Shown: piece by piece, positions 1-64,000 of the stretch | Layout: each line of letters begins with the position of its first letter | Position numbering within the stretch: the first letter of the stretch is position 1 | DNA from: an uncultured Spirochaetota bacterium | GTDB taxonomy: Bacteria; Spirochaetota; Spirochaetia; SZUA-6; Fen-1364 | Length of the DNA stretch: 64,000 bases | Direction of reading: 5' to 3' | Assembly (NCBI GenBank): GCA_963734545.1 | Contig: CAVTHO010000008.1 | Span: 576,001-640,000 of the forward strand | Program-made: the position numbers and the translations under genes | The notes under the pieces: model-generated | What the model saw: only the letters and a program-made list of their open reading frames with translations | What the model was told of the DNA's origin: nothing | The model's database searches: none

Positions 1-652
1 GGATGGAGAGAAGGACGAGGTCGGGATGGCCCGTGCCGCCGGAAACGAAGGACCGCTGCAGGTAGGGGCGATAGAATGCCTGCATGAGATAGGCGTTCGG
101 AAGCGCTTCTTCGACGGCGTGGAAGTCTTTCAGTGAGCGGCCGAGCCGTTCCCCGTACCTGACCGTGGCAAACTCCGGATCCAGCGTGAACGACACGAAA
201 TCACCCAGGTCCTCGAGGATGCGGGTCGCCAGGGCGCGCGCATCGTCGGGTCCGATGCGGCCTCCGGAAGCCGCCAGAAAGGCCTCGGTGCGCTGCCCGC
301 GAGGAAACTCGGCAGCCTGGGAGAGCCGGTGCGCGAACCCGGGATCGCCGCCCGCGAGAAAGCCCACGATGCCGTCGATCCATTCGAGGTACAGGTCCCG
401 GTAGGACATGTAGCGCGCGAGCTGCCGGGCGCTTTCCGCGTCCGGCGGCTCGCCGAGGATCCGGGATTGCCCGGCATCCTGGAAGATCCGGGCAAGACCC
501 TCCCTGCTGAAGATCGCGCGGTAAAGCCCAATGGAGTGGTCGAAGGAAGATGCGTCGACTCCATTTCCTCTCAGGAACGCCTCCAGGAAATGCACGGCAG
601 GATACGGCGCATTGAGCTGGACAAACGGCGGCTGTATGAGCATGACGCGCAT
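1..652 (-). CDS. B12-binding/radical SAM family protein, N-terminal part (runs off window start)
   Basis: Not in the ORF track; manual translation from ATG at 652 gives MRVMLIQPPFVQLNAPYPAVHFLEAFL...PDLVLLSI, open to the window edge. The PPFxQLNxPYPA start is typical of cobalamin-binding radical SAM proteins. CxxxCxxC lies outside the window if present. Confidence 0.7.
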   Translation of the reverse strand, partial: MRVMLIQPPFVQLNAPYPAVHFLEAFLRGNGVDASSFDHSIGLYRAIFSREGLARIFQDAGQSRILGEPPDAESARQLARYMSYRDLYLEWIDGIVGFLAGGDPGFAHRLSQAAEFPRGQRTEAFLAASGGRIGPDDARALATRILEDLGDFVSFTLDPEFATVRYGERLGRSLKDFHAVEEALPNAYLMQAFYRPYLQRSFVSGGTGHPDLVLLSI

Positions 653-744
653 CGCGTCGATCTTACATGGCCTCCCCGGGCCGGGCAAGGGAAGGCGCGG
701 GGCGGTAGGTGACAAAGTCAGGATGGTGCATAATCGTGGAACTC

Positions 745-1326
745 ATGGCGGAGAATCCGGTCAAGGTGCAGTCCCTCGTGCTTGCCGGCGGTGCAAGCAG
801 GAGGATGGGCATAGACAAGGCTCTCATCAACTACCACGGGGAGCCGCAGGTGCGCCGCCTGGCAGCCATGATGGAGAGTGTGGCAGGCCCGGTGTATGTC
901 TCCGTACGAAGCAATCAGCTCGCCGAACCAGGCTTCCAGGGCCTTCGCCTGCTCTGCGATCAGGTGGAAGACATCGGCCCTCTGGCCGGTCTGCTGGCTG
1001 CATTCATGCTCGGGAGGGGCTGCGCGTGGCTCGCGGCGGCCGTGGACCTGCCCTGGATCTCCGCCGCCACCCTGGAAAGGCTCCTCAGTGCACGTGACCC
1101 GGCCTGCTTCGCAACCGCATATAGAATTCCGCGGACCGAGCTGCCCGAGCCGGTGTGCGCGATCTACGAGCCGGCGATATTGCCCGTGCTGGAGCGCGCG
1201 CTGCGGAACAAACGCTACAGCCTCATGCTCTTGAAAGACGTTCCCCTCAAGCTTGTAGAACCTGCGGATGAGCGCGAGCTGCGGGGAGTCAATGAGCCAG
1301 GTGAGTTCCGAGCGGCCGATTCCTAG
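745..1326 (+). CDS. mobA: Molybdenum cofactor guanylyltransferase
   Basis: LVLAGGASRRMGIDKA, GPLAGL, AVDLP, EPVCAIY and GVN motifs. Confidence 0.9.
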   Translation: MAENPVKVQSLVLAGGASRRMGIDKALINYHGEPQVRRLAAMMESVAGPVYVSVRSNQLAEPGFQGLRLLCDQVEDIGPLAGLLAAFMLGRGCAWLAAAVDLPWISAATLERLLSARDPACFATAYRIPRTELPEPVCAIYEPAILPVLERALRNKRYSLMLLKDVPLKLVEPADERELRGVNEPGEFRAADS

Positions 1327-1736
1327 GCCAGAACGTCCACGGTCCGGGTGCCGTTCCCCTGCTGCTGTGCGGCAAGCTGGTCCCGGGCAGAGGCTTCGGC
1401 CCTGTACGCTTCGGAGGCGGCCCGCGTGTCGGCCGGAGTCGTCTCGCCACCGGCATAGGCGCGGGAAATCTGGGAAACCGAGTTCTGGAGGGTGGTTTCG
1501 GCATCCCTGGCAACGGGGGTCACGTTTTCCCGCGTGCCCACTGACGCCGGCGCGCGCGTGTCCTCCGCGCCGGCGAGATATGACGGCGAGGCGCTGCGGG
1601 ACGCTTCTGCGGTCCTCCGCGCGTCGTTCTCCTGCGCAGCGGACTGCACCGCATCCGGGGTCGTCTCCGGCGGCCTGCTGGTCTGTATTGCCCGATTGAT
1701 CACGGGCGAGATCGACGAAACTGCTTCGATCGCCAT
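1323..1736 (-). CDS. Small SprA-related-like hypothetical protein
   Basis: 137 aa; RBS-like GAGG upstream; C-terminal DAETTLQ...RAYAGGETTPADTRAASEAYRAEASARDQL resembles the SprA-related family C-terminus. Confidence 0.6.
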   Translation of the reverse strand: MAIEAVSSISPVINRAIQTSRPPETTPDAVQSAAQENDARRTAEASRSASPSYLAGAEDTRAPASVGTRENVTPVARDAETTLQNSVSQISRAYAGGETTPADTRAASEAYRAEASARDQLAAQQQGNGTRTVDVLA

Positions 1737-1821
1737 ATGGATACCTCGTCTCGACTCGTTTTCAATGTACCACGAATCACGGCGCGATTCAAACCGCGCG
1801 CACGGGGCGCGCTTCGGGGCT

Positions 1822-4552
1822 TCAGCCGGTTGTGCGCATGCCCGCGGCCACCCCTTCGATGGTCAGACGAAGGAGCTCGCGGCACTCGGTCTGACGCGGG
1901 ACGTCGCCTTCCTGCTCGGCCTCCCTGAGCCGGCGCAGCCACTCCACCTGCAGGAGGTTCAGCGGGTCGGTATTCGGGTTCCGCAGCATGATGGACCGCT
2001 TCAACCAGGGGATCTCTTCCAGCAGGTCGGCGTGGCCGTTTGTTTTCAGCACGGCATCCCGGCTGCGCCCGTACTCCGCCGCGATCAGTCCCCAGATCCG
2101 TTCCCTGATCTCGACATCCTCCACGAGCTGCGCGTACATGCGCCCGATTTCCATCTCCGACTTGGCGAGCGCGAGCACGGCGTTGTCGAGGGTCGCACGG
2201 AAGAACGGCCAGCCCTCGTACATCTCCTGGAGCGTGCTCCACCCGTCCGCGTGCGCGCGCGCAAAGCACTGGAACGCGGAGCCGATGCCGTACCAGGCCG
2301 GGATCATGCACCTGTTCTGGGTCCAGGCAAAAACCCAAGGGATAGCGCGCAGGTCGGCGAGGCTGCGGATCCCCCGGCGATGCGCCGGCCGCGAGGCGAT
2401 GGGCAGCGACTCGATCTCCCTTATGGGAGTTGCCTGCTCGAAAAAGGAAAGGAACCCCGGCTGGTCGATGAGACCCCTGTACGCCGCCAGGGCCTCGGTG
2501 GCGAGCTCCTGCATTGCATCGCGCCACCGCGCGCGCGGCGGAGAGAGCGGCTTCAACGAGGCAGCCAGGGTGGCCCAGATGACCTGCTCGAGGTGCCGGG
2601 CAGCGATGGGGGGATCGTCATACCGGTCCGCAAGGACCTCGCCCTGTTCGGTCATGCGGAGCCCTGCCCCGAGGGATTCGGGCGGAAGCGCCAGGATGCT
2701 GCGGGCGGCAGGGCCCCCGCCCCTGCCCAGCGAGCCTCCTCTGCCGTGAAAAAAGATCAGCCGCACCCCGTGGTCCTGGGCAACCTGGGAAAGCACGCTC
2801 TGGGCCTTGTAGAGGGCCCAGCAGGCGGCCAGGTATCCCCCGTCCTTCGTGCTGTCCGAATAACCGATCATCACCGTCTGCACGTCCTTCCTGCGCGCGA
2901 GGTGCCGCCTGTACGCCGGATCCTGCAGCATTTCCCGTATGATCACCGGTGCATGCTCCAGGTCCTCGATGGTCTCGAAGAGCGGGATGATCTCCATGGC
3001 GGGTCCGGCATGCAGCCGCATCAGCCACAGGGCGGCGAGGATGTCGCTGACCGAGTGGGTCATGCTGATGATGTGTCCGCCCAGGGCTTCGTCCCCCAGG
3101 GTCGCTGCCGCGCGCCCCAGCGTGGAGAACACCTCCAGTGTTTCCCGCGCATCGTCGCTCAGCTCCGCCTCCGGCGGTGCCGTGTCGCGGGAGAGGGCAC
3201 GGTGAAAAAGCTCCCGCTTGCTGCCTTCCGGAAGGGACGCGTAGTCCTCCGCGAGGCCGAGCGCCCGCATGAGCTCCGCGACAACGGCCCGGTTCCTGCC
3301 CGGACTCCTGGCGGATGTCCAGGCGCGCGAAATGCAGGCCGAACACTTCCGTCTGCCACAGCCAGCCCTGCAGGTCTCCCTCGAATATCGGTCCGCCCTG
3401 GTTCTGGCGCAGGCTGTCACGGATGAGAACGAGGTCCCCCGCCAGCTCTTCTCCCGAGCGGTATGCGCCGGCAGGGAGGCCGTCAAGGGATTCCGCCACG
3501 CGGGTGCGCTGGAGCCGCCACTCCACGATCTTCAGAAATCGGCGGTAGACCTCGTGCGGAGAAATGGGCTCCAGGAGGGGAACCACCTCGGGAGTATCGT
3601 GCATGCGCGCATCCAGCGCCCCGCGCAGCTCCCGGGAGACGCCGACCTCCCGCTCTGAGGGGGTAAGCTCGTCGAACAGGAGCCTGCATTGCTCGAGATG
3701 CGCGTCCACGGCCGCGGCCCGCATGCGCAGGAGCGTCTGGCCGGTCACCCGGGCGCTCACGTGCGGATTGCCGTCACGGTCCCCGCCGATCCAGGACCCG
3801 AAGCTCAGGAAGGGAGGGAGACGGAAGGCGGCGCCGGGAAAAGTCTTCCCGAGCGCACGCGCGAGCTCCCCGTAGATGACAGGTGTCACCTCCCAGAGCG
3901 TGGCGGCGAAAAATAATCCGACCTCGACTTCTTCGATGACGCTCGGCCGCCGCGGCCTGACGAGCTCGGTCTGCCAGAGGCCGGTCAACAGCGATCTCAT
4001 GCGGGTGAGCAGCCGCTCCCGCTCACGGGGGAGAAGCTGCTCGTCGTCCAGACGAACCAGGCACTGGCGAAGAAGCCTGACCTTGACGCGCACCGACCGG
4101 CGCTTTGCCTCAGTGGGGTGCGCGGTGAAAACGAGGCCGATGGCGAGGAGATCCAGGAGCGCCTGGCTTTTCACGGGGTCCAGCCCGGCTCCGCGCATGA
4201 GGAGCACTGCCTCCTCCACGGACTCGGATCGGGGCTCGGGGTATCGCGCGCGTTCCCTCTCGCGGAGCACGCGGATCCGCTCCCTGTCCTCAGCGAGGTT
4301 CATGAGGTCGAAAAACAGCGTGAATGCGCGCACGACGGTGCGCGCCTCGGAGTCGCTCAGGGAGGCGATCCGCGCCCGCAGCGCGTGCTCGGCATCAGGC
4401 AGCCCTTCCCGGCGCGCGCGCGCGGCCAGGCGGATCTCTTCCTCCAGATCGTAGCGCGCATCCCCGGCCTGCTCGCGGATTATCTCTCCGAGCATCCGGC
4501 CCAGGAATTTGATCTCTGCTCCGAGCTTTTCCCTTCTTTCAGATATTTCCAT
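1822..4552 (-). CDS. ppc: Phosphoenolpyruvate carboxylase (one frameshift near 3300)
   Basis: VFTAHPTE, GSWIGGDRDGNP and LDIRQES in ORF 2618-4552; MIGYSDSTKDGG, FHGRGGSLGRGGGP, LRAIPWVFAWTQ and GMRTTG in ORF 1822-3486. Confidence 0.93.
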
Positions 4553-4611
4553 CAGTTATTTCCATGCCGCCACGAATTTCAGATGGAATCCCGAGGATGT
4601 CAACCCGGATA

Positions 4612-4663
4612 CGAATGCCATGGAGTACTATGGCCGCGAATGCCATGGAGTACCATGGCCGCG
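4612..4663. repeat. Tandem 25-bp repeat with internal palindrome in the divergent ppc/ECF intergenic region
   Basis: cgaatgccatggagtactatggccg followed by cgaatgccatggagtaccatggccg (1 mismatch); unit 2 contains gccatgg-agta-ccatggc. Confidence 0.85.
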
Positions 4664-4672
4664 GTATTTTGC

Positions 4673-4701
4673 TTGACTTTATGGCAGTCCAACAGCAGAA
4701 T
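4673..4701 (+). promoter_or_regulatory. Putative sigma70 promoter of the ECF sigma gene
   Basis: TTGACT-17 nt-CAGAAT, ending 10 nt before ATG 4712. Confidence 0.45.
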
Positions 4702-4711
4702 TCCCTCAGGG

Positions 4712-5284
4712 ATGGAACGCGTGGATCCGGACGACGAGGAGCTCATCAGACAGATCAGCCAGGCCCAGCCGGAGGCGGTCCGCGTGCTGTACCGACGCTA
4801 TGGACGGATGGTCTACAGTGTCGCCCTGCGCGCGGTGGGAGATGCGTCCGCCGCGGAGGAGATCACGCAGGACGTGTTCCTCCGGATCTGGGAAAAAGCA
4901 AAAACCTATCAGGCGGACAAGGCCAAGGTCGTCACATGGATCGCGCGGATCGCGCGCAACCGCGCTATCGACGTGTATCGTCAGCGCAGGTCCCGGGACG
5001 AACGGGCCAGCGCGGGGTGGGAGGAGCTGAAGCAGGCGGCCGCTGCGCCGGCGCCGCACCCCGGTGAACGCATGGAGGCCGCGCGGCTGCAGGGGCGCGT
5101 GCGGGAGGCCGTTGCCTCCCTTCCCCCTGATCAGAGGGCCGCGCTTTCCCTCGCATTTTTCCAGGGCCTCACCCACAAGGAGATTGCGGAGGAGCTCGGA
5201 GAGCCGCTGGGGACAGTCAAGACCCGGATCCGGGCAGCTATGCAGAGGCTTCGTTCCATCCTTGATGGAGTCGGTGAGCTGTGA
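4712..5284 (+). CDS. ECF RNA polymerase sigma factor (SigK-like)
   Basis: Region 2 AEEITQDVFLRIW...WIARIARNRAID; region 4 GLTHKEIAEELGEPLGTVKTRIR; adjacent RskA-type anti-sigma. Confidence 0.9.
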   Translation: MERVDPDDEELIRQISQAQPEAVRVLYRRYGRMVYSVALRAVGDASAAEEITQDVFLRIWEKAKTYQADKAKVVTWIARIARNRAIDVYRQRRSRDERASAGWEELKQAAAAPAPHPGERMEAARLQGRVREAVASLPPDQRAALSLAFFQGLTHKEIAEELGEPLGTVKTRIRAAMQRLRSILDGVGEL

Positions 5285-5357
5285 CAATCTCATTTCGGCG
5301 ATATTCCGTATACAATGGCGGGGGAGAATGGGCTGAAACGGAAACGGAAGCGGAAAA

Positions 5358-6059
5358 ATGGCCAAGATGAAAGATAACCACGAAGAACTGGATCTTCTTC
5401 CCGCGTACGCCCTGGGCAGCCTCGACGCGGAGGATTCCGACCGGGTCAGGGAGCACGTTGCCGGCTGCCGGACGTGCCGGGAAGAGCTCGCCACCTACCA
5501 TGAGGTCACCGGCCGGCTTGCACTCGCCGTCCCCGAGCAGGATCCGCCCGCCTGGCTCGAGTCGAGGATAATGGAGAAAGTCCTGTCCACCCGCCGCCGT
5601 CGGTCCTTCAACGAGATCCTCGGGATGAGGCGCCCGATGCTGGCAGCGGTTGCTGCCGCGCTCATCATCGCGCTCGGCGCGGGAAACATCTACCTTTTGA
5701 CCCGGCCTTTCCAGCCCCCGACCCTTGTCCCCGGTCTCGTCACGGTTGTTCTCAGGGGAGCAGGGGACACGCGGGACGCGTACGGCACCATCATGCTCGA
5801 CCGTGATGACAACAGGGGCGTGCTTGCCGTGCATGGTCTGGCACCACTGGACGCGTCGAGCGCGTATCAGCTCTGGATCATCAGACAGGATGAGCGCAGG
5901 AGCGGCGGCGTCTTCACCGTGACCCCCGACGGGTATGGGTCCCTGCAGCTCATGGTGCCAGCCGGGTTCACCGGGTACACCGGGTTCGGCGTTTCGATAG
6001 AGCCCGCGGGAGGAAGCGCGTCACCCACGGGCGCGCGCGTGATGAGCGGCAAGATATAG
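5358..6059 (+). CDS. Anti-sigma factor, RskA-like with zinc-finger ZAS domain
   Basis: LLPAYALGSLD...HVAGCRTC (HxxxCxxC), one TM helix, C-terminal YQLW...SGGVF...VSIEPAGGSASPTG. Confidence 0.88.
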   Translation: MAKMKDNHEELDLLPAYALGSLDAEDSDRVREHVAGCRTCREELATYHEVTGRLALAVPEQDPPAWLESRIMEKVLSTRRRRSFNEILGMRRPMLAAVAAALIIALGAGNIYLLTRPFQPPTLVPGLVTVVLRGAGDTRDAYGTIMLDRDDNRGVLAVHGLAPLDASSAYQLWIIRQDERRSGGVFTVTPDGYGSLQLMVPAGFTGYTGFGVSIEPAGGSASPTGARVMSGKI

Positions 6060-6137
6060 ATCAACGGAACTGCGCGGGGTACCGTGCAAGGTACCGCGGC
6101 GCCATGATCAAGATGTGATCCCGCTTCTTCAGTCCTC

Positions 6138-6171
6138 AGAAACGCCGCCTCGAAAGGCGGCGTTTCTTTTT
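6138..6171 (+). terminator. Rho-independent terminator between convergent genes
   Basis: agaaacgccgcct-cgaa-aggcggcgtttct followed by a T run. Confidence 0.8.
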
Positions 6172-6182
6172 CGGCGCGCGGA

Positions 6183-6944
6183 TTAGGCGGCCGCACGCCT
6201 GAACGAGCGCATGGCCCACCAGAACGCCAGCACGGCAAGGCCGCCCAGCATCAGGACCCCTGCCAGGATGGCAGGATCCGTGAAGTCCCCGCGGAACAGC
6301 GCGCGTGAGGCGGTCACCTCGTATGCGAAGGGGTTGACCGACGCGAGGGAGCGGATGATCTTCGGCGCAAGCGTCAGGGGAAGAGTGATGCCGGACAGGA
6401 GCAGCAGCGGGGTGGCCACGGTATTGATCGTGGAGGCCAGCGAGTCCTCCTGCTTCAGCAGGAGCGCCAGCGCATATGAACAGGATGCCATGATGGTTCC
6501 CGTGAGGACCATCATCGCGAATACGACGAGGAGACCGGGCAGGCTGACGCTCAGACCCATCGGCAGCGCCAGGAGGACGACAAGGACCGACTGGATGAGC
6601 AGGACCGAGATGTCCCGCAGAATGTACGCGAGCAGGATGGCGAGCCTGCTCGAGGGCGTGACGAGGATGCGCTCGACGAACCCGTTGCGGATATGGTCCA
6701 CGAGACCGAAACCCGCGAAGGCGGTCGTGAAAAGCGACAGCATGACGAGAAGCCCGGGCGTGAAGACGGTGATGGCGCCGCCCTGCGGGAACCCGGGCAC
6801 GCTGCCCAGGTTGGAAAGCAGCGGCGCAAAGAGCAGCAGGTAGAGAATGGGCTGGAAGAGCCCGATGAACAGCCAGACGGGGTTGCGCAGGCTCCCCCTG
6901 ACGTTCCGCGCATAGAGGACCCGAAGATCGTTGAGGAATTTCAT
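6183..6944 (-). CDS. ABC-2 type exporter permease (DrrB-like)
   Basis: 253 aa, about 6 TM helices, GFVERILVTPSSR, NPFAY. Confidence 0.88.
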   Translation of the reverse strand: MKFLNDLRVLYARNVRGSLRNPVWLFIGLFQPILYLLLFAPLLSNLGSVPGFPQGGAITVFTPGLLVMLSLFTTAFAGFGLVDHIRNGFVERILVTPSSRLAILLAYILRDISVLLIQSVLVVLLALPMGLSVSLPGLLVVFAMMVLTGTIMASCSYALALLLKQEDSLASTINTVATPLLLLSGITLPLTLAPKIIRSLASVNPFAYEVTASRALFRGDFTDPAILAGVLMLGGLAVLAFWWAMRSFRRAAA

Positions 6945-7972
6945 TTCGTGCTCCTTGTGGATGCGATGAGGGCACCTTCATCCTTGAGTGAGTGCCCGGT
7001 GGCTCGGAGAAAGACGTCGTCCAGCGACGGCCGCGACAGGGAGATGTCCGCGACCCCGATGCCCCGGCCTTCGAGAAGCCGGATGACAACCGGCAGCGCC
7101 TCTCCGCCGTGGGAGACGACGAGCCTCAGGTTTCCCCCCTCGGCCTTGATCTCCCGCACGAGCGGCAGGTCACGGAGCACTCCTATCGCGACCTCGGGAG
7201 CGTTCTCCACGTGATTGACCGTGAGGGAAAGGATATCCCCTTCGATGCCGTGCTTGAGCTGCGTGGGGCTTCCCTCCGAGACGATGCGCCCCTGATCGAT
7301 GATGGCGATCCTGTCGCAGAGCGCGTCCGCCTCCTCCATGTAGTGCGTGGTGAGGAATACGGTAGTGCCCAGTTTCCTGAGCAGGCGTATCTGCGCCCAG
7401 AGCTGGGACCGGCTCACCGGATCGAGCCCGGTAGTCGGCTCGTCGAGGAAGAGGATCTTCGGGCTGTGCACCATGCCCACGGCGATATCTATCTTTCTTC
7501 TTTGTCCGCCGGAGTAGGTCCTGGCGAACCGGTCCACGAACGGGGACAGCTCGAGCGCATCGATCAGCTCTTCGCTTCGCGTGCGCGCTGCAGCGGCGGA
7601 AAGCCCGTAGAGACGCGCCTGAAGGACCATGTTCTCACGCCCCGAGGCAAGAGGATCGGTTCCTCCTGCCTGGCTCACGTATCCGACCTGCCGCCTGACC
7701 TGGCGAGGTGCGGCGCGCATGTCGAACCCTGCAATGGCCACGCTGCCGTCATCCGGCGACAGCAGGGTGGAAAGGATCCGCAGCGTCGTGCTCTTGCCTG
7801 CGCCGTTGGGCCCGAGGAACCCGAAGATCTCTCCGTCCTCGACCGACAGATCGATGCCGTTTACCGCGTGGACGAGCTCCGGCCGTCCCTTTCCCTTTCG
7901 GGTCCGGAAGCTCTTGCGTAAACCTTTGATAGTTATGACAGCCATAACTGTTCTCTCCTCTGCCATTTTCAT
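6941..7972 (-). CDS. ABC exporter ATP-binding protein (DrrA-like)
   Basis: GPNGAGKS, YSGGQRRK, LFLDEPTTGLDP, TTHYMEEA, PSLDDVFL..TG. Confidence 0.92.
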   Translation of the reverse strand: MKMAEERTVMAVITIKGLRKSFRTRKGKGRPELVHAVNGIDLSVEDGEIFGFLGPNGAGKSTTLRILSTLLSPDDGSVAIAGFDMRAAPRQVRRQVGYVSQAGGTDPLASGRENMVLQARLYGLSAAAARTRSEELIDALELSPFVDRFARTYSGGQRRKIDIAVGMVHSPKILFLDEPTTGLDPVSRSQLWAQIRLLRKLGTTVFLTTHYMEEADALCDRIAIIDQGRIVSEGSPTQLKHGIEGDILSLTVNHVENAPEVAIGVLRDLPLVREIKAEGGNLRLVVSHGGEALPVVIRLLEGRGIGVADISLSRPSLDDVFLRATGHSLKDEGALIASTRSTK

Positions 7973-7994
7973 GGCTATTGATTAATTTCAGTGA

Positions 7995-8023
7995 TAAAAT
8001 AGCAGGATGATTAATTCTTGTCA
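7995..8023 (-). promoter_or_regulatory. AT-rich sigma70-like promoter for the ABC operon
   Basis: Minus strand TTGACA-17 nt-TATTTT within an AT-rich island with AATTAAT boxes. Confidence 0.55.
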
Positions 8024-8059
8024 ACAGAATAATGAATATTTTTAATAACTAATTAATTT

Positions 8060-8098
8060 ATTTAATAAAGCCGCGCCTACTGGCTGGTAGACGCGGCC
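8060..8098 (-). terminator. Rho-independent terminator after the pentapeptide-repeat gene
   Basis: Minus strand gccgcgtctacc-agcc-agtaggcgcggc followed by tttatt. Confidence 0.6.
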
Positions 8099-8112
8099 TT
8101 GCTGCCTGGAAA

Positions 8113-9408
8113 TCAACGTCCTGCCAGAGCCTCCAGATCTTCAGCTCTTTCTATGGTTTTCCCTGAAAAATCGACGCCGCGGAGCCGGATGTCTTTTGCC
8201 TTTATGTCCTTGAAGGTTGTTTCACGAAACGTACAATCCACAAACTCCACGTTCTGGAGCTCGCAATCGACGAGGGAAAGCTTCTCCGCGCCCTTCTGGA
8301 AAAGACCGAACGCCTTGTGAAAAGGGTCCCGAAACACGGTATTGCTCACCGTGCAGTTCTGGATGTGCAGACCTTCGAAGGAAATACCCTCGAATCGCGA
8401 GTCCTTGAATCGGGAATTGCGGATCTCGCTGTTCTGCAGGCGCACGCCGCGAAACGCGGAATCCTCGATCTCAGTTCCGGCAAACAGGGCATCGGTAAGC
8501 GCACATCCATAGATCCGCACATTCTTGAATCGCCCCCCCTCCAGGGTGACCCGGGACGCCGCAACGCCGTTCAACCTGCAGTCCTTCATGAGGGACGCGC
8601 CCGAAAGGGAGAGGGTATTCATCGCTGAACCCGAGAAGCGCGTATCTTCGATGCTGCTTCCGTCTCTCAAGGAGAGCGACGTGAGACTTCCCCCGGCGAT
8701 CTTCGTATCCTTCAAAGTGGACGTGCCGGTCAGGGACATGCGGGCGACCTTTGCGCCGGCAAGACTCATGCCCTTTACCTGCGAGCCTTCCATGCGGAGC
8801 TCGTGAACCGAAGCACCGGCAAACGAGGAGTCCTCCAGGCTGCTGTCGATGAGCTCCGCATCCTTGAATGTCGAGGCGGAAAACGAATTGTCCTTCACCC
8901 GTGAGCGGACATACCGCATGCCGGACATCTTGCTGAAGGCCACGCGGTTTCCCTGGAACTCGAATGAGTCCCCTTCGGGAGCCTCCACGCGTGAGGAGTC
9001 CTGGGCATTCCCGCCCCGTCTCCCCCCGCGGCGCGGGTCCCATTCATAGTGGTAGTGATAGGCATATTTTCCGGTGCCCGGGTCCCAGTCGCCCCGGTCG
9101 GAGCTGACGCCGAGGCCGGAGGTGATGCCGCCCACCATGTCGTCCACCCACTCCATGTCGAAAAAGGAGCGGGAGCGGCGTCCACCGCGCCGGCCAGAGG
9201 GCGTATCGCCCCCAGGTTCCCCCTGGACCCCGGCAGCTTCACCGGCAGCTTCCGCGCCGCCCGGCTCGGCCCCTGGCTCTTCACCGGCAGCGACGGGATC
9301 ACCTTCACTGTCCTCTGAAAGCGCCTTCAGGAGCTCATCCGCCTGTTCGGGGGTGATCGTTCCCTTCTCCTGCATCGAGCGGATCCTGTCAGCCGCTGAT
9401 CTGTCCAT
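8113..9408 (-). CDS. SHOCT-like N-terminus plus pentapeptide-repeat protein
   Basis: MDRSAADRIRSMQEKGTITPEQADELLKAL, low-complexity linker, then long pentapeptide periodicity (SSFAGASVHELRM...VEFVDCTFRETTF...GVDFSG). Confidence 0.75.
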   Translation of the reverse strand: MDRSAADRIRSMQEKGTITPEQADELLKALSEDSEGDPVAAGEEPGAEPGGAEAAGEAAGVQGEPGGDTPSGRRGGRRSRSFFDMEWVDDMVGGITSGLGVSSDRGDWDPGTGKYAYHYHYEWDPRRGGRRGGNAQDSSRVEAPEGDSFEFQGNRVAFSKMSGMRYVRSRVKDNSFSASTFKDAELIDSSLEDSSFAGASVHELRMEGSQVKGMSLAGAKVARMSLTGTSTLKDTKIAGGSLTSLSLRDGSSIEDTRFSGSAMNTLSLSGASLMKDCRLNGVAASRVTLEGGRFKNVRIYGCALTDALFAGTEIEDSAFRGVRLQNSEIRNSRFKDSRFEGISFEGLHIQNCTVSNTVFRDPFHKAFGLFQKGAEKLSLVDCELQNVEFVDCTFRETTFKDIKAKDIRLRGVDFSGKTIERAEDLEALAGR

Positions 9409-9850
9409 CGCCCTTGCCTCCCTTCTTTTTCGCCTTGATGAGCCGCACCGCATCCTTGTAGCTGATTTGTCCGCTCTCCAGCCTGTCGAGGACGTCGTCC
9501 GCAGGTGCCTCCTCGGGGGGAACCTGGCTGCCCGACGATGTGCCGTGTTCCTGTGCCTGAGCCTGAAACCTGGGGCCGGAAAGGTTGAGCTTCTGCTTGA
9601 TCGACGCAAGGTGCCCCTTGACCGTTGGATAGCTCACCCCGAGCGCAGCCTCCATGTCCCTGATGCGCCCCTCGCAGTAGATGAACACGCGTAGAAAGTG
9701 AAGCTCGTCGGGGGTCAGGGACCCGAATTCGTTCATCACGAAATCTCCCTCGACCTTCAACCCGCACGAGTCGCATACGAGAGTGCGTGGATACAGCTGC
9801 CCATTGCACGATGGACAACGCACGTTTGCATCGATACGATTTCTTGGCAT
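9389..9850 (-). CDS. DUF2089 family protein (zinc ribbon, HTH, SHOCT-like tail)
   Basis: CPSC...CDSC, GRIRDMEAALGVSYPTVKGHL, DVLDRLESGQISYKDAVRLI. Confidence 0.85.
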   Translation of the reverse strand: MPRNRIDANVRCPSCNGQLYPRTLVCDSCGLKVEGDFVMNEFGSLTPDELHFLRVFIYCEGRIRDMEAALGVSYPTVKGHLASIKQKLNLSGPRFQAQAQEHGTSSGSQVPPEEAPADDVLDRLESGQISYKDAVRLIKAKKKGGKGDGQISG

Positions 9851-9884
9851 ATGATGAGTATAACTTAATTTAATTAATTGTCAA
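9851..9884 (-). promoter_or_regulatory. Putative promoter for a leaderless DUF2089 transcript
   Basis: Minus strand TTGACA-16 nt-TATACT-6 nt-ATG; no Shine-Dalgarno. Confidence 0.55.
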
Positions 9885-10001
9885 TTGATTTTTTTAACAA
9901 CAACTGGCTTATCAGCTTCAGGTCCTTTGCCATGGCGATCGGCGCGGCGAGAATCTTGGTAAGAATCGCCGCGCAGACCACAGAGCCCGCGGAGACCTGC
10001 A

Positions 10002-10967
10002 TCAGTCCGTGGCTCTTACCTGCAGCGCAATCGTCCCCGCCTGGTCTTCGTCTCCGCAGGGGCACTCGTCGACGCTGTCAGCGGATGCCAGCGAAATCCA
10101 CCCGTCGCCCGCGAGGCTCGAAACCCCGGTTTTGAAGCTCTGCCTGAAAAACTGCACCATCCGCGGCCAGCCCTTCTGAGTCGCTTTCAGATTCGCCCCG
10201 GCTTGCCCGTCCTGGGCGCGGAAAAACGCGTGTCCCGCGCCGTCGAAAATCTCGTATTCGTACCGCTTGCCCAGCTTCTTCATCTCCGCTTCGGCCGCCG
10301 GGATGGTCGCGTTGACCCGGGCGTCGTTTCCGCCGTACAGCCCGAGCACCGGCGCCTTGATCCGGCCAAGGGCCTGTGCGCCGGGGGCTGTTCCGTAACA
10401 GACCACCGCGGCCTTCAGGGCGGGCTGCTCCGTGGCATACAGGAAGCTGATACCGCCGCCCCAGCAGAATCCCACTACGCCATACTCACCCGTTGAGGCA
10501 GGCAGGCCGGCCCCGAAGGAGGCCACGGCGTTCAGGCGGCGGACGACCTCGCTGCTCTGCAGTTGCCCTACGAGCTGCCGCGCCGCGTCGACGTCTACCG
10601 AGGCGGTTCCCTTGCCGCCCGGGCCCTTCCCGCTCAGCAGATCAGGAGCAATGGCGATGAATCCCTCGGCGGCCAGCTGGTCCGCCACTGCCCGAGCCCA
10701 GTCGTTCAAGCCGAAGATCTCGTGGATCACGATGACAACGGGAGCCTTGTCGGGACGCTCGGGGTATACGACCCAGGTATCCACGCTGTCGCCCCCTCCC
10801 GCGTCGACGCGCGCCCACTCGCCGTGACGTGGTGAAGTGGCAAGCCTGTCCTTCACGCCCGCCTCTCCGGGCGGCAGCCCCATTGCCTGGGCAAATCCGA
10901 GTCCGGCCGCTCCAGTCAGAATCATGCAAGCAAGGATCGCCGCGAAGACGGCAGATCGTCGAGTCAT
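10002..10967 (-). CDS. Secreted dienelactone hydrolase family protein
   Basis: Signal peptide, IHEIFGLNDW, GFCWGG nucleophile elbow, GAGHAFFR. Confidence 0.88.
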   Translation of the reverse strand: MTRRSAVFAAILACMILTGAAGLGFAQAMGLPPGEAGVKDRLATSPRHGEWARVDAGGGDSVDTWVVYPERPDKAPVVIVIHEIFGLNDWARAVADQLAAEGFIAIAPDLLSGKGPGGKGTASVDVDAARQLVGQLQSSEVVRRLNAVASFGAGLPASTGEYGVVGFCWGGGISFLYATEQPALKAAVVCYGTAPGAQALGRIKAPVLGLYGGNDARVNATIPAAEAEMKKLGKRYEYEIFDGAGHAFFRAQDGQAGANLKATQKGWPRMVQFFRQSFKTGVSSLAGDGWISLASADSVDECPCGDEDQAGTIALQVRATD

Positions 10968-11047
10968 ATCAGCCTCCATACAGGCAGGAGCTCCGAGGCT
11001 CCCGTCCATATGAGCAAATTACTCAGGTTTGAAGTGCCCCGGCAACG

Positions 11048-11974
11048 CTACGTGGCATGCGGCTTTCCCTTCGATTCCATGAGCGAACGCAGGAAGAAAA
11101 ACCCCACAACAAGGAACGTGGCGGCGGGAGAAACCCACTCGGGGATGTGCAGCCCGAACCCGTCGGTGATCATGATGGCGCCAAGGACCAGGATGGAGTA
11201 CATGGCGCCATTCTTCAGATACCGGTAGCGCTTGATCCGCTCGATATTGCCGATCGTGATCTGCCGCACGATAACGGCACCGAGTCCGTTGCCGACGAGG
11301 ATGAGAGGGACCGCAAGGGTGAAGGCGAACGCGCCGAGCACCCCGTCGATGGAGAAGGTGAGGTCCAGAATCTCGAGGTAGAACAGCTTGCTCAAATCCG
11401 ACAGTCCGGATCCCATGAGGCGCTTTTCCTGCTCGGCGGCATTTGACTTGAACCCGGCCGTGATGAAGAAGACCGTTGACCCGATGACCGCGGCGAATGC
11501 GATGATCCGCTCGCCTTCCAGCGCGAACCAGACAAGAGCAGCGAGGAATACCGAGGCGACCGCGTAGAACCATACGCCGTGCTCGGAAAAGAACCGCTCC
11601 CCGGACAGCCCGAAGTTCTTCGGCTCCAGGAAAAGCCAGTGCAGAAAGAGGAGAACGAGGAAGACACCGCCCCCCATCAGGAGCATCGGAGCGGACTTCT
11701 CCACAGCCTCCAGGACCAGCGGGTCACTGGAAAAGGTGGCGGTGAGAGCGCCCAGGGGCCCGAGTCCGGGAACTGCCAGCCATACGATCAGCCAAGGCAG
11801 CACCCCGCGCGGGATGAAAACCGCGAACAGGATCCCCCAGGTGAGAAACCACCGGCGGGCCCTCTTCTGCATCCCGGAGAGGACTTCCGCGTTGATGATC
11901 GCGTTGTCGATGCTGGAGATGGTTTCGAAGAGCGCGAGACCCAGGATCGTGAGGACGAGTCCGACGATGCTCAT
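11048..11974 (-). CDS. DUF475/TerC-like integral membrane protein
   Basis: FETISSIDNAIINA, YLEILDLTFSIDGVLGAFA, YLKNGAMYSI. Confidence 0.85.
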   Translation of the reverse strand: MSIVGLVLTILGLALFETISSIDNAIINAEVLSGMQKRARRWFLTWGILFAVFIPRGVLPWLIVWLAVPGLGPLGALTATFSSDPLVLEAVEKSAPMLLMGGGVFLVLLFLHWLFLEPKNFGLSGERFFSEHGVWFYAVASVFLAALVWFALEGERIIAFAAVIGSTVFFITAGFKSNAAEQEKRLMGSGLSDLSKLFYLEILDLTFSIDGVLGAFAFTLAVPLILVGNGLGAVIVRQITIGNIERIKRYRYLKNGAMYSILVLGAIMITDGFGLHIPEWVSPAATFLVVGFFFLRSLMESKGKPHAT

Positions 11975-12139
11975 GGGTCGGAATATAACATAAGGAACGG
12001 GCTCCCGGCGCGCCGGCAAACGGCGGGCCGGCAACCGACCGTCGGCTTGCCGTTCGTCGGTTGGGCCGAGCTATTCTCGCATTGCCTCCCGCAGAAACAA
12101 TTCGTATACATTAACGATGATATATAGGAAGGAACCCAC

Positions 12140-12592
12140 ATGAAGAAACCGGGTGTGCTTCTTGTCCTGCTTCTTTCGACGGCCCTTCCCCTGGCTGCCC
12201 AGTCAAACCAGCTTCTCGATCAGCTCCTGGATCAGCCGGCCGCGAGCTTCGGCGAGGTGGTCTACATGACACTGTCCGCCGCGAAGCTCGTGCCGGAGAC
12301 CGCCACCCCGGCGGAGGCGCTGGAGGCGCTCCAGCAGCAGAACTGGAAGGTCCGAATCCTCCCGGCAGATGCCCCGATCCCCCTCGGGGACTACGCATTC
12401 CTGCTCATGAAGGCTTTCAAGCTCTCGGGGGGCATCTTCTACAGCCTGTTCCCCGGGCCCCGCTACGCCGTCCGTGAGCTGGGCTACATCAGGGTCATCA
12501 GCACCGATGCCCGTCCCAATCGAAACCTCTCGGGTGAAGAGGCGGTGCACATCCTGGGCAACCTGATGGCGCGCAAGGAGGGCTCCTCATGA
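12140..12592 (+). CDS. Array gene A, copy 1: secreted protein with degenerate SLH-like repeats
   Basis: Signal peptide ending LPLAA-Q; ADAPIPLGDYAFLLMKAF and YAVRELG...RPNRNLSGEEAVHIL resemble SLH repeats. Confidence 0.7.
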   Translation: MKKPGVLLVLLLSTALPLAAQSNQLLDQLLDQPAASFGEVVYMTLSAAKLVPETATPAEALEALQQQNWKVRILPADAPIPLGDYAFLLMKAFKLSGGIFYSLFPGPRYAVRELGYIRVISTDARPNRNLSGEEAVHILGNLMARKEGSS

Positions 12593-13917
12593 AAGCGTGG
12601 CGCACACTGGCGATCATCGCTGCACTCGCCCTGGCGGGCGCGGCGGACCTCAGCGGGATGGACTTCGATTTCGGCGGCTTCGTGGAAAACTCAAGCACTC
12701 CCTCGGTGGCCCTGGACGCCAAGAACCCCGTGTGGGCCATGGACCAGAAGGACAGGCTGGCCCTCTGGGCGGAGATGCATTTCAACCCGCAGCTTTCCCT
12801 CACCATCCAGGGCAGTTATGCCTTCTCCCTGGATCTGCCCTATCTGTTCGACGTTGATGCGCTGAGGCTGGACTGGAAGATACTTCCTTCCCTGCGTGCC
12901 AGCCTGGGCAGGTTCGTCTTCTCGGACTTCACGGGCCACGTTCTGAATCACAAGCTGGACGGGGTGCTGTTCGGCGTGGACTTCCCTTTCATGGTGCTGA
13001 GCGCGGGGGCGGGGTTCTCGGGACTCGTGCTCAAGCCCTCCTCCCTGATCCTCATGAGCCGCTCGGACACCGCCGACCAGTCTGACAACGGGGTCATCCT
13101 GGCTGCCCCCCGGCTGATCGAGAAGCTGGAGGTGCTCTTCCCCAACCTTCTGCCCCGCCAGGACCTGACGGTGTCGGTGGTCCTGCAGCAGGACTTCCGT
13201 CCCAGCGGCTCCCTCATCCAGGAGGGCGAGCAGCAGCAGTTCGTCGCGGGCGCATCGGGGGGGAGACTGACCAGCGAGTACTTCGGGCTGGGGGTCTCGG
13301 GGGCCATCGTCTCCGCCCTGTACTACGACGCATTCTTCTATTACAGCCTTGGCAGCACTCTCTCCTATGTGGCGGACCCCGCTTCGGGCACCGGCTCCTC
13401 CTACCAGTACGAAGCGATCCAGGCTTTCCTGGGCGGCATAGGGCTTCGCTACTACAACGAGGCGCTTTTGTCCTCCCGCGCGGAGCTGCGGGCCGTCATC
13501 TCCAGCGGAGATGCGGACAACAGCACATACCTGGAGGGCAACAGCGCGGGGGCATCGACGATCTTCATGCCCATTTCCCAGGAGACCCTCGGGCTGGCCT
13601 TTCAGCCCCAGCTGGGCAACCTGCTCATCCTCACCGCCAGCTATTCACTGAAGCCGGCGAGCCCGCTTCAGCTCATGGTGAAGGGGCAGTCCTTCCTCAG
13701 GCCGACCACGGGCGCCATATCGGCCCTGGGCATAGACCCGGCCTCCAATGCGCTGTACCTGGGGACCGAGATCGACGGCATCGTCAACTTCAGGCCTTTC
13801 TCCGACCTGGGCACCGCCCTTTCGCTGGGGTTCTTCCTGCCCAACAAGAGCGCGTTCACGGGCCAGGCCTCCCTGCCCGTTCTGGCCGGGCGGCTGGAGG
13901 TTTCTCTCAGCTTCTGA
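12589..13917 (+). CDS. Array gene B, copy 1: outer-membrane beta-barrel (alginate-export-like)
   Basis: Signal peptide, amphipathic strands, SGDAD...F.P and YLGTEID motifs, C-terminal LEVSLSF; ATGA overlap with A. Confidence 0.72.
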   Translation: MKAWRTLAIIAALALAGAADLSGMDFDFGGFVENSSTPSVALDAKNPVWAMDQKDRLALWAEMHFNPQLSLTIQGSYAFSLDLPYLFDVDALRLDWKILPSLRASLGRFVFSDFTGHVLNHKLDGVLFGVDFPFMVLSAGAGFSGLVLKPSSLILMSRSDTADQSDNGVILAAPRLIEKLEVLFPNLLPRQDLTVSVVLQQDFRPSGSLIQEGEQQQFVAGASGGRLTSEYFGLGVSGAIVSALYYDAFFYYSLGSTLSYVADPASGTGSSYQYEAIQAFLGGIGLRYYNEALLSSRAELRAVISSGDADNSTYLEGNSAGASTIFMPISQETLGLAFQPQLGNLLILTASYSLKPASPLQLMVKGQSFLRPTTGAISALGIDPASNALYLGTEIDGIVNFRPFSDLGTALSLGFFLPNKSAFTGQASLPVLAGRLEVSLSF

Positions 13918-13977
13918 AAGTGGTGGGAGGTTTTTCCGGGTTTCTGAGATATGCTTAAGATGCAGGAGTACGAATAT

Positions 13978-14628
13978 ATGAAACGATTTATATTGACTGT
14001 CGCGATGGCGTTGGCGCTCGCGCCGGTTTTGTTTTCTCAAACCCAGGCAGTAGTCAAAGAGTTCAAGGGCAAGGTGGAGATCAAGGCAGGCGGAGGCGAG
14101 TGGCAGCCGGTGGCAGCGGGCATGAAGCTGGACACGGGGGCCTCGATCTCCACGGGCTTCAGCTCCACCGCGGTGCTTGACCTGGGCACCTCGACGCTGA
14201 AGGTGGCCCCGCTGACCCGCATGCAGCTTGTGGAGCTGATCGCCCGACAGGGCAGCGTCTCCACCACCCTTGCGCTGAAGGTGGGCAGGGTCAACGCGGA
14301 AGTGAAGACCGCCCCGGGGCTCAAGCAGGACTTCACGCTGAAAGGGCCGCAGGCCACCGCAGCGGTGCGCGGCACGGAGTTCGAGTTCGACGGGGTCAGC
14401 GTGAAGGTGATCAACGGCTTGGTGTTCTTCTCCAACAACCAGGGCCAGGGTCGGGGAGTGGGAGCCGGTGAGCAGAGCCAGACCAACGGCACCCAGATTC
14501 CCACTACCGGAGAGCAGGAGAACGAGACCAACACGAGCGTCCAGCCGCACACCGCCCCGGGAGGGACAACCCTTCCGCCGTCGGCCGTGCCTCCGGCGCC
14601 CGCCACCGTGACCATCAGATGGCAGTAG
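13978..14628 (+). CDS. Array gene C, copy 1: secreted FecR-domain-like protein with T/P-rich tail
   Basis: Signal peptide; ISTGFSSTAVL, LKVGRV and TAAVRGTEF FecR-like motifs; tail ends ATVTIRWQ. Confidence 0.8.
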   Translation: MKRFILTVAMALALAPVLFSQTQAVVKEFKGKVEIKAGGGEWQPVAAGMKLDTGASISTGFSSTAVLDLGTSTLKVAPLTRMQLVELIARQGSVSTTLALKVGRVNAEVKTAPGLKQDFTLKGPQATAAVRGTEFEFDGVSVKVINGLVFFSNNQGQGRGVGAGEQSQTNGTQIPTTGEQENETNTSVQPHTAPGGTTLPPSAVPPAPATVTIRWQ

Positions 14629-14649
14629 ACTGAGATCCGGGAGAAGAAC

Positions 14650-15855
14650 ATGAAAGCACACATTCTGACAAGATCCACGGCGAGAATAGCCGTGATCATG
14701 ATATTGAGCGCAGCAAGCCTTGTACTCGCCGGCTGCTTTTACATGCCGGGGGTGAGCGGCAGGCCGGCAAAGGCCGGTGTCAGCATAGGCAGATCGCTGC
14801 TGCCTGCGAGCGTGTCATCTGTCGCGGTCATCGTAGGCGGGCCCGGCATGGAGACCATCGCCGCCCAGTACCCCGTGGGCACCACTTCGGCGACGCTGAC
14901 AGTGCCTTCAGGGGTCGCGCGCACCTTCACCGTGCTGGCCAACACCAAGTCGGTGACATTCCGAGACGATGTCACGGTAGACCTCGCTCCGGATGAGACA
15001 AAGGAGATTGTCCTTACCCCCACCCTGTCCGCCTCGCAGATCATCATCCCGGACCAATTGAGCGGCGTTGTTGCGCAGATATCCGATATGAACGGAACTG
15101 GATGGACCGCGCCTTCCATGCCCTCTGCGTACGACGTGGATTTCGACGATCAGGGTCGGATATATGTGGTGAACAGCATCAGCGCCATCGCTGTCATGAA
15201 CGATATTTCGGACGCCGCTCCGATCTCGATCTTCGACCCCAGCCAGGCACAGATACTCTCGATCGCCGTGGACCGGCCGCGCGGCCTGCTGTATTGGATC
15301 AACTATAACGGTGTAATCTACAGAGTGCCGATTACCCCTACAATGTCGGACACCCCGGTGCCGATTGACGTATCCGGAGTATTACCGCAGATGTACTCCA
15401 ATGGGATTGCCGTGGATTCGGATGGCTTTGTCTATGTGGCGGCAACCTCACCCACTTACGCGGTACTGAAGATCGACCCGAACAAGCCACAGGTCGTGGC
15501 CAGTTCCACCTACTCATTCGGCGACCCATGGGACGTCCTGGTGAAAGGGGACTTCATCTACGTCAGTGACTATACGGCCAGGCAGATCGTTCGTCTTACC
15601 AAGAACCTCGATTTCGTGGATTCTTTCTCCGGCCCGGCCTCGGACCCATTCCTGGGACCCGAGCGGTTTGTTGCGATCTTGAACAAGCCGATCACCCTCA
15701 TCGACGAGCAAGATATCTATCAAGACCTGAAGGACCGGATCGTCTCCTTCGGCGACATGACAGGCGCAGGCTGGACGACCTACGGATCGACAGCACCCGC
15801 CTCGGGCTCGGGAGGGCCGGGTCTGTTCCTCTTCTTCCGCAACAACCTGGGCTGA
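14650..15855 (+). CDS. Array gene D, copy 1: lipoprotein with N-terminal beta-sandwich and NHL-like beta-propeller
   Basis: Lipobox VLAG-C; blades YDVDFDDQGRIYV, SIAVDRPRGLLYW, GIAVDSDGFVYV, PWDVLVKGDFIYVSD. Confidence 0.8.
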   Translation: MKAHILTRSTARIAVIMILSAASLVLAGCFYMPGVSGRPAKAGVSIGRSLLPASVSSVAVIVGGPGMETIAAQYPVGTTSATLTVPSGVARTFTVLANTKSVTFRDDVTVDLAPDETKEIVLTPTLSASQIIIPDQLSGVVAQISDMNGTGWTAPSMPSAYDVDFDDQGRIYVVNSISAIAVMNDISDAAPISIFDPSQAQILSIAVDRPRGLLYWINYNGVIYRVPITPTMSDTPVPIDVSGVLPQMYSNGIAVDSDGFVYVAATSPTYAVLKIDPNKPQVVASSTYSFGDPWDVLVKGDFIYVSDYTARQIVRLTKNLDFVDSFSGPASDPFLGPERFVAILNKPITLIDEQDIYQDLKDRIVSFGDMTGAGWTTYGSTAPASGSGGPGLFLFFRNNLG

Positions 15856-15875
15856 CGGGCGGGCGTGGCGGCCTG

Positions 15876-17693
15876 ATGGCTGATGAGCAATACATTGCCG
15901 CGCATCTCGCCGTCTATCCCGGGAACCGGGGAACTGTGCTCGTCTCGAATCGAAGCGCACGTCGTGCCGACATGCTGGAGGAGCAGCTATACGGCATCCT
16001 GAGGCAGGCGGATCGATTCGACACAATCGCCGGCCATACAAAAAGGCTCTTCGCCGCGGGCTGGGAGGATGACGGATCCGGGTTCATCGCATCCGCGTTC
16101 CGGGACCTCATTGCCCGCGGGCTCATGGTTTCAAAAAGCACATTCCTGGACAGTGTCCTGGACAAAGCGGGTGGGAGTGAAGCACCTCCGTCCGTGAGGT
16201 CCGTCGCTCTCACCACCCGGGACAGGCTGCCGCAGCTGCAGCGATGCCTTCGCGGATTCATCCGGAACAACGAGACGCACGGACGTAACGTGGACTACCT
16301 GGTCATGGATGACACCCGAACCGAAGACCAGGGGGCAAAGATGGGCGCGGTCCTCGGCACCTTCGCCGCTGCAGGAGCGAAGCTCTTCTACGCCGGGAGG
16401 GAAGAAAAGGCGGCCTACTTGCGCGCGCTGGTCCAGGCAGGGGGACCGGACGGGCTGCCGGCAGATGTCGTGAAGTTCTGCCTGGCCGGGGATGACGGGG
16501 ACTGGCCCACTTTCGGCGCGAATCGGAATGCCATCCTGCTGGCCGCTGCCGGAGAATTGTTTGTCATGTGTGATGATGACACGGCGTACGAGGCGGTTGC
16601 CTGCGGGGAGCCCGACACCACCCTTGCCCTCACATCGCTCAATGATCCGACCGTCCTTCGATTTTTCGGAGATCGCGCTGAATTGACCGCCGCAGTGCAC
16701 ACGGCGGATGTCGGCATCCTCTCCTGCCACGAGAAGCTGCTGGGACGATCCATCTCCGGCTGCATGTCGTGCATGGGGCCGGAGTGTACGCTCGATGTGG
16801 ATCGAATTGGCGCTGAATCCGCGCACAGGCTCTCCCGGCGGCCCGGATTGGTGAGAGCCACCATGTCAGGCTATTGGGGCGATTCCGGTATGGGCTCACC
16901 GCACGCGGCCCTCGAGCTCCTGGGAGAATCCAGGAAAGCCGTCATGCGCGCGAAGGCGGAATATGTCCGTGCCACGACCAGCAGAGAAGTCTTCCGCAGC
17001 GCCCCTCGGTACACAATCAGCGATGGCTCGCTGTTCATGACCATGCACACCGGATACGACAATCGAGGGCTTCTTCCCCCCTTCCTTCCGCTCGGCAGGA
17101 ATGAAGATGGGCTCTTCTCCCTGACATTGCATGCATGTATGGAGGGGGCGCTTGTCGGACATCTCCCGCTTGCCGTTCATCATGCACCGCCTGAATTGCG
17201 CCGCTTTCCGCAAGGGGCTTTTCTCAACCCCGCTCCAGGGATCTCCGATGTTATCGCGGCGGCGATGACATCCTTTGCTCCCTCCCCGGGAGCTCGAAGC
17301 GCATCAGACAGGCTGGTGGCCCTGGGAAGACATCTCGTGGACTTCAGCAGTCAGGAGACGAAGGATTTCGAGGACCAACTCATGAGTTCGTGGCTGTCCG
17401 CGACGAGTCACTACATCGGCTTCCTGGAGCACCTTCTGAATCTGCACAAAAGGCAGCCCGAATACTGGGCGAATGACGTGCAGTCTTTGATCGAGAATCT
17501 GAAGGATTTCGTCGTCCACGGATCCCCCGCTGTTCCTTCCGAGCTCCATGACAATCAGCCTGTCGAGCAGGCAAAAGAGTCATGCAAACGCCTCGTGCGC
17601 AAGTTCGGTGAGCTGCTTTATTGGTGGCCGGTCATCAACGGCGCCGCAAGACGGCTCAATGAGAGCGACACACGCCTCGCGCGGCGCGTCTAG
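15876..17693 (+). CDS. Array gene E, copy 1: GT-A/GT2-like glycosyltransferase with RRE-like N-terminal domain
   Basis: No signal peptide; TTRDR, YLVMDD, GANRNA, CDDD, RNEDG; N-terminal ~90 aa ending FRDLIARGLM. Confidence 0.7.
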   Translation: MADEQYIAAHLAVYPGNRGTVLVSNRSARRADMLEEQLYGILRQADRFDTIAGHTKRLFAAGWEDDGSGFIASAFRDLIARGLMVSKSTFLDSVLDKAGGSEAPPSVRSVALTTRDRLPQLQRCLRGFIRNNETHGRNVDYLVMDDTRTEDQGAKMGAVLGTFAAAGAKLFYAGREEKAAYLRALVQAGGPDGLPADVVKFCLAGDDGDWPTFGANRNAILLAAAGELFVMCDDDTAYEAVACGEPDTTLALTSLNDPTVLRFFGDRAELTAAVHTADVGILSCHEKLLGRSISGCMSCMGPECTLDVDRIGAESAHRLSRRPGLVRATMSGYWGDSGMGSPHAALELLGESRKAVMRAKAEYVRATTSREVFRSAPRYTISDGSLFMTMHTGYDNRGLLPPFLPLGRNEDGLFSLTLHACMEGALVGHLPLAVHHAPPELRRFPQGAFLNPAPGISDVIAAAMTSFAPSPGARSASDRLVALGRHLVDFSSQETKDFEDQLMSSWLSATSHYIGFLEHLLNLHKRQPEYWANDVQSLIENLKDFVVHGSPAVPSELHDNQPVEQAKESCKRLVRKFGELLYWWPVINGAARRLNESDTRLARRV

Positions 17694-17760
17694 CGCGTTC
17701 ACGGGCCAGGCCTCCCTGCCTGTTCTGGCCGGGCGGTTGGAGCTTTCCCTGAGTTTCTGA
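17692..17760 (+). repeat. Remnant 3' end (69 bp) of gene B before C copy 2
   Basis: agcgcgttcacgggccaggcctccctgcc...tctga matches 13849-13917 and 23252-23320. Confidence 0.92.
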
Positions 17761-17790
17761 GATATACTTGGAATTGCAGGAGTGACAGCC

Positions 17791-18441
17791 ATGAAACGTT
17801 ATCTATTGATTGTCGTGATGGCGCTGGCGCTCGCGCCGGTTCTGTTTTCTCAAACCCAGGCAGTGGTCAAAGAGTTCAAGGGCAAGGTGGAGATCAAGGC
17901 CAGTGGAGGAGAGTGGCAGCCGGTGGCAGCGGGCATGAAGCTGGACACGGGGGCCTCGATCTCCACGGGCTTCAGCTCCACCGCGCTGCTTGACCTGGGC
18001 ACCTCGACGCTGAAGGTGGCCCCGCTGACCCGCATGCAGCTGGTGGAGCTGATTGCCCGACAGGGCAGCGTCTCCACCACCCTTGCGCTGAAGGTGGGCA
18101 AGGTGAACGCGGAAGTGAAGACCGCCCCGGGGCTCAAGCAGGACTTCACGCTGAAAGGGCCGCAGGCCACCGCGGCGGTGCGCGGCACGGAGTTCGAGTT
18201 CGACGGGGTCAGCGTGAAGGTGATCAACGGCCTGGTGTTCTTCTCCAACAACCAGGGCCAGGGTCGGGGGGTGGGAGCAGGGGAGCAGAGCTCGACCAGC
18301 GGCACGCAGATTCCCACCAGCGGAGAGCAGGAGAACGAGACCAATACGAGCGTCCAGCCGCACACCTCCGCGGGAGGGACGACCCTTCCGCCGTCGGCCG
18401 TGCCTCCGGCGCCCGCCAACGTGACCATCAGATGGCAGTAG
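17791..18441 (+). CDS. Array gene C, copy 2 (FecR-like)
   Basis: Near-identical to 13978-14628; ends ANVTIRWQ. Confidence 0.8.
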   Translation: MKRYLLIVVMALALAPVLFSQTQAVVKEFKGKVEIKASGGEWQPVAAGMKLDTGASISTGFSSTALLDLGTSTLKVAPLTRMQLVELIARQGSVSTTLALKVGKVNAEVKTAPGLKQDFTLKGPQATAAVRGTEFEFDGVSVKVINGLVFFSNNQGQGRGVGAGEQSSTSGTQIPTSGEQENETNTSVQPHTSAGGTTLPPSAVPPAPANVTIRWQ

Positions 18442-18461
18442 ATGAGATCCGGGAGAAGAAC

Positions 18462-19641
18462 ATGAAAGCACAAACGTTGAAATCATCCGGGGCGAAAATG
18501 GCCGCGGTTGTCATTTTATGCGCGGCGGGTCTTGCGCTCACGAACTGCTTTTACACGCCTGGAGTGTCTGGAGACAACGCCCGGACAGGCATAGCCCTGC
18601 CCAAGTACGTTGCCGCGAACACCGTCTCGCTGGCCCTGATCGTGGGCGGTCCGGGGATGGACCCCATATATACCAGCTACACGACCATCCCCCCCAGCAT
18701 CAGCATCGAGGTTCCATCGGGCCTTGCGAGGACATTCACCGTGCTGCTGAACAGCCCTTCCGCCACCCTTCGGGGCGTGGCAACGGTAGACCTGCAGCCG
18801 GGAGAGTCCAAAGACATCACGGTCAACCCGACGGTGGCGGGCACGCAAATCATCGTCCCTGATAACTACAATTCCCGCCTGGTGCAGATCTCCGATATGA
18901 GCGGGACTGGATGGACCGACGCTGTCAATTACCTCGCCGTACGACGTCGATTTCGACGATCAGGGCCGAGTATATGTCGCGTACCCGAACTGTGCGGGTG
19001 GCCCTGGCGTCATACGGATCAACGATATCACAGATACGAGCTTGACTACGCTCACCGGCGTCACGGCAACGAATATCCGGTCGCTCGCCATGGACCTGAC
19101 ACGCGGCCTGCTGTATTACACGAACGGCAGCACTCTCTGGAGAATGCAGGTGACCCCGACGCAGGGCCCTGAAACGCCCGTAGATCCGTCAGGCTTATTG
19201 GGCAGCTTTTATACACAAGGGATCGCCGCGGATTCGGATGGTTTTATCTATATGGCGAGAACCTCCCCCTCAGTCGCCGTGCTGAAGATCGATCCCCGTG
19301 TGCCGGGAATTGTGAAGACCTACGTCGGCTCGCTCATCAACCCCTGGGACGTCCTGGTGAATGGCGACTACGTCTATGTGAGCGACTACACGGGCAAGCA
19401 GATCGTTCGCCTTACCAGGAACCTTGATTTCGTGGATTCGTTCTCCGGCCCGGCCTCGGATCCATTCCTGGGACCCGAGCGGTTCGTGGCGATCCTGAAC
19501 AAACCGATTACCGTCATCGACGAGGGCGGTTCCGGAGGCCCTGACAGGCTTGTCTCATTCAACGACATGACCGGTGCGGGCTGGACGCCCTACGGATCCC
19601 ATGGAGGGGGGCCAGGCCAGTTCGTGTTCTTCCTTTGCTGA
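18462..19641 (+). CDS. Array gene D, copy 2: beta-propeller lipoprotein (frameshift near 18930)
   Basis: LTN-C-FYTPGV lipobox-like start; continues in the other frame as TSPYDVDFDDQGRVYV through GPGQFVFFLC; homologous to D1. Confidence 0.75.
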
Positions 19642-19661
19642 AGAACGGGCACCACGGCTTG

Positions 19662-21479
19662 ATGATGGATGAGCAGTATATCGCGGCACCTGTCGCCGCG
19701 TATCCTGCGGATAAAGGACATGTCCTCATCTCCAACCGGAACACAGGCCGTCCCGATGTATTGTCAGGGCAGTTGTTCGGCATCCTGAGACAGGCGGACC
19801 GATTCGACACCATTGCCGGCCATGTAAAAAGGCTTTTCGCTGCGGGCTGGGAGGATGACGGATCCGGATTCATCGAATCCGCGTTCCGTGAGCTGATTTC
19901 CCACGGGCTCCTGGTGCCGAAAAGCGCCTTCCTGAGGGGCCTCCTCGAAATGGGCGCCGGATGCGAGGCTCCTCCGACCGTCACCTCGGTGATCGTGACG
20001 ACGCGCGACCGGATCCCTCAACTCCAGCGGTGTCTTGTTGGATTCATCGAAAACACCAGGAAGCACGGCCGCAGCGTGGACTACCTGGTCATCGACAATT
20101 CAAGAAACGAAAACCAGCGCGTGAAAATCACTGGCGTCCTCACTCCATTCGCCGCGGGGGGCGTGAAAATCCATTACGCGGGGAGAGAGGAGAAATCACG
20201 CTTCAAGATTGAGCTGGTTCAGGCAGGGTCAGCGGAAGGACTGCCGGATGATATCGTGGACTTCTGCCTGTTCGGTGACGAGGGTTTCGCGCAGACCTAC
20301 GGAGCCAATCGGAATGCGCTCCTCCTGGACACCACGGGAGAATTGATCGTGATGACCGATGATGACACGCTGTGCCAGCCAGCCGTCCTTGGAGAATCGG
20401 CGCCCACCCTCGCGCTCAGCTCGATGAAGGACCCGGCGGTCACCCGCTTCCATGCCGACAGAAGGCAATTGGTGCGGTCGGTGCGAACCACCGACGTCGA
20501 TATTCTCTCCTGGCATGAGAAAGTGCTGGGGCGCTCGATCGCCGGATGCATGTCGGCCCTCGGATCGGATTCCGCGCTCGACGTGGAATGCATCACACCC
20601 GAATCCGCGCATTTCTTCGGGAAAGCATTAAAAGTCGTGAGGGCCTCCGCGTCGGGACACTGGGGAGATGCGGGAATGGATTCACCCTACCTGCTTCTCG
20701 AGCTGTCGGGAAAATCGCGGGATCTTCTCATGCGCTCGAAGGAGCAGTACACGCAGGCCGGGGAGAGCAGGGAGATCTTTCGGAGCGTCCCGTGCTGCAC
20801 AATCAGCGACAATTCGGTTTTCATGGCCATCAACGCCGGAATTGACAACCGTTCGCTCCTGCCCCCCTTCCTTCCGGTCGGCAGGAACGAAGACGGGATC
20901 TTTGCCATGACCCTGCGTATCTGCGCGCAGGACGCGCTCATCGGCCATATCCCCCTTGCCGTGCTTCACTCACCGCAGGAAGCGCGGCGCTATGAGCAAG
21001 GCGGCAGTCCAATTGCGGCCCCGAGGCTGGCGGAAATCCTGTCGGCGATCATGAGCACATTCAACCCATCTCCGGGGCACGAGACCGTTTCCCAGAGGCT
21101 CTCCGACCTTGGAAAGCTCCTGGTCGATGTCGGCTCCCTGAAGATCGAAGATTTCACAGAACACGTCGAAACGGTCTGGGCCGCGGCGGCGAGTCGTTAT
21201 ATCGGCCTTCTCGAATCCCTGCTCGATCTGCACCGTGGCAAGCCGGATTACTGGGCGGAGGATGTCCTGTCCTTCATTGAAAGGCTCACCGATTTCACCG
21301 TACACAAGTCCGCAGCAGCTCCCCGCGAGCTTCTGGAAACGCAAACCCCCGAGCAGGCAGTGGAAGTCTGCCGCCGCGTGGTGCGTAGATTCGGCGAGCT
21401 CCTGCAATGGTGGCCGGTGATCTACGGCGCTGCAAAGAAGCTCCGTGATGCCGACAAACGCCTCGTGCGGCGGGTTTGA
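19662..21479 (+). CDS. Array gene E, copy 2: RRE-like plus GT-A glycosyltransferase
   Basis: Colinear homolog of E1; TTRDR, GANRNA, TDDD, RNEDG. Confidence 0.7.
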   Translation: MMDEQYIAAPVAAYPADKGHVLISNRNTGRPDVLSGQLFGILRQADRFDTIAGHVKRLFAAGWEDDGSGFIESAFRELISHGLLVPKSAFLRGLLEMGAGCEAPPTVTSVIVTTRDRIPQLQRCLVGFIENTRKHGRSVDYLVIDNSRNENQRVKITGVLTPFAAGGVKIHYAGREEKSRFKIELVQAGSAEGLPDDIVDFCLFGDEGFAQTYGANRNALLLDTTGELIVMTDDDTLCQPAVLGESAPTLALSSMKDPAVTRFHADRRQLVRSVRTTDVDILSWHEKVLGRSIAGCMSALGSDSALDVECITPESAHFFGKALKVVRASASGHWGDAGMDSPYLLLELSGKSRDLLMRSKEQYTQAGESREIFRSVPCCTISDNSVFMAINAGIDNRSLLPPFLPVGRNEDGIFAMTLRICAQDALIGHIPLAVLHSPQEARRYEQGGSPIAAPRLAEILSAIMSTFNPSPGHETVSQRLSDLGKLLVDVGSLKIEDFTEHVETVWAAAASRYIGLLESLLDLHRGKPDYWAEDVLSFIERLTDFTVHKSAAAPRELLETQTPEQAVEVCRRVVRRFGELLQWWPVIYGAAKKLRDADKRLVRRV

Positions 21480-21542
21480 GCCCTCTTGCGCATACCATGA
21501 GTTTGCACTAAAGATAGCATCATATAGAAGAAAGGAGCCTCC

Positions 21543-21995
21543 ATGAAGAAACCGGGTGTGCTTCTTGTCCTGCTTCTTTCGACGGCCCTTCCCCTGGCTG
21601 CCCAGTCAAATCAGCTTCTCGATCAGCTCCTGGATCAGCCGGCCGCGAGCTTCGGCGAGGTGGTCTACATGACACTGTCCGCCGCGAAGCTCGTGCCGGA
21701 GACCGCCACCCCGGCGGAGGCGCTGGAGGCCCTCCAGCAGCAGAACTGGAAGGTCCGAATCCTCCCGGCAGAAGCCCCGATCCCCCTCGGGGACTACGCG
21801 TTCCTGCTCATGAAGGCTTTCAAGCTCTCCGGGGGCATCTTCTACAGCCTCTTCCCCGGGCCCCGCTACGCCGTCCGTGAGCTGGGCTACCTCAGGGTCA
21901 TCACCACCGATGCCCGACCCAATCGAAACCTCTCGGGTGAAGAGGCGGTGCGCATCCTGGGCAACCTGATGGCGCGCAAGGAGGGCTCCTCATGA
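21543..21995 (+). CDS. Array gene A, second copy
   Basis: 4 substitutions in 150 aa versus 12140-12592 (counted by eye). Confidence 0.7.
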   Translation: MKKPGVLLVLLLSTALPLAAQSNQLLDQLLDQPAASFGEVVYMTLSAAKLVPETATPAEALEALQQQNWKVRILPAEAPIPLGDYAFLLMKAFKLSGGIFYSLFPGPRYAVRELGYLRVITTDARPNRNLSGEEAVRILGNLMARKEGSS

Positions 21996-23320
21996 AAGCG
22001 TGGCGCACACTGGCGATCATCGCTGCACTCTCCCTGGCGGGCGCGGCGGACCTCAGCGGGATGGACTTCGATTTCGGCGGCTTCGTGGAAAACTCAAGCA
22101 CTCCCTCGGTGGCCCTGGACGCCAAGAACCCCGTGTGGGCCATGGACCAGAAGGACAGGCTGGCCCTCTGGGCGGAGATGCATTTCAACCCGCAGCTTTC
22201 CCTCACCATCCAGGGCAGTTATGCCTTCTCCCTGGATCTGCCCTATCTGTTCGACGTTGATGCGCTGAGGCTGGACTGGAAGATACTTCCTTCCCTGCGT
22301 GCCAGCCTGGGCAGGTTCGTCTTCTCGGACTTCACGGGCCACGTTCTGAATCACAAGCTGGACGGGGTGCTGTTCGGCCTGGACTTCCCTTTCATGGTGC
22401 TGAGCGCGGGGGCGGGTTTTTCGGGACTCGTGCTCAAGCCCTCCTCCCTGATCCTCATGAGCCGCTCGGACACCGCCGACCAGTCTGACAACGGGGTCAT
22501 CCTGGCTGCCCCCCGGCTGATCGAGAAGCTGGAGGTGCTCTTCCCCAACCTTCTTCCCCGCCAGGACCTGACGGTGTCGGTGGTCCTGCAGCAGGACTTC
22601 CGTCCCAGCGGCTCCCTCATCCAGGAGGGCGAGCAGCAGCAGTTCGTCGCGGGCGCATCGGGGGGGAGACTGACCAGCGAGTACTTCGGGCTGGGGGTCT
22701 CGGGGGCCATCGTCTCCGCCCTGTACTACGACGCATTCTTCTATTACAGCCTTGGCAGCACTCTCTCCTATGTGGCGGACCCCGCTTCGGGCACCGGCTC
22801 CTCCTACCAGTACGAGGCAATCCAGGCTTTCCTGGGCGGCATAGGGCTGCGCTACTACAACGAGGCGCTTTTGTCCTCCCGCGCGGAGCTGCGGGCCGTC
22901 ATCTCCAGCGGAGATGCGGACAACAGCACATACCTGGAGGGCAACAGCGCGGGGGCATCGACGATCTTCATGCCCATTTCCCAGGAGACCCTCGGGCTGG
23001 CCTTTCAGCCCCAGCTGGGCAACCTGCTCATCCTCACCGCCAGCTACTCACTGAAGCCGGCGAGCCCGCTCCAGCTCATGGTGAAGGGGCAGTCCTTCCT
23101 CAGGCCGACCACGGGGGCCATTTCGGTTCTAGGAATAGATTCTGCTTCCAATGCGCTGTACCTGGGGACCGAGGTCGACGGGATCGTCAACTTCAGGCCT
23201 CTCTCCGATCTGGGCACCGCCCTTTCGCTGGGGTTCTTCCTGCCCAACAAGAGCGCGTTCACGGGCCAGGCCTCCCTGCCTGTCCTGGCCGGGCGGCTGG
23301 AGGTTTCCTTGAGTTTCTGA
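21992..23320 (+). CDS. Array gene B, second full copy (outer-membrane beta-barrel)
   Basis: 6 substitutions in 442 aa versus 12589-13917 (counted by eye). Confidence 0.72.
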   Translation: MKAWRTLAIIAALSLAGAADLSGMDFDFGGFVENSSTPSVALDAKNPVWAMDQKDRLALWAEMHFNPQLSLTIQGSYAFSLDLPYLFDVDALRLDWKILPSLRASLGRFVFSDFTGHVLNHKLDGVLFGLDFPFMVLSAGAGFSGLVLKPSSLILMSRSDTADQSDNGVILAAPRLIEKLEVLFPNLLPRQDLTVSVVLQQDFRPSGSLIQEGEQQQFVAGASGGRLTSEYFGLGVSGAIVSALYYDAFFYYSLGSTLSYVADPASGTGSSYQYEAIQAFLGGIGLRYYNEALLSSRAELRAVISSGDADNSTYLEGNSAGASTIFMPISQETLGLAFQPQLGNLLILTASYSLKPASPLQLMVKGQSFLRPTTGAISVLGIDSASNALYLGTEVDGIVNFRPLSDLGTALSLGFFLPNKSAFTGQASLPVLAGRLEVSLSF

Positions 23321-23351
23321 GCTATACTTGGAAGTGCAGGGAGTGACTGCC

Positions 23352-24002
23352 ATGAAACGTTACCTATTGATTGTCGTGATGGCCTTGGCGCTCACGCCGG
23401 TTTTGTTTTCTCAGACCCAGGCAGTGGTCAAAGAGTTCAAGGGCAAGGTGGAGATCAAGGCAGGCGGAGGCGAGTGGCAGCCGGTGGCAGCGGGCATGAA
23501 GCTGGACACGGGGGCCTCGATCTCCACGGGCTTCAGCTCCACTGCGGTGCTTGACCTGGGCACCTCCACGCTGAAGGTGGCCCCGCTGACCCGCATGCAG
23601 CTTGTGGAGCTGATCGCCCGACAGGGCAGCGTCTCCACGACCCTTGCGCTGAAGGTGGGCAGGGTGAACGCGGAAGTGAAGACCGCCCCGGGGCTCAAGC
23701 AGGACTTCACGCTGAAGGGGCCGCAGGCCACCGCCGCGGTGCGCGGCACGGAGTTCGAGTTCGACGGGGTCAGCGTGAAGGTGATCAACGGCCTGGTGTT
23801 CTTCTCCAACAACCAGGGCCAGGGCCGTGGGGTGGGGGCAGGGGAGCAGAGCTCGACCAGCGGCACGCAGATTCCCACCAGCGGAGAGCAGGAAAACGAG
23901 ACCAACACGAGCGTGCAGCCGCACACCACTACGGGAGGGACAGCCCTTCCGCCGTCGGCCGTGCCACCGGCCTCCGCCACCGTGACCATCACATGGCAGT
24001 AG
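23352..24002 (+). CDS. Array gene C, copy 3 (FecR-like)
   Basis: Near-identical to the other C copies; ends ATVTITWQ. Confidence 0.8.
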   Translation: MKRYLLIVVMALALTPVLFSQTQAVVKEFKGKVEIKAGGGEWQPVAAGMKLDTGASISTGFSSTAVLDLGTSTLKVAPLTRMQLVELIARQGSVSTTLALKVGRVNAEVKTAPGLKQDFTLKGPQATAAVRGTEFEFDGVSVKVINGLVFFSNNQGQGRGVGAGEQSSTSGTQIPTSGEQENETNTSVQPHTTTGGTALPPSAVPPASATVTITWQ

Positions 24003-24024
24003 ATGGAGAGTAGGGAGCAGCCAG

Positions 24025-25228
24025 ATGAAAACACAAATGTTCCGAGCATCTGTGGCGAGACTCGCCGCGGTTATCCTAGTGGGCGCGGCGAGCCTTGTGC
24101 TCTGCGAGCTGCTTTTACATGCCGGGAGTCAACGGCAAGTCTGCAAAGGCCGGCATCAGCGTGAACAGGTCGGCTGCTGCCCTCGAACCTGACGTCGATC
24201 GCGCTCATCGTGGGCGGGCCCGGCATGGAGACCATTGCCACCCAGTACTCCCTGGGCACCACCTCGGCGACGCTGACCGTTCCCTCAGGAGTCGCGCGCA
24301 CCTTCACGGTGCTGGCGAACACCGCGTCGGTGACGTTCCGAGGACGATGTCACGGTTGACCTCGCGCCGGACGAGACAAAGGAAATTGACCTGACTCCCA
24401 CGCTGTTTGCCACTCAGATCGTCGTCCCGGACTATCTCAATTATCCGGCTCGTGCAGATCTCCGACATGAAGGGGACCGGATGGACCGCGGTCGAGGATC
24501 CGACCTCGGGTCTAACCCACACGATGTTGATTTCGACGCTGAAGGTCGAATCTATGTGGCGAGACTAACTCCTCGAGGTATCCTGTGGATCGACGATATC
24601 ACCAACGGGACTTTTAACCCTGCTCAGCGGTTTCGTGGGGACGGACATACAGTCGCGTCGCCATGGACCGGGAAACGGGCCTTCTCTATTACGTGGGCTA
24701 ACTGTGAGTAGCCACGAGTCGTTGATGAGCTCCACAGAGAGACGTGATTTCGGGCCCGGACGAGCTGGTTGATCTGAGCAGCGAGGTCTGAATCAGTACC
24801 AGGGGATTGCCGTGGACTCGGATGGCTTTGTCTATGTTGTGAATAACCCACTACCCTGAAGTACTGAAGATCAATCCCAATCCGAACCCATCAAGTCCGT
24901 CGTGGGTAGCCAGCTACGCATCTCAACTACCCGTGTGACGTCCTGGTAAATGGCGACTACGTCTATGTCAGCGATCAGGCGGATGCGAAGATCGTTCGAC
25001 TTACGAAAGACCTTCCGTTCCCGGTTGAGTTCTTCGGCCCTGGCTCGGATCCATTCCTGGGACCCGAACGGTTCGTCGCGATCCTGAACAAGCAGATCAC
25101 CGTCATCGACGAGTGGAGTGCGAACGATGACAGGCTGGTCTCCTTCGGCGACATGATGGAGCGGGCTGGACGACCTATGGCACGCGTCCGGTTCGAACAG
25201 GGCCAGTTCCGGTTCATCTGGTACTATA
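24025..25228 (+). pseudogene. Array gene D, copy 3, multiply frameshifted (pseudogene or sequencing error)
   Basis: Fragments MKTQMFRAS..., SCFYMPGV, GGPGMETI, PHDVDFDAEGRIYV, GIAVDSDGFVYV, DPFLGPERFVAILNK and GQFRFIWYY in shifting frames. Confidence 0.7.
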
Positions 25229-26363
25229 ATCCGCGTTCGGGAGCGATCTCTCATGGGCTCCTGGTGAAGGAGAGCGCCTTCCGGTCCCTCTCTCGTCGAA
25301 AAGACAAGCGAGCAGGGACCGCTGCCGCCCATCACTTCAGTGATCGTCACGACACGGGACCGGATCCCTGAACTCCAGCGGTGCCTTGCAAGCTATATCG
25401 AGAGAAACGAGACGTTCGATCGCCGGCCCGAATACATTGTCCTCGACGATTCGCGGCAGCCGGGGACAGGCAGAGAGAATGGCGGAGATCGCTCATCCCC
25501 CTCTCGGCGAAGGGAACGCGGATTTCCTACGCGGGCATGGAAGAAAAGGCGCGGTTCGCGGATGAGCTCATGCGCGCGGCAAAGGGCGAAGGGCTCCCGG
25601 GAGACGTCGTCTCCTTTGCCCTGTTCGGCGATGAAGCCTACACGCGCACCGTGGGAGCCAATCGGAACGCGCTCCTCCTGGCCGCGCCGGGGGAACTCTG
25701 CGTCATGATAGACGATGACACGGTGAGCCGGACGGCCGTCCTCGAGGAAACGGACGCACACCTCGCGCTCAGCGCTTTAAAGGACCCGACTGTCTCCCGT
25801 TTCTACGCAGACAGAAAGCAGCTGGAGGATTCGGTGCGCCCCGTCGACGTCGATATTCTCTCCTGCCACGAGAAGATGCTGGGACGCTCGATCGCCGGAT
25901 GCGTATCGTGCCTTGGCCCCGATTCCGAGCTCGACGTGGATCGCCTTGCCCCGGAGTCTGTCCTCTTCTTCGGAAGCGGATCAAAGGTGGTGAAAGCCAC
26001 CGCGACGGGATTCTGGGGAGATTCGGGAATGGACTTCGCCCCACCGGGTCCTGGAGCTGATGGGAGAATCCCGGGACCAGGTCATGCGGTCGAGGAAACT
26101 GTACGCCCGAGCCAGGGAAAGCCGGGAGATCTTTCGCGGCGTGCCCCGCTACATGATCGGCGACGGCGCCGTGTTCATGCCCATGAACGCCGGGGTCGAC
26201 AACCGCTCGCTGCCGCCCTTCCTTCCGGTGGGCACTCGGACGGGATCTTCGCAATGACCCTGCGTGTCTGCGCGGAGGAGGCGCTGATCGGCCACGTCCC
26301 CTTCGCCGTCCTGCACGCGCCTCTGGAGACGCGCCACTATGCGCAGAACGCCGCGATTGCGGC
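25229..26363 (+). pseudogene. Array gene E, copy 3, truncated at both ends and frameshifted
   Basis: Homology to E begins at aatccgcgttc (the SAF helix); retains TTRDR, GANRNA and IDDD; ends near RHYAQ just before the cyclase stop. Confidence 0.75.
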
Positions 26364-26393
26364 TGGGGGCGCGGCAGCGCGCCCCGCTGCCGT

Positions 26394-29111
26394 CTACTTC
26401 GTCGTCAGGTTGAACACCCCGTCCCAGTTGGAGGCGGGCGGCTTTGCCTCGAACTCCTGGCATGACTTGATGTAGCGCTTGGCCGGGCCGTCCTCGGGCA
26501 CGAGCCGCAGCACTTCCCCAAGCGTCGCTCGCGCCTCCGCCCAGTCCTTGGCCTCGAACTGTTCGAGCCCTCTGTGGAAAATCTCCACTGCCTCCTCGAG
26601 GGATTTCTCCGCCCGGCCTTTCTCCTCGATGAGCTCGAACAGGCGGACGGGCTGGTTGATGCCCACCACGCGGACACGATCCAGCTTCCGCACCAGGAAG
26701 TCCTGCCCGAGCGACTCCTGCGTGATCTCGCTGATGAGGATCCACGTGCCGTACTGCTTGTTGACTCCCTCCAGCCGGGCGGCGAGGTTCACCGCGCTGC
26801 CCATCATCGTGTAGTCCATTCTCTGCGGCGTCCCCATGTTGCCCACGGTCATCTCGCCGGTGTTGATCCCGATGCGGGTATGGAGGGCCGAGGGCGCCAG
26901 CTTCTCCGTCAGGAACCTTTCGTTCAAGGCGACCTCCGCCCTCTTCATCCGGATGGCCGCCATGCAGGCGCGCCGCGCATGGTCGGGAAGGTCGAGCGGC
27001 GCTCCGAAGAACGAGATGATCGCATCCCCTTCGTACTTGTCGATCGTTCCCCGCAGCTCGAGGATGATGTCGCTCATCTCGGTGAGGTAGAGGTTGATGA
27101 GGTGCACGAGGGCTGTCGGGTCGAGCACCTCGGAGATCGTGGAGAATCCCCTGACGTCGGTGAACATGGCCGTCATGAATTTCTTCTCGCCGCCGAGGTT
27201 GAGCTTCTCCGGGTTGGCCAGGAGGTCGTTGATGACCTCGGAGGACAGGTAGTGTCCCCACGCGTTCCGCACGAAGCTCTTCTCCCGCTCCGTGCGGAGG
27301 AACTTGACCGCCGTGAGCGCGATGAACGTGAGAAAGACCGCGCCCACCGGAGTGAGCGTGTTGATGTAGATGCCCGTGAGCAGGAAGAGCGCGAGAAAAA
27401 GCCCGAAGAGCACGACGACGACGGCAGCGCCTACCACCAGCGAGCGGAGCGCGTCCATATTGAGGATGACGAAGGTCACGCCAAAGGAGAGGAGAAGAGC
27501 GAGGATGATGCCGTACCACCAGGGCCGCTGGTTGAGGAACTGGCCCTGGAGGATCGTGTTCACCACCGATGCGTGCGTGCCGACGTTCACGTATTCGCCG
27601 ACAAAGGGGTTGACGCCGATATCCGTGGTCGAGGTGGCGGTGACGCCGATGATGCAGAACGCGCCGGGAAGCTTCTTCGCAAGTACCTGGCGGGTCTCCA
27701 TCAGGTCGTCGTAGATCCCGTGCGTGTTGGAGAAGACCTTCGGTACCTCCGCCTTCACCGCTTCCGCGTTGGCGCGCGCGTCCTTCGCAAGGCCGCGGTT
27801 CGCCAGCACCTTGTCCACGTCCGCGAGGATGCTCTTCTCCGCGTCCCCGCCGAGGAATTGTCCGACGCCCTCGAAGAACGCCGCGCGGGCCTTTACGTAC
27901 GTGTCCATCTGGGCCAGGTCTCCGCCGCCGAGCATGTCCTTCTTGAGGCTCTCGCAGTAGGTGTACAGGTCCAGAAGCGCCGTCTCTCCCTTGTAGTAGG
28001 ACAGGTACCCGGATTGGTCCATGAGCTTGAGGTTGTACAGCAGGTCTTCCTCGAGCTGCCGGTGATAGACCAGCTTGTAGAAGCTCAGGTGCCGGAAGCT
28101 CTTGTCATACGTGTGCGGCGACCAGTTGATCATGAAAAGGCCCGTCAGGAGTCAGGGGGATCGTGATGTCCTTCTTTCCCTTTCCCGGCACGCTCGGCCC
28201 CCTTCAGCACGATCGCGCCCTTCTTGAGAATCGACCTGCGGGATTGCCGAGCCAGTCCAGGAGGGGCCGGAAGGCGAGCTGCGCCGAAGTACTTCCCGTT
28301 GAACGACTTGATCAGGTCGATGCGTCGCCTCACCCCGTCAGGGTCGACGATCACGTTGGGAAATCCCGCGCCCGCGCGCCCCCAGAGCCACGGGCAGGAA
28401 TGGCGGGATACAGCGACGCCGCCGTGCGCACGGAGCCTGACTTGCACGGTCACGTTGTTCAAAGCCAGGTTGTCCAGGGCGTACTGCGGCGAGCTCGGGA
28501 GCTCGCATTCGCGTCCGGCGTGTCGGGGGCAGCTACCGTGAGAAACGCCGTGCCGAAAAAACGGGCCGCCTGGCCGAGGTAGGCATCGTTGTCCCGCTCC
28601 ACGCTCTTCACCGTCGTCCAGGAGCCTGCTGCTTGCCCTGATCGGTGAGGCCTTGGAGGTCGGAGACGTATCGGGGCGCGTCCTTGAGCGGTATGTTTCC
28701 CGCACGGATGGCCTCGAAAAGCTGCTCGATGCTGGTCTGGATCTGGGCGAATTCCTGGTTGAAGGCATCCGGGACGTTCTGGCGCAGGACGAAGGTGTCC
28801 AATCCGCGAGGGCTCTTGTTCACGTACTCGATATCGAACATCGCGTAGCCGGCGCCGAACTCGCGCATGAGGATGAGTCCGTTCGCCATCACGTCGCGGC
28901 TCCATGGCCAGACGCCGACCTTGGTTATTGCCAGGTCATCCACATCCAGCAGGAGGATGGACTGGTTTTCGACCACCGCCGGCTTCACGTGCAGGAACAG
29001 GTCGTACACCCTCTGCTCGATCCTGTCCATGGCGCCGACTGCCGCCAGGACCGTGAACACGGCCACCACAAACGCCGGCACGATGAAATCGAAGCGGTTC
29101 TTCGCGAACAT
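26394..29111 (-). CDS. CHASE2-domain class III adenylate cyclase (frameshifts ~28140-28620)
   Basis: N-terminal TM, VWPWSR, FDIEY and VDPDGVRRR (CHASE2); 3 TM helices; FTDVRGFSTISE, DKYEGDAI, MDYTMMGSAVNLAARLE (Lys/Asp, ATP-type); TPR-like tail ending WDGVF. Confidence 0.88.
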
Positions 29112-29136
29112 GGCCACCTCCGCCGTTCACGCGCTC

Positions 29137-30156
29137 CTACGTGCAGCGCAGAACGATTTTTCCCGTATTCTTCCTGCTCTGAAGGTACATGTGCGCCGCC
29201 CCTGCATCGGCAAGGGGAAAGACCTTCCCGACCGTTGCGCGGTACACCCCGTTCTCGAATCCCTCCAGGGTCCAGTCAAGCGCCTTCATCAGGAGCTCCA
29301 CGCCAGGGGCGGTGTCGAAGAGCTTCAGCATGTTGAGGCCGAATACACCTTTATTGCCCATGGCGAGGCCTATCGGGGTCAGGAGGGGTGTCTTGAGAAG
29401 GCGAAACACTGTCTTCACGATCGAGCGCGTGGGTCCCGATACCAGGGATGAGACCCCGTAGCTCACGACCCTTCCGCCGGGCGCAAGGCGCCCCATGGAG
29501 TCCCGGAGGTCGCGGCCCCCGCGCGCGTCGAGGATCACGTCGAAATCCCTCCCCTCCGGACCGTTCCGATCTCCGAGCTCCTCATAGGTCAGAGCCTGGG
29601 CAGCACCGAGTGAACGCACCAGGTCCTTCTTCTCTGATGAGCCCACCACGCCGATCACCTTCGCTCCGGCGTGCGCTGCCACCTGCACGATGGCGCTTCC
29701 GACCCCGCCGGCCGCGCCGGGGACCAGGACCCGGTCACCGTCCCTCACACGTCCCATTTCCATCAGGGCGATCCAGGCGGTCATGAAGCTCACCGGGATC
29801 GATGCCGCCTCCACGTCAGAGAGGCGCCGCGGCGTCCGGCGGCAGTTCTGGACAGGCAGCACGATCTCGTCCGTGTAGCCGCCGAACCTGCAGGCAGCCA
29901 GGACCCGCTCACCCGGCCTGAACAGGTGCACGTCCGCGCCGACCTCGGCGATCACGCCCGCCACCTCGAAGCCGGGCGCGAAGGGCAGCCGGGGCGCCTC
30001 CGGGTACAGACCCATGCGCATCTGGACGTCGGCAAAGTTGATGCCTGTCGCGCTCACCTGGAGGCGGACCTGGTCCGGTGCCAGGGGCGCGGACGGCCGT
30101 TGAACGGCTCGAAAAACCTCCGGGCCTCCGAATCGTACTATTTGCATTTCGGTCAT
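29137..30156 (-). CDS. NADPH:quinone oxidoreductase / VAT-1-like MDR family protein
   Basis: GINFADVQMRMGLYP, PGFEVAG, GAAGGVG, RKNTGKIVL. Confidence 0.88.
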   Translation of the reverse strand: MTEMQIVRFGGPEVFRAVQRPSAPLAPDQVRLQVSATGINFADVQMRMGLYPEAPRLPFAPGFEVAGVIAEVGADVHLFRPGERVLAACRFGGYTDEIVLPVQNCRRTPRRLSDVEAASIPVSFMTAWIALMEMGRVRDGDRVLVPGAAGGVGSAIVQVAAHAGAKVIGVVGSSEKKDLVRSLGAAQALTYEELGDRNGPEGRDFDVILDARGGRDLRDSMGRLAPGGRVVSYGVSSLVSGPTRSIVKTVFRLLKTPLLTPIGLAMGNKGVFGLNMLKLFDTAPGVELLMKALDWTLEGFENGVYRATVGKVFPLADAGAAHMYLQSRKNTGKIVLRCT

Positions 30157-30300
30157 AAGGGCGCAAATATATCACTGGTGACGGCGGACAGTCCAACAGG
30201 TGTTGGGGGGGGGTGCGATTTCCTGGCTCGCAGCAGCCGCCTGCCTGCCGCCCCATCGCCGCAATTGTCCTCCCCCTCAATATCCTCTATCTTCTCACGC

Positions 30301-31317
30301 ATGCGTAATCCCCCCGCCGGGCGGAGGCTCGACGGCGAGCTCCTGCAGGGAGTAGAGCCTGTCACCCGCCTGCCCTTTGGCGCGAGCAGGTACTATGCGG
30401 CGCTCGCGAAAACCGATGACCCGGACGCCGACCCTATTGCGGCACAGTTCGTCCCGAGGCCGGAGGAGCTCGTCTCCCTCCCCTACGAATCCAGCGATCC
30501 TATCGGTGACAGGCGGTTCCTCGTCACCCCCCGCCTCGTCCATCACTACCGCGACCGGGCGCTTCTCCTTGTGAACGACCGCTGCGCCACGTACTGCCGG
30601 CACTGCTTCCGCCGCCACTTCACGGGCCACGGCGGCGGACGGCTTACGGACGACCAGCTCGAGGAGGCGTGCGCCTACCTCGCCCGCACGCCGTCCATCA
30701 GGGAGCTGCTTCTTTCCGGCGGAGATCCTCTCATGCTCGCCGACCAGGAGCTGCAGAGCGTGATTGCCCGGCTCAAGCAGGTCGATCCAGCCTACATCAT
30801 CCGGATCTGCACCCGGATGCCTGTGGTGCTTCCGTCCCGCATGACCGATTCGCTCGCCTCGATGCTCGCCAGCTTCGACTCCGTGTGGATGGTCATCCAC
30901 ACGAATCATCCGCGCGAGCTCACGAGCGAATTCCGTGACGGAGTGAGGCGCGTCATGAGGGCCGGGATCCCCGTTCTGAACCAGGCCGTTCTCCTGCGGG
31001 GAATCAACGATGATGCCGACACGCTGGAAGCGCTTTTCCGCGGCCTCCTCCGTGCCGGCGTCAAGCCGTACTACCTTTTCCAGGGAGACCTTGCCGCGGG
31101 GACTGCGCATTTCCGGGTTCCCATCGAACGGGGCATCGAGCTGATGCGGGAGCTTCGCGGCCGGCTGTCGGGCATGGCGCTGCCGACCTATGCGGTCGAC
31201 CTTCCGGGCGGGGGCGGGAAAGTGCCGGTGGAGTCCGCGCTCGCGCGCACGGAAGCGGATGCATACGTGTTCGTTGGTCCTGATGGCGGAGAGTACAGGT
31301 ACCCGCGGGAGCTTTGA
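30301..31317 (+). CDS. KamA/EpmB family lysine 2,3-aminomutase-like radical SAM enzyme
   Basis: CATYCRHCFRR, LLSGGDPL, HTNHPRE, NQAVLLRGIND, YAVDLPGGGGK. Confidence 0.88.
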   Translation: MRNPPAGRRLDGELLQGVEPVTRLPFGASRYYAALAKTDDPDADPIAAQFVPRPEELVSLPYESSDPIGDRRFLVTPRLVHHYRDRALLLVNDRCATYCRHCFRRHFTGHGGGRLTDDQLEEACAYLARTPSIRELLLSGGDPLMLADQELQSVIARLKQVDPAYIIRICTRMPVVLPSRMTDSLASMLASFDSVWMVIHTNHPRELTSEFRDGVRRVMRAGIPVLNQAVLLRGINDDADTLEALFRGLLRAGVKPYYLFQGDLAAGTAHFRVPIERGIELMRELRGRLSGMALPTYAVDLPGGGGKVPVESALARTEADAYVFVGPDGGEYRYPREL

Positions 31318-31325
31318 CGAATCAC

Positions 31326-37363
<6,038 letters not shown>

Positions 37364-37579
37364 CGCCGTTCGGCAGTTATCGCACAATGCTGTCAAGTGC
37401 GTCAATGCTCCTGGGCGGCAGGGGCGCCGGAGAACGGTTCTCGCGTTTGGTCGGCACGGGGAGCCTGGTCCTCCCGCGTGCGCCACGGCGCACTCGAATC
37501 GTCTCCTGACCGGAATCCGTGAAAACCGGGTGCCGGATGCATATAATTGAGAGCAGTGGAGGGGGAAAGGAGCATAGAG

Positions 37580-38371
37580 ATGTCGTTCAGGCTCAAGGAT
37601 GCGGTTTTCAAGGTCCGCTGCAGGGAACCGGGGTGCCCGTTCAATAACGACTTCACGGTAACGGAAAACATCATGGGCGCCACCGAGGCGGACGTCGACT
37701 CGGAGGCGCTGAAGATCGCCCGGAATATGGGATTCATCAAGCACGACGCGCTGTACGGCAGGAAGCACCAGCTCGTGAACCCGGAAGTGTACAAGGTCGA
37801 TTCCCGCTACGAACGGATCGGAACGACGCCGTACACGCCGCAGGCGGCACCCCCCGCGTTCGGGCAGCAGGCGGCCGCGGGGCCGTCGGTGCCGACAAGG
37901 ACCTACCGTCGGGGCGATGTCATCATCCGGCGAGGGGAGAGCGCCGCAACGGTCTGCGAGGTGATCCGCGGGGTCGCCTTGAACGAGAAACTGCCGGATC
38001 TGGCGTACAAGGCAGGATCGACATTTGGTGCTGCCTCCATTTTCAAGCAGAAGAAGCGGATGGTTGACATCGTTGCCGGAGAAGACGGCACGACAATAGC
38101 CTTCTATAATCTCAGGGAGCTTTCGAAAACAAACCCGGCAAAGGCCCGTGCGCTCTACGACGAGTCCATGGAAGACATCTTCCACATTCTGAGCTATCTG
38201 GAGGAGTACTCCGATTCCCTGGAAAAGCAGGTGAGCAGGCTGCAGGCGGCCAAGAAAGGGCCTGCGGCCAGGAAGGCATCTGCGGCGAAAAAGAAGCCTG
38301 CCAAGCCTGCGCGCAAGGCAGCCTCCAAGGCAAAAAAGGCGAAGACCGGAAAAAAGAAAGCGAAGCGCTGA
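37580..38371 (+). CDS. Cyclic nucleotide-binding-like protein with Cys/His N-domain and Lys/Ala-rich tail
   Basis: CREPGC...H...H N-terminus; YRRGDVIIRRGE...GSTFGAASIF...R cNMP-like fold; helical segment; tail AAKKGPAARKASAAKKKPAK. Confidence 0.75.
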   Translation: MSFRLKDAVFKVRCREPGCPFNNDFTVTENIMGATEADVDSEALKIARNMGFIKHDALYGRKHQLVNPEVYKVDSRYERIGTTPYTPQAAPPAFGQQAAAGPSVPTRTYRRGDVIIRRGESAATVCEVIRGVALNEKLPDLAYKAGSTFGAASIFKQKKRMVDIVAGEDGTTIAFYNLRELSKTNPAKARALYDESMEDIFHILSYLEEYSDSLEKQVSRLQAAKKGPAARKASAAKKKPAKPARKAASKAKKAKTGKKKAKR

Positions 38372-38410
38372 GCCACCGTCCGGAAGCGCTGATCGCTGCA
38401 TCCCCGCGTC

Positions 38411-40979
38411 TCATTTTCGGGGCCGCACACCTGATATCGGCTCGGCATCGAGCGGATTCTCCGGCCAGTAGTGCTTCGGATACCGGCCCCGCATCTCCTT
38501 GCGGACCTCGGCATAGGTCGTGCGCCAGAAGCTCGCCAGATCGCTGGTTATCTGAAGGGGCCGTCGGGCGGGGGACAGGAGCCTGAAGGCGAGCGGAACA
38601 CCGCACACGCGGGGGCTTGCGGCCAGACCGAAAACTTCCTGAATGCGCGCCTCCACCGCGGGCTCGGTTCCCTCATAGTCGATGGGGCGCCGCCCGCCGG
38701 TGGGAAGCGTAAGAGTCTCCGGCACCTCCGCTTCGAAAGCTCCCCGATCCGCCCCGAGCAGCGCCTGCAGGGCATCAGACAGCGGCCCCGCCGTGATCAC
38801 CTGCCCTCCCGTGAGCCTCAGAAACGGCTCCAGCCATTCACCGGACCGGGTGGCAAGCCCCGAATCCGACAGGTCACCGAGGCCGCGCTCGGGCCGTTTC
38901 CGCGCGTAAAAACGCATGCGCGCCAGGAGGCCGCGGGTGCGCGCGTTCCACGGCAGGATGCCGATTCCCTGCCGCTGGAGGTGCGCGCCGAATGAGGCGG
39001 CAATCTCCGCCGCAGCCGGACGGGCCGGCCGCTCGCTCAGGGAAAGCCTTCCCGCGCGTCTGACATGGATTCCCTTTGGCACGAGTCCCTCCCAGCGGAT
39101 CTCGAGGGATTCTTCCGCGGCGAGCGCGAGGATCCTGTCCGCCTCCTCCTGGTCCATTGGCGCGGCGAGCCTGATGATCCCCGAGGTCTCGCCCGCATCG
39201 GCATCCGGCGCCGTGATCCAGTGCGCCGCTGCGCGGCTGGCCACGGCGAGCGGATTACGCGCCGCGGTACTCCGCGGGTTCTGCCCCGAGGGGCCGCGGC
39301 CTGATCCGGGAAACCGCGCGACCCGTCCCGTGACCAGCCGGTAGGACCCGTCCGGCTCCCTCCGAGCGATCCGGTCCGGGAACGCATAGCCCAGCAGGTT
39401 GCCCACCCGCTCCTCCTGGTCGACGGTCCAGCCGCGTGTCGCTCCCTCCCGGGCGTGACGAGCGGCGGAGAATGCGCTCCATCTCGAGACCCACGGCCCT
39501 CCGCCATGAATCAGCTCCCCCCCTCCCCGTCCGTATCATTTCCAGCCGGACCCGGAAGTCCGGATCTCCGCCGGCCCCTGAGCCGTCTCTCTCCTCCAGG
39601 ATCGCGGCGCACGCGGCCGCAAGAACGCGCATGTTTCGACCGGCCCCCCGGATGACGAGGACCCCGAGCCGAGGCGCCAGCCCGAGCCCTGCCACGGTTC
39701 GGCCGAGGTCCGTCGGACCGCTGTCGTCGAGCAGATCGAGCATGCGCAGGATCTGCGCGGCCTGGCTCCACGCGGCGGCGGGAGGCGGATCGAGCCATCG
39801 GAGATCCGCGCCGCTGCGCGCGCCCCAGAGGGCGCACTCGAGCACGAGCCCCGAGAGGTCTTCCCGGAGGATCTCGGGGTCCGGCCGGGACAGGAGGCGT
39901 TCCGACTCGGCCCAGAAGCGCACGCAGAGCCCGGGGCCCAGCCTGCCCGCCCGGCCGCGCCTCTGGTCTGCCGAGGATGCGCTCACGCGCTCCGTGACCA
40001 GCCTGTCCAGGCCGGTCGCGGGGTGGAAGCGGGAGAGCCGGGCCCAACCGGAGTCTGCCACCGTGCGAATGCCCGGGACTGTCAGGCTGGTCTCCGCGAC
40101 GGAAGTGGCGAGGATCACCCTTCGCGGCATCGGATCGGTCCGCCCTGCTGCGGCCGCTGTTTCCATCGAACGCCCGATCACCCTCTGCTGCTCCTCCAGG
40201 CGCATGGTCCCGTGCAGGGGCAGGACTTCCGCCCGGCCGCCCAGCAGGCCGGTCAGCCTGGCTCCCACCCGGCGGATCTCCCCCGCCCCGGGAAGGAAAG
40301 CGAGAAGGTCGCCCTCTGTCTCTTCGAACAACCGCGCGGTACCATCGGCAAAGCCCTCCTCCCAGCGTCCTGCCTGCCCCAGTGCCTGATAGCGCGTATC
40401 CACCGGGTGCAGGGAGCCGGGGCAATGCAGGGAGGGCGCGGGGCCGGCCCCGGAACTTCCCAGGAGGGCGGCGACGGACTCGGTGTCCAGGGTGGCGGAC
40501 ATGACCAGGAGCGCGAGATCCCCCCGCGCGCGCCGCACCTCGAGGGCGAGGGCGAGCGCCAGGTCGGCGTGGATCGAGCGCTCGTGAAACTCGTCCAGGA
40601 TCACCAGGCCCACGCCGGCAAGAAGCGGGTCCTCCTGTATCCGGCGCGTGAGCAGCGCCTCCGTCACCACCAGGATCCGCGTGTCCCTGCTCACCCGGGA
40701 GGCGGTGCGCACCGTGTAGCCCGCGCGCCGTCCCAGGGGCTCGCCAAGGAGGTCCGCGATCCTTGCGGACACCGCGACAGCCGCGAGGCGCCGAGGCTCG
40801 AGCATGATGATGGACCGCCCGGCCAGCCATGGCGCGTCCATGAGGTAGGGAGGAACGAGCGTGGACTTGCCGGCGCCGGGTTCTGCCGTCAGGGCGAGCA
40901 CGCGCTGATGCTCGAGAGACTCGGAAATCCGCGGCAGAAAGGGAACGAGCGGCAGGCCCGTCTGGGAGAAGTCCATCAT
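38411..40979 (-). CDS. hrpB: ATP-dependent RNA helicase HrpB (frameshift ~39420-39440)
   Basis: AEPGAGKST, LEPRRLAA, DEFHERS, MSATL, QRRGRAGR; C-terminal LLSPARRPLQITSDLASFW...RGRYPKHYWP. Confidence 0.92.
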
Positions 40980-41019
40980 GTGCGCGGAAGCGACAGGTCC
41001 CGCGGCGGAACGGGACGGC

Positions 41020-41220
41020 TCAGGCGCGCGGAGCCTTCCTTCGCGCGGCACCGAGCACGGTAAGAACGATCCCCACCGCGCCGACGATTGCTCCAATAAC
41101 GGTCCAGAGCGAGTTTCCCGACATGACGGCACTCTGGGTCAGGACGTTGGTCCCCTGGAGCACCCAGACAGCTCCGAGCAGGACAAACAGTATTCCCACG
41201 ATGATAAGGACCCACCTCAT
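41020..41220 (-). CDS. Small two-TM membrane protein
   Basis: 66 aa, two hydrophobic helices, WVLQG...MSG motif, GGAGG RBS. Confidence 0.75.
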   Translation of the reverse strand: MRWVLIIVGILFVLLGAVWVLQGTNVLTQSAVMSGNSLWTVIGAIVGAVGIVLTVLGAARRKAPRA

Positions 41221-41280
41221 ATGAAACCTCCCTCAAGGAACCATCCGAATATACTGAAGTTTCGAGGCTCCCGGATGGGC

Positions 41281-42087
41281 TCATGGGCTCCCCGCAGGTG
41301 CCGGCATGCTCACGCCCTCCTTCACCATGCGCCGCGCACGGTATCGCACCATCCGTCTTCCTTCAACGGCTTCGAACCCCAGGCCCAATTGGAAGGGTGC
41401 GTGCGCATCCGAGCCCGGAGTGAGGGGAAGGCCGCGCCGGGCCATCAGGGCGACGATCTCGGGCGAGGGGTAGGTTTCGCCGATCTCCTTGCGCGCGCCG
41501 GATGTATTGATCTCCGCGCTCATGCCGCGTGAGATGCACAAACCGATTATTTCCTCCACCTCCGCGCGATGCGTTGCCAGGAGCGGTCTTCCGGGCCTCT
41601 TGATGAGGTCGAAATGCGCAAGACAATCGTAGAGGTCTGTTTCGATACCCTTGCGGATCGCCGCCAGGTAGTCGTCATAGATGCGCGCGAGCGGCCGGGT
41701 GTCGCGATCGAAATCGAAGACAAACTGGTCCTCCGGCCAATCCCGGATGAAATGGACGGACATGAGGACGAAGTCGAACGCGTGCGCCGAGAGAAAGCGC
41801 GCGACATACTCCTCCCTCCCCTCGATGTAGTCCGCCTCGATCCCGCTCAGAATCGTGAGCGCGGGAAACAATGCGCGGGTACGCTCCAGCTCGTCCAGGT
41901 AGCGGGGGAAGTCCGCGCTCGCCATTCGCAGCCTGTCACCGAGGAATCCGGGACGGAATCCCGGCAGGGGAAGATGGGGCGTGAAGCATATCTCGCGCAT
42001 GCCCCGGGCCACGGCCGCGCGGGCATATTCTTCAAGGCTGCCGGTTGCGTGCCGGCAGAAGTGGCAGTGCATGTGATAATCGTGCAT
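41281..42087 (-). CDS. Histidinol-phosphatase HisJ family (PHP domain)
   Basis: DYHMHCHFCRHA, GIEADY, SVHF, AHFDLIK, EINTSG, GSDAH. Confidence 0.87.
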   Translation of the reverse strand: MHDYHMHCHFCRHATGSLEEYARAAVARGMREICFTPHLPLPGFRPGFLGDRLRMASADFPRYLDELERTRALFPALTILSGIEADYIEGREEYVARFLSAHAFDFVLMSVHFIRDWPEDQFVFDFDRDTRPLARIYDDYLAAIRKGIETDLYDCLAHFDLIKRPGRPLLATHRAEVEEIIGLCISRGMSAEINTSGARKEIGETYPSPEIVALMARRGLPLTPGSDAHAPFQLGLGFEAVEGRRMVRYRARRMVKEGVSMPAPAGSP

Positions 42088-42124
42088 CGGGAATGACAAC
42101 CTCGATTCAACTGGTGTAGCGACG

Positions 42125-44623
42125 GTGACTGGGAGTAGTATACTGATCAGGGGGAGGCATGGAAACACCGGCCGGCAGAACGTGGGCAAGACCGTCGGTC
42201 TCCGCGAACGCCATTTCAGGACGCTCGTTGAAAACTCGCCCGACCTGATCACGCGATTCGACCGCGAATGCCGTACCCTGTATGCGAATCCGGCAGCCGT
42301 GAGGGAGCTGGGCGCCCACACGGGAGTGCTCCTCGGCAAGACACACGGGGAGATGGGGCTGCCGGACAGAATAGTGGCGAGCTCGGAAGCGACGATCCGG
42401 CGCGTGTTCGAAACGGGACAAGAACAGGTTTTCGAGATGACGGTTCAGAGGCCGGGAGGGATGAAGCACTATCTTGCCCGCGTCGTCCCCGAGTACGGGG
42501 ATGACGGCGTCATCGAATCAGCCCTCGTCATCCACAGGGACATCACCGCGCACAAAACCGCCGAGACGGCGCTGCGCGAAAGCGAACAGCACTATCAAGA
42601 GCTCCTTGCCGCGGCCGGGCGGCAGGCCCAGGAGATAGAGCTCCTCGACCGGGTCCGCACCGCGCTTGCCGGGGAATTGGAGCTGCCCGTCGTGTTTCGC
42701 ACGGTCGTGGAGGGCACGGCGGCCGCGTTCGGCTACACCCAGGTGAGCCTCTACCTCCTCCAGGGAGACGTGCTGAAATGCCAGCATCAGGTCGGGTATG
42801 CGCACATCATCGAGGAGGTTCCCGTCACGCGCGGCATAATGGGCCGGGTCGCACGGACAGGGAGGGCGGCCCTCGTGGAGGATGTGCGCGCCGATCCGGA
42901 TTTCATCGGGGCGATCGAGGGCATCGTCTCGGAAGTGTGCATTCCCCTCCGGGACCAGGGCAGGGTCGTCGGCACATTCAACGTGGAGAGCACGGGCGGG
43001 GTCACGATGGGTGAGGCCGATCTGCGGCTGATGTCGGCGCTCGGGGAGCATGTGAGCATCGCGATCGCCAAGGCGCGTCTGTATACGGCGGCCCGGGCCA
43101 GCGAGGAGCGCTACCGCCAGCTCGTCGAGACCCTCGGCGAAGGGATCACGATCGTCGATTCGGAAGAGAACGTGCTGCTCGCGAATCCGGCTGCGGAATC
43201 CGTGTTCGGGGTGCCGCGGGGCGCGCTCGCCGGAAGAAACCTCCGGGAGTTTCTCAACGAAAAAGAGTACGCCCGCATCCGCGCCGAATCCGGCAGACGC
43301 CGCCACGAGGAGAGCACGACGTACGAGCTCGAGCTCATCCGTCCTGACGGCGGGGTCCGCCTGATCCAGGTGACCGCGACCCCGCACCATGACGAGAACG
43401 GGGCGTTCGCCGGGACCTTCGGCACCCTGCACGACATCACGGAGGCCCGCAGGACCGAGGAGGCCCTCCAGCGGATCGAGGACAGGCTCGCCCAGGCGCA
43501 GAAGATGGAGGCGGTGGGGCGGCTGGCGGGCGGCATCGCGCATGACTTCAACAACCTTCTCACGGTCATCAGCGGCTACGCGGGCCTCATCGACGAAAAC
43601 CTGAAGAGCTCCCACCCCATGAAACCCGACATCGAACAGATCAGGAAAGCGGCGGAGCGGGCCGCGGACCTGACCGCGCAGCTCCTTGCCTTCAGCAGAA
43701 AGCAGGTGCTCCAGCCGCGCGTCATCGAGCTGAATGAAATCGTCAAGGGCATGGAGACGATGCTCCGCCGCGTCATCGGAGAGGATATCGAGCTGGTGAC
43801 GGCGCTCCCGCCGCGGACGGGCAACGTGAAGGCGGACAGGGGACAGATCGAGCAGGTGATCATCAATCTCGCCGCGAACGCGCGGGACGCAATGCCCGCC
43901 GGCGGAAAGCTCACCATCGAGACGGACAACCGGTCCCTCGGCGACTCCCATTTGCGCGAGCATCCCGAGCTGCTCCCGGGTGACTATGTCATGCTCGCGG
44001 TCCGGGATACGGGGGTGGGAATGAACGCGGAAACTCTCTCCCGCATCTTCGAGCCCTTCTTCACGACGAAGGAGGTGGGAAAGGGGACCGGCCTGGGACT
44101 GGCAATGGTCTACGGCATCGTCAAGCAGAGCGGAGGCTACGTCTACTGCGAAAGCGTGGTCGGTGAAGGCTCCACCTTCACGATGTTCTTCCCCAGGGTC
44201 CACGGGATGCTCTCCACGGGCCGGGAGGAAGAAGAGGCGCGGGCCCTCGCGGGTGGCAATGAGACAATCCTGCTGGCCGAGGATGAAGAGGCGGTCCGAC
44301 GGTTTACCCGGGCGATTCTGGAAAAGTACGGCTACCGGGTGATAGAGGCGGGCAGCGGCGTGGAAGCGCTGGAGGCGCTCTCCGCTGCCGGATGCCGCAT
44401 CCAACTCCTCCTCTCCGACGTCATCATGCCGCAGATGAGCGGACCCGATCTCGGGCGCAAGGTGAAGAAAATCTGCCCGGAAGCCCGGATCCTCTACATG
44501 TCCGGATATGCGGAGAGCTCGATCGTCCACCGCGGGATCCTCGATGCGGAAGTCGCGCTGCTCCAGAAACCGTTCGATGCCGCGACGCTGCTGGGGAAGG
44601 TCCGCGAGGTCCTGGACCGCTAG
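42125..44623 (+). CDS. Hybrid sensor histidine kinase (PAS-GAF-PAS-HisKA-HATPase-REC)
   Basis: GRLAGGIAHDFNNLL, NARDAM, DTGVGM, FEPFFTTK, GTGLGL, LLLSDVIMP, QKPF; start uncertain (RBS-backed ATG at 42159 is out of frame). Confidence 0.92.
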   Translation: MTGSSILIRGRHGNTGRQNVGKTVGLRERHFRTLVENSPDLITRFDRECRTLYANPAAVRELGAHTGVLLGKTHGEMGLPDRIVASSEATIRRVFETGQEQVFEMTVQRPGGMKHYLARVVPEYGDDGVIESALVIHRDITAHKTAETALRESEQHYQELLAAAGRQAQEIELLDRVRTALAGELELPVVFRTVVEGTAAAFGYTQVSLYLLQGDVLKCQHQVGYAHIIEEVPVTRGIMGRVARTGRAALVEDVRADPDFIGAIEGIVSEVCIPLRDQGRVVGTFNVESTGGVTMGEADLRLMSALGEHVSIAIAKARLYTAARASEERYRQLVETLGEGITIVDSEENVLLANPAAESVFGVPRGALAGRNLREFLNEKEYARIRAESGRRRHEESTTYELELIRPDGGVRLIQVTATPHHDENGAFAGTFGTLHDITEARRTEEALQRIEDRLAQAQKMEAVGRLAGGIAHDFNNLLTVISGYAGLIDENLKSSHPMKPDIEQIRKAAERAADLTAQLLAFSRKQVLQPRVIELNEIVKGMETMLRRVIGEDIELVTALPPRTGNVKADRGQIEQVIINLAANARDAMPAGGKLTIETDNRSLGDSHLREHPELLPGDYVMLAVRDTGVGMNAETLSRIFEPFFTTKEVGKGTGLGLAMVYGIVKQSGGYVYCESVVGEGSTFTMFFPRVHGMLSTGREEEEARALAGGNETILLAEDEEAVRRFTRAILEKYGYRVIEAGSGVEALEALSAAGCRIQLLLSDVIMPQMSGPDLGRKVKKICPEARILYMSGYAESSIVHRGILDAEVALLQKPFDAATLLGKVREVLDR

Positions 44624-44775
44624 CGCGGCGGAACGCCGCGCGAAGGGGGCCCCCTTCCGCGGTACTCCGCGGAGTTGGGCGGCAGCGCGGTCGCTCCCGG
44701 CGACATTTCGTTGGAGCGCCGAAGCAGCGCGGGATACCGTGCTAGGGCGAGAAACGGCGGGAGCCCTGGGGGAGC

Positions 44776-47700
44776 CTAGTCGCCGGAGACGGCCTTCAAC
44801 GCCTTCCGCGCCTGGCGCTTCTGAGGCTTCTCCACCTCCAGCTGCATGGTCTGCGGAGCTTCCAGTGTCTTCTGCTCCTCCAGCTTTGCCGCGCGTCTGC
44901 GCTCGAACAGGTAGAACGCGCAGGGCACCACGAAGAAGGTCAGTATGGCGGAGAACAGGATCCCGCCCAGCATGACGATGCCCATGCGCTGACCGTACTC
45001 GGATCCCTGGCCGCGGCCGAGCATCAACGGGAAGCTGATCACGAGCACGGTGAGAGTGGTCATGACGATCGGCCGGAAGCGAAGGTGCGCCGCCTCGATG
45101 CAGGGCATCCACGAACGGCATCTTGCCGATCCTCTCCACGACGAAGTCCAGGTACAGGATGGCGTTCTTTGCGGAGAGCCCGATCAGCATCAGCATGCCC
45201 ATGAGACCGAAGATGTCCAGCCCGCCGCCGATGAGGTAGACCAGCCACAGCGGCGCCGACGAGCGCCAGAGGCACCGGCAGGAGCAGGTAGACGGGGTAG
45301 CGCCACGAGTTGAACTGTGCCGCCATGACGAGGTAGGCAAGAAACAGCGCGAGCAGGAAGATCACGGGACCCGTGGCCGCAAGGGAGCTGGCGAGGGCGG
45401 CCTGCGAGAACCTGCTGCCCGCCGTCAGGTTCACGTCGCCGCCAATCGAGCCCGGCTTTCGTCAGCTCCGCGGTGATCATCGTCTGCATGGTGAGAGCGG
45501 TGGGTGCATTGGGCTTGAGATTGACGGTGAGCTGCCCGGTGTACTGACGGTTGTCGCGGCTGAGGCTCAACGGCGCCTGATTCAGCACGAAATTTCCCAG
45601 CTGTCCGATCCGGAGGTGGTCTGGAGCGCCGGGGAATAGATGGGAAGGTTGAGAAGCGACTGCCCGCCCGAGATCGTGGTCGGATCGGCCTGCACCTGGA
45701 TGGGGTAGCTGATGCCGCCCGTGATCACATTCGATGCCTGCGTGCCCGTCGTGTAGGTCTGCAGAGCCTGCGCGACCTGGTTGGGAGTGATTCCCGTCCC
45801 TTTCATGCGGGAAGGGTCGGGAATGAAGTCGTTTTCCAGTGTCACGAGGGAGAGGCTCGACGTGACATCCGTGACGTAGGGATTGGCCTGCAGCTCCTGG
45901 ATGATCGCGTTGTTCCGCGCGTTGAGCGTGTTGAAGTCAGCGGAAACCACATTGAGCTGGAGGGAGGGCCCGAACCCGCCTCCGAATCCGCTGCCCGCGC
46001 TCACGGAAATCGTTGTCGAAGGCTGGTCGCGGAAGAGCCGCAGGAGCTCCTGTCGATAGAGTGCGGTCAGGGCGGGGACTCCGGGCCTCTTGCCCATCGG
46101 CACGAGCTGGACGACCACTTCTGCCCGCCGCCTCCCACGACGGATCTGGATGGTCACGACCTCGGGTCTCTGCATCAGGTAGGTCTCGACTCTCTGGGTG
46201 CCCTGGTTCACGACCAGGGGCGGAGTTCCGCGGGGGAACCGGACATTCACCTGCATGACACCGGAGTCGGTCGTGGGCACGAAATTGAAGGGCAGGCGCG
46301 GCACGACCACGACGGCGGAAACGACGAGGAACGCGACGGCGCCGCTGAGGACCCATACGCTGCCCTTCAGGAGCGTGCCGAGGGACGGCCGTGTACCTGT
46401 CCCGTACCCATTCCAGCCCTGCCTCGGTCCAGCCGTGTAGAGTGGTGGTCAGGGCCTGCAGGAGCGAGAGGACGATTCGGCCGACGTAATAGACGATTCC
46501 CAGCGCGAGCGGATAGGCGACGATTGCGGACACGTAGATCCACTTGCCGCTCACGACCCGGATCACGATCGCAACGCCGATGCCGAGAATGATTCCGAAA
46601 CCCTTCCGCCAGGTCTTCAAACCCCATCGAATCGCATCAGGGAGTTGAATCCAGCTCCTGAGAAAATCCTCGTAGGTGAGCGTATGGGACTCCGGAGTGT
46701 AGGCAAGCCGCACCGTGAGAAAGAGGACCGCCTCCAGAAGGGAGAAGGCGACCGCGGCGGCAAGGCCGAGGGAGAACTGCTGCAGGTAGCGGCCGATGAA
46801 TCCCCCGATGAAGCTCACGGGGAGCAGCACGGAGAGCAGCGAGAGGGAGGCCGCGACGACGGCGCTGAAGACCTCGCTTGCGCCCTTGAGCACGGACTCC
46901 TTGAGGCTGAATCCCATGGCGCGGTACCGCTCCACGTTCTCCGAGACGACGATCGAGTCGTCCACCACGATTCCGATGGCGATGATCAGTGCCAGCAGGG
47001 ACACGAGATTGAAGGAGAACCCGGCGAGCCTGTACAGGATGGGCGCGGCGGACAGGGCGATGGGAATTGCCGCGAATGACGGAAATGGCCGTGTTCAGCT
47101 TGCCGAGGAACAGCAGGACGATCAGTGCCACGACGAGGGCGGTGATGAAAAGCTCGTGGTAGGTCGCCTCTATGGATGCCTTGATCGGGCCGGTCGTGTC
47201 ATTGCTGTAGGTGAGCGAGTAGCCTTTCGGCAGCAGCGTGCTTGTTCATCAGGTCCCGCACGCCCTGGACAACGGCGACCGAGTTGGAATCCGTGGTCCT
47301 CTGGACGGATACGAGCACCACGGGTTTCCCGTTCACCCGTGCATAATTCGTGTCCACCGGGACGTCACGGACGGTGCCAAGGTCGTCCACCGCGATGCCG
47401 CGCGCAGGGTCCACCAGGGTGTGCGCGATCTGGAGCAGGTTGACCGGCACGTTCTGCGTGGTGAAGGTCAGCGAGCTGTTCTGGCTGATGATGGTGCCGA
47501 TGGGCGTGTTGACCGCGGAATTGATGATGGCGGACGACGACCTGCTGGGGCACGAGGTTGAAGTACTGCAGCTTGTTCGGATCCAGGTAGAACGACAAAC
47601 TGGCGCGCAGGGGCGCCGTCGACGCCGACATTCGCCACTCCCGGGACGAGCTGGAGCGCCGGGGTCAGGGTGTTCTGCACATAGTCGCTCACTTCCGACG

Positions 47701-48193
47701 GGCTCGCCGCGCCACCCGAGATGCCGAACTGGACGATGGGCTGCGAGTTGGGATCGAAAGTGCGGATGGTCGGCGGGTTGACCCCCGACGGAAGGCTGCG
47801 GATGGCCGCCGCCACGAGCGTGGATACCTGGTTCGCATCCGCGGTCTTGTCGGTGCTCGCGTCGAAGCTGATGGCGACCCGGCTGATGCCGATGGAGCTG
47901 TTGGAGCTGATGTCCGTGATGCCGCTCAGGGAGGAGACCACGTTCTCTATGACCTGCGTGATCTGCTGGTCGACCACGCCCGGGGTGGCGCCGGGGAACG
48001 ACGTGACAACCAGGACAACCGGGATGTTCACGGCGGGCAGGAGGTCGACGCCGAGACTGAACGTCGAGATAATGCCGAATACAACGACCGCGACGAAGAT
48101 GCCGATGGCAAGCACGTAGCGCGTGATCGAGAAGTTGACCGCGGGGTTGATCTTGTTGAAGATCGTCGCTTCGAAGTCGCGGAGGCTCTTCAT
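44776..48193 (-). CDS. RND efflux transporter permease (frameshifted)
   Basis: [50 protein letters not shown] spread across several frames. Confidence 0.88.
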
Positions 48194-49638
48194 TGCCTGC
48201 CTCCCTGGGCGGGCTGGCCCGGCTGGCCTCCGCCAGGAGCGGCTCCCGGACGCTGGCCGGCACCGCGTTTCTTCTGGTCCGTACCCTGCGCGCCGGTTCC
48301 CTGCGGACCCGCGGCTGCAGCCGTGCCCTGACCTTGCGCCGACGGCAGGGCGACCGCCTGAACCGAGGATCCCGCGAGCAGGCCGGGAGGCGGATTCAGG
48401 ATGACCTGCATGCCGGCGTCGACCCCTTTTACAACGGCGGAGGTGCCCCCTTCGGCAAGGATCGTGATGGGCTGCTCGACTGCCTTGCCGTTGACGATCG
48501 AGTAGACGAAGTTCAGATCCGCCCTGGTTTGCAGGGCGGCAATGGGTATCTGCGGACCCGTGGCCAGAGTGAGCCGGTAGGTGATCGTGCCCACCGCTCC
48601 GTACGACGCCGGCACAGAGGACGGCAGCGCCGCGACCATGGGCACCACGCCGTTGATCGGGGCGGAGGGCGCCTGGATGATCTTCACCGGGTAGCCCTTC
48701 CCGCCGAGAGTAAACGTCACCGCGTCTCCTGCCTTGAAATTGGGCGCGTCTGCCGGGGGCTCGCTGAAGTTGATCTGCTTTTCCCCGCTCACGAGCGTGA
48801 ACACCGAGGTGTTCAGGCTGACGTAGCTTCCCGGTGTCACGTTGATTGCGGCGATCTGTCCGGCAAAGGGGGCCGTGATCCGTGCGTTGCGCAGGTTGAG
48901 CTGCGCCATCTCGAGCTGGGTGGACGCCTGGTCCACTGCGAGCTGCAGCTGGGCGGTGGATTGCGTGTCGGACTGCTGATTCTGGTCGAGGGCGAGCTGC
49001 GCCGCCTGCACGTTTGCCTGCGCCTGCTGGAGCTGGCTCTTTGCGTTGTCGAGCTGCGAGGAGGAGATGCCGCCCAGGTCGAAGAGCTTCTGCTGCGAAT
49101 CGTAGTTCTTCTGCGCCGCGGCGAACGCGGTCTTGGCGGAATCGAGCTGGCTGGAAAGCTTCGGATTGGACTCTGTGACGGTCTGCTGACCCGTCGCGAG
49201 GTTGATCTTCGCGTTCGCGAGCGCGGACTGCGCGTTCCTGACCGCCAGCTTCAGCGCCGAGTCGTCGAGCTGGACGACGAGCGCACCCTGCTTCACCCAG
49301 TCGCCCGCCTTGCGCGACACGGCGGACACGACCCCCGCCACCTGGGCGGCAACCTGGCTCTGCGTGACCGGCACCACCGTCCCCGCAGTGTCGTTGTCCG
49401 TGACCAGCGGGCCGACCTGCACCGTGACGGCCTGGACCGGGATGGTGGCGAATCTGCGGCCGCCCCCCTGGCCCGGTCCCCCGTTCCGCGCTCCCGCCCC
49501 TGCCTGCGCAGCCGCCGGCAGGTTCCCGCCGCCCGCCGCTCCCGGCCGGTCCGGCGGATCCGCCGCCTTTGCGGCGCAGCCGGTCAATACGAGGAGACCC
49601 GCCAAACCGAGCGCTGTCATCAAGGTCCTTGCTTTCAT
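48190..49638 (-). CDS. RND periplasmic adaptor (membrane fusion lipoprotein)
   Basis: Lipobox LTG-C; VAAQVAGVV...GDWVKQG lipoyl half-motif, long helical hairpin, ITAPFAG. Confidence 0.88.
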   Translation of the reverse strand: MKARTLMTALGLAGLLVLTGCAAKAADPPDRPGAAGGGNLPAAAQAGAGARNGGPGQGGGRRFATIPVQAVTVQVGPLVTDNDTAGTVVPVTQSQVAAQVAGVVSAVSRKAGDWVKQGALVVQLDDSALKLAVRNAQSALANAKINLATGQQTVTESNPKLSSQLDSAKTAFAAAQKNYDSQQKLFDLGGISSSQLDNAKSQLQQAQANVQAAQLALDQNQQSDTQSTAQLQLAVDQASTQLEMAQLNLRNARITAPFAGQIAAINVTPGSYVSLNTSVFTLVSGEKQINFSEPPADAPNFKAGDAVTFTLGGKGYPVKIIQAPSAPINGVVPMVAALPSSVPASYGAVGTITYRLTLATGPQIPIAALQTRADLNFVYSIVNGKAVEQPITILAEGGTSAVVKGVDAGMQVILNPPPGLLAGSSVQAVALPSAQGQGTAAAAGPQGTGAQGTDQKKRGAGQRPGAAPGGGQPGQPAQGGRQ

Positions 49639-51045
49639 CTAGTACCCCATCACGTTCTGAAGCTGAAGCACCGCGAGCTCGGCCGAGCTCTGGGCGGTCG
49701 CAAGCGCGTTTTCGGCATTCGCCAGGTTCACCGCGGCGGTCAACAGGTCCTGGTTGGACGCCGTGCCTGCGTCGCGCTGGGCGCTGACGAGCTGGTATTG
49801 AAGCTCGGTCGCATCCACGCTGAGCTTTGCAACCTCGAGCTTTTCACCTGCGAGCTGCACCCCCTGCCAGGCGCTCTGGATCGCGGTCGCGATGTTCTTC
49901 TGCAGCTGAGACTCCTGCAGGGCGTAGACATCGTTCTGCCGGAGAATCGAGTCCGCCTGGTTCTTCGCCGCGCCCGCGTCCAGGATGGGCATGGCAAGCT
50001 TCACCGCCGCGCCCACCACCCCCGCGGATGTCGAGTCCGTCCAGTTGTACAGCCAGTTCACGCCGCCGCTCACGCTCACCGTGGGTGTCGACTGGCCCCG
50101 GGCCACGGCTAGATCGACATTCGAGGACTTGATGTTCAGCTCGACCTGCTTGATTTCCACGCGCCGGGCCAGTCCTTCCGCAACGGCCTGTTCCTGCGTG
50201 CTGACCGGGACCGATGCCTGCGGCGCGTCCGCCACCGTGAAATCCTTGTCCGCGGGCAACCCCATGAAAGCGGCCAGCCCCAGCCGCGCGATGCGCAGGT
50301 CGTTGACCGCGCTGTCGACGTCCACCTGCGCGCTGCGCGCATTGAGCTGCGCCGTTTTGAGGTCCGCCGTGCTTGCGAGCTTCAGATCATAGATGGCGGT
50401 AATCTGCTTCAGGACGGAGTTCTGCTTTTCGAATATCTGCTTCTTCAAGGCGAGACTTCGCTGGGCGGCCAGCATGAGATAGTAGGCCTGTTTCACACTG
50501 TAGATGACGGTCAGCGTTCCGGACTCCGTGGCCAGCTCCCTGCCCTTCAGGGTCAGCAGGCTCTTGTCCACCGTGGCCTGGGACGGTCCGCCGGGGTACC
50601 CGTTCCACAGGGTCTGGGTCACGGTTGCTCCGACGACACTCGTCGTGGGCCCCCCGGAAGCAGGAGGCACGTAGGGGACGGAGCTCACGCTGACATTCGT
50701 GAGCGGCCCTGAAATGGCAATCCCTGCCGCGGGACCCGGCGCGGTGGACAAGGGGCTGCCCACGGCCTTGGCGTTGATCAGCGCCTTGTTGCCGAAGTCC
50801 GAGGTGGCCCCGTATCCCGCCGAGGCGGCAAGCGATAAGGAGTTTCGAGAAACGTTCAGGGCGTGCTGCGCCCTGCTGACGTCGAGGCTCCTCTGGAGAA
50901 TCCTGACGTCGTCCCCGTTGGCAAGTGCCGCGTCGATGCTCTGCTGCAGAGTGACCACGGGTACGGATTCCTGGGCGGCCGCGGAGAGCAGCGGACAAAG
51001 CGCCGTCAGGAGGACAATTGCGATGCGTTTTCCTGCACGTTTCAT
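49639..51045 (-). CDS. TolC family outer-membrane efflux protein
   Basis: Signal peptide, VTLQQSIDAALAN, VKQAYY, AGTASNQDLL, LQNVMGY. Confidence 0.85.
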   Translation of the reverse strand: MKRAGKRIAIVLLTALCPLLSAAAQESVPVVTLQQSIDAALANGDDVRILQRSLDVSRAQHALNVSRNSLSLAASAGYGATSDFGNKALINAKAVGSPLSTAPGPAAGIAISGPLTNVSVSSVPYVPPASGGPTTSVVGATVTQTLWNGYPGGPSQATVDKSLLTLKGRELATESGTLTVIYSVKQAYYLMLAAQRSLALKKQIFEKQNSVLKQITAIYDLKLASTADLKTAQLNARSAQVDVDSAVNDLRIARLGLAAFMGLPADKDFTVADAPQASVPVSTQEQAVAEGLARRVEIKQVELNIKSSNVDLAVARGQSTPTVSVSGGVNWLYNWTDSTSAGVVGAAVKLAMPILDAGAAKNQADSILRQNDVYALQESQLQKNIATAIQSAWQGVQLAGEKLEVAKLSVDATELQYQLVSAQRDAGTASNQDLLTAAVNLANAENALATAQSSAELAVLQLQNVMGY

Positions 51046-51193
51046 TAGGAAAAATAGTAAGCTTTTCCGAAAGTGCAGTGCAATAGATTGGCCATGAACG
51101 CGGGATAAAATTCTGTTATGGTCGGCGCCCACGGAGCCAGCGGACGCTTGACGGACTCTTTTCAACAACCTACCTTTGAAGCGGAGGTGGGTC

Positions 51194-51415
51194 ATGCCGG
51201 AAAAGACGCACCACGCGGAAGAAGCCAGTCCCGGGCTGAGAGAAGCGCGCGCCCATGTGAAGGCGGCGCACCAGTCCTTTCGTTTGAGTCTTCAAGACTG
51301 GATTCCGAAGGGTTTCATCGAGCACCGCAGGGCGGCCCGAAAGGAGATGCTTCTCGCCATGAGAAGCCTTCTGGACGCTGCCATCGAGCGCACCGAGAAA
51401 AAGTCCTCCGAGTAG
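51194..51415 (+). CDS. Small helical hypothetical protein
   Basis: GGAGG RBS; 73 aa; FIEHRRAARKEMLLAMRSLLDAAIER. Confidence 0.65.
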   Translation: MPEKTHHAEEASPGLREARAHVKAAHQSFRLSLQDWIPKGFIEHRRAARKEMLLAMRSLLDAAIERTEKKSSE

Positions 51416-51468
51416 CCCGGCCGCTCCCTGTCGCTGCCGGCGACAGGAGCCACCCTGGCACACGCAGC

Positions 51469-53112
51469 TCATTTCCCGAAAAGGATCCAGGTCAGGAGAA
51501 CCAGCTCCGCTGCCCCGAGTCCCACCGCATACGCGACATGTCCCCCCAGAAACAGTTCGGTGCACGCCAGCAGGCCGGCCGCGAATATGACGGACCCGGC
51601 GAGCTTGCGCACGCCGTGCTCCAGTCTCGTCACGTGCTGCTTCAGGTCCGGCACGCGCACCTCCATCCTCCCCTGCTCCATGCGGGTGGCCAGGTCGTCC
51701 ACCTTCCGGGGGAGCCCGAGGAGGAGTCGGGCCATGGCGGTGAGCTCTTTCATGACGAGCCTCGCGCCCGTCTGCCCGTCCTTTTCCATCAGCTTCTGCA
51801 CGTACGGCGCCATGCCCTTCCATACGCTGAAGTCCGGGTACAGCCCTGTCGCCATACCGGAGAGGATGCTCACGCACCGGCCCAGGAGGATGAGATTTTC
51901 CGGCACCTGGAACGGCATCTGGTAGAGCAGATCACCGAACTCGTCGACGAATATCCGCAGCTCCTCGTTGCTCATGCGCATCATTTCCCGCGTCGACTTG
52001 CCCCAGAGCGTGTCGAATGCCTTCTTGCACGCGCGCTCCAGCAGGTCCAGGTCGGCTCCCGGCAGGAGGACCTGCAGGGACTGAAATGCGTGCACGAGCC
52101 GCCCGGCGTCCCTCGTGCCCACGGCGAGCAGCGCTTCGCGCAGGCCGCTGAATGATTCCGCGGAGAGCGTGCCTGTCATGCCGAAATCGACGAACACGAG
52201 CTTCCAGCCGCGTCGAGCGGTGGGAAGGACGAAGAGATTCCCCGGGTGCGGGTCAGCGTGGAAGAAACCGTCCTCGAACACCTGCTTGAGGTAGACGTCG
52301 AGGAGCTTGTCGGCAACCTCCGCCCTGCTGATGCCGGCGGCCTCGATCGCCGCGTAGTCGGTGATCTTGATCGCGCCGACATCCTGCAGGGTGAGGACGC
52401 GCCGCGTCGTGTGGCTCCAGACCACGGAGGGCACCACCACGTCCGGGTGCTCCCTGAAGTTCTGGGCGAATCTCTCCGCGTTCTTTCCCTCGTGCAGGTA
52501 GTCGATCTCCTCGTAGAGGGAGCGGCTGAACTCTTCTATTAAAGCCGTGACGTTCACGCGCCGGCGAATCGACTTGAAGTGCTGCAGCCAGCGACCGACA
52601 GCGCGTATGGCGGCCAGGTCCGCCTCGACAATCTCCTGGATGTGCGGCCGCTGGACCTTCACCACCACCGGGAAAGAAGGAGTGGTTCCCGGCACGTCAC
52701 CGGCCAGACGCGCCTTGTGCACCTGGCCGATGGAAGCGGAGGCAGCGGGCACCGGCTCGAAGTCCAGGAACTTGTGCGCGAGAGGCACGCCGAACTCCGC
52801 TTCGACCACCTCGCGGATGGCCTCGAAGCTCTCCGCGCTCACCTCGTCCTGCAGTCCCGCCAGCTCCGACGTGATTTCTCTCGGCAGCACGTCCAGACGG
52901 GAAGAGAGAAACTGGCCGACCTTGATGAGCACGCCCCCCATGCGGAGCGCAAGCGTGCGGAACTCCGCGGCGATCCGCTGCATGCGCGCGGAGCGGGTCC
53001 GACGCGCGAGCCGGCCCAATCCGAGCTTCGGCAGGACGAGCTCCCACCACAGCTCCCGCCGCATGGCGGCCGCGAAGAAGCGCATGGTACGTCGATAGCG
53101 GGACCCGCGCAT
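51469..53112 (-). CDS. ABC1/UbiB atypical protein kinase family
   Basis: IKVGQFLSSR, ASASIGQVHKA, VVKVQRP, FHADPHPGN, VDFGM; C-terminal TM hairpin. Confidence 0.9.
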   Translation of the reverse strand: MRGSRYRRTMRFFAAAMRRELWWELVLPKLGLGRLARRTRSARMQRIAAEFRTLALRMGGVLIKVGQFLSSRLDVLPREITSELAGLQDEVSAESFEAIREVVEAEFGVPLAHKFLDFEPVPAASASIGQVHKARLAGDVPGTTPSFPVVVKVQRPHIQEIVEADLAAIRAVGRWLQHFKSIRRRVNVTALIEEFSRSLYEEIDYLHEGKNAERFAQNFREHPDVVVPSVVWSHTTRRVLTLQDVGAIKITDYAAIEAAGISRAEVADKLLDVYLKQVFEDGFFHADPHPGNLFVLPTARRGWKLVFVDFGMTGTLSAESFSGLREALLAVGTRDAGRLVHAFQSLQVLLPGADLDLLERACKKAFDTLWGKSTREMMRMSNEELRIFVDEFGDLLYQMPFQVPENLILLGRCVSILSGMATGLYPDFSVWKGMAPYVQKLMEKDGQTGARLVMKELTAMARLLLGLPRKVDDLATRMEQGRMEVRVPDLKQHVTRLEHGVRKLAGSVIFAAGLLACTELFLGGHVAYAVGLGAAELVLLTWILFGK

Positions 53113-53216
53113 GAGTCATACTATAGCCGGGAGTTCGCGCCGTGGCGAGCGCCCGGCAAAGGCTCCGGTCTTGACGCTTTCACGATCACGCCGCCAGAAT
53201 GGGAGAGAGGTGATTC

Positions 53217-54005
53217 ATGGCCAGCAAGAGCCCGACTGCACCGGCGCGCGTCCCTCTGGTCAGCGCCGCGGTGCGTGTCCTCTCGGTTCTCGAGCACCTT
53301 TCGCACCGGCGCTCTCTGGGCCTGGAGGAGATATCCCGGGAGATGCGCCTCGCCAAGCCGACGGTCTATCGATTCCTCCTCACCCTCCAGGAGCTCGGCT
53401 ACGTCCGCCGCTGCGAGACGGATCGTTGGGCCATAACCCTGCGGCTCTTCAACGTCGGCTCCCGCGCGCTCGACCACCTCGACCTGTATTCTGCGGGACG
53501 ACCGGTGGCGGAAGAGCTGGCCGAGGAGCTCGGAGAGACGGTGCACATGGGCGTGATGGAGGGTGACTCCGCCGTCTACGTGCTCAAGATCGAGTCGCGC
53601 TACACCATCCGCATGTTCTCCCGGGTGGGGCGCCGGATCCCTCTCTATTGCTCCGCCCTGGGCAAGGCGCTCCTTGCGTATTCCACTCCGAAGGAGCGCA
53701 ACGCGGCTCTTGCGGGAGTGCGATTCGTCGCGTTCACCAGCAAGACAATCCGCTCACGCGCCGAGCTGGATGCCGCGCTGAAGCGCATCCGCCGGCAGGG
53801 GTTTGCCCGCGACGACGAGGAGCACGAGGAAGGGGTCAGGTGCATCGGGGCGCCCATCCTCGATCATACCGGCGCCGTCGTCGCGGCCCTTTCCGCCGCC
53901 TGGCCGGATTTCCGCTACCGGCGGGACGAAGAGGCGGAGAAGACGGCAAAAGTGGTCGCCGCCGCCGGTCGCATTTCCTCGATCCTCGGCTGGGATCCCT
54001 CCTGA
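53217..54005 (+). CDS. IclR family regulator (KdgR-like)
   Basis: HTH LAKPTVYRFLLTLQELGYV, GRRIPLYCSALGKALLA, DDEEHEEGVRCIGAP; precedes the kdu locus. Confidence 0.9.
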   Translation: MASKSPTAPARVPLVSAAVRVLSVLEHLSHRRSLGLEEISREMRLAKPTVYRFLLTLQELGYVRRCETDRWAITLRLFNVGSRALDHLDLYSAGRPVAEELAEELGETVHMGVMEGDSAVYVLKIESRYTIRMFSRVGRRIPLYCSALGKALLAYSTPKERNAALAGVRFVAFTSKTIRSRAELDAALKRIRRQGFARDDEEHEEGVRCIGAPILDHTGAVVAALSAAWPDFRYRRDEEAEKTAKVVAAAGRISSILGWDPS

Positions 54006-54020
54006 ACGGGGCGGCATGGA

Positions 54021-54074
54021 AATGGACCGACGTTCCAAAAAAAGATTGCGGTCCTTTTGAAAGTGTAGTATAGT
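54021..54074 (+). promoter_or_regulatory. Putative IclR operator plus sigma70 promoter of the TRAP/kdu operon
   Basis: Near-palindrome TGGACCG-A-CGTTCCA (54023-54037), then TTGCGG-17 nt-TATAGT. Confidence 0.5.
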
Positions 54075-54113
54075 CCGAAGATCCAGAATCCCAAAAAACG
54101 GAGGAGGTACAGC

Positions 54114-55109
54114 ATGAATATGAAGCGTCTCGTCTTCCTGGCGGTCGTCCTCATGGCCGCCGTCGCATTCTCCGGGGGTCTCTCTGCCGCGGACGCCCAG
54201 ATCGTCCTCAAGCTCTCCGAGATCCACCCGCAGGGTTATCCCACGGAGCTCGCCGATGAGGAGTTTGCCCGGCTCGTGAACGTCTACACGAACGGCCAGA
54301 TCAAGATCGATGTCTTCCCCGGCGGGCAGATCTCCGGGGACGAGAAGGTCGTCATCGAGCAGGTGAAGATCGGCGCCATCCCCATTGCACGGGTCAGCTC
54401 CGGAGCGCTCGGGTCCTTCAACGCCCAGCTCAACGTCTTCGCCCTGCCCTTCCTCTTCGATTCGAAGGACCACATGTGGGCATTCCTGAACAGCCCGGCG
54501 GGCCAGAAGATGCTTGCGGACCTCGCCCCCTCCGGATTCATCGGCCTCTGCTGGTATGACGGCGGCGCGCGCTCTTTCTACGCCAACTACCCGATCAGCA
54601 GGATCGAAGACCTCCGGAACAAGAAGTACCGGGTCATGTCCAACCCCCTGCTCGTGAAAATGGTGGAAGCCATGGGAGCCAGCGCGGTCCCGATGGCAGC
54701 GGGTCAGGTCTTCAGCGCCATCCAGACCGGCGTCATTGACGGGGCGGAGAACAACGCGCCCTCGCTCATTTCCTTCAATCACTACCAGGTGGCGAAGTAC
54801 TACATGCTGGACGAGCACCTCCGCCTGCCGGAAGTCCTCTTCATGAGCAAGATGGTGTGGGACAGGCTGAGCAAGGATCACCAGGCCGCCCTGCGGAAGG
54901 CCGCCGCGGAGACCGTCACGTACCAGCGCACCAAGTGGGACGCCTACGAGGTCGAGGCGCTCAACAAGATTATCGCCGAAGGCGAGATCGTCGTCCCGAT
55001 CAAGGACCTCTCCCCCTTCAAGAACGCGGTGAAAGGGCTGGTTGCCGCGGAGTCGCCGAAGTACGCGGAAACTCTCAAGGCAATCGACGCGGCCAGACCG
55101 AAGAAATAG
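54114..55109 (+). CDS. dctP: TRAP transporter substrate-binding protein
   Basis: Signal peptide, LPFLF, YDGGARSFY, KYRVM, QTGVIDGAENN. Confidence 0.92.
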   Translation: MNMKRLVFLAVVLMAAVAFSGGLSAADAQIVLKLSEIHPQGYPTELADEEFARLVNVYTNGQIKIDVFPGGQISGDEKVVIEQVKIGAIPIARVSSGALGSFNAQLNVFALPFLFDSKDHMWAFLNSPAGQKMLADLAPSGFIGLCWYDGGARSFYANYPISRIEDLRNKKYRVMSNPLLVKMVEAMGASAVPMAAGQVFSAIQTGVIDGAENNAPSLISFNHYQVAKYYMLDEHLRLPEVLFMSKMVWDRLSKDHQAALRKAAAETVTYQRTKWDAYEVEALNKIIAEGEIVVPIKDLSPFKNAVKGLVAAESPKYAETLKAIDAARPKK

Positions 55110-55128
55110 GCTCTCGGAATCGGAAAAT

Positions 55129-55156
55129 GAGCGGGGCCTCTTCGGAGGCCCCGCTC
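55129..55156 (+). terminator. Stable intra-operonic hairpin after dctP
   Basis: Perfect gagcggggcctc-ttcg-gaggccccgctc, with only a short T tail. Confidence 0.65.
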
Positions 55157-55205
55157 TTCGCAGGGGCCCGCCCCGCACTCACCCCTTCGGTAGAGGAGAA
55201 TCCCC

Positions 55206-55724
55206 ATGCCTGACAAGAAAGGCGTGACAAGGTTTTTCTTGACGATCGACAAGATCATGGAAGGTTTCTGCATCGCGCTCCTCGTCTCCATGATCCTGAT
55301 CGTCTTCGTCGCGGTCATCACGCGCAAGGTGTTCGGCTTCGTCTTCGCATGGTCCGAGGAGATCACCCTCCTCTGCCTCACGTGGTTCACCTTCATGGGC
55401 ATTGCCATCGGGTTCCGCGAGCGGCTCCATCTCGGCATGGATCTGCTCACGAAGATGCCGGCGGGGGTCATCCGGGTGCTCGATCGCATCGTGGACGCGG
55501 TCACCTTCCTCTTCGGTCTGTACCTTGTCATCTATGGCTGGGGCTTCACCATGATGATGCGGGGCTCCATCCTCGCCGCCACGCAGCTTCCCAACCTGAT
55601 CCAGTACATCGTCATGCCGATCACCGGTGTGTTCACCTGCGTCTATTCGGCGCTCCAGTTCCTGGGCCACGACTTGCGCCGCTACAATGTCATCGAAGAG
55701 GAGATCAAGCTCGATGCCAAGTAA
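55206..55724 (+). CDS. dctQ: TRAP small permease
   Basis: 4 TM helices, WSEEIT, HLGMD. Confidence 0.9.
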   Translation: MPDKKGVTRFFLTIDKIMEGFCIALLVSMILIVFVAVITRKVFGFVFAWSEEITLLCLTWFTFMGIAIGFRERLHLGMDLLTKMPAGVIRVLDRIVDAVTFLFGLYLVIYGWGFTMMMRGSILAATQLPNLIQYIVMPITGVFTCVYSALQFLGHDLRRYNVIEEEIKLDAK

Positions 55725-57018
55725 CACCGTGGCTGTCTGGATTCTCTGCGTCAGCTTCGTCGTCTTCCTCGTGCTGAGGTTCCCCGTGGCCCTGGTCCTC
55801 GTTCTTTCGTCCCTGGCCACCCTCTGGTATCTCCAGATGCCCATTGTGGTGGTGGCCCAGCAGACCCTGCAGGGCATAAACGCCTTCTCGCTCCTTGCCA
55901 TCCCCTTCTTCATCATGACGGGGCAGCTCCTGGGCGCGGGAGGCCTGGCAAACCGGATCGTCAACTTCGCAAACGTCTTTGTCGGGCGTCTCCCCGGCGG
56001 TCTTTCGATCGTCAATTCCGTGGCCTGCATGTTCTTCGGGAACCTCTCCGGCTCCGCCGTTGCGGACACGTCGGCCATCGGGTCGGTCATGATCCCCATC
56101 ATGAAGAAGAAAGGCTACTCGGCGGAATACTCCGTGGGCGTCACGATAAGCTCCGCCATCCAGGGCGTCGTGGTCCCGCCCAGCCACAACCTCGTCCTGT
56201 ATTCGATCGTCGCGTCCAGCGTCGTGGGCGGCCTGTCTGTCGGGAAGCTCTTCATGGCAGGCGTGGTACCCGGCCTTCTCCTTCTTGCCACCCTGTGCGT
56301 CGTCGGCGTCATCATCAGCATCAAGCGCGGCTACCCGAAGGGGGATCCGGTCGAGCGCAAGGCCATCCCTCTGATAGTCTTCCACGGCCTCGTCTCCCTC
56401 ACGCCCGCCTTCATCATCCTCGGTTCCATAATCGGCGGGCTCGCCACCGCCACAGAGGCCGGTGCGCTGGCCGTTGTCTACTCCTTCTGCCTGGGATTCT
56501 TCGTTTACCGGGAGATCAAGCCGCGGCATCTCTGGCCGGTTCTCGTCCGCACTTTCCGCACCGTGCTCATGGTGTTCTTCCTCATTGGAGCATCGGGCGC
56601 ATTTGGCTACACCATGACGATTCTCCGGCTGCCTGACCTCATCACGCAGGGATTTCTCCAGATCTCCCACTCGCCCATCGTCATCCTGTTGATGATCAAC
56701 ATACTCCTTCTCCTGCTCGGCGGTCCCATGGACATGGCCCCCATGATCGTCATCCTGACGCCGATCCTCCTGCCGGTATGCGTCAAGCTCGGGATGGATC
56801 CCATCCAGTTCGGCCTCCTCCTCATCTTCAACGCGGGCATGGGATTGCTGACGCCCCCGGTGGGTACCGTCCTCTTCGTCGGATGCGCAATCGGAAAGGT
56901 GAGCGTCAATGCAGGCACGAAAGCCATGATGCCCTTTTTCCTTTCCATGCTGGTCGTGCTCTTCCTCATCACCTACATCCCCACGGTCACCATGTGGCTC
57001 CCGAGCTTCGTCAAATGA
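55714..57018 (+). CDS. dctM: TRAP large permease
   Basis: LLAIPFF, SGSAVAD, PPSH, ATEAG, GLLTPPVG. Confidence 0.92.
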   Translation: MPSNTVAVWILCVSFVVFLVLRFPVALVLVLSSLATLWYLQMPIVVVAQQTLQGINAFSLLAIPFFIMTGQLLGAGGLANRIVNFANVFVGRLPGGLSIVNSVACMFFGNLSGSAVADTSAIGSVMIPIMKKKGYSAEYSVGVTISSAIQGVVVPPSHNLVLYSIVASSVVGGLSVGKLFMAGVVPGLLLLATLCVVGVIISIKRGYPKGDPVERKAIPLIVFHGLVSLTPAFIILGSIIGGLATATEAGALAVVYSFCLGFFVYREIKPRHLWPVLVRTFRTVLMVFFLIGASGAFGYTMTILRLPDLITQGFLQISHSPIVILLMINILLLLLGGPMDMAPMIVILTPILLPVCVKLGMDPIQFGLLLIFNAGMGLLTPPVGTVLFVGCAIGKVSVNAGTKAMMPFFLSMLVVLFLITYIPTVTMWLPSFVK

Positions 57019-57026
57019 GGGCTTCC

Positions 57027-57365
57027 ATGCCGGACAACTTTTTCTTCGATTCAGATATCCAGGCTGAAATCCTGGAGACCGGAAAGCTGTCGCGAAAGGT
57101 ACGGGCGCATGGCGGACGCCTCATGCTCGTGGAGGTCATCTTCGCGGCGGGTGCCGTGGGTGCGCTCCATGAGCACCCGCACGAGCAGGCCACGTATTGT
57201 CTCTCCGGAGAGTTCGCCTTCCGCGTCGGGGACACGACCATGACCCTCCGCCCGGGAGACTCCGTGCACATTCCCGGCTCCGTCCCGCACGGGGTGACCT
57301 GCGTGGCGGCGGGCCGGCTGCTCGATACCTTTACTCCGCCGCGGGAGGATTTTCTCCCGCATTGA
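57027..57365 (+). CDS. kdgF: Cupin, KdgF-like
   Basis: HEHPHEQ, PHGV, LDTFTPPREDF; adjacent to kduI. Confidence 0.75.
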   Translation: MPDNFFFDSDIQAEILETGKLSRKVRAHGGRLMLVEVIFAAGAVGALHEHPHEQATYCLSGEFAFRVGDTTMTLRPGDSVHIPGSVPHGVTCVAAGRLLDTFTPPREDFLPH

Positions 57366-57415
57366 AAGGGGCGGCCGGTTTGCCGCGCCGTCGACCACAG
57401 AGGCCTGGAGGAGAC

Positions 57416-58252
57416 ATGGAACTGGAAACCCGTTTTGCGCACCATCCCGACGACGTCAGGGGCTACGACACTGACTCTTTGCGGCGTCATTTCCTCGTCG
57501 ACAGCGTCTTTGTTCCCGGGGCCTCGAAGCTCACGTATACGCACGTCGATCGCGTCATTTTCGGCGGTATCATGCCCACGGCCGGCACACTGGAGCTGGT
57601 CGGAGGCAAGGAGCTGGGGACGGAGCGATTCCTCGACCGCCGGGAGCTCGGCCTCATCAACATCGGAGGACCCGGCCGGGTCATCCTGGACGGGAGTCCG
57701 CGCCTCCTGAAGAAAGGCGACGGTCTCTACGTCGGCCGGGGGACCGCGGCGGTCGCCTTCGAGAGCTCTGACCCGGGGAATCCCGCGAAGCTCTATCTGA
57801 TGAGCTGCCCCGCGCACGCGACCTATCCCACGGTCACGATCGAATTCGACAAGGCGAGCCCAAAAAAGGCGGGCGCGCCGGAAAGCTCGAATGCGCGGAC
57901 GATCTACCAGTACGTCCATCCCGCCGTCTGCAGGAGCTGCCAGCTCGTCATGGGGATGACCCTGCTGGAGCCGGGCAGCGTCTGGAACACCTTCCCCCCC
58001 CACACGCACGAACGCCGCATGGAGGTCTATTTCTACTTCGACATGGACCCGGGCACGCGCGTGTTCCATCTCCATGGCAGGCCTGATGAGACACGGCACA
58101 TCGTCATGGCCAGCGAGCAGGCGGTCATCTCTCCCTCGTGGTCCATCCACGCGGGGGTCGGCACGGGAAAATACTCGTTCATCTGGGGCATGGCGGGCGA
58201 GAATCAGACCTTCGATGATATGGACGGCATCGCCCCTTCTGGGCTTCGGTAA
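57416..58252 (+). CDS. kduI: 5-dehydro-4-deoxy-D-glucuronate isomerase
   Basis: YTHVDR, FLDRRELG, WNTFPPHTHERRMEVYFYF, SPSWSIH, WGMAGENQ. Confidence 0.95.
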   Translation: MELETRFAHHPDDVRGYDTDSLRRHFLVDSVFVPGASKLTYTHVDRVIFGGIMPTAGTLELVGGKELGTERFLDRRELGLINIGGPGRVILDGSPRLLKKGDGLYVGRGTAAVAFESSDPGNPAKLYLMSCPAHATYPTVTIEFDKASPKKAGAPESSNARTIYQYVHPAVCRSCQLVMGMTLLEPGSVWNTFPPHTHERRMEVYFYFDMDPGTRVFHLHGRPDETRHIVMASEQAVISPSWSIHAGVGTGKYSFIWGMAGENQTFDDMDGIAPSGLR

Positions 58253-58268
58253 GCTGCGGGAGGACATT

Positions 58269-59039
58269 ATGACCGGCAGGGCGGACATGTTCAGAATCGA
58301 CGGCAAGGTGGCAATCGTCACGGGCTCCGAGCGGGGGCTCGGCCGCGGCATGGCAACGGCGCTTGCCGAGGCGGGGGCGGATATTCTCGGCGTCACGTAC
58401 GCACCGGCGGCGCCCGAGACCGCGGCAGCCGTTGCCGCCGCGCGCAGGCGATACGTGCACCTGCAGGCCGACCTGATGACGCTGGAGCCCGTTCCCCGCA
58501 TCATCGAAACAGCGGTCAACGAGTTCGGGCGCATCGATATCCTCGTCAACAATGCCGGCATCATCACGCGCAATGACGCCCTCGACTTCACCGAGAAGGA
58601 ATGGGACGATGTCATGGACATCAACCTGAAGACCGTCTTCTTCCTCGCCCAGGCCGTGGCGCGGCGGTTCGTCCAGCAGAAGAGCGGGGGGAAGATAATC
58701 AATGTGGCTTCCATGCTGTCTTTCCAGGGCGGGATCCGCGTCCCCTCGTACACGGCATCCAAGAGCGGCGTCAAGGGCATCACCATGCTCATGGCGAACG
58801 AGTGGGCCAAACACGGAATAAACGCCAACGCAATTGCGCCCGGCTACATGGCCACGGACAACACGGCGCTCCTCAGGGCGGACGAACGCCGGAGCGCCGA
58901 GATCCTCGGGCGCATACCGGCCGGCCGCTGGGGGGAGCCGTCCGACCTCGCCGGCGCCGTCGTATTCCTCGCCTCATCCGCGTCGAACTATGTCAACGGT
59001 CATGTCCTTGCAGTGGACGGAGGCTGGCTCGCCCGCTGA
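58269..59039 (+). CDS. kduD: 2-dehydro-3-deoxy-D-gluconate 5-dehydrogenase
   Basis: SDR fold; ASMLSFQGGIRVPSYTASK, NAIAPGYMATDNT, VDGGWLAR. Confidence 0.95.
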   Translation: MTGRADMFRIDGKVAIVTGSERGLGRGMATALAEAGADILGVTYAPAAPETAAAVAAARRRYVHLQADLMTLEPVPRIIETAVNEFGRIDILVNNAGIITRNDALDFTEKEWDDVMDINLKTVFFLAQAVARRFVQQKSGGKIINVASMLSFQGGIRVPSYTASKSGVKGITMLMANEWAKHGINANAIAPGYMATDNTALLRADERRSAEILGRIPAGRWGEPSDLAGAVVFLASSASNYVNGHVLAVDGGWLAR

Positions 59040-59169
59040 TCCGCACCGCTTGCACGGGCCGTCCGGTCGGGTCCGGCGGCAATGTCGGTTTTATCCACCT
59101 TTTCTACGCATCGGGCCCCTTGGAAGCGCCTATCACTCGGCTGACATTGGTCCTTTAAGGAGGAAAGGT

Positions 59170-60474
59170 ATGAGACAACTCTCTGCAATCTTGCTCTTCT
59201 GCCTGGCGCTTGCCGCGCCCGCCCTGGTGGCCGCAGCGCCGCTGCCCATCGTGTCATGGGACTTTCTGGGGGGCGGTGACGGGGTGAAATGGACGCAGCT
59301 TGTCAACGATTTCAATGCCAGCCAGAGCGCGTACAAGGTCTCCAGCACCACTCTTCCCTGGGGCGTGGAGTTCTATACCAGGGTCCACACCGGCGTGGTC
59401 GCGGGAGAGACCGCGGACGTCATGACGTATCACCTTTCGCATTTCCCGACCGGCATCAAGATGGGAGATCTGCGCCCCATCACGGACGCCGAGCTGAAAT
59501 CGGTCGGCCTTTCGTACAAGGACTTCAACCCCACGCTCGTCGCCTACTCGCAGGCCAACAGCGCGGCCTACGGAAAAGCCGGCGTCCTGTACGGCGTGCC
59601 TCTCGACACGCATACGGTCGTGATCTACTACAACAAGGGCCTGCTGACCAAGGCGGGCGTGCTGGGCGGGAACGGGAAGCCCACCGGCACGGCGGGAATC
59701 GATACTTTCACCGCCACCCTGAAGAAGATCAAGGACGCCACCGGAGTCCTTCCGATCACCACGTCTTCCGGGAACGACACGGGCGGCCCGTGGCGTCTCT
59801 GGTACACCCTCTTCTCCCAGATGGGAGGGACGCTGGTGAAGAACGGAAAGCTGGACCTCAGCGCGATGGACACGACGGGCAAGAAAGCCCTGCAGACATT
59901 CCACGACTGGGCATCCCAGGGCCTGATCAATACGGACACGGACTACGGCGCCGCGGTCGCCCTGTTCACCTCCGGCAAGGCGGCGTTCATGATCAACGGA
60001 AACTGGGAAGTTCCCACCATGGTGGACCTGGCGAAGTCCGGCAAGCTCGGATTCGACTATGGAGTCATGGCATTCCCGACGCTCTTCTCCAGGGGCGCAT
60101 CGTTTGCCGATTCGCATGAGCTGGCTATTCCGAACAACACGAAGAACCCCCTCTCGGCGGCAAAGCTGAAGGGCGTCCTCACCTTCATCGCGTACGTGGA
60201 AAAGCATGCGGACGTCTGGGCCGGCGGCGGCCACCTCCCCGCGTACCTGCCGGTGCTGAACGGCAAGGAGCTCGCCGCGATGTCGCCGAACAACCAGTAC
60301 AGCGTCGATGCGGCAAAGATCGTTTCCTTCGAGCCGAATACACCGGTCTTCGGTGTCGGCGGCACGATCTACACCGCGTTCACGAACTTCATGACCCCGG
60401 CGCTCACCGACCAGATCTCGATCGATGACGCGGTCAACCAGTTCAAGAGCGAAGTCACGAAGCTTTCCATGTAA
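59170..60474 (+). CDS. Carbohydrate ABC transporter substrate-binding protein
   Basis: Signal peptide, YGVPLDTH...YYNK, FTSGKAAFMINGNW. Confidence 0.88.
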   Translation: MRQLSAILLFCLALAAPALVAAAPLPIVSWDFLGGGDGVKWTQLVNDFNASQSAYKVSSTTLPWGVEFYTRVHTGVVAGETADVMTYHLSHFPTGIKMGDLRPITDAELKSVGLSYKDFNPTLVAYSQANSAAYGKAGVLYGVPLDTHTVVIYYNKGLLTKAGVLGGNGKPTGTAGIDTFTATLKKIKDATGVLPITTSSGNDTGGPWRLWYTLFSQMGGTLVKNGKLDLSAMDTTGKKALQTFHDWASQGLINTDTDYGAAVALFTSGKAAFMINGNWEVPTMVDLAKSGKLGFDYGVMAFPTLFSRGASFADSHELAIPNNTKNPLSAAKLKGVLTFIAYVEKHADVWAGGGHLPAYLPVLNGKELAAMSPNNQYSVDAAKIVSFEPNTPVFGVGGTIYTAFTNFMTPALTDQISIDDAVNQFKSEVTKLSM

Positions 60475-60496
60475 CCGGGCAGTCTCACCTGCAAGG

Positions 60497-60532
60497 GTCC
60501 CATCCGCAGGCGTGCGGATGGGACGCCTTTTT
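60497..60532 (+). terminator. Hairpin with T tract after the binding-protein gene
   Basis: gtcccatccgca-ggcg-tgcggatgggac followed by gccttttt. Confidence 0.65.
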
Positions 60533-60563
60533 ACACGGCACGGACTTCGCAAGGTAGGGCACA

Positions 60564-63858
<3,295 letters not shown>

Positions 63859-63926
63859 GCTGCGGCCAGGCCGCACCAGGGCATGAGCCTGGTTGCACGG
63901 CGTACCGTGCAGCGTGACGATTGACC

Positions 63927-64000
63927 TTACATCTTGATGCCGGTCAGCGTGACACCCTCGACGAAATACCGCTGCCCGACGAAGAACACGACTATCGGCG
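63927..64000 (-). CDS. 3' end of a carbohydrate ABC permease (partial)
   Basis: Minus strand reads ...PIVVFFVGQRYFVEGVTLTGIKM-stop. Confidence 0.75.
   Translation of the reverse strand, partial: PIVVFFVGQRYFVEGVTLTGIKM

Follow-up and report, generated by a model that had tools for sequence, protein, structure and literature searches.

The window analyzed here is a 64,000-nucleotide stretch of a contig from an uncultured Spirochaetota bacterium. As presented in Table 1, it carries a co-oriented gene array in the order A-B-C-D-E, C-D-E, A-B-C-D-E, with every gene on the + strand, exactly as the original prediction had described it, and the numbers of residues that it gave as differing between the copies of A and of B were exact. 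Its contrast between near-identical C cores and diverged D and E copies also held. As corrections to it, D2 is split and D3 and E3 are broken. It had also ended the array at position 26390, whereas a CHASE2 class III nucleotide cyclase gene converges on the array one gene past that stop.

Table 1. Genes and gene remnants of the array and the convergent cyclase gene (positions in the window).
Feature	Position	Strand	Description
A1	12140..12592	+	secreted protein of 150 aa; has a signal peptide but lacks a lipobox
B1	12589..13917	+	442-aa outer-membrane beta-barrel, AlgE fold
C1	13951..14628	+	secreted FecR-domain protein
D1	14650..15855	+	401-aa beta-propeller lipoprotein
E1	15876..17693	+	605-aa cytoplasmic GT-A-fold protein
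B remnant	17692..17760	+	3'-terminal 69 nt of B, fused to the E1 stop codon
C2	17782..18441	+	FecR-domain protein, 94% identity with C1
D2	18462..19641	+	propeller lipoprotein; an additional base near 18920 interrupts the frame
E2	19635..21479	+	second E copy
A2	21543..21995	+	4/150 residues unlike A1
B2	21992..23320	+	6/442 residues unlike B1
C3	23328..24002	+	FecR-domain protein, 94-95% identity with C1 and C2
D3	24025..25190	+	broken D copy, several frameshifts and stops
E3	25228..26400	+	frameshifted E copy, truncated at both ends
CHASE2 class III nucleotide cyclase	26394..29117	-	converges on the array end

We compared the repeated units with each other. The copies of A and B differ by 2.2-2.3% at the DNA level, by substitutions only, and the codon changes between B1 and B2 comprise 21 synonymous and 6 non-synonymous ones. 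C1, C2 and C3 share 94-95% mutual identity, D1 and D2 66% DNA identity and E1 and E2 57.5% protein identity. Overall, identity between D copies was 50-63%, compared to 94-99% for A, B and C, and co-divergence of D and E between copies was absent (r = 0.25 over 15 non-independent pairs). The 69-nt B remnant (17692-17760) is 91% identical to the 3' end of B1 and, since it precedes C2, it indicates that unit 2 is a former full unit that has lost A and most of B.

In unit 3, D and E are not intact: we observed many one-nucleotide insertions and some deletions, approximately 245 nt are absent across the end of D3 and the start of E3, and approximately 480 nt are absent from the 3' end of E3. The nearest relative of D3 is the cyclase-proximal D of the related genome G014 (74.6% DNA identity). 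The cyclase gene of the window lies in three frames, with 12 one-base insertions in comparison with its G014 orthologue. Similar errors were counted in the 6-kb glutamate synthase region (gltB), where 22 insertions and 3 deletions, each of one base, were found against a relative with an intact frame of 1506 aa. Since one-base insertions abound even in gltB, small frameshifts cannot be read here as gene decay; on the sequence, those in the array, as well as the extra base that splits D2, are probably consensus errors. As assembled, unit 3 and the cyclase are nevertheless broken and, if this is real, the local module would be partly dead.

An error-prone assembly, with its 25 one-base indels in gltB and 12 insertions in the cyclase, could also have produced the repeats themselves, wholly or partly, the true locus being a single A-B-C-D-E unit with its cyclase, and most of the unit junctions are indeed unbridged by public short contigs. 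However, the units are mutually distinct, which makes collapsed or duplicated reads an unlikely source, and one public contig covers the junction of E1 with the B remnant (17487-17774) with one differing letter. In addition, comparable multi-unit arrays are present in two independently assembled relatives, G002 (A-B-C-D-E, A-B-C-D-E, D-E, D, cyclase) and G014 (D, A-B-C-D-E, C-D-E, cyclase). We therefore give almost no credence to an artefact, which the original prediction had itself envisaged.

B was found in 72 of the 151 Spirochaetia genomes sampled. At the 37 B loci that were read, A and C accompany B without exception, A being directly upstream in 36 and on the other strand in one, so that the expected A-B-C synteny extends to other genomes. 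A protein with B and C fused also exists (P0099, 675 aa, FecR present). A belongs to a Spirochaetota-only family; no Pfam or PDB match was obtained for it, and its proposed SLH-like nature was not confirmed. C1 matches the Pfam FecR family over the cut-off (E 3.5e-7, 31 bits), as predicted, and the alignment displays a variable linker followed by a short conserved C-terminal strand with W at its end. The AlgE-type barrel assigned to B was confirmed by a model of 18 strands (pLDDT 88.9) matching AlgE in Foldseek (E 9e-20, TM 0.67-0.73) and AlgE1 in VIA (Z 28.8, 370/421 residues aligned), at 14-16% sequence identity to AlgE. The B of the window scores 17.6 bits against Pfam Alginate_exp (PF13372), under the cut-off of 25.2, and 13 of 120 B homologues have a precomputed hit to this family among the matches listed. 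Taken together, A, B and C form a fixed chassis, and the genes that follow it vary.

In most loci, the gene behind C encodes a lipoprotein whose N-terminal domain is conserved. In D1, a lipobox, an N-terminal beta-sandwich domain and an SBBP/NHL beta-propeller head follow each other, in agreement with the predicted beta-propeller lipoprotein. The beta-sandwich is common to the lipoproteins in this fourth slot of other genomes, and the N-terminal domain is shared across classes (hhalign 97.2%, E 4e-11, 116 columns), with heads that vary (propeller, DUF1565, Flg_new or no family). The constant presence of a lipoprotein beside the barrel suits a role in surface display just as well as one in signalling, which counts against the latter. 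The anticipated linkage to glycosyltransferases was also recovered elsewhere: a GT-like gene follows the D-class lipoprotein in 7 of the 9 genomes having downstream sequence. Two unrelated kinds of gene occupy this place, namely E (G000, G002, G014 and G007) and a gene whose product of 295 aa matches GT28_C weakly (G015, G069 and G153; mutual E<=1e-90); neither was found behind the D-class lipoprotein of G024 and G056.

E1 consists of an RRE-like winged-helix domain (residues 1-100), a GT-A domain and a C-terminal helical bundle (model pLDDT 88.3). The GT-A domain is nearest to the UAM/MtdL (GT75-like) type: residues 103-593 superpose on rice UAM2 (Z 21.9; rmsd 4.2 across 316 residues) and, with Z 19.9, on MtdL, the next structure group reaching approximately 15, at sequence identities of 9-15%. 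The solved structures closest to E belong to nucleotide-sugar mutases rather than to glycosyltransferases acting on proteins, an observation that speaks against a modification of D by E. The DDD motif (D233-D235) was invariant in 20 sequences, and no Pfam RGP match was found at E<=0.1; the nearest named atlas clusters, DUF6271 (0.84) and RGP (0.83), are leads only. Neither a signal peptide nor membrane segments nor a synthase-like architecture were detected, consistent with the predicted cytoplasmic sugar enzyme. E is a member of a large unnamed family, many members of which come after NRPS carrier domains. In a crude test, neighbours of the family were not enriched in signal peptides (26/70 adjacent genes against 26/78 control genes). 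Both observations, like the absence of co-divergence between D and E, weigh against the signalling reading with its D-E cassettes that is favoured below.

Given that the nearest solved structure to B is an alginate exporter, that E is a GT-A-fold sugar enzyme and that other GT-like genes (GT2, GT4, weak GT28_C match) lie near some loci, E might make or feed a glycan for which the B pore is the way out of the cell. However, E is soluble, and the 37 loci share no conserved polysaccharide synthase, polymerase, co-polymerase, flippase or ABC exporter. Moreover, just 12 of 41 relatives yielded E, compared to 27 of 41 for B, whose constant partners are the FecR protein and a CHASE2 cyclase. Glycan export thus appears highly improbable, and E is an optional part of the module.

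The cyclase, which in relatives measures approximately 900 aa, combines CHASE2 and Guanylate_cyc domains. It has a single transmembrane helix at the N-terminus, a periplasmic part of approximately 500 residues and, at approximately 532-602, a hydrophobic stretch that the plot resolves into overlapping peaks. CHASE2 was found in 89 of the 151 Spirochaetia genomes, and a CHASE2 cyclase lies inside the stretch read at 32 of the 37 B loci. Seventeen of these loci had been picked blind to the cyclase, while the other 20 were picked with a CHASE2 match on the contig already known; among the blind ones, the cyclase was present in 12. At the remaining five (both loci of G008, G027, G034 and one short contig of G010), no cyclase was found in the stretch read, which tells against the signalling reading, and four of the five bear E. 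Across the B matches at E<=1e-40, at least 40 of 73 have a CHASE2 match within 7 kb on the same contig, a lower bound obtained by comparing two tables by hand with 150 of the 246 CHASE2 matches listed. A CHASE2 cyclase accompanies A-B-C almost everywhere. The secretion, display or glycan-export function originally proposed was not supported.

We nevertheless weighed display separately: B, with A and C, would translocate or hold the lipoprotein at the surface in a Slam-like manner after glycosylation by E, the cyclase being a regulator or a passenger. The lipoprotein gene behind C, the GT-like genes behind D-class lipoproteins and the strong divergence of D compared to A, B and C, which suits a surface-exposed diversifying protein, are in line with such a role. 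By contrast, B has an 18-strand AlgE/OprD-type fold, no Slam (DUF560) Pfam match was found at E<=0.1, and display does not explain why B is so closely linked to a CHASE2 cyclase and to FecR. As no B was found in those sampled members of the class that have small genomes (1.2-1.8 Mb), B is not a general spirochaete lipoprotein exporter. We regard display as the main function as unlikely; it is compatible with signalling, since the sensor could itself be a lipoprotein that passes through the barrel.

Overall, we lean modestly towards a signalling module of the NsrA/CyaK kind that is split into separate genes, runs from the envelope to the adjacent CHASE2 cyclase as its output and carries exchangeable D-E cassettes. 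In such a module, apparently widespread in Spirochaetia, A, B, C and the lipoprotein behind them would form the envelope arm, and the inner-membrane class III cyclase the output enzyme. B would sit in the outer membrane, with A as a constant small periplasmic subunit, and the lipoprotein would dock to the chassis through its conserved beta-sandwich and present its variable head, presumably a beta-propeller throughout the genus of the window. Periplasmic C may then relay to the large CHASE2 domain, also periplasmic, what state the B/lipoprotein complex is in, and this domain would turn on cAMP or cGMP synthesis. In the genome of the window, the envelope arm appears to have been tandemly duplicated by recombination, leaving the B remnant, and the lipoprotein slot to have grown into D-E cassettes. 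Most likely E, whose RRE-like domain may be of a peptide-binding type, modifies D or supplies sugar for D before export. If this signalling reading is true, several D heads would provide several input specificities for one cyclase.

The resemblance to Slam/type XI secretion, a barrel beside its lipoprotein, and to HMW1C and GtfA/B, an exported protein encoded next to a sugar enzyme of the cytoplasm, stood in gene logic only. The barrel of Slam is 14-stranded and comes with a TPR domain, unlike the AlgE fold of B, and HMW1C and GtfA/B are GT-B enzymes whereas our model of E has a GT-A fold. E shares with UDP-arabinopyranose mutase (UAM)/reversibly glycosylated polypeptide (GT75) and with the GDP-sugar mutase MtdL the superposable fold, together with its DDD metal motif, but adds the RRE-like N-terminal domain and the long C-terminal helical bundle. 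B shares the 18-strand barrel fold of AlgE; in contrast to AlgE, it has no genes for the synthesis of alginate or another polymer nearby, and its partners are FecR and CHASE2 proteins. Clustering of FecR and CHASE2 genes is reported for Campylobacterota (PMC9239204) and for the Burkholderia BiofilmReg operon, which includes a lipoprotein (DUF4136) (PMC5192318). As in the window, a gene for a secreted FecR-domain protein adjoins a CHASE2 sensor gene, but the partners given there are either a phosphodiesterase plus a TPR protein, or a response regulator and a CHASE2 histidine kinase alongside a LysM-FecR protein. Those clusters are not reported to have an AlgE-fold barrel, A or a D-E cassette.

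The original prediction knew no relative of the gene combination. On pSymB, however, a 1190-aa FecR+TPR+barrel protein is encoded directly upstream of cyaK; from this place and its size, we take its gene to be probably nsrA. The size fits NsrA, whose barrel is given as residues 600-1200 (PMC7529298). NsrA, the outer-membrane receptor upstream of the CHASE2 adenylate cyclases CyaK, CyaD1 and CyaD2 of Sinorhizobium meliloti, is reported to be needed for signalling to CHASE2 cyclases and for their signal perception (PMC7529298, PMC13001267), and on this basis NsrA-CyaK provides a precedent. No sequence homology was found between B and the NsrA-like protein (hhalign probability 0.1%), and the parallel is one of architecture only. 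NsrA is one polypeptide of approximately 1190 aa (FecR-TPR-barrel), whereas in the window C (FecR) and B (a different kind of barrel) are separate genes, the TPR region is missing and A and the lipoprotein are extra parts. As on pSymB, the window encodes a CHASE2 class III cyclase side by side with a FecR domain and an outer-membrane beta-barrel.

The array of genes A (small secreted protein), B (AlgE-fold barrel), C (FecR-domain protein), D (propeller lipoprotein) and E (GT-A sugar enzyme) is real, and the original prediction had described its layout and copy differences exactly: on recount, A1 and A2 differ at 4/150 residues and B1 and B2 at 6/442, and the B codons show 21 synonymous changes against 6 non-synonymous ones. 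The C copies share 94-95% identity, the E1 and E2 proteins 57.5%, and the D1 and D2 genes 66% at the DNA level. What had been overlooked was a remnant of B, the split of D2, the broken state of D3 and E3 and the gene that adjoins the array, which encodes a CHASE2 class III nucleotide cyclase.

Features of the array and of its surroundings, with positions in the window
Feature	Position	Strand	Remark
Dienelactone hydrolase	10002-11009	-	upstream of A
TerC/DUF475 membrane protein	11048-12034	-	upstream of A
A1	12140-12592	+	unit 1
B1	12589-13917	+	unit 1
C1	13951-14628	+	unit 1
D1	14650-15855	+	unit 1
E1	15876-17693	+	unit 1
B remnant	17692-17760	+	last 69 nt of B gene, fused to E1 stop codon
C2	17782-18441	+	unit 2
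D2	18462-19641	+	unit 2; split, one extra base near 18920
E2	19635-21479	+	unit 2
A2	21543-21995	+	unit 3
B2	21992-23320	+	unit 3
C3	23328-24002	+	unit 3
D3/E3 remains	after C3, array ending about 26400	+	unit 3
CHASE2 class III nucleotide cyclase	26394-29117	-	convergent on array; CHASE2 + Guanylate_cyc
605-aa open frame	57011-58828	-	no Pfam family

We analyzed the neighbourhood of A-B-C in other genomes. Relatives of B were found in 27/41 close relatives and in 72/151 genomes sampled across the Spirochaetia, with single-contig assemblies among the carriers. When an alignment of nine B sequences was used as query for related loci, it returned six loci, all from close relatives. A and C flank B in 37/37 B loci read, in the order A-B-C in 36. 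In 32 of these loci, the sequence read also includes a gene for a CHASE2 cyclase of ~900 aa, mostly divergent from A; in the genus of the window it lies at the opposite end of the array and converges on it. The original description of the array ended just before this cyclase. The window cyclase aligns over its full length to its orthologue in G014, the genome of a relative. Seventeen of the 37 loci had been picked blind to the cyclase and 12 of these have it, the five stretches without it being two from G008, one each from G027 and G034, and a short contig of G010. As a wider and unselected check, we compared by hand 73 strong B matches with the CHASE2 matches and observed that at least 40 of them lie no more than 7 kb from a CHASE2 match on their contig, a lower bound since 150 of 246 CHASE2 matches were listed and many contigs end beside B. 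Given 2-4 CHASE2 genes per 3-5 Mb genome, we estimate that chance would bring B and CHASE2 together in about 1% of cases.

A lipoprotein gene follows C in most loci, and the proposed linkage of A-B-C to lipoproteins was found again elsewhere. These lipoproteins fall into several classes with unrelated heads: the D propeller class, a class of 450-500 aa without family, a short class of 241-270 aa, and proteins with DUF1565 or Flg_new. The D class and the 450-500-aa class have a homologous N-terminal region of ~120 residues (hhalign 97.2%, E 4e-11, a score partly owed to the signal peptide and lipobox). From the linkage of the loci and the shared lipoprotein N-terminus, we take the cyclase and A-B-C to form a conserved unit with a lipoprotein whose foot is constant and whose head varies. 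In addition, a secreted protein of about 320-370 aa without Pfam family (P337; for example L040:8560-9573(-), L046:11727-12740(-) and L063:6693-7664(-)) is encoded within a few kb of the module in 14/37 B loci.

Unit 2 is a complete unit from which recombination has removed A and most of B, since 69 nt of B remain at the E1 stop codon; one public contig, spanning 17487-17774, supports this E1/B-remnant junction. Arrays of several units were also observed in G014 (D, A-B-C-D-E, C-D-E, cyclase) and in a second relative, G002 (A-B-C-D-E, A-B-C-D-E, D-E, D, cyclase), so the multi-unit layout is not peculiar to the assembly of the window. That the repeats were created by the assembly is contradicted both by these two arrays and by the divergence between the units, and we consider it extremely unlikely. 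The TerC/DUF475 and dienelactone hydrolase genes both flank the G014 array and the former also flanks that of G002, which indicates that the position of the array is syntenic within the genus. A search of the 5.1-Mb, 10-contig genome for further copies of B or E found none, except for a weak partial match to the B profile (E 8e-11, contig C5). Since the search with E missed the 605-aa open frame, this frame is unrelated to E. Scans for promoters and terminators yielded no usable signal, with 3 promoter-like sites for 3.3 expected and 23 terminator-like sites, many of them within genes, for 12.7 expected.

The quality of the assembly determines how the broken copies can be read. Compared to the cyclase-proximal D-E of G014, their closest relatives, D3 and E3 carry many small indels; they also miss about 245 nt spanning their junction, and E3 is cut short by about 480 nt at its 3' end. 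The window cyclase differs from its G014 orthologue by 12 one-base insertions and 0 deletions, with 11 of the 12 insertions within 28143-28628. As this pattern looked unnatural, we compared a housekeeping region. Over the 6 kb of the glutamate synthase (gltB) region (31300-37300), we observed 22 one-base insertions and 3 one-base deletions relative to G002, in which the glutamate synthase frame is intact (1506 aa); small frameshifts in the assembly of the window can therefore not be read as gene decay. The PEP carboxylase and AcrB-type pump genes (1822-4700 and 44776-48119) are likewise fragmented. After the gltB comparison, we dropped the interpretation of D2, unit 3 and the cyclase as pseudogenes as far as small frameshifts are concerned. 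In the organism itself, D2 is probably intact, as the cyclase may be; the large deletions of E3 are differences of another kind and could be genuine. The density of errors is uneven, with a clean reading over 12140-18900 and 19050-24000. Twelve public sequencing runs contain sampled words of the window, each at most 0.18 of them. Over 12000-29200, the contigs of four public runs are short, leave the E2-A2 and unit 3-cyclase junctions unbridged and barely cover 24000-26350 and 28072-28645. Just past the C1 stop, at 14630, one base is absent in contigs of the public runs X1 and X2, which may reflect a consensus error or a strain difference.

Concerning the proteins of the conserved unit, B was confidently modelled (pLDDT 88.9) as an 18-strand barrel without N-terminal domain. 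The model is closest to AlgE by Foldseek (E 9e-20, TM 0.67-0.73; next family E 5e-12) and by VIA (Z 28.8; next family OccD/K, 26.2), so the AlgE-type fold attributed to B is borne out by the predicted structure. At the sequence level, B scores 17.6 bits against Pfam Alginate_exp (PF13372), just under the gathering threshold of 25.2, and a precomputed match to this family exists for 13/120 of the B homologues listed. The suggested analogy to Slam/type XI secretion (DUF560) is not retained, given this fold, the missing N-terminal domain and the absence of a Pfam match at E<=0.1. Among the 37 loci, no partner for polysaccharide synthesis or export is conserved; with synthase and exporter genes absent, the idea that the array exports a glycan appears very unlikely. 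C1 is secreted and matches FecR (PF04773; 31 bits for a 24-bit cut-off), as had been predicted; C proteins further have a low-complexity linker, which varies, and a short C-terminal strand, which is conserved. A, a secreted protein of 150 aa, belongs to a family confined to the Spirochaetota. It had been called SLH-like, a description that was not confirmed: no Pfam family, the SLH profile included, matches A at E<=0.1, a profile search of the PDB returned nothing under E 0.5, and SLH, the nearest named cluster in the atlas (0.83), lies under the level rated more than a lead. D is a lipoprotein with SBBP/NHL propeller repeats according to Pfam, in agreement with the beta-propeller lipoprotein predicted.

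In the model of E (pLDDT 88.3; no signal peptide), residues 103-593 superpose best on the rice UDP-arabinopyranose mutase UAM2 (8cid, Z 21.9) and the GDP-sugar mutase MtdL (7xps, Z 19.9; Foldseek E 3.5e-6), well ahead of other GT-A enzymes, which reach about 15. The metal motif D233-D234-D235 (DDD) is invariant in 20 sequences and, among 26 distant sequences, D234 and D235 are invariant and D233 is at least 90% conserved; Pfam RGP (PF03214) did not match E at E<=0.1. As to the glycosyltransferase function first assigned to E, the GT-A sugar-enzyme fold agrees with it, but the nearest solved structures are mutases. The enzymes HMW1C and GtfA/B, to which E had been likened, are of the GT-B fold, and this likeness falls away. 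In the first 100 residues, the model places strands at 11-35 and helices at 36-44, 51-60 and 70-80, as in a winged helix. This domain matched the RRE-bearing heterocyclases LynD (E 9e-4), TruD and McbB (to 9e-3) by Foldseek and, by profile search, residues 14-92 of the radical SAM enzyme CteB (E 0.92), which we take to be the RRE of CteB. Since PqqD models matched 0/13 N-terminal pieces of E at E<=10, we call the domain RRE-like rather than RRE.

E is an optional part of the module, present in 12/41 relatives. Spirochaete E genes lie behind a lipoprotein gene of either the D or the short class; E and a lipoprotein gene of the 450-aa class are convergent in two metagenome loci. Where a D-class lipoprotein occurs without E, the next gene in three genomes encodes an unrelated 295-aa protein (mutual E<=1e-90), with a weak GT28_C match in 2/3. 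Altogether, a GT-like gene lies directly after D in 7 of the 9 genomes that have a D-class locus with downstream sequence. This count supports the proposal that D and a sugar enzyme are functionally paired, glycosylation of D being a putative step beyond gene order. The D and E copies do not co-diverge, the idea that they do so pair by pair having found no support (r = 0.25).

Beyond the spirochaetes, E points to a very large uncharacterised family of GT75-like GT-A enzymes with an RRE-like domain. At E<=0.001 we counted 4,367 cluster representatives, 2,712 of them at E<=1e-30. Most are full length with the N-terminal domain included, and the atlas hints that the family is commonest in Pseudomonadota. 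Searching a second time by word index, again with the E profile, gave the same 33 proteins, and a tblastn search of plasmids with E gave no match. In 6/10 long fusions examined (the homologues P0285, P0226, P0195, P0204, P0230 and P0241), the E domain comes last, directly after a phosphopantetheine carrier domain in an NRPS/PKS-like protein, which suggests that some members may act on carrier-bound products. Other E-family domains are fused to GT2 or FkbM domains, and genes for B12-binding radical SAM proteins adjoin E-family genes in the loci L129 and L137. At L039 (G025:C19, 888-3737), an E homologue, with A-B-C absent nearby, lies beside a radical SAM gene and also adjoins a gene for a secreted protein with PEGA and LpoB/CsgG-like matches. 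A short form of E (about 450-520 aa, without the N-terminal domain) was found tail to tail with a ~250-aa Tat protein in seven metagenome loci (L115, L120, L121, L124, L127, L142 and L153). This protein has a twin-arginine signal, conserved NFNGT and SNFTGS (GGARGGGGSNFTGS) motifs and no Pfam family, and the two may form an enzyme-substrate pair. A hand count had hinted that E-family genes generally lie beside genes for exported proteins; this was not borne out when a crude script counted signal peptides in 26/70 adjacent proteins and in 26/78 controls.

We also considered an improbable reading, in which E would be the founding example of a large unnamed family of cytoplasmic, sugar-transferring enzymes that modify exported proteins. 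Each D-E cassette would then make a differently glycosylated propeller head for a modular outer-membrane sensor, composed of the AlgE-fold barrel, the FecR protein and A, that drives the CHASE2 cyclase. If true, the RRE-like domain would guide E-family enzymes to specific exported proteins before these cross the membrane, and the tandem array would be a library of interchangeable sugar-decorated inputs with one second-messenger output. The absence of co-divergence, the likeness to mutases, the huge size of the family, the NRPS and Tat contexts and the absence of signal-peptide enrichment speak against a simple story for D and E.

Reasoning from gene linkage, folds and protein families, we infer the whole mechanism proposed here. 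We lean, with modest confidence, towards an outer-membrane complex that signals via C to the CHASE2 cyclase, the duplicated D-E cassettes multiplying its inputs and E decorating D or making its sugar. B, A and the lipoprotein foot would form the complex, whose state would depend on a ligand bound to the variable head or on envelope stress. The periplasmic FecR protein C would relay this state to the ~500-residue periplasmic CHASE2 domain, which would in turn switch the cytoplasmic cyclase. RcsF, which is threaded through outer-membrane barrels and reports to the inner membrane, follows a comparable logic. Tandem duplication and the D-E cassettes would provide more input heads for one cyclase, with E decorating D or making a furanose sugar for it; they suggest cassette duplication as a way to multiply the input specificity of a module of this kind. 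That the module instead serves as a machine for displaying lipoproteins is compatible with signalling but, taken as the explanation, rather unlikely.

To our knowledge, NsrA is the only envelope partner of CHASE2 proteins that has been studied. According to two papers, S. meliloti requires this outer-membrane protein if a peptide-type signal is to reach the CHASE2 cyclases CyaK and CyaD1/D2, and the NsrA barrel comprises residues 600-1200 (PMC7529298, PMC13001267). On pSymB, we found directly before cyaK a gene for a 1190-aa protein with FecR (E 3.1e-15), TPR and a C-terminal barrel. Just upstream of this gene and cyaK, at 997-1542(-) of the pSymB locus L057, lies a gene for a membrane protein with the Pycsar-effector-type domain PycTM (E 9e-12), which could be a cyclic-nucleotide-responsive effector beside the cyclase. 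In two further papers, CHASE2 cyclase clusters with a FecR-domain protein are described in Campylobacterota (PMC9239204), as is a Burkholderia operon encoding a LysM-FecR protein, a CHASE2 kinase and a lipoprotein, where the signal sensed by CHASE2 domains is given as unknown (PMC5192318). Our literature search for the spirochaete A-B-C/CHASE2 module found nothing in print, the one match on CHASE2 in spirochaetes being a preprint that, by title and abstract, concerns HD-GYP phosphodiesterases.

The combination had not been recognised as a named system, but it has a known relative in NsrA-CyaK, which shares the three-part architecture of a barrel, FecR and an adjoining CHASE2 class III cyclase. 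In contrast to NsrA, a single FecR-TPR-barrel polypeptide, the spirochaete module lacks TPR and splits its parts into single genes for a barrel, a FecR protein, a small subunit and a lipoprotein whose head can be exchanged; homology between the B profile and the NsrA-like protein of pSymB went undetected by hhalign (probability 0.1%). One natural B-C fusion, P0099, was found. Because the parts are separate genes, carried by about half of the sampled Spirochaetia, with single-contig genomes among the carriers, genetics could address how an event at the outer membrane is conveyed to a CHASE2 cyclase, and the module offers a handle on what CHASE2 sensors perceive. The evidence from the window itself is a local copy in a poor assembly, with nothing in it without precedent. 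Overall, the chassis is a new, split version of a known and barely studied kind of system that is common in Spirochaetia, and the window stands out by its tandem duplication with D-E cassettes and by the enzyme family of E.
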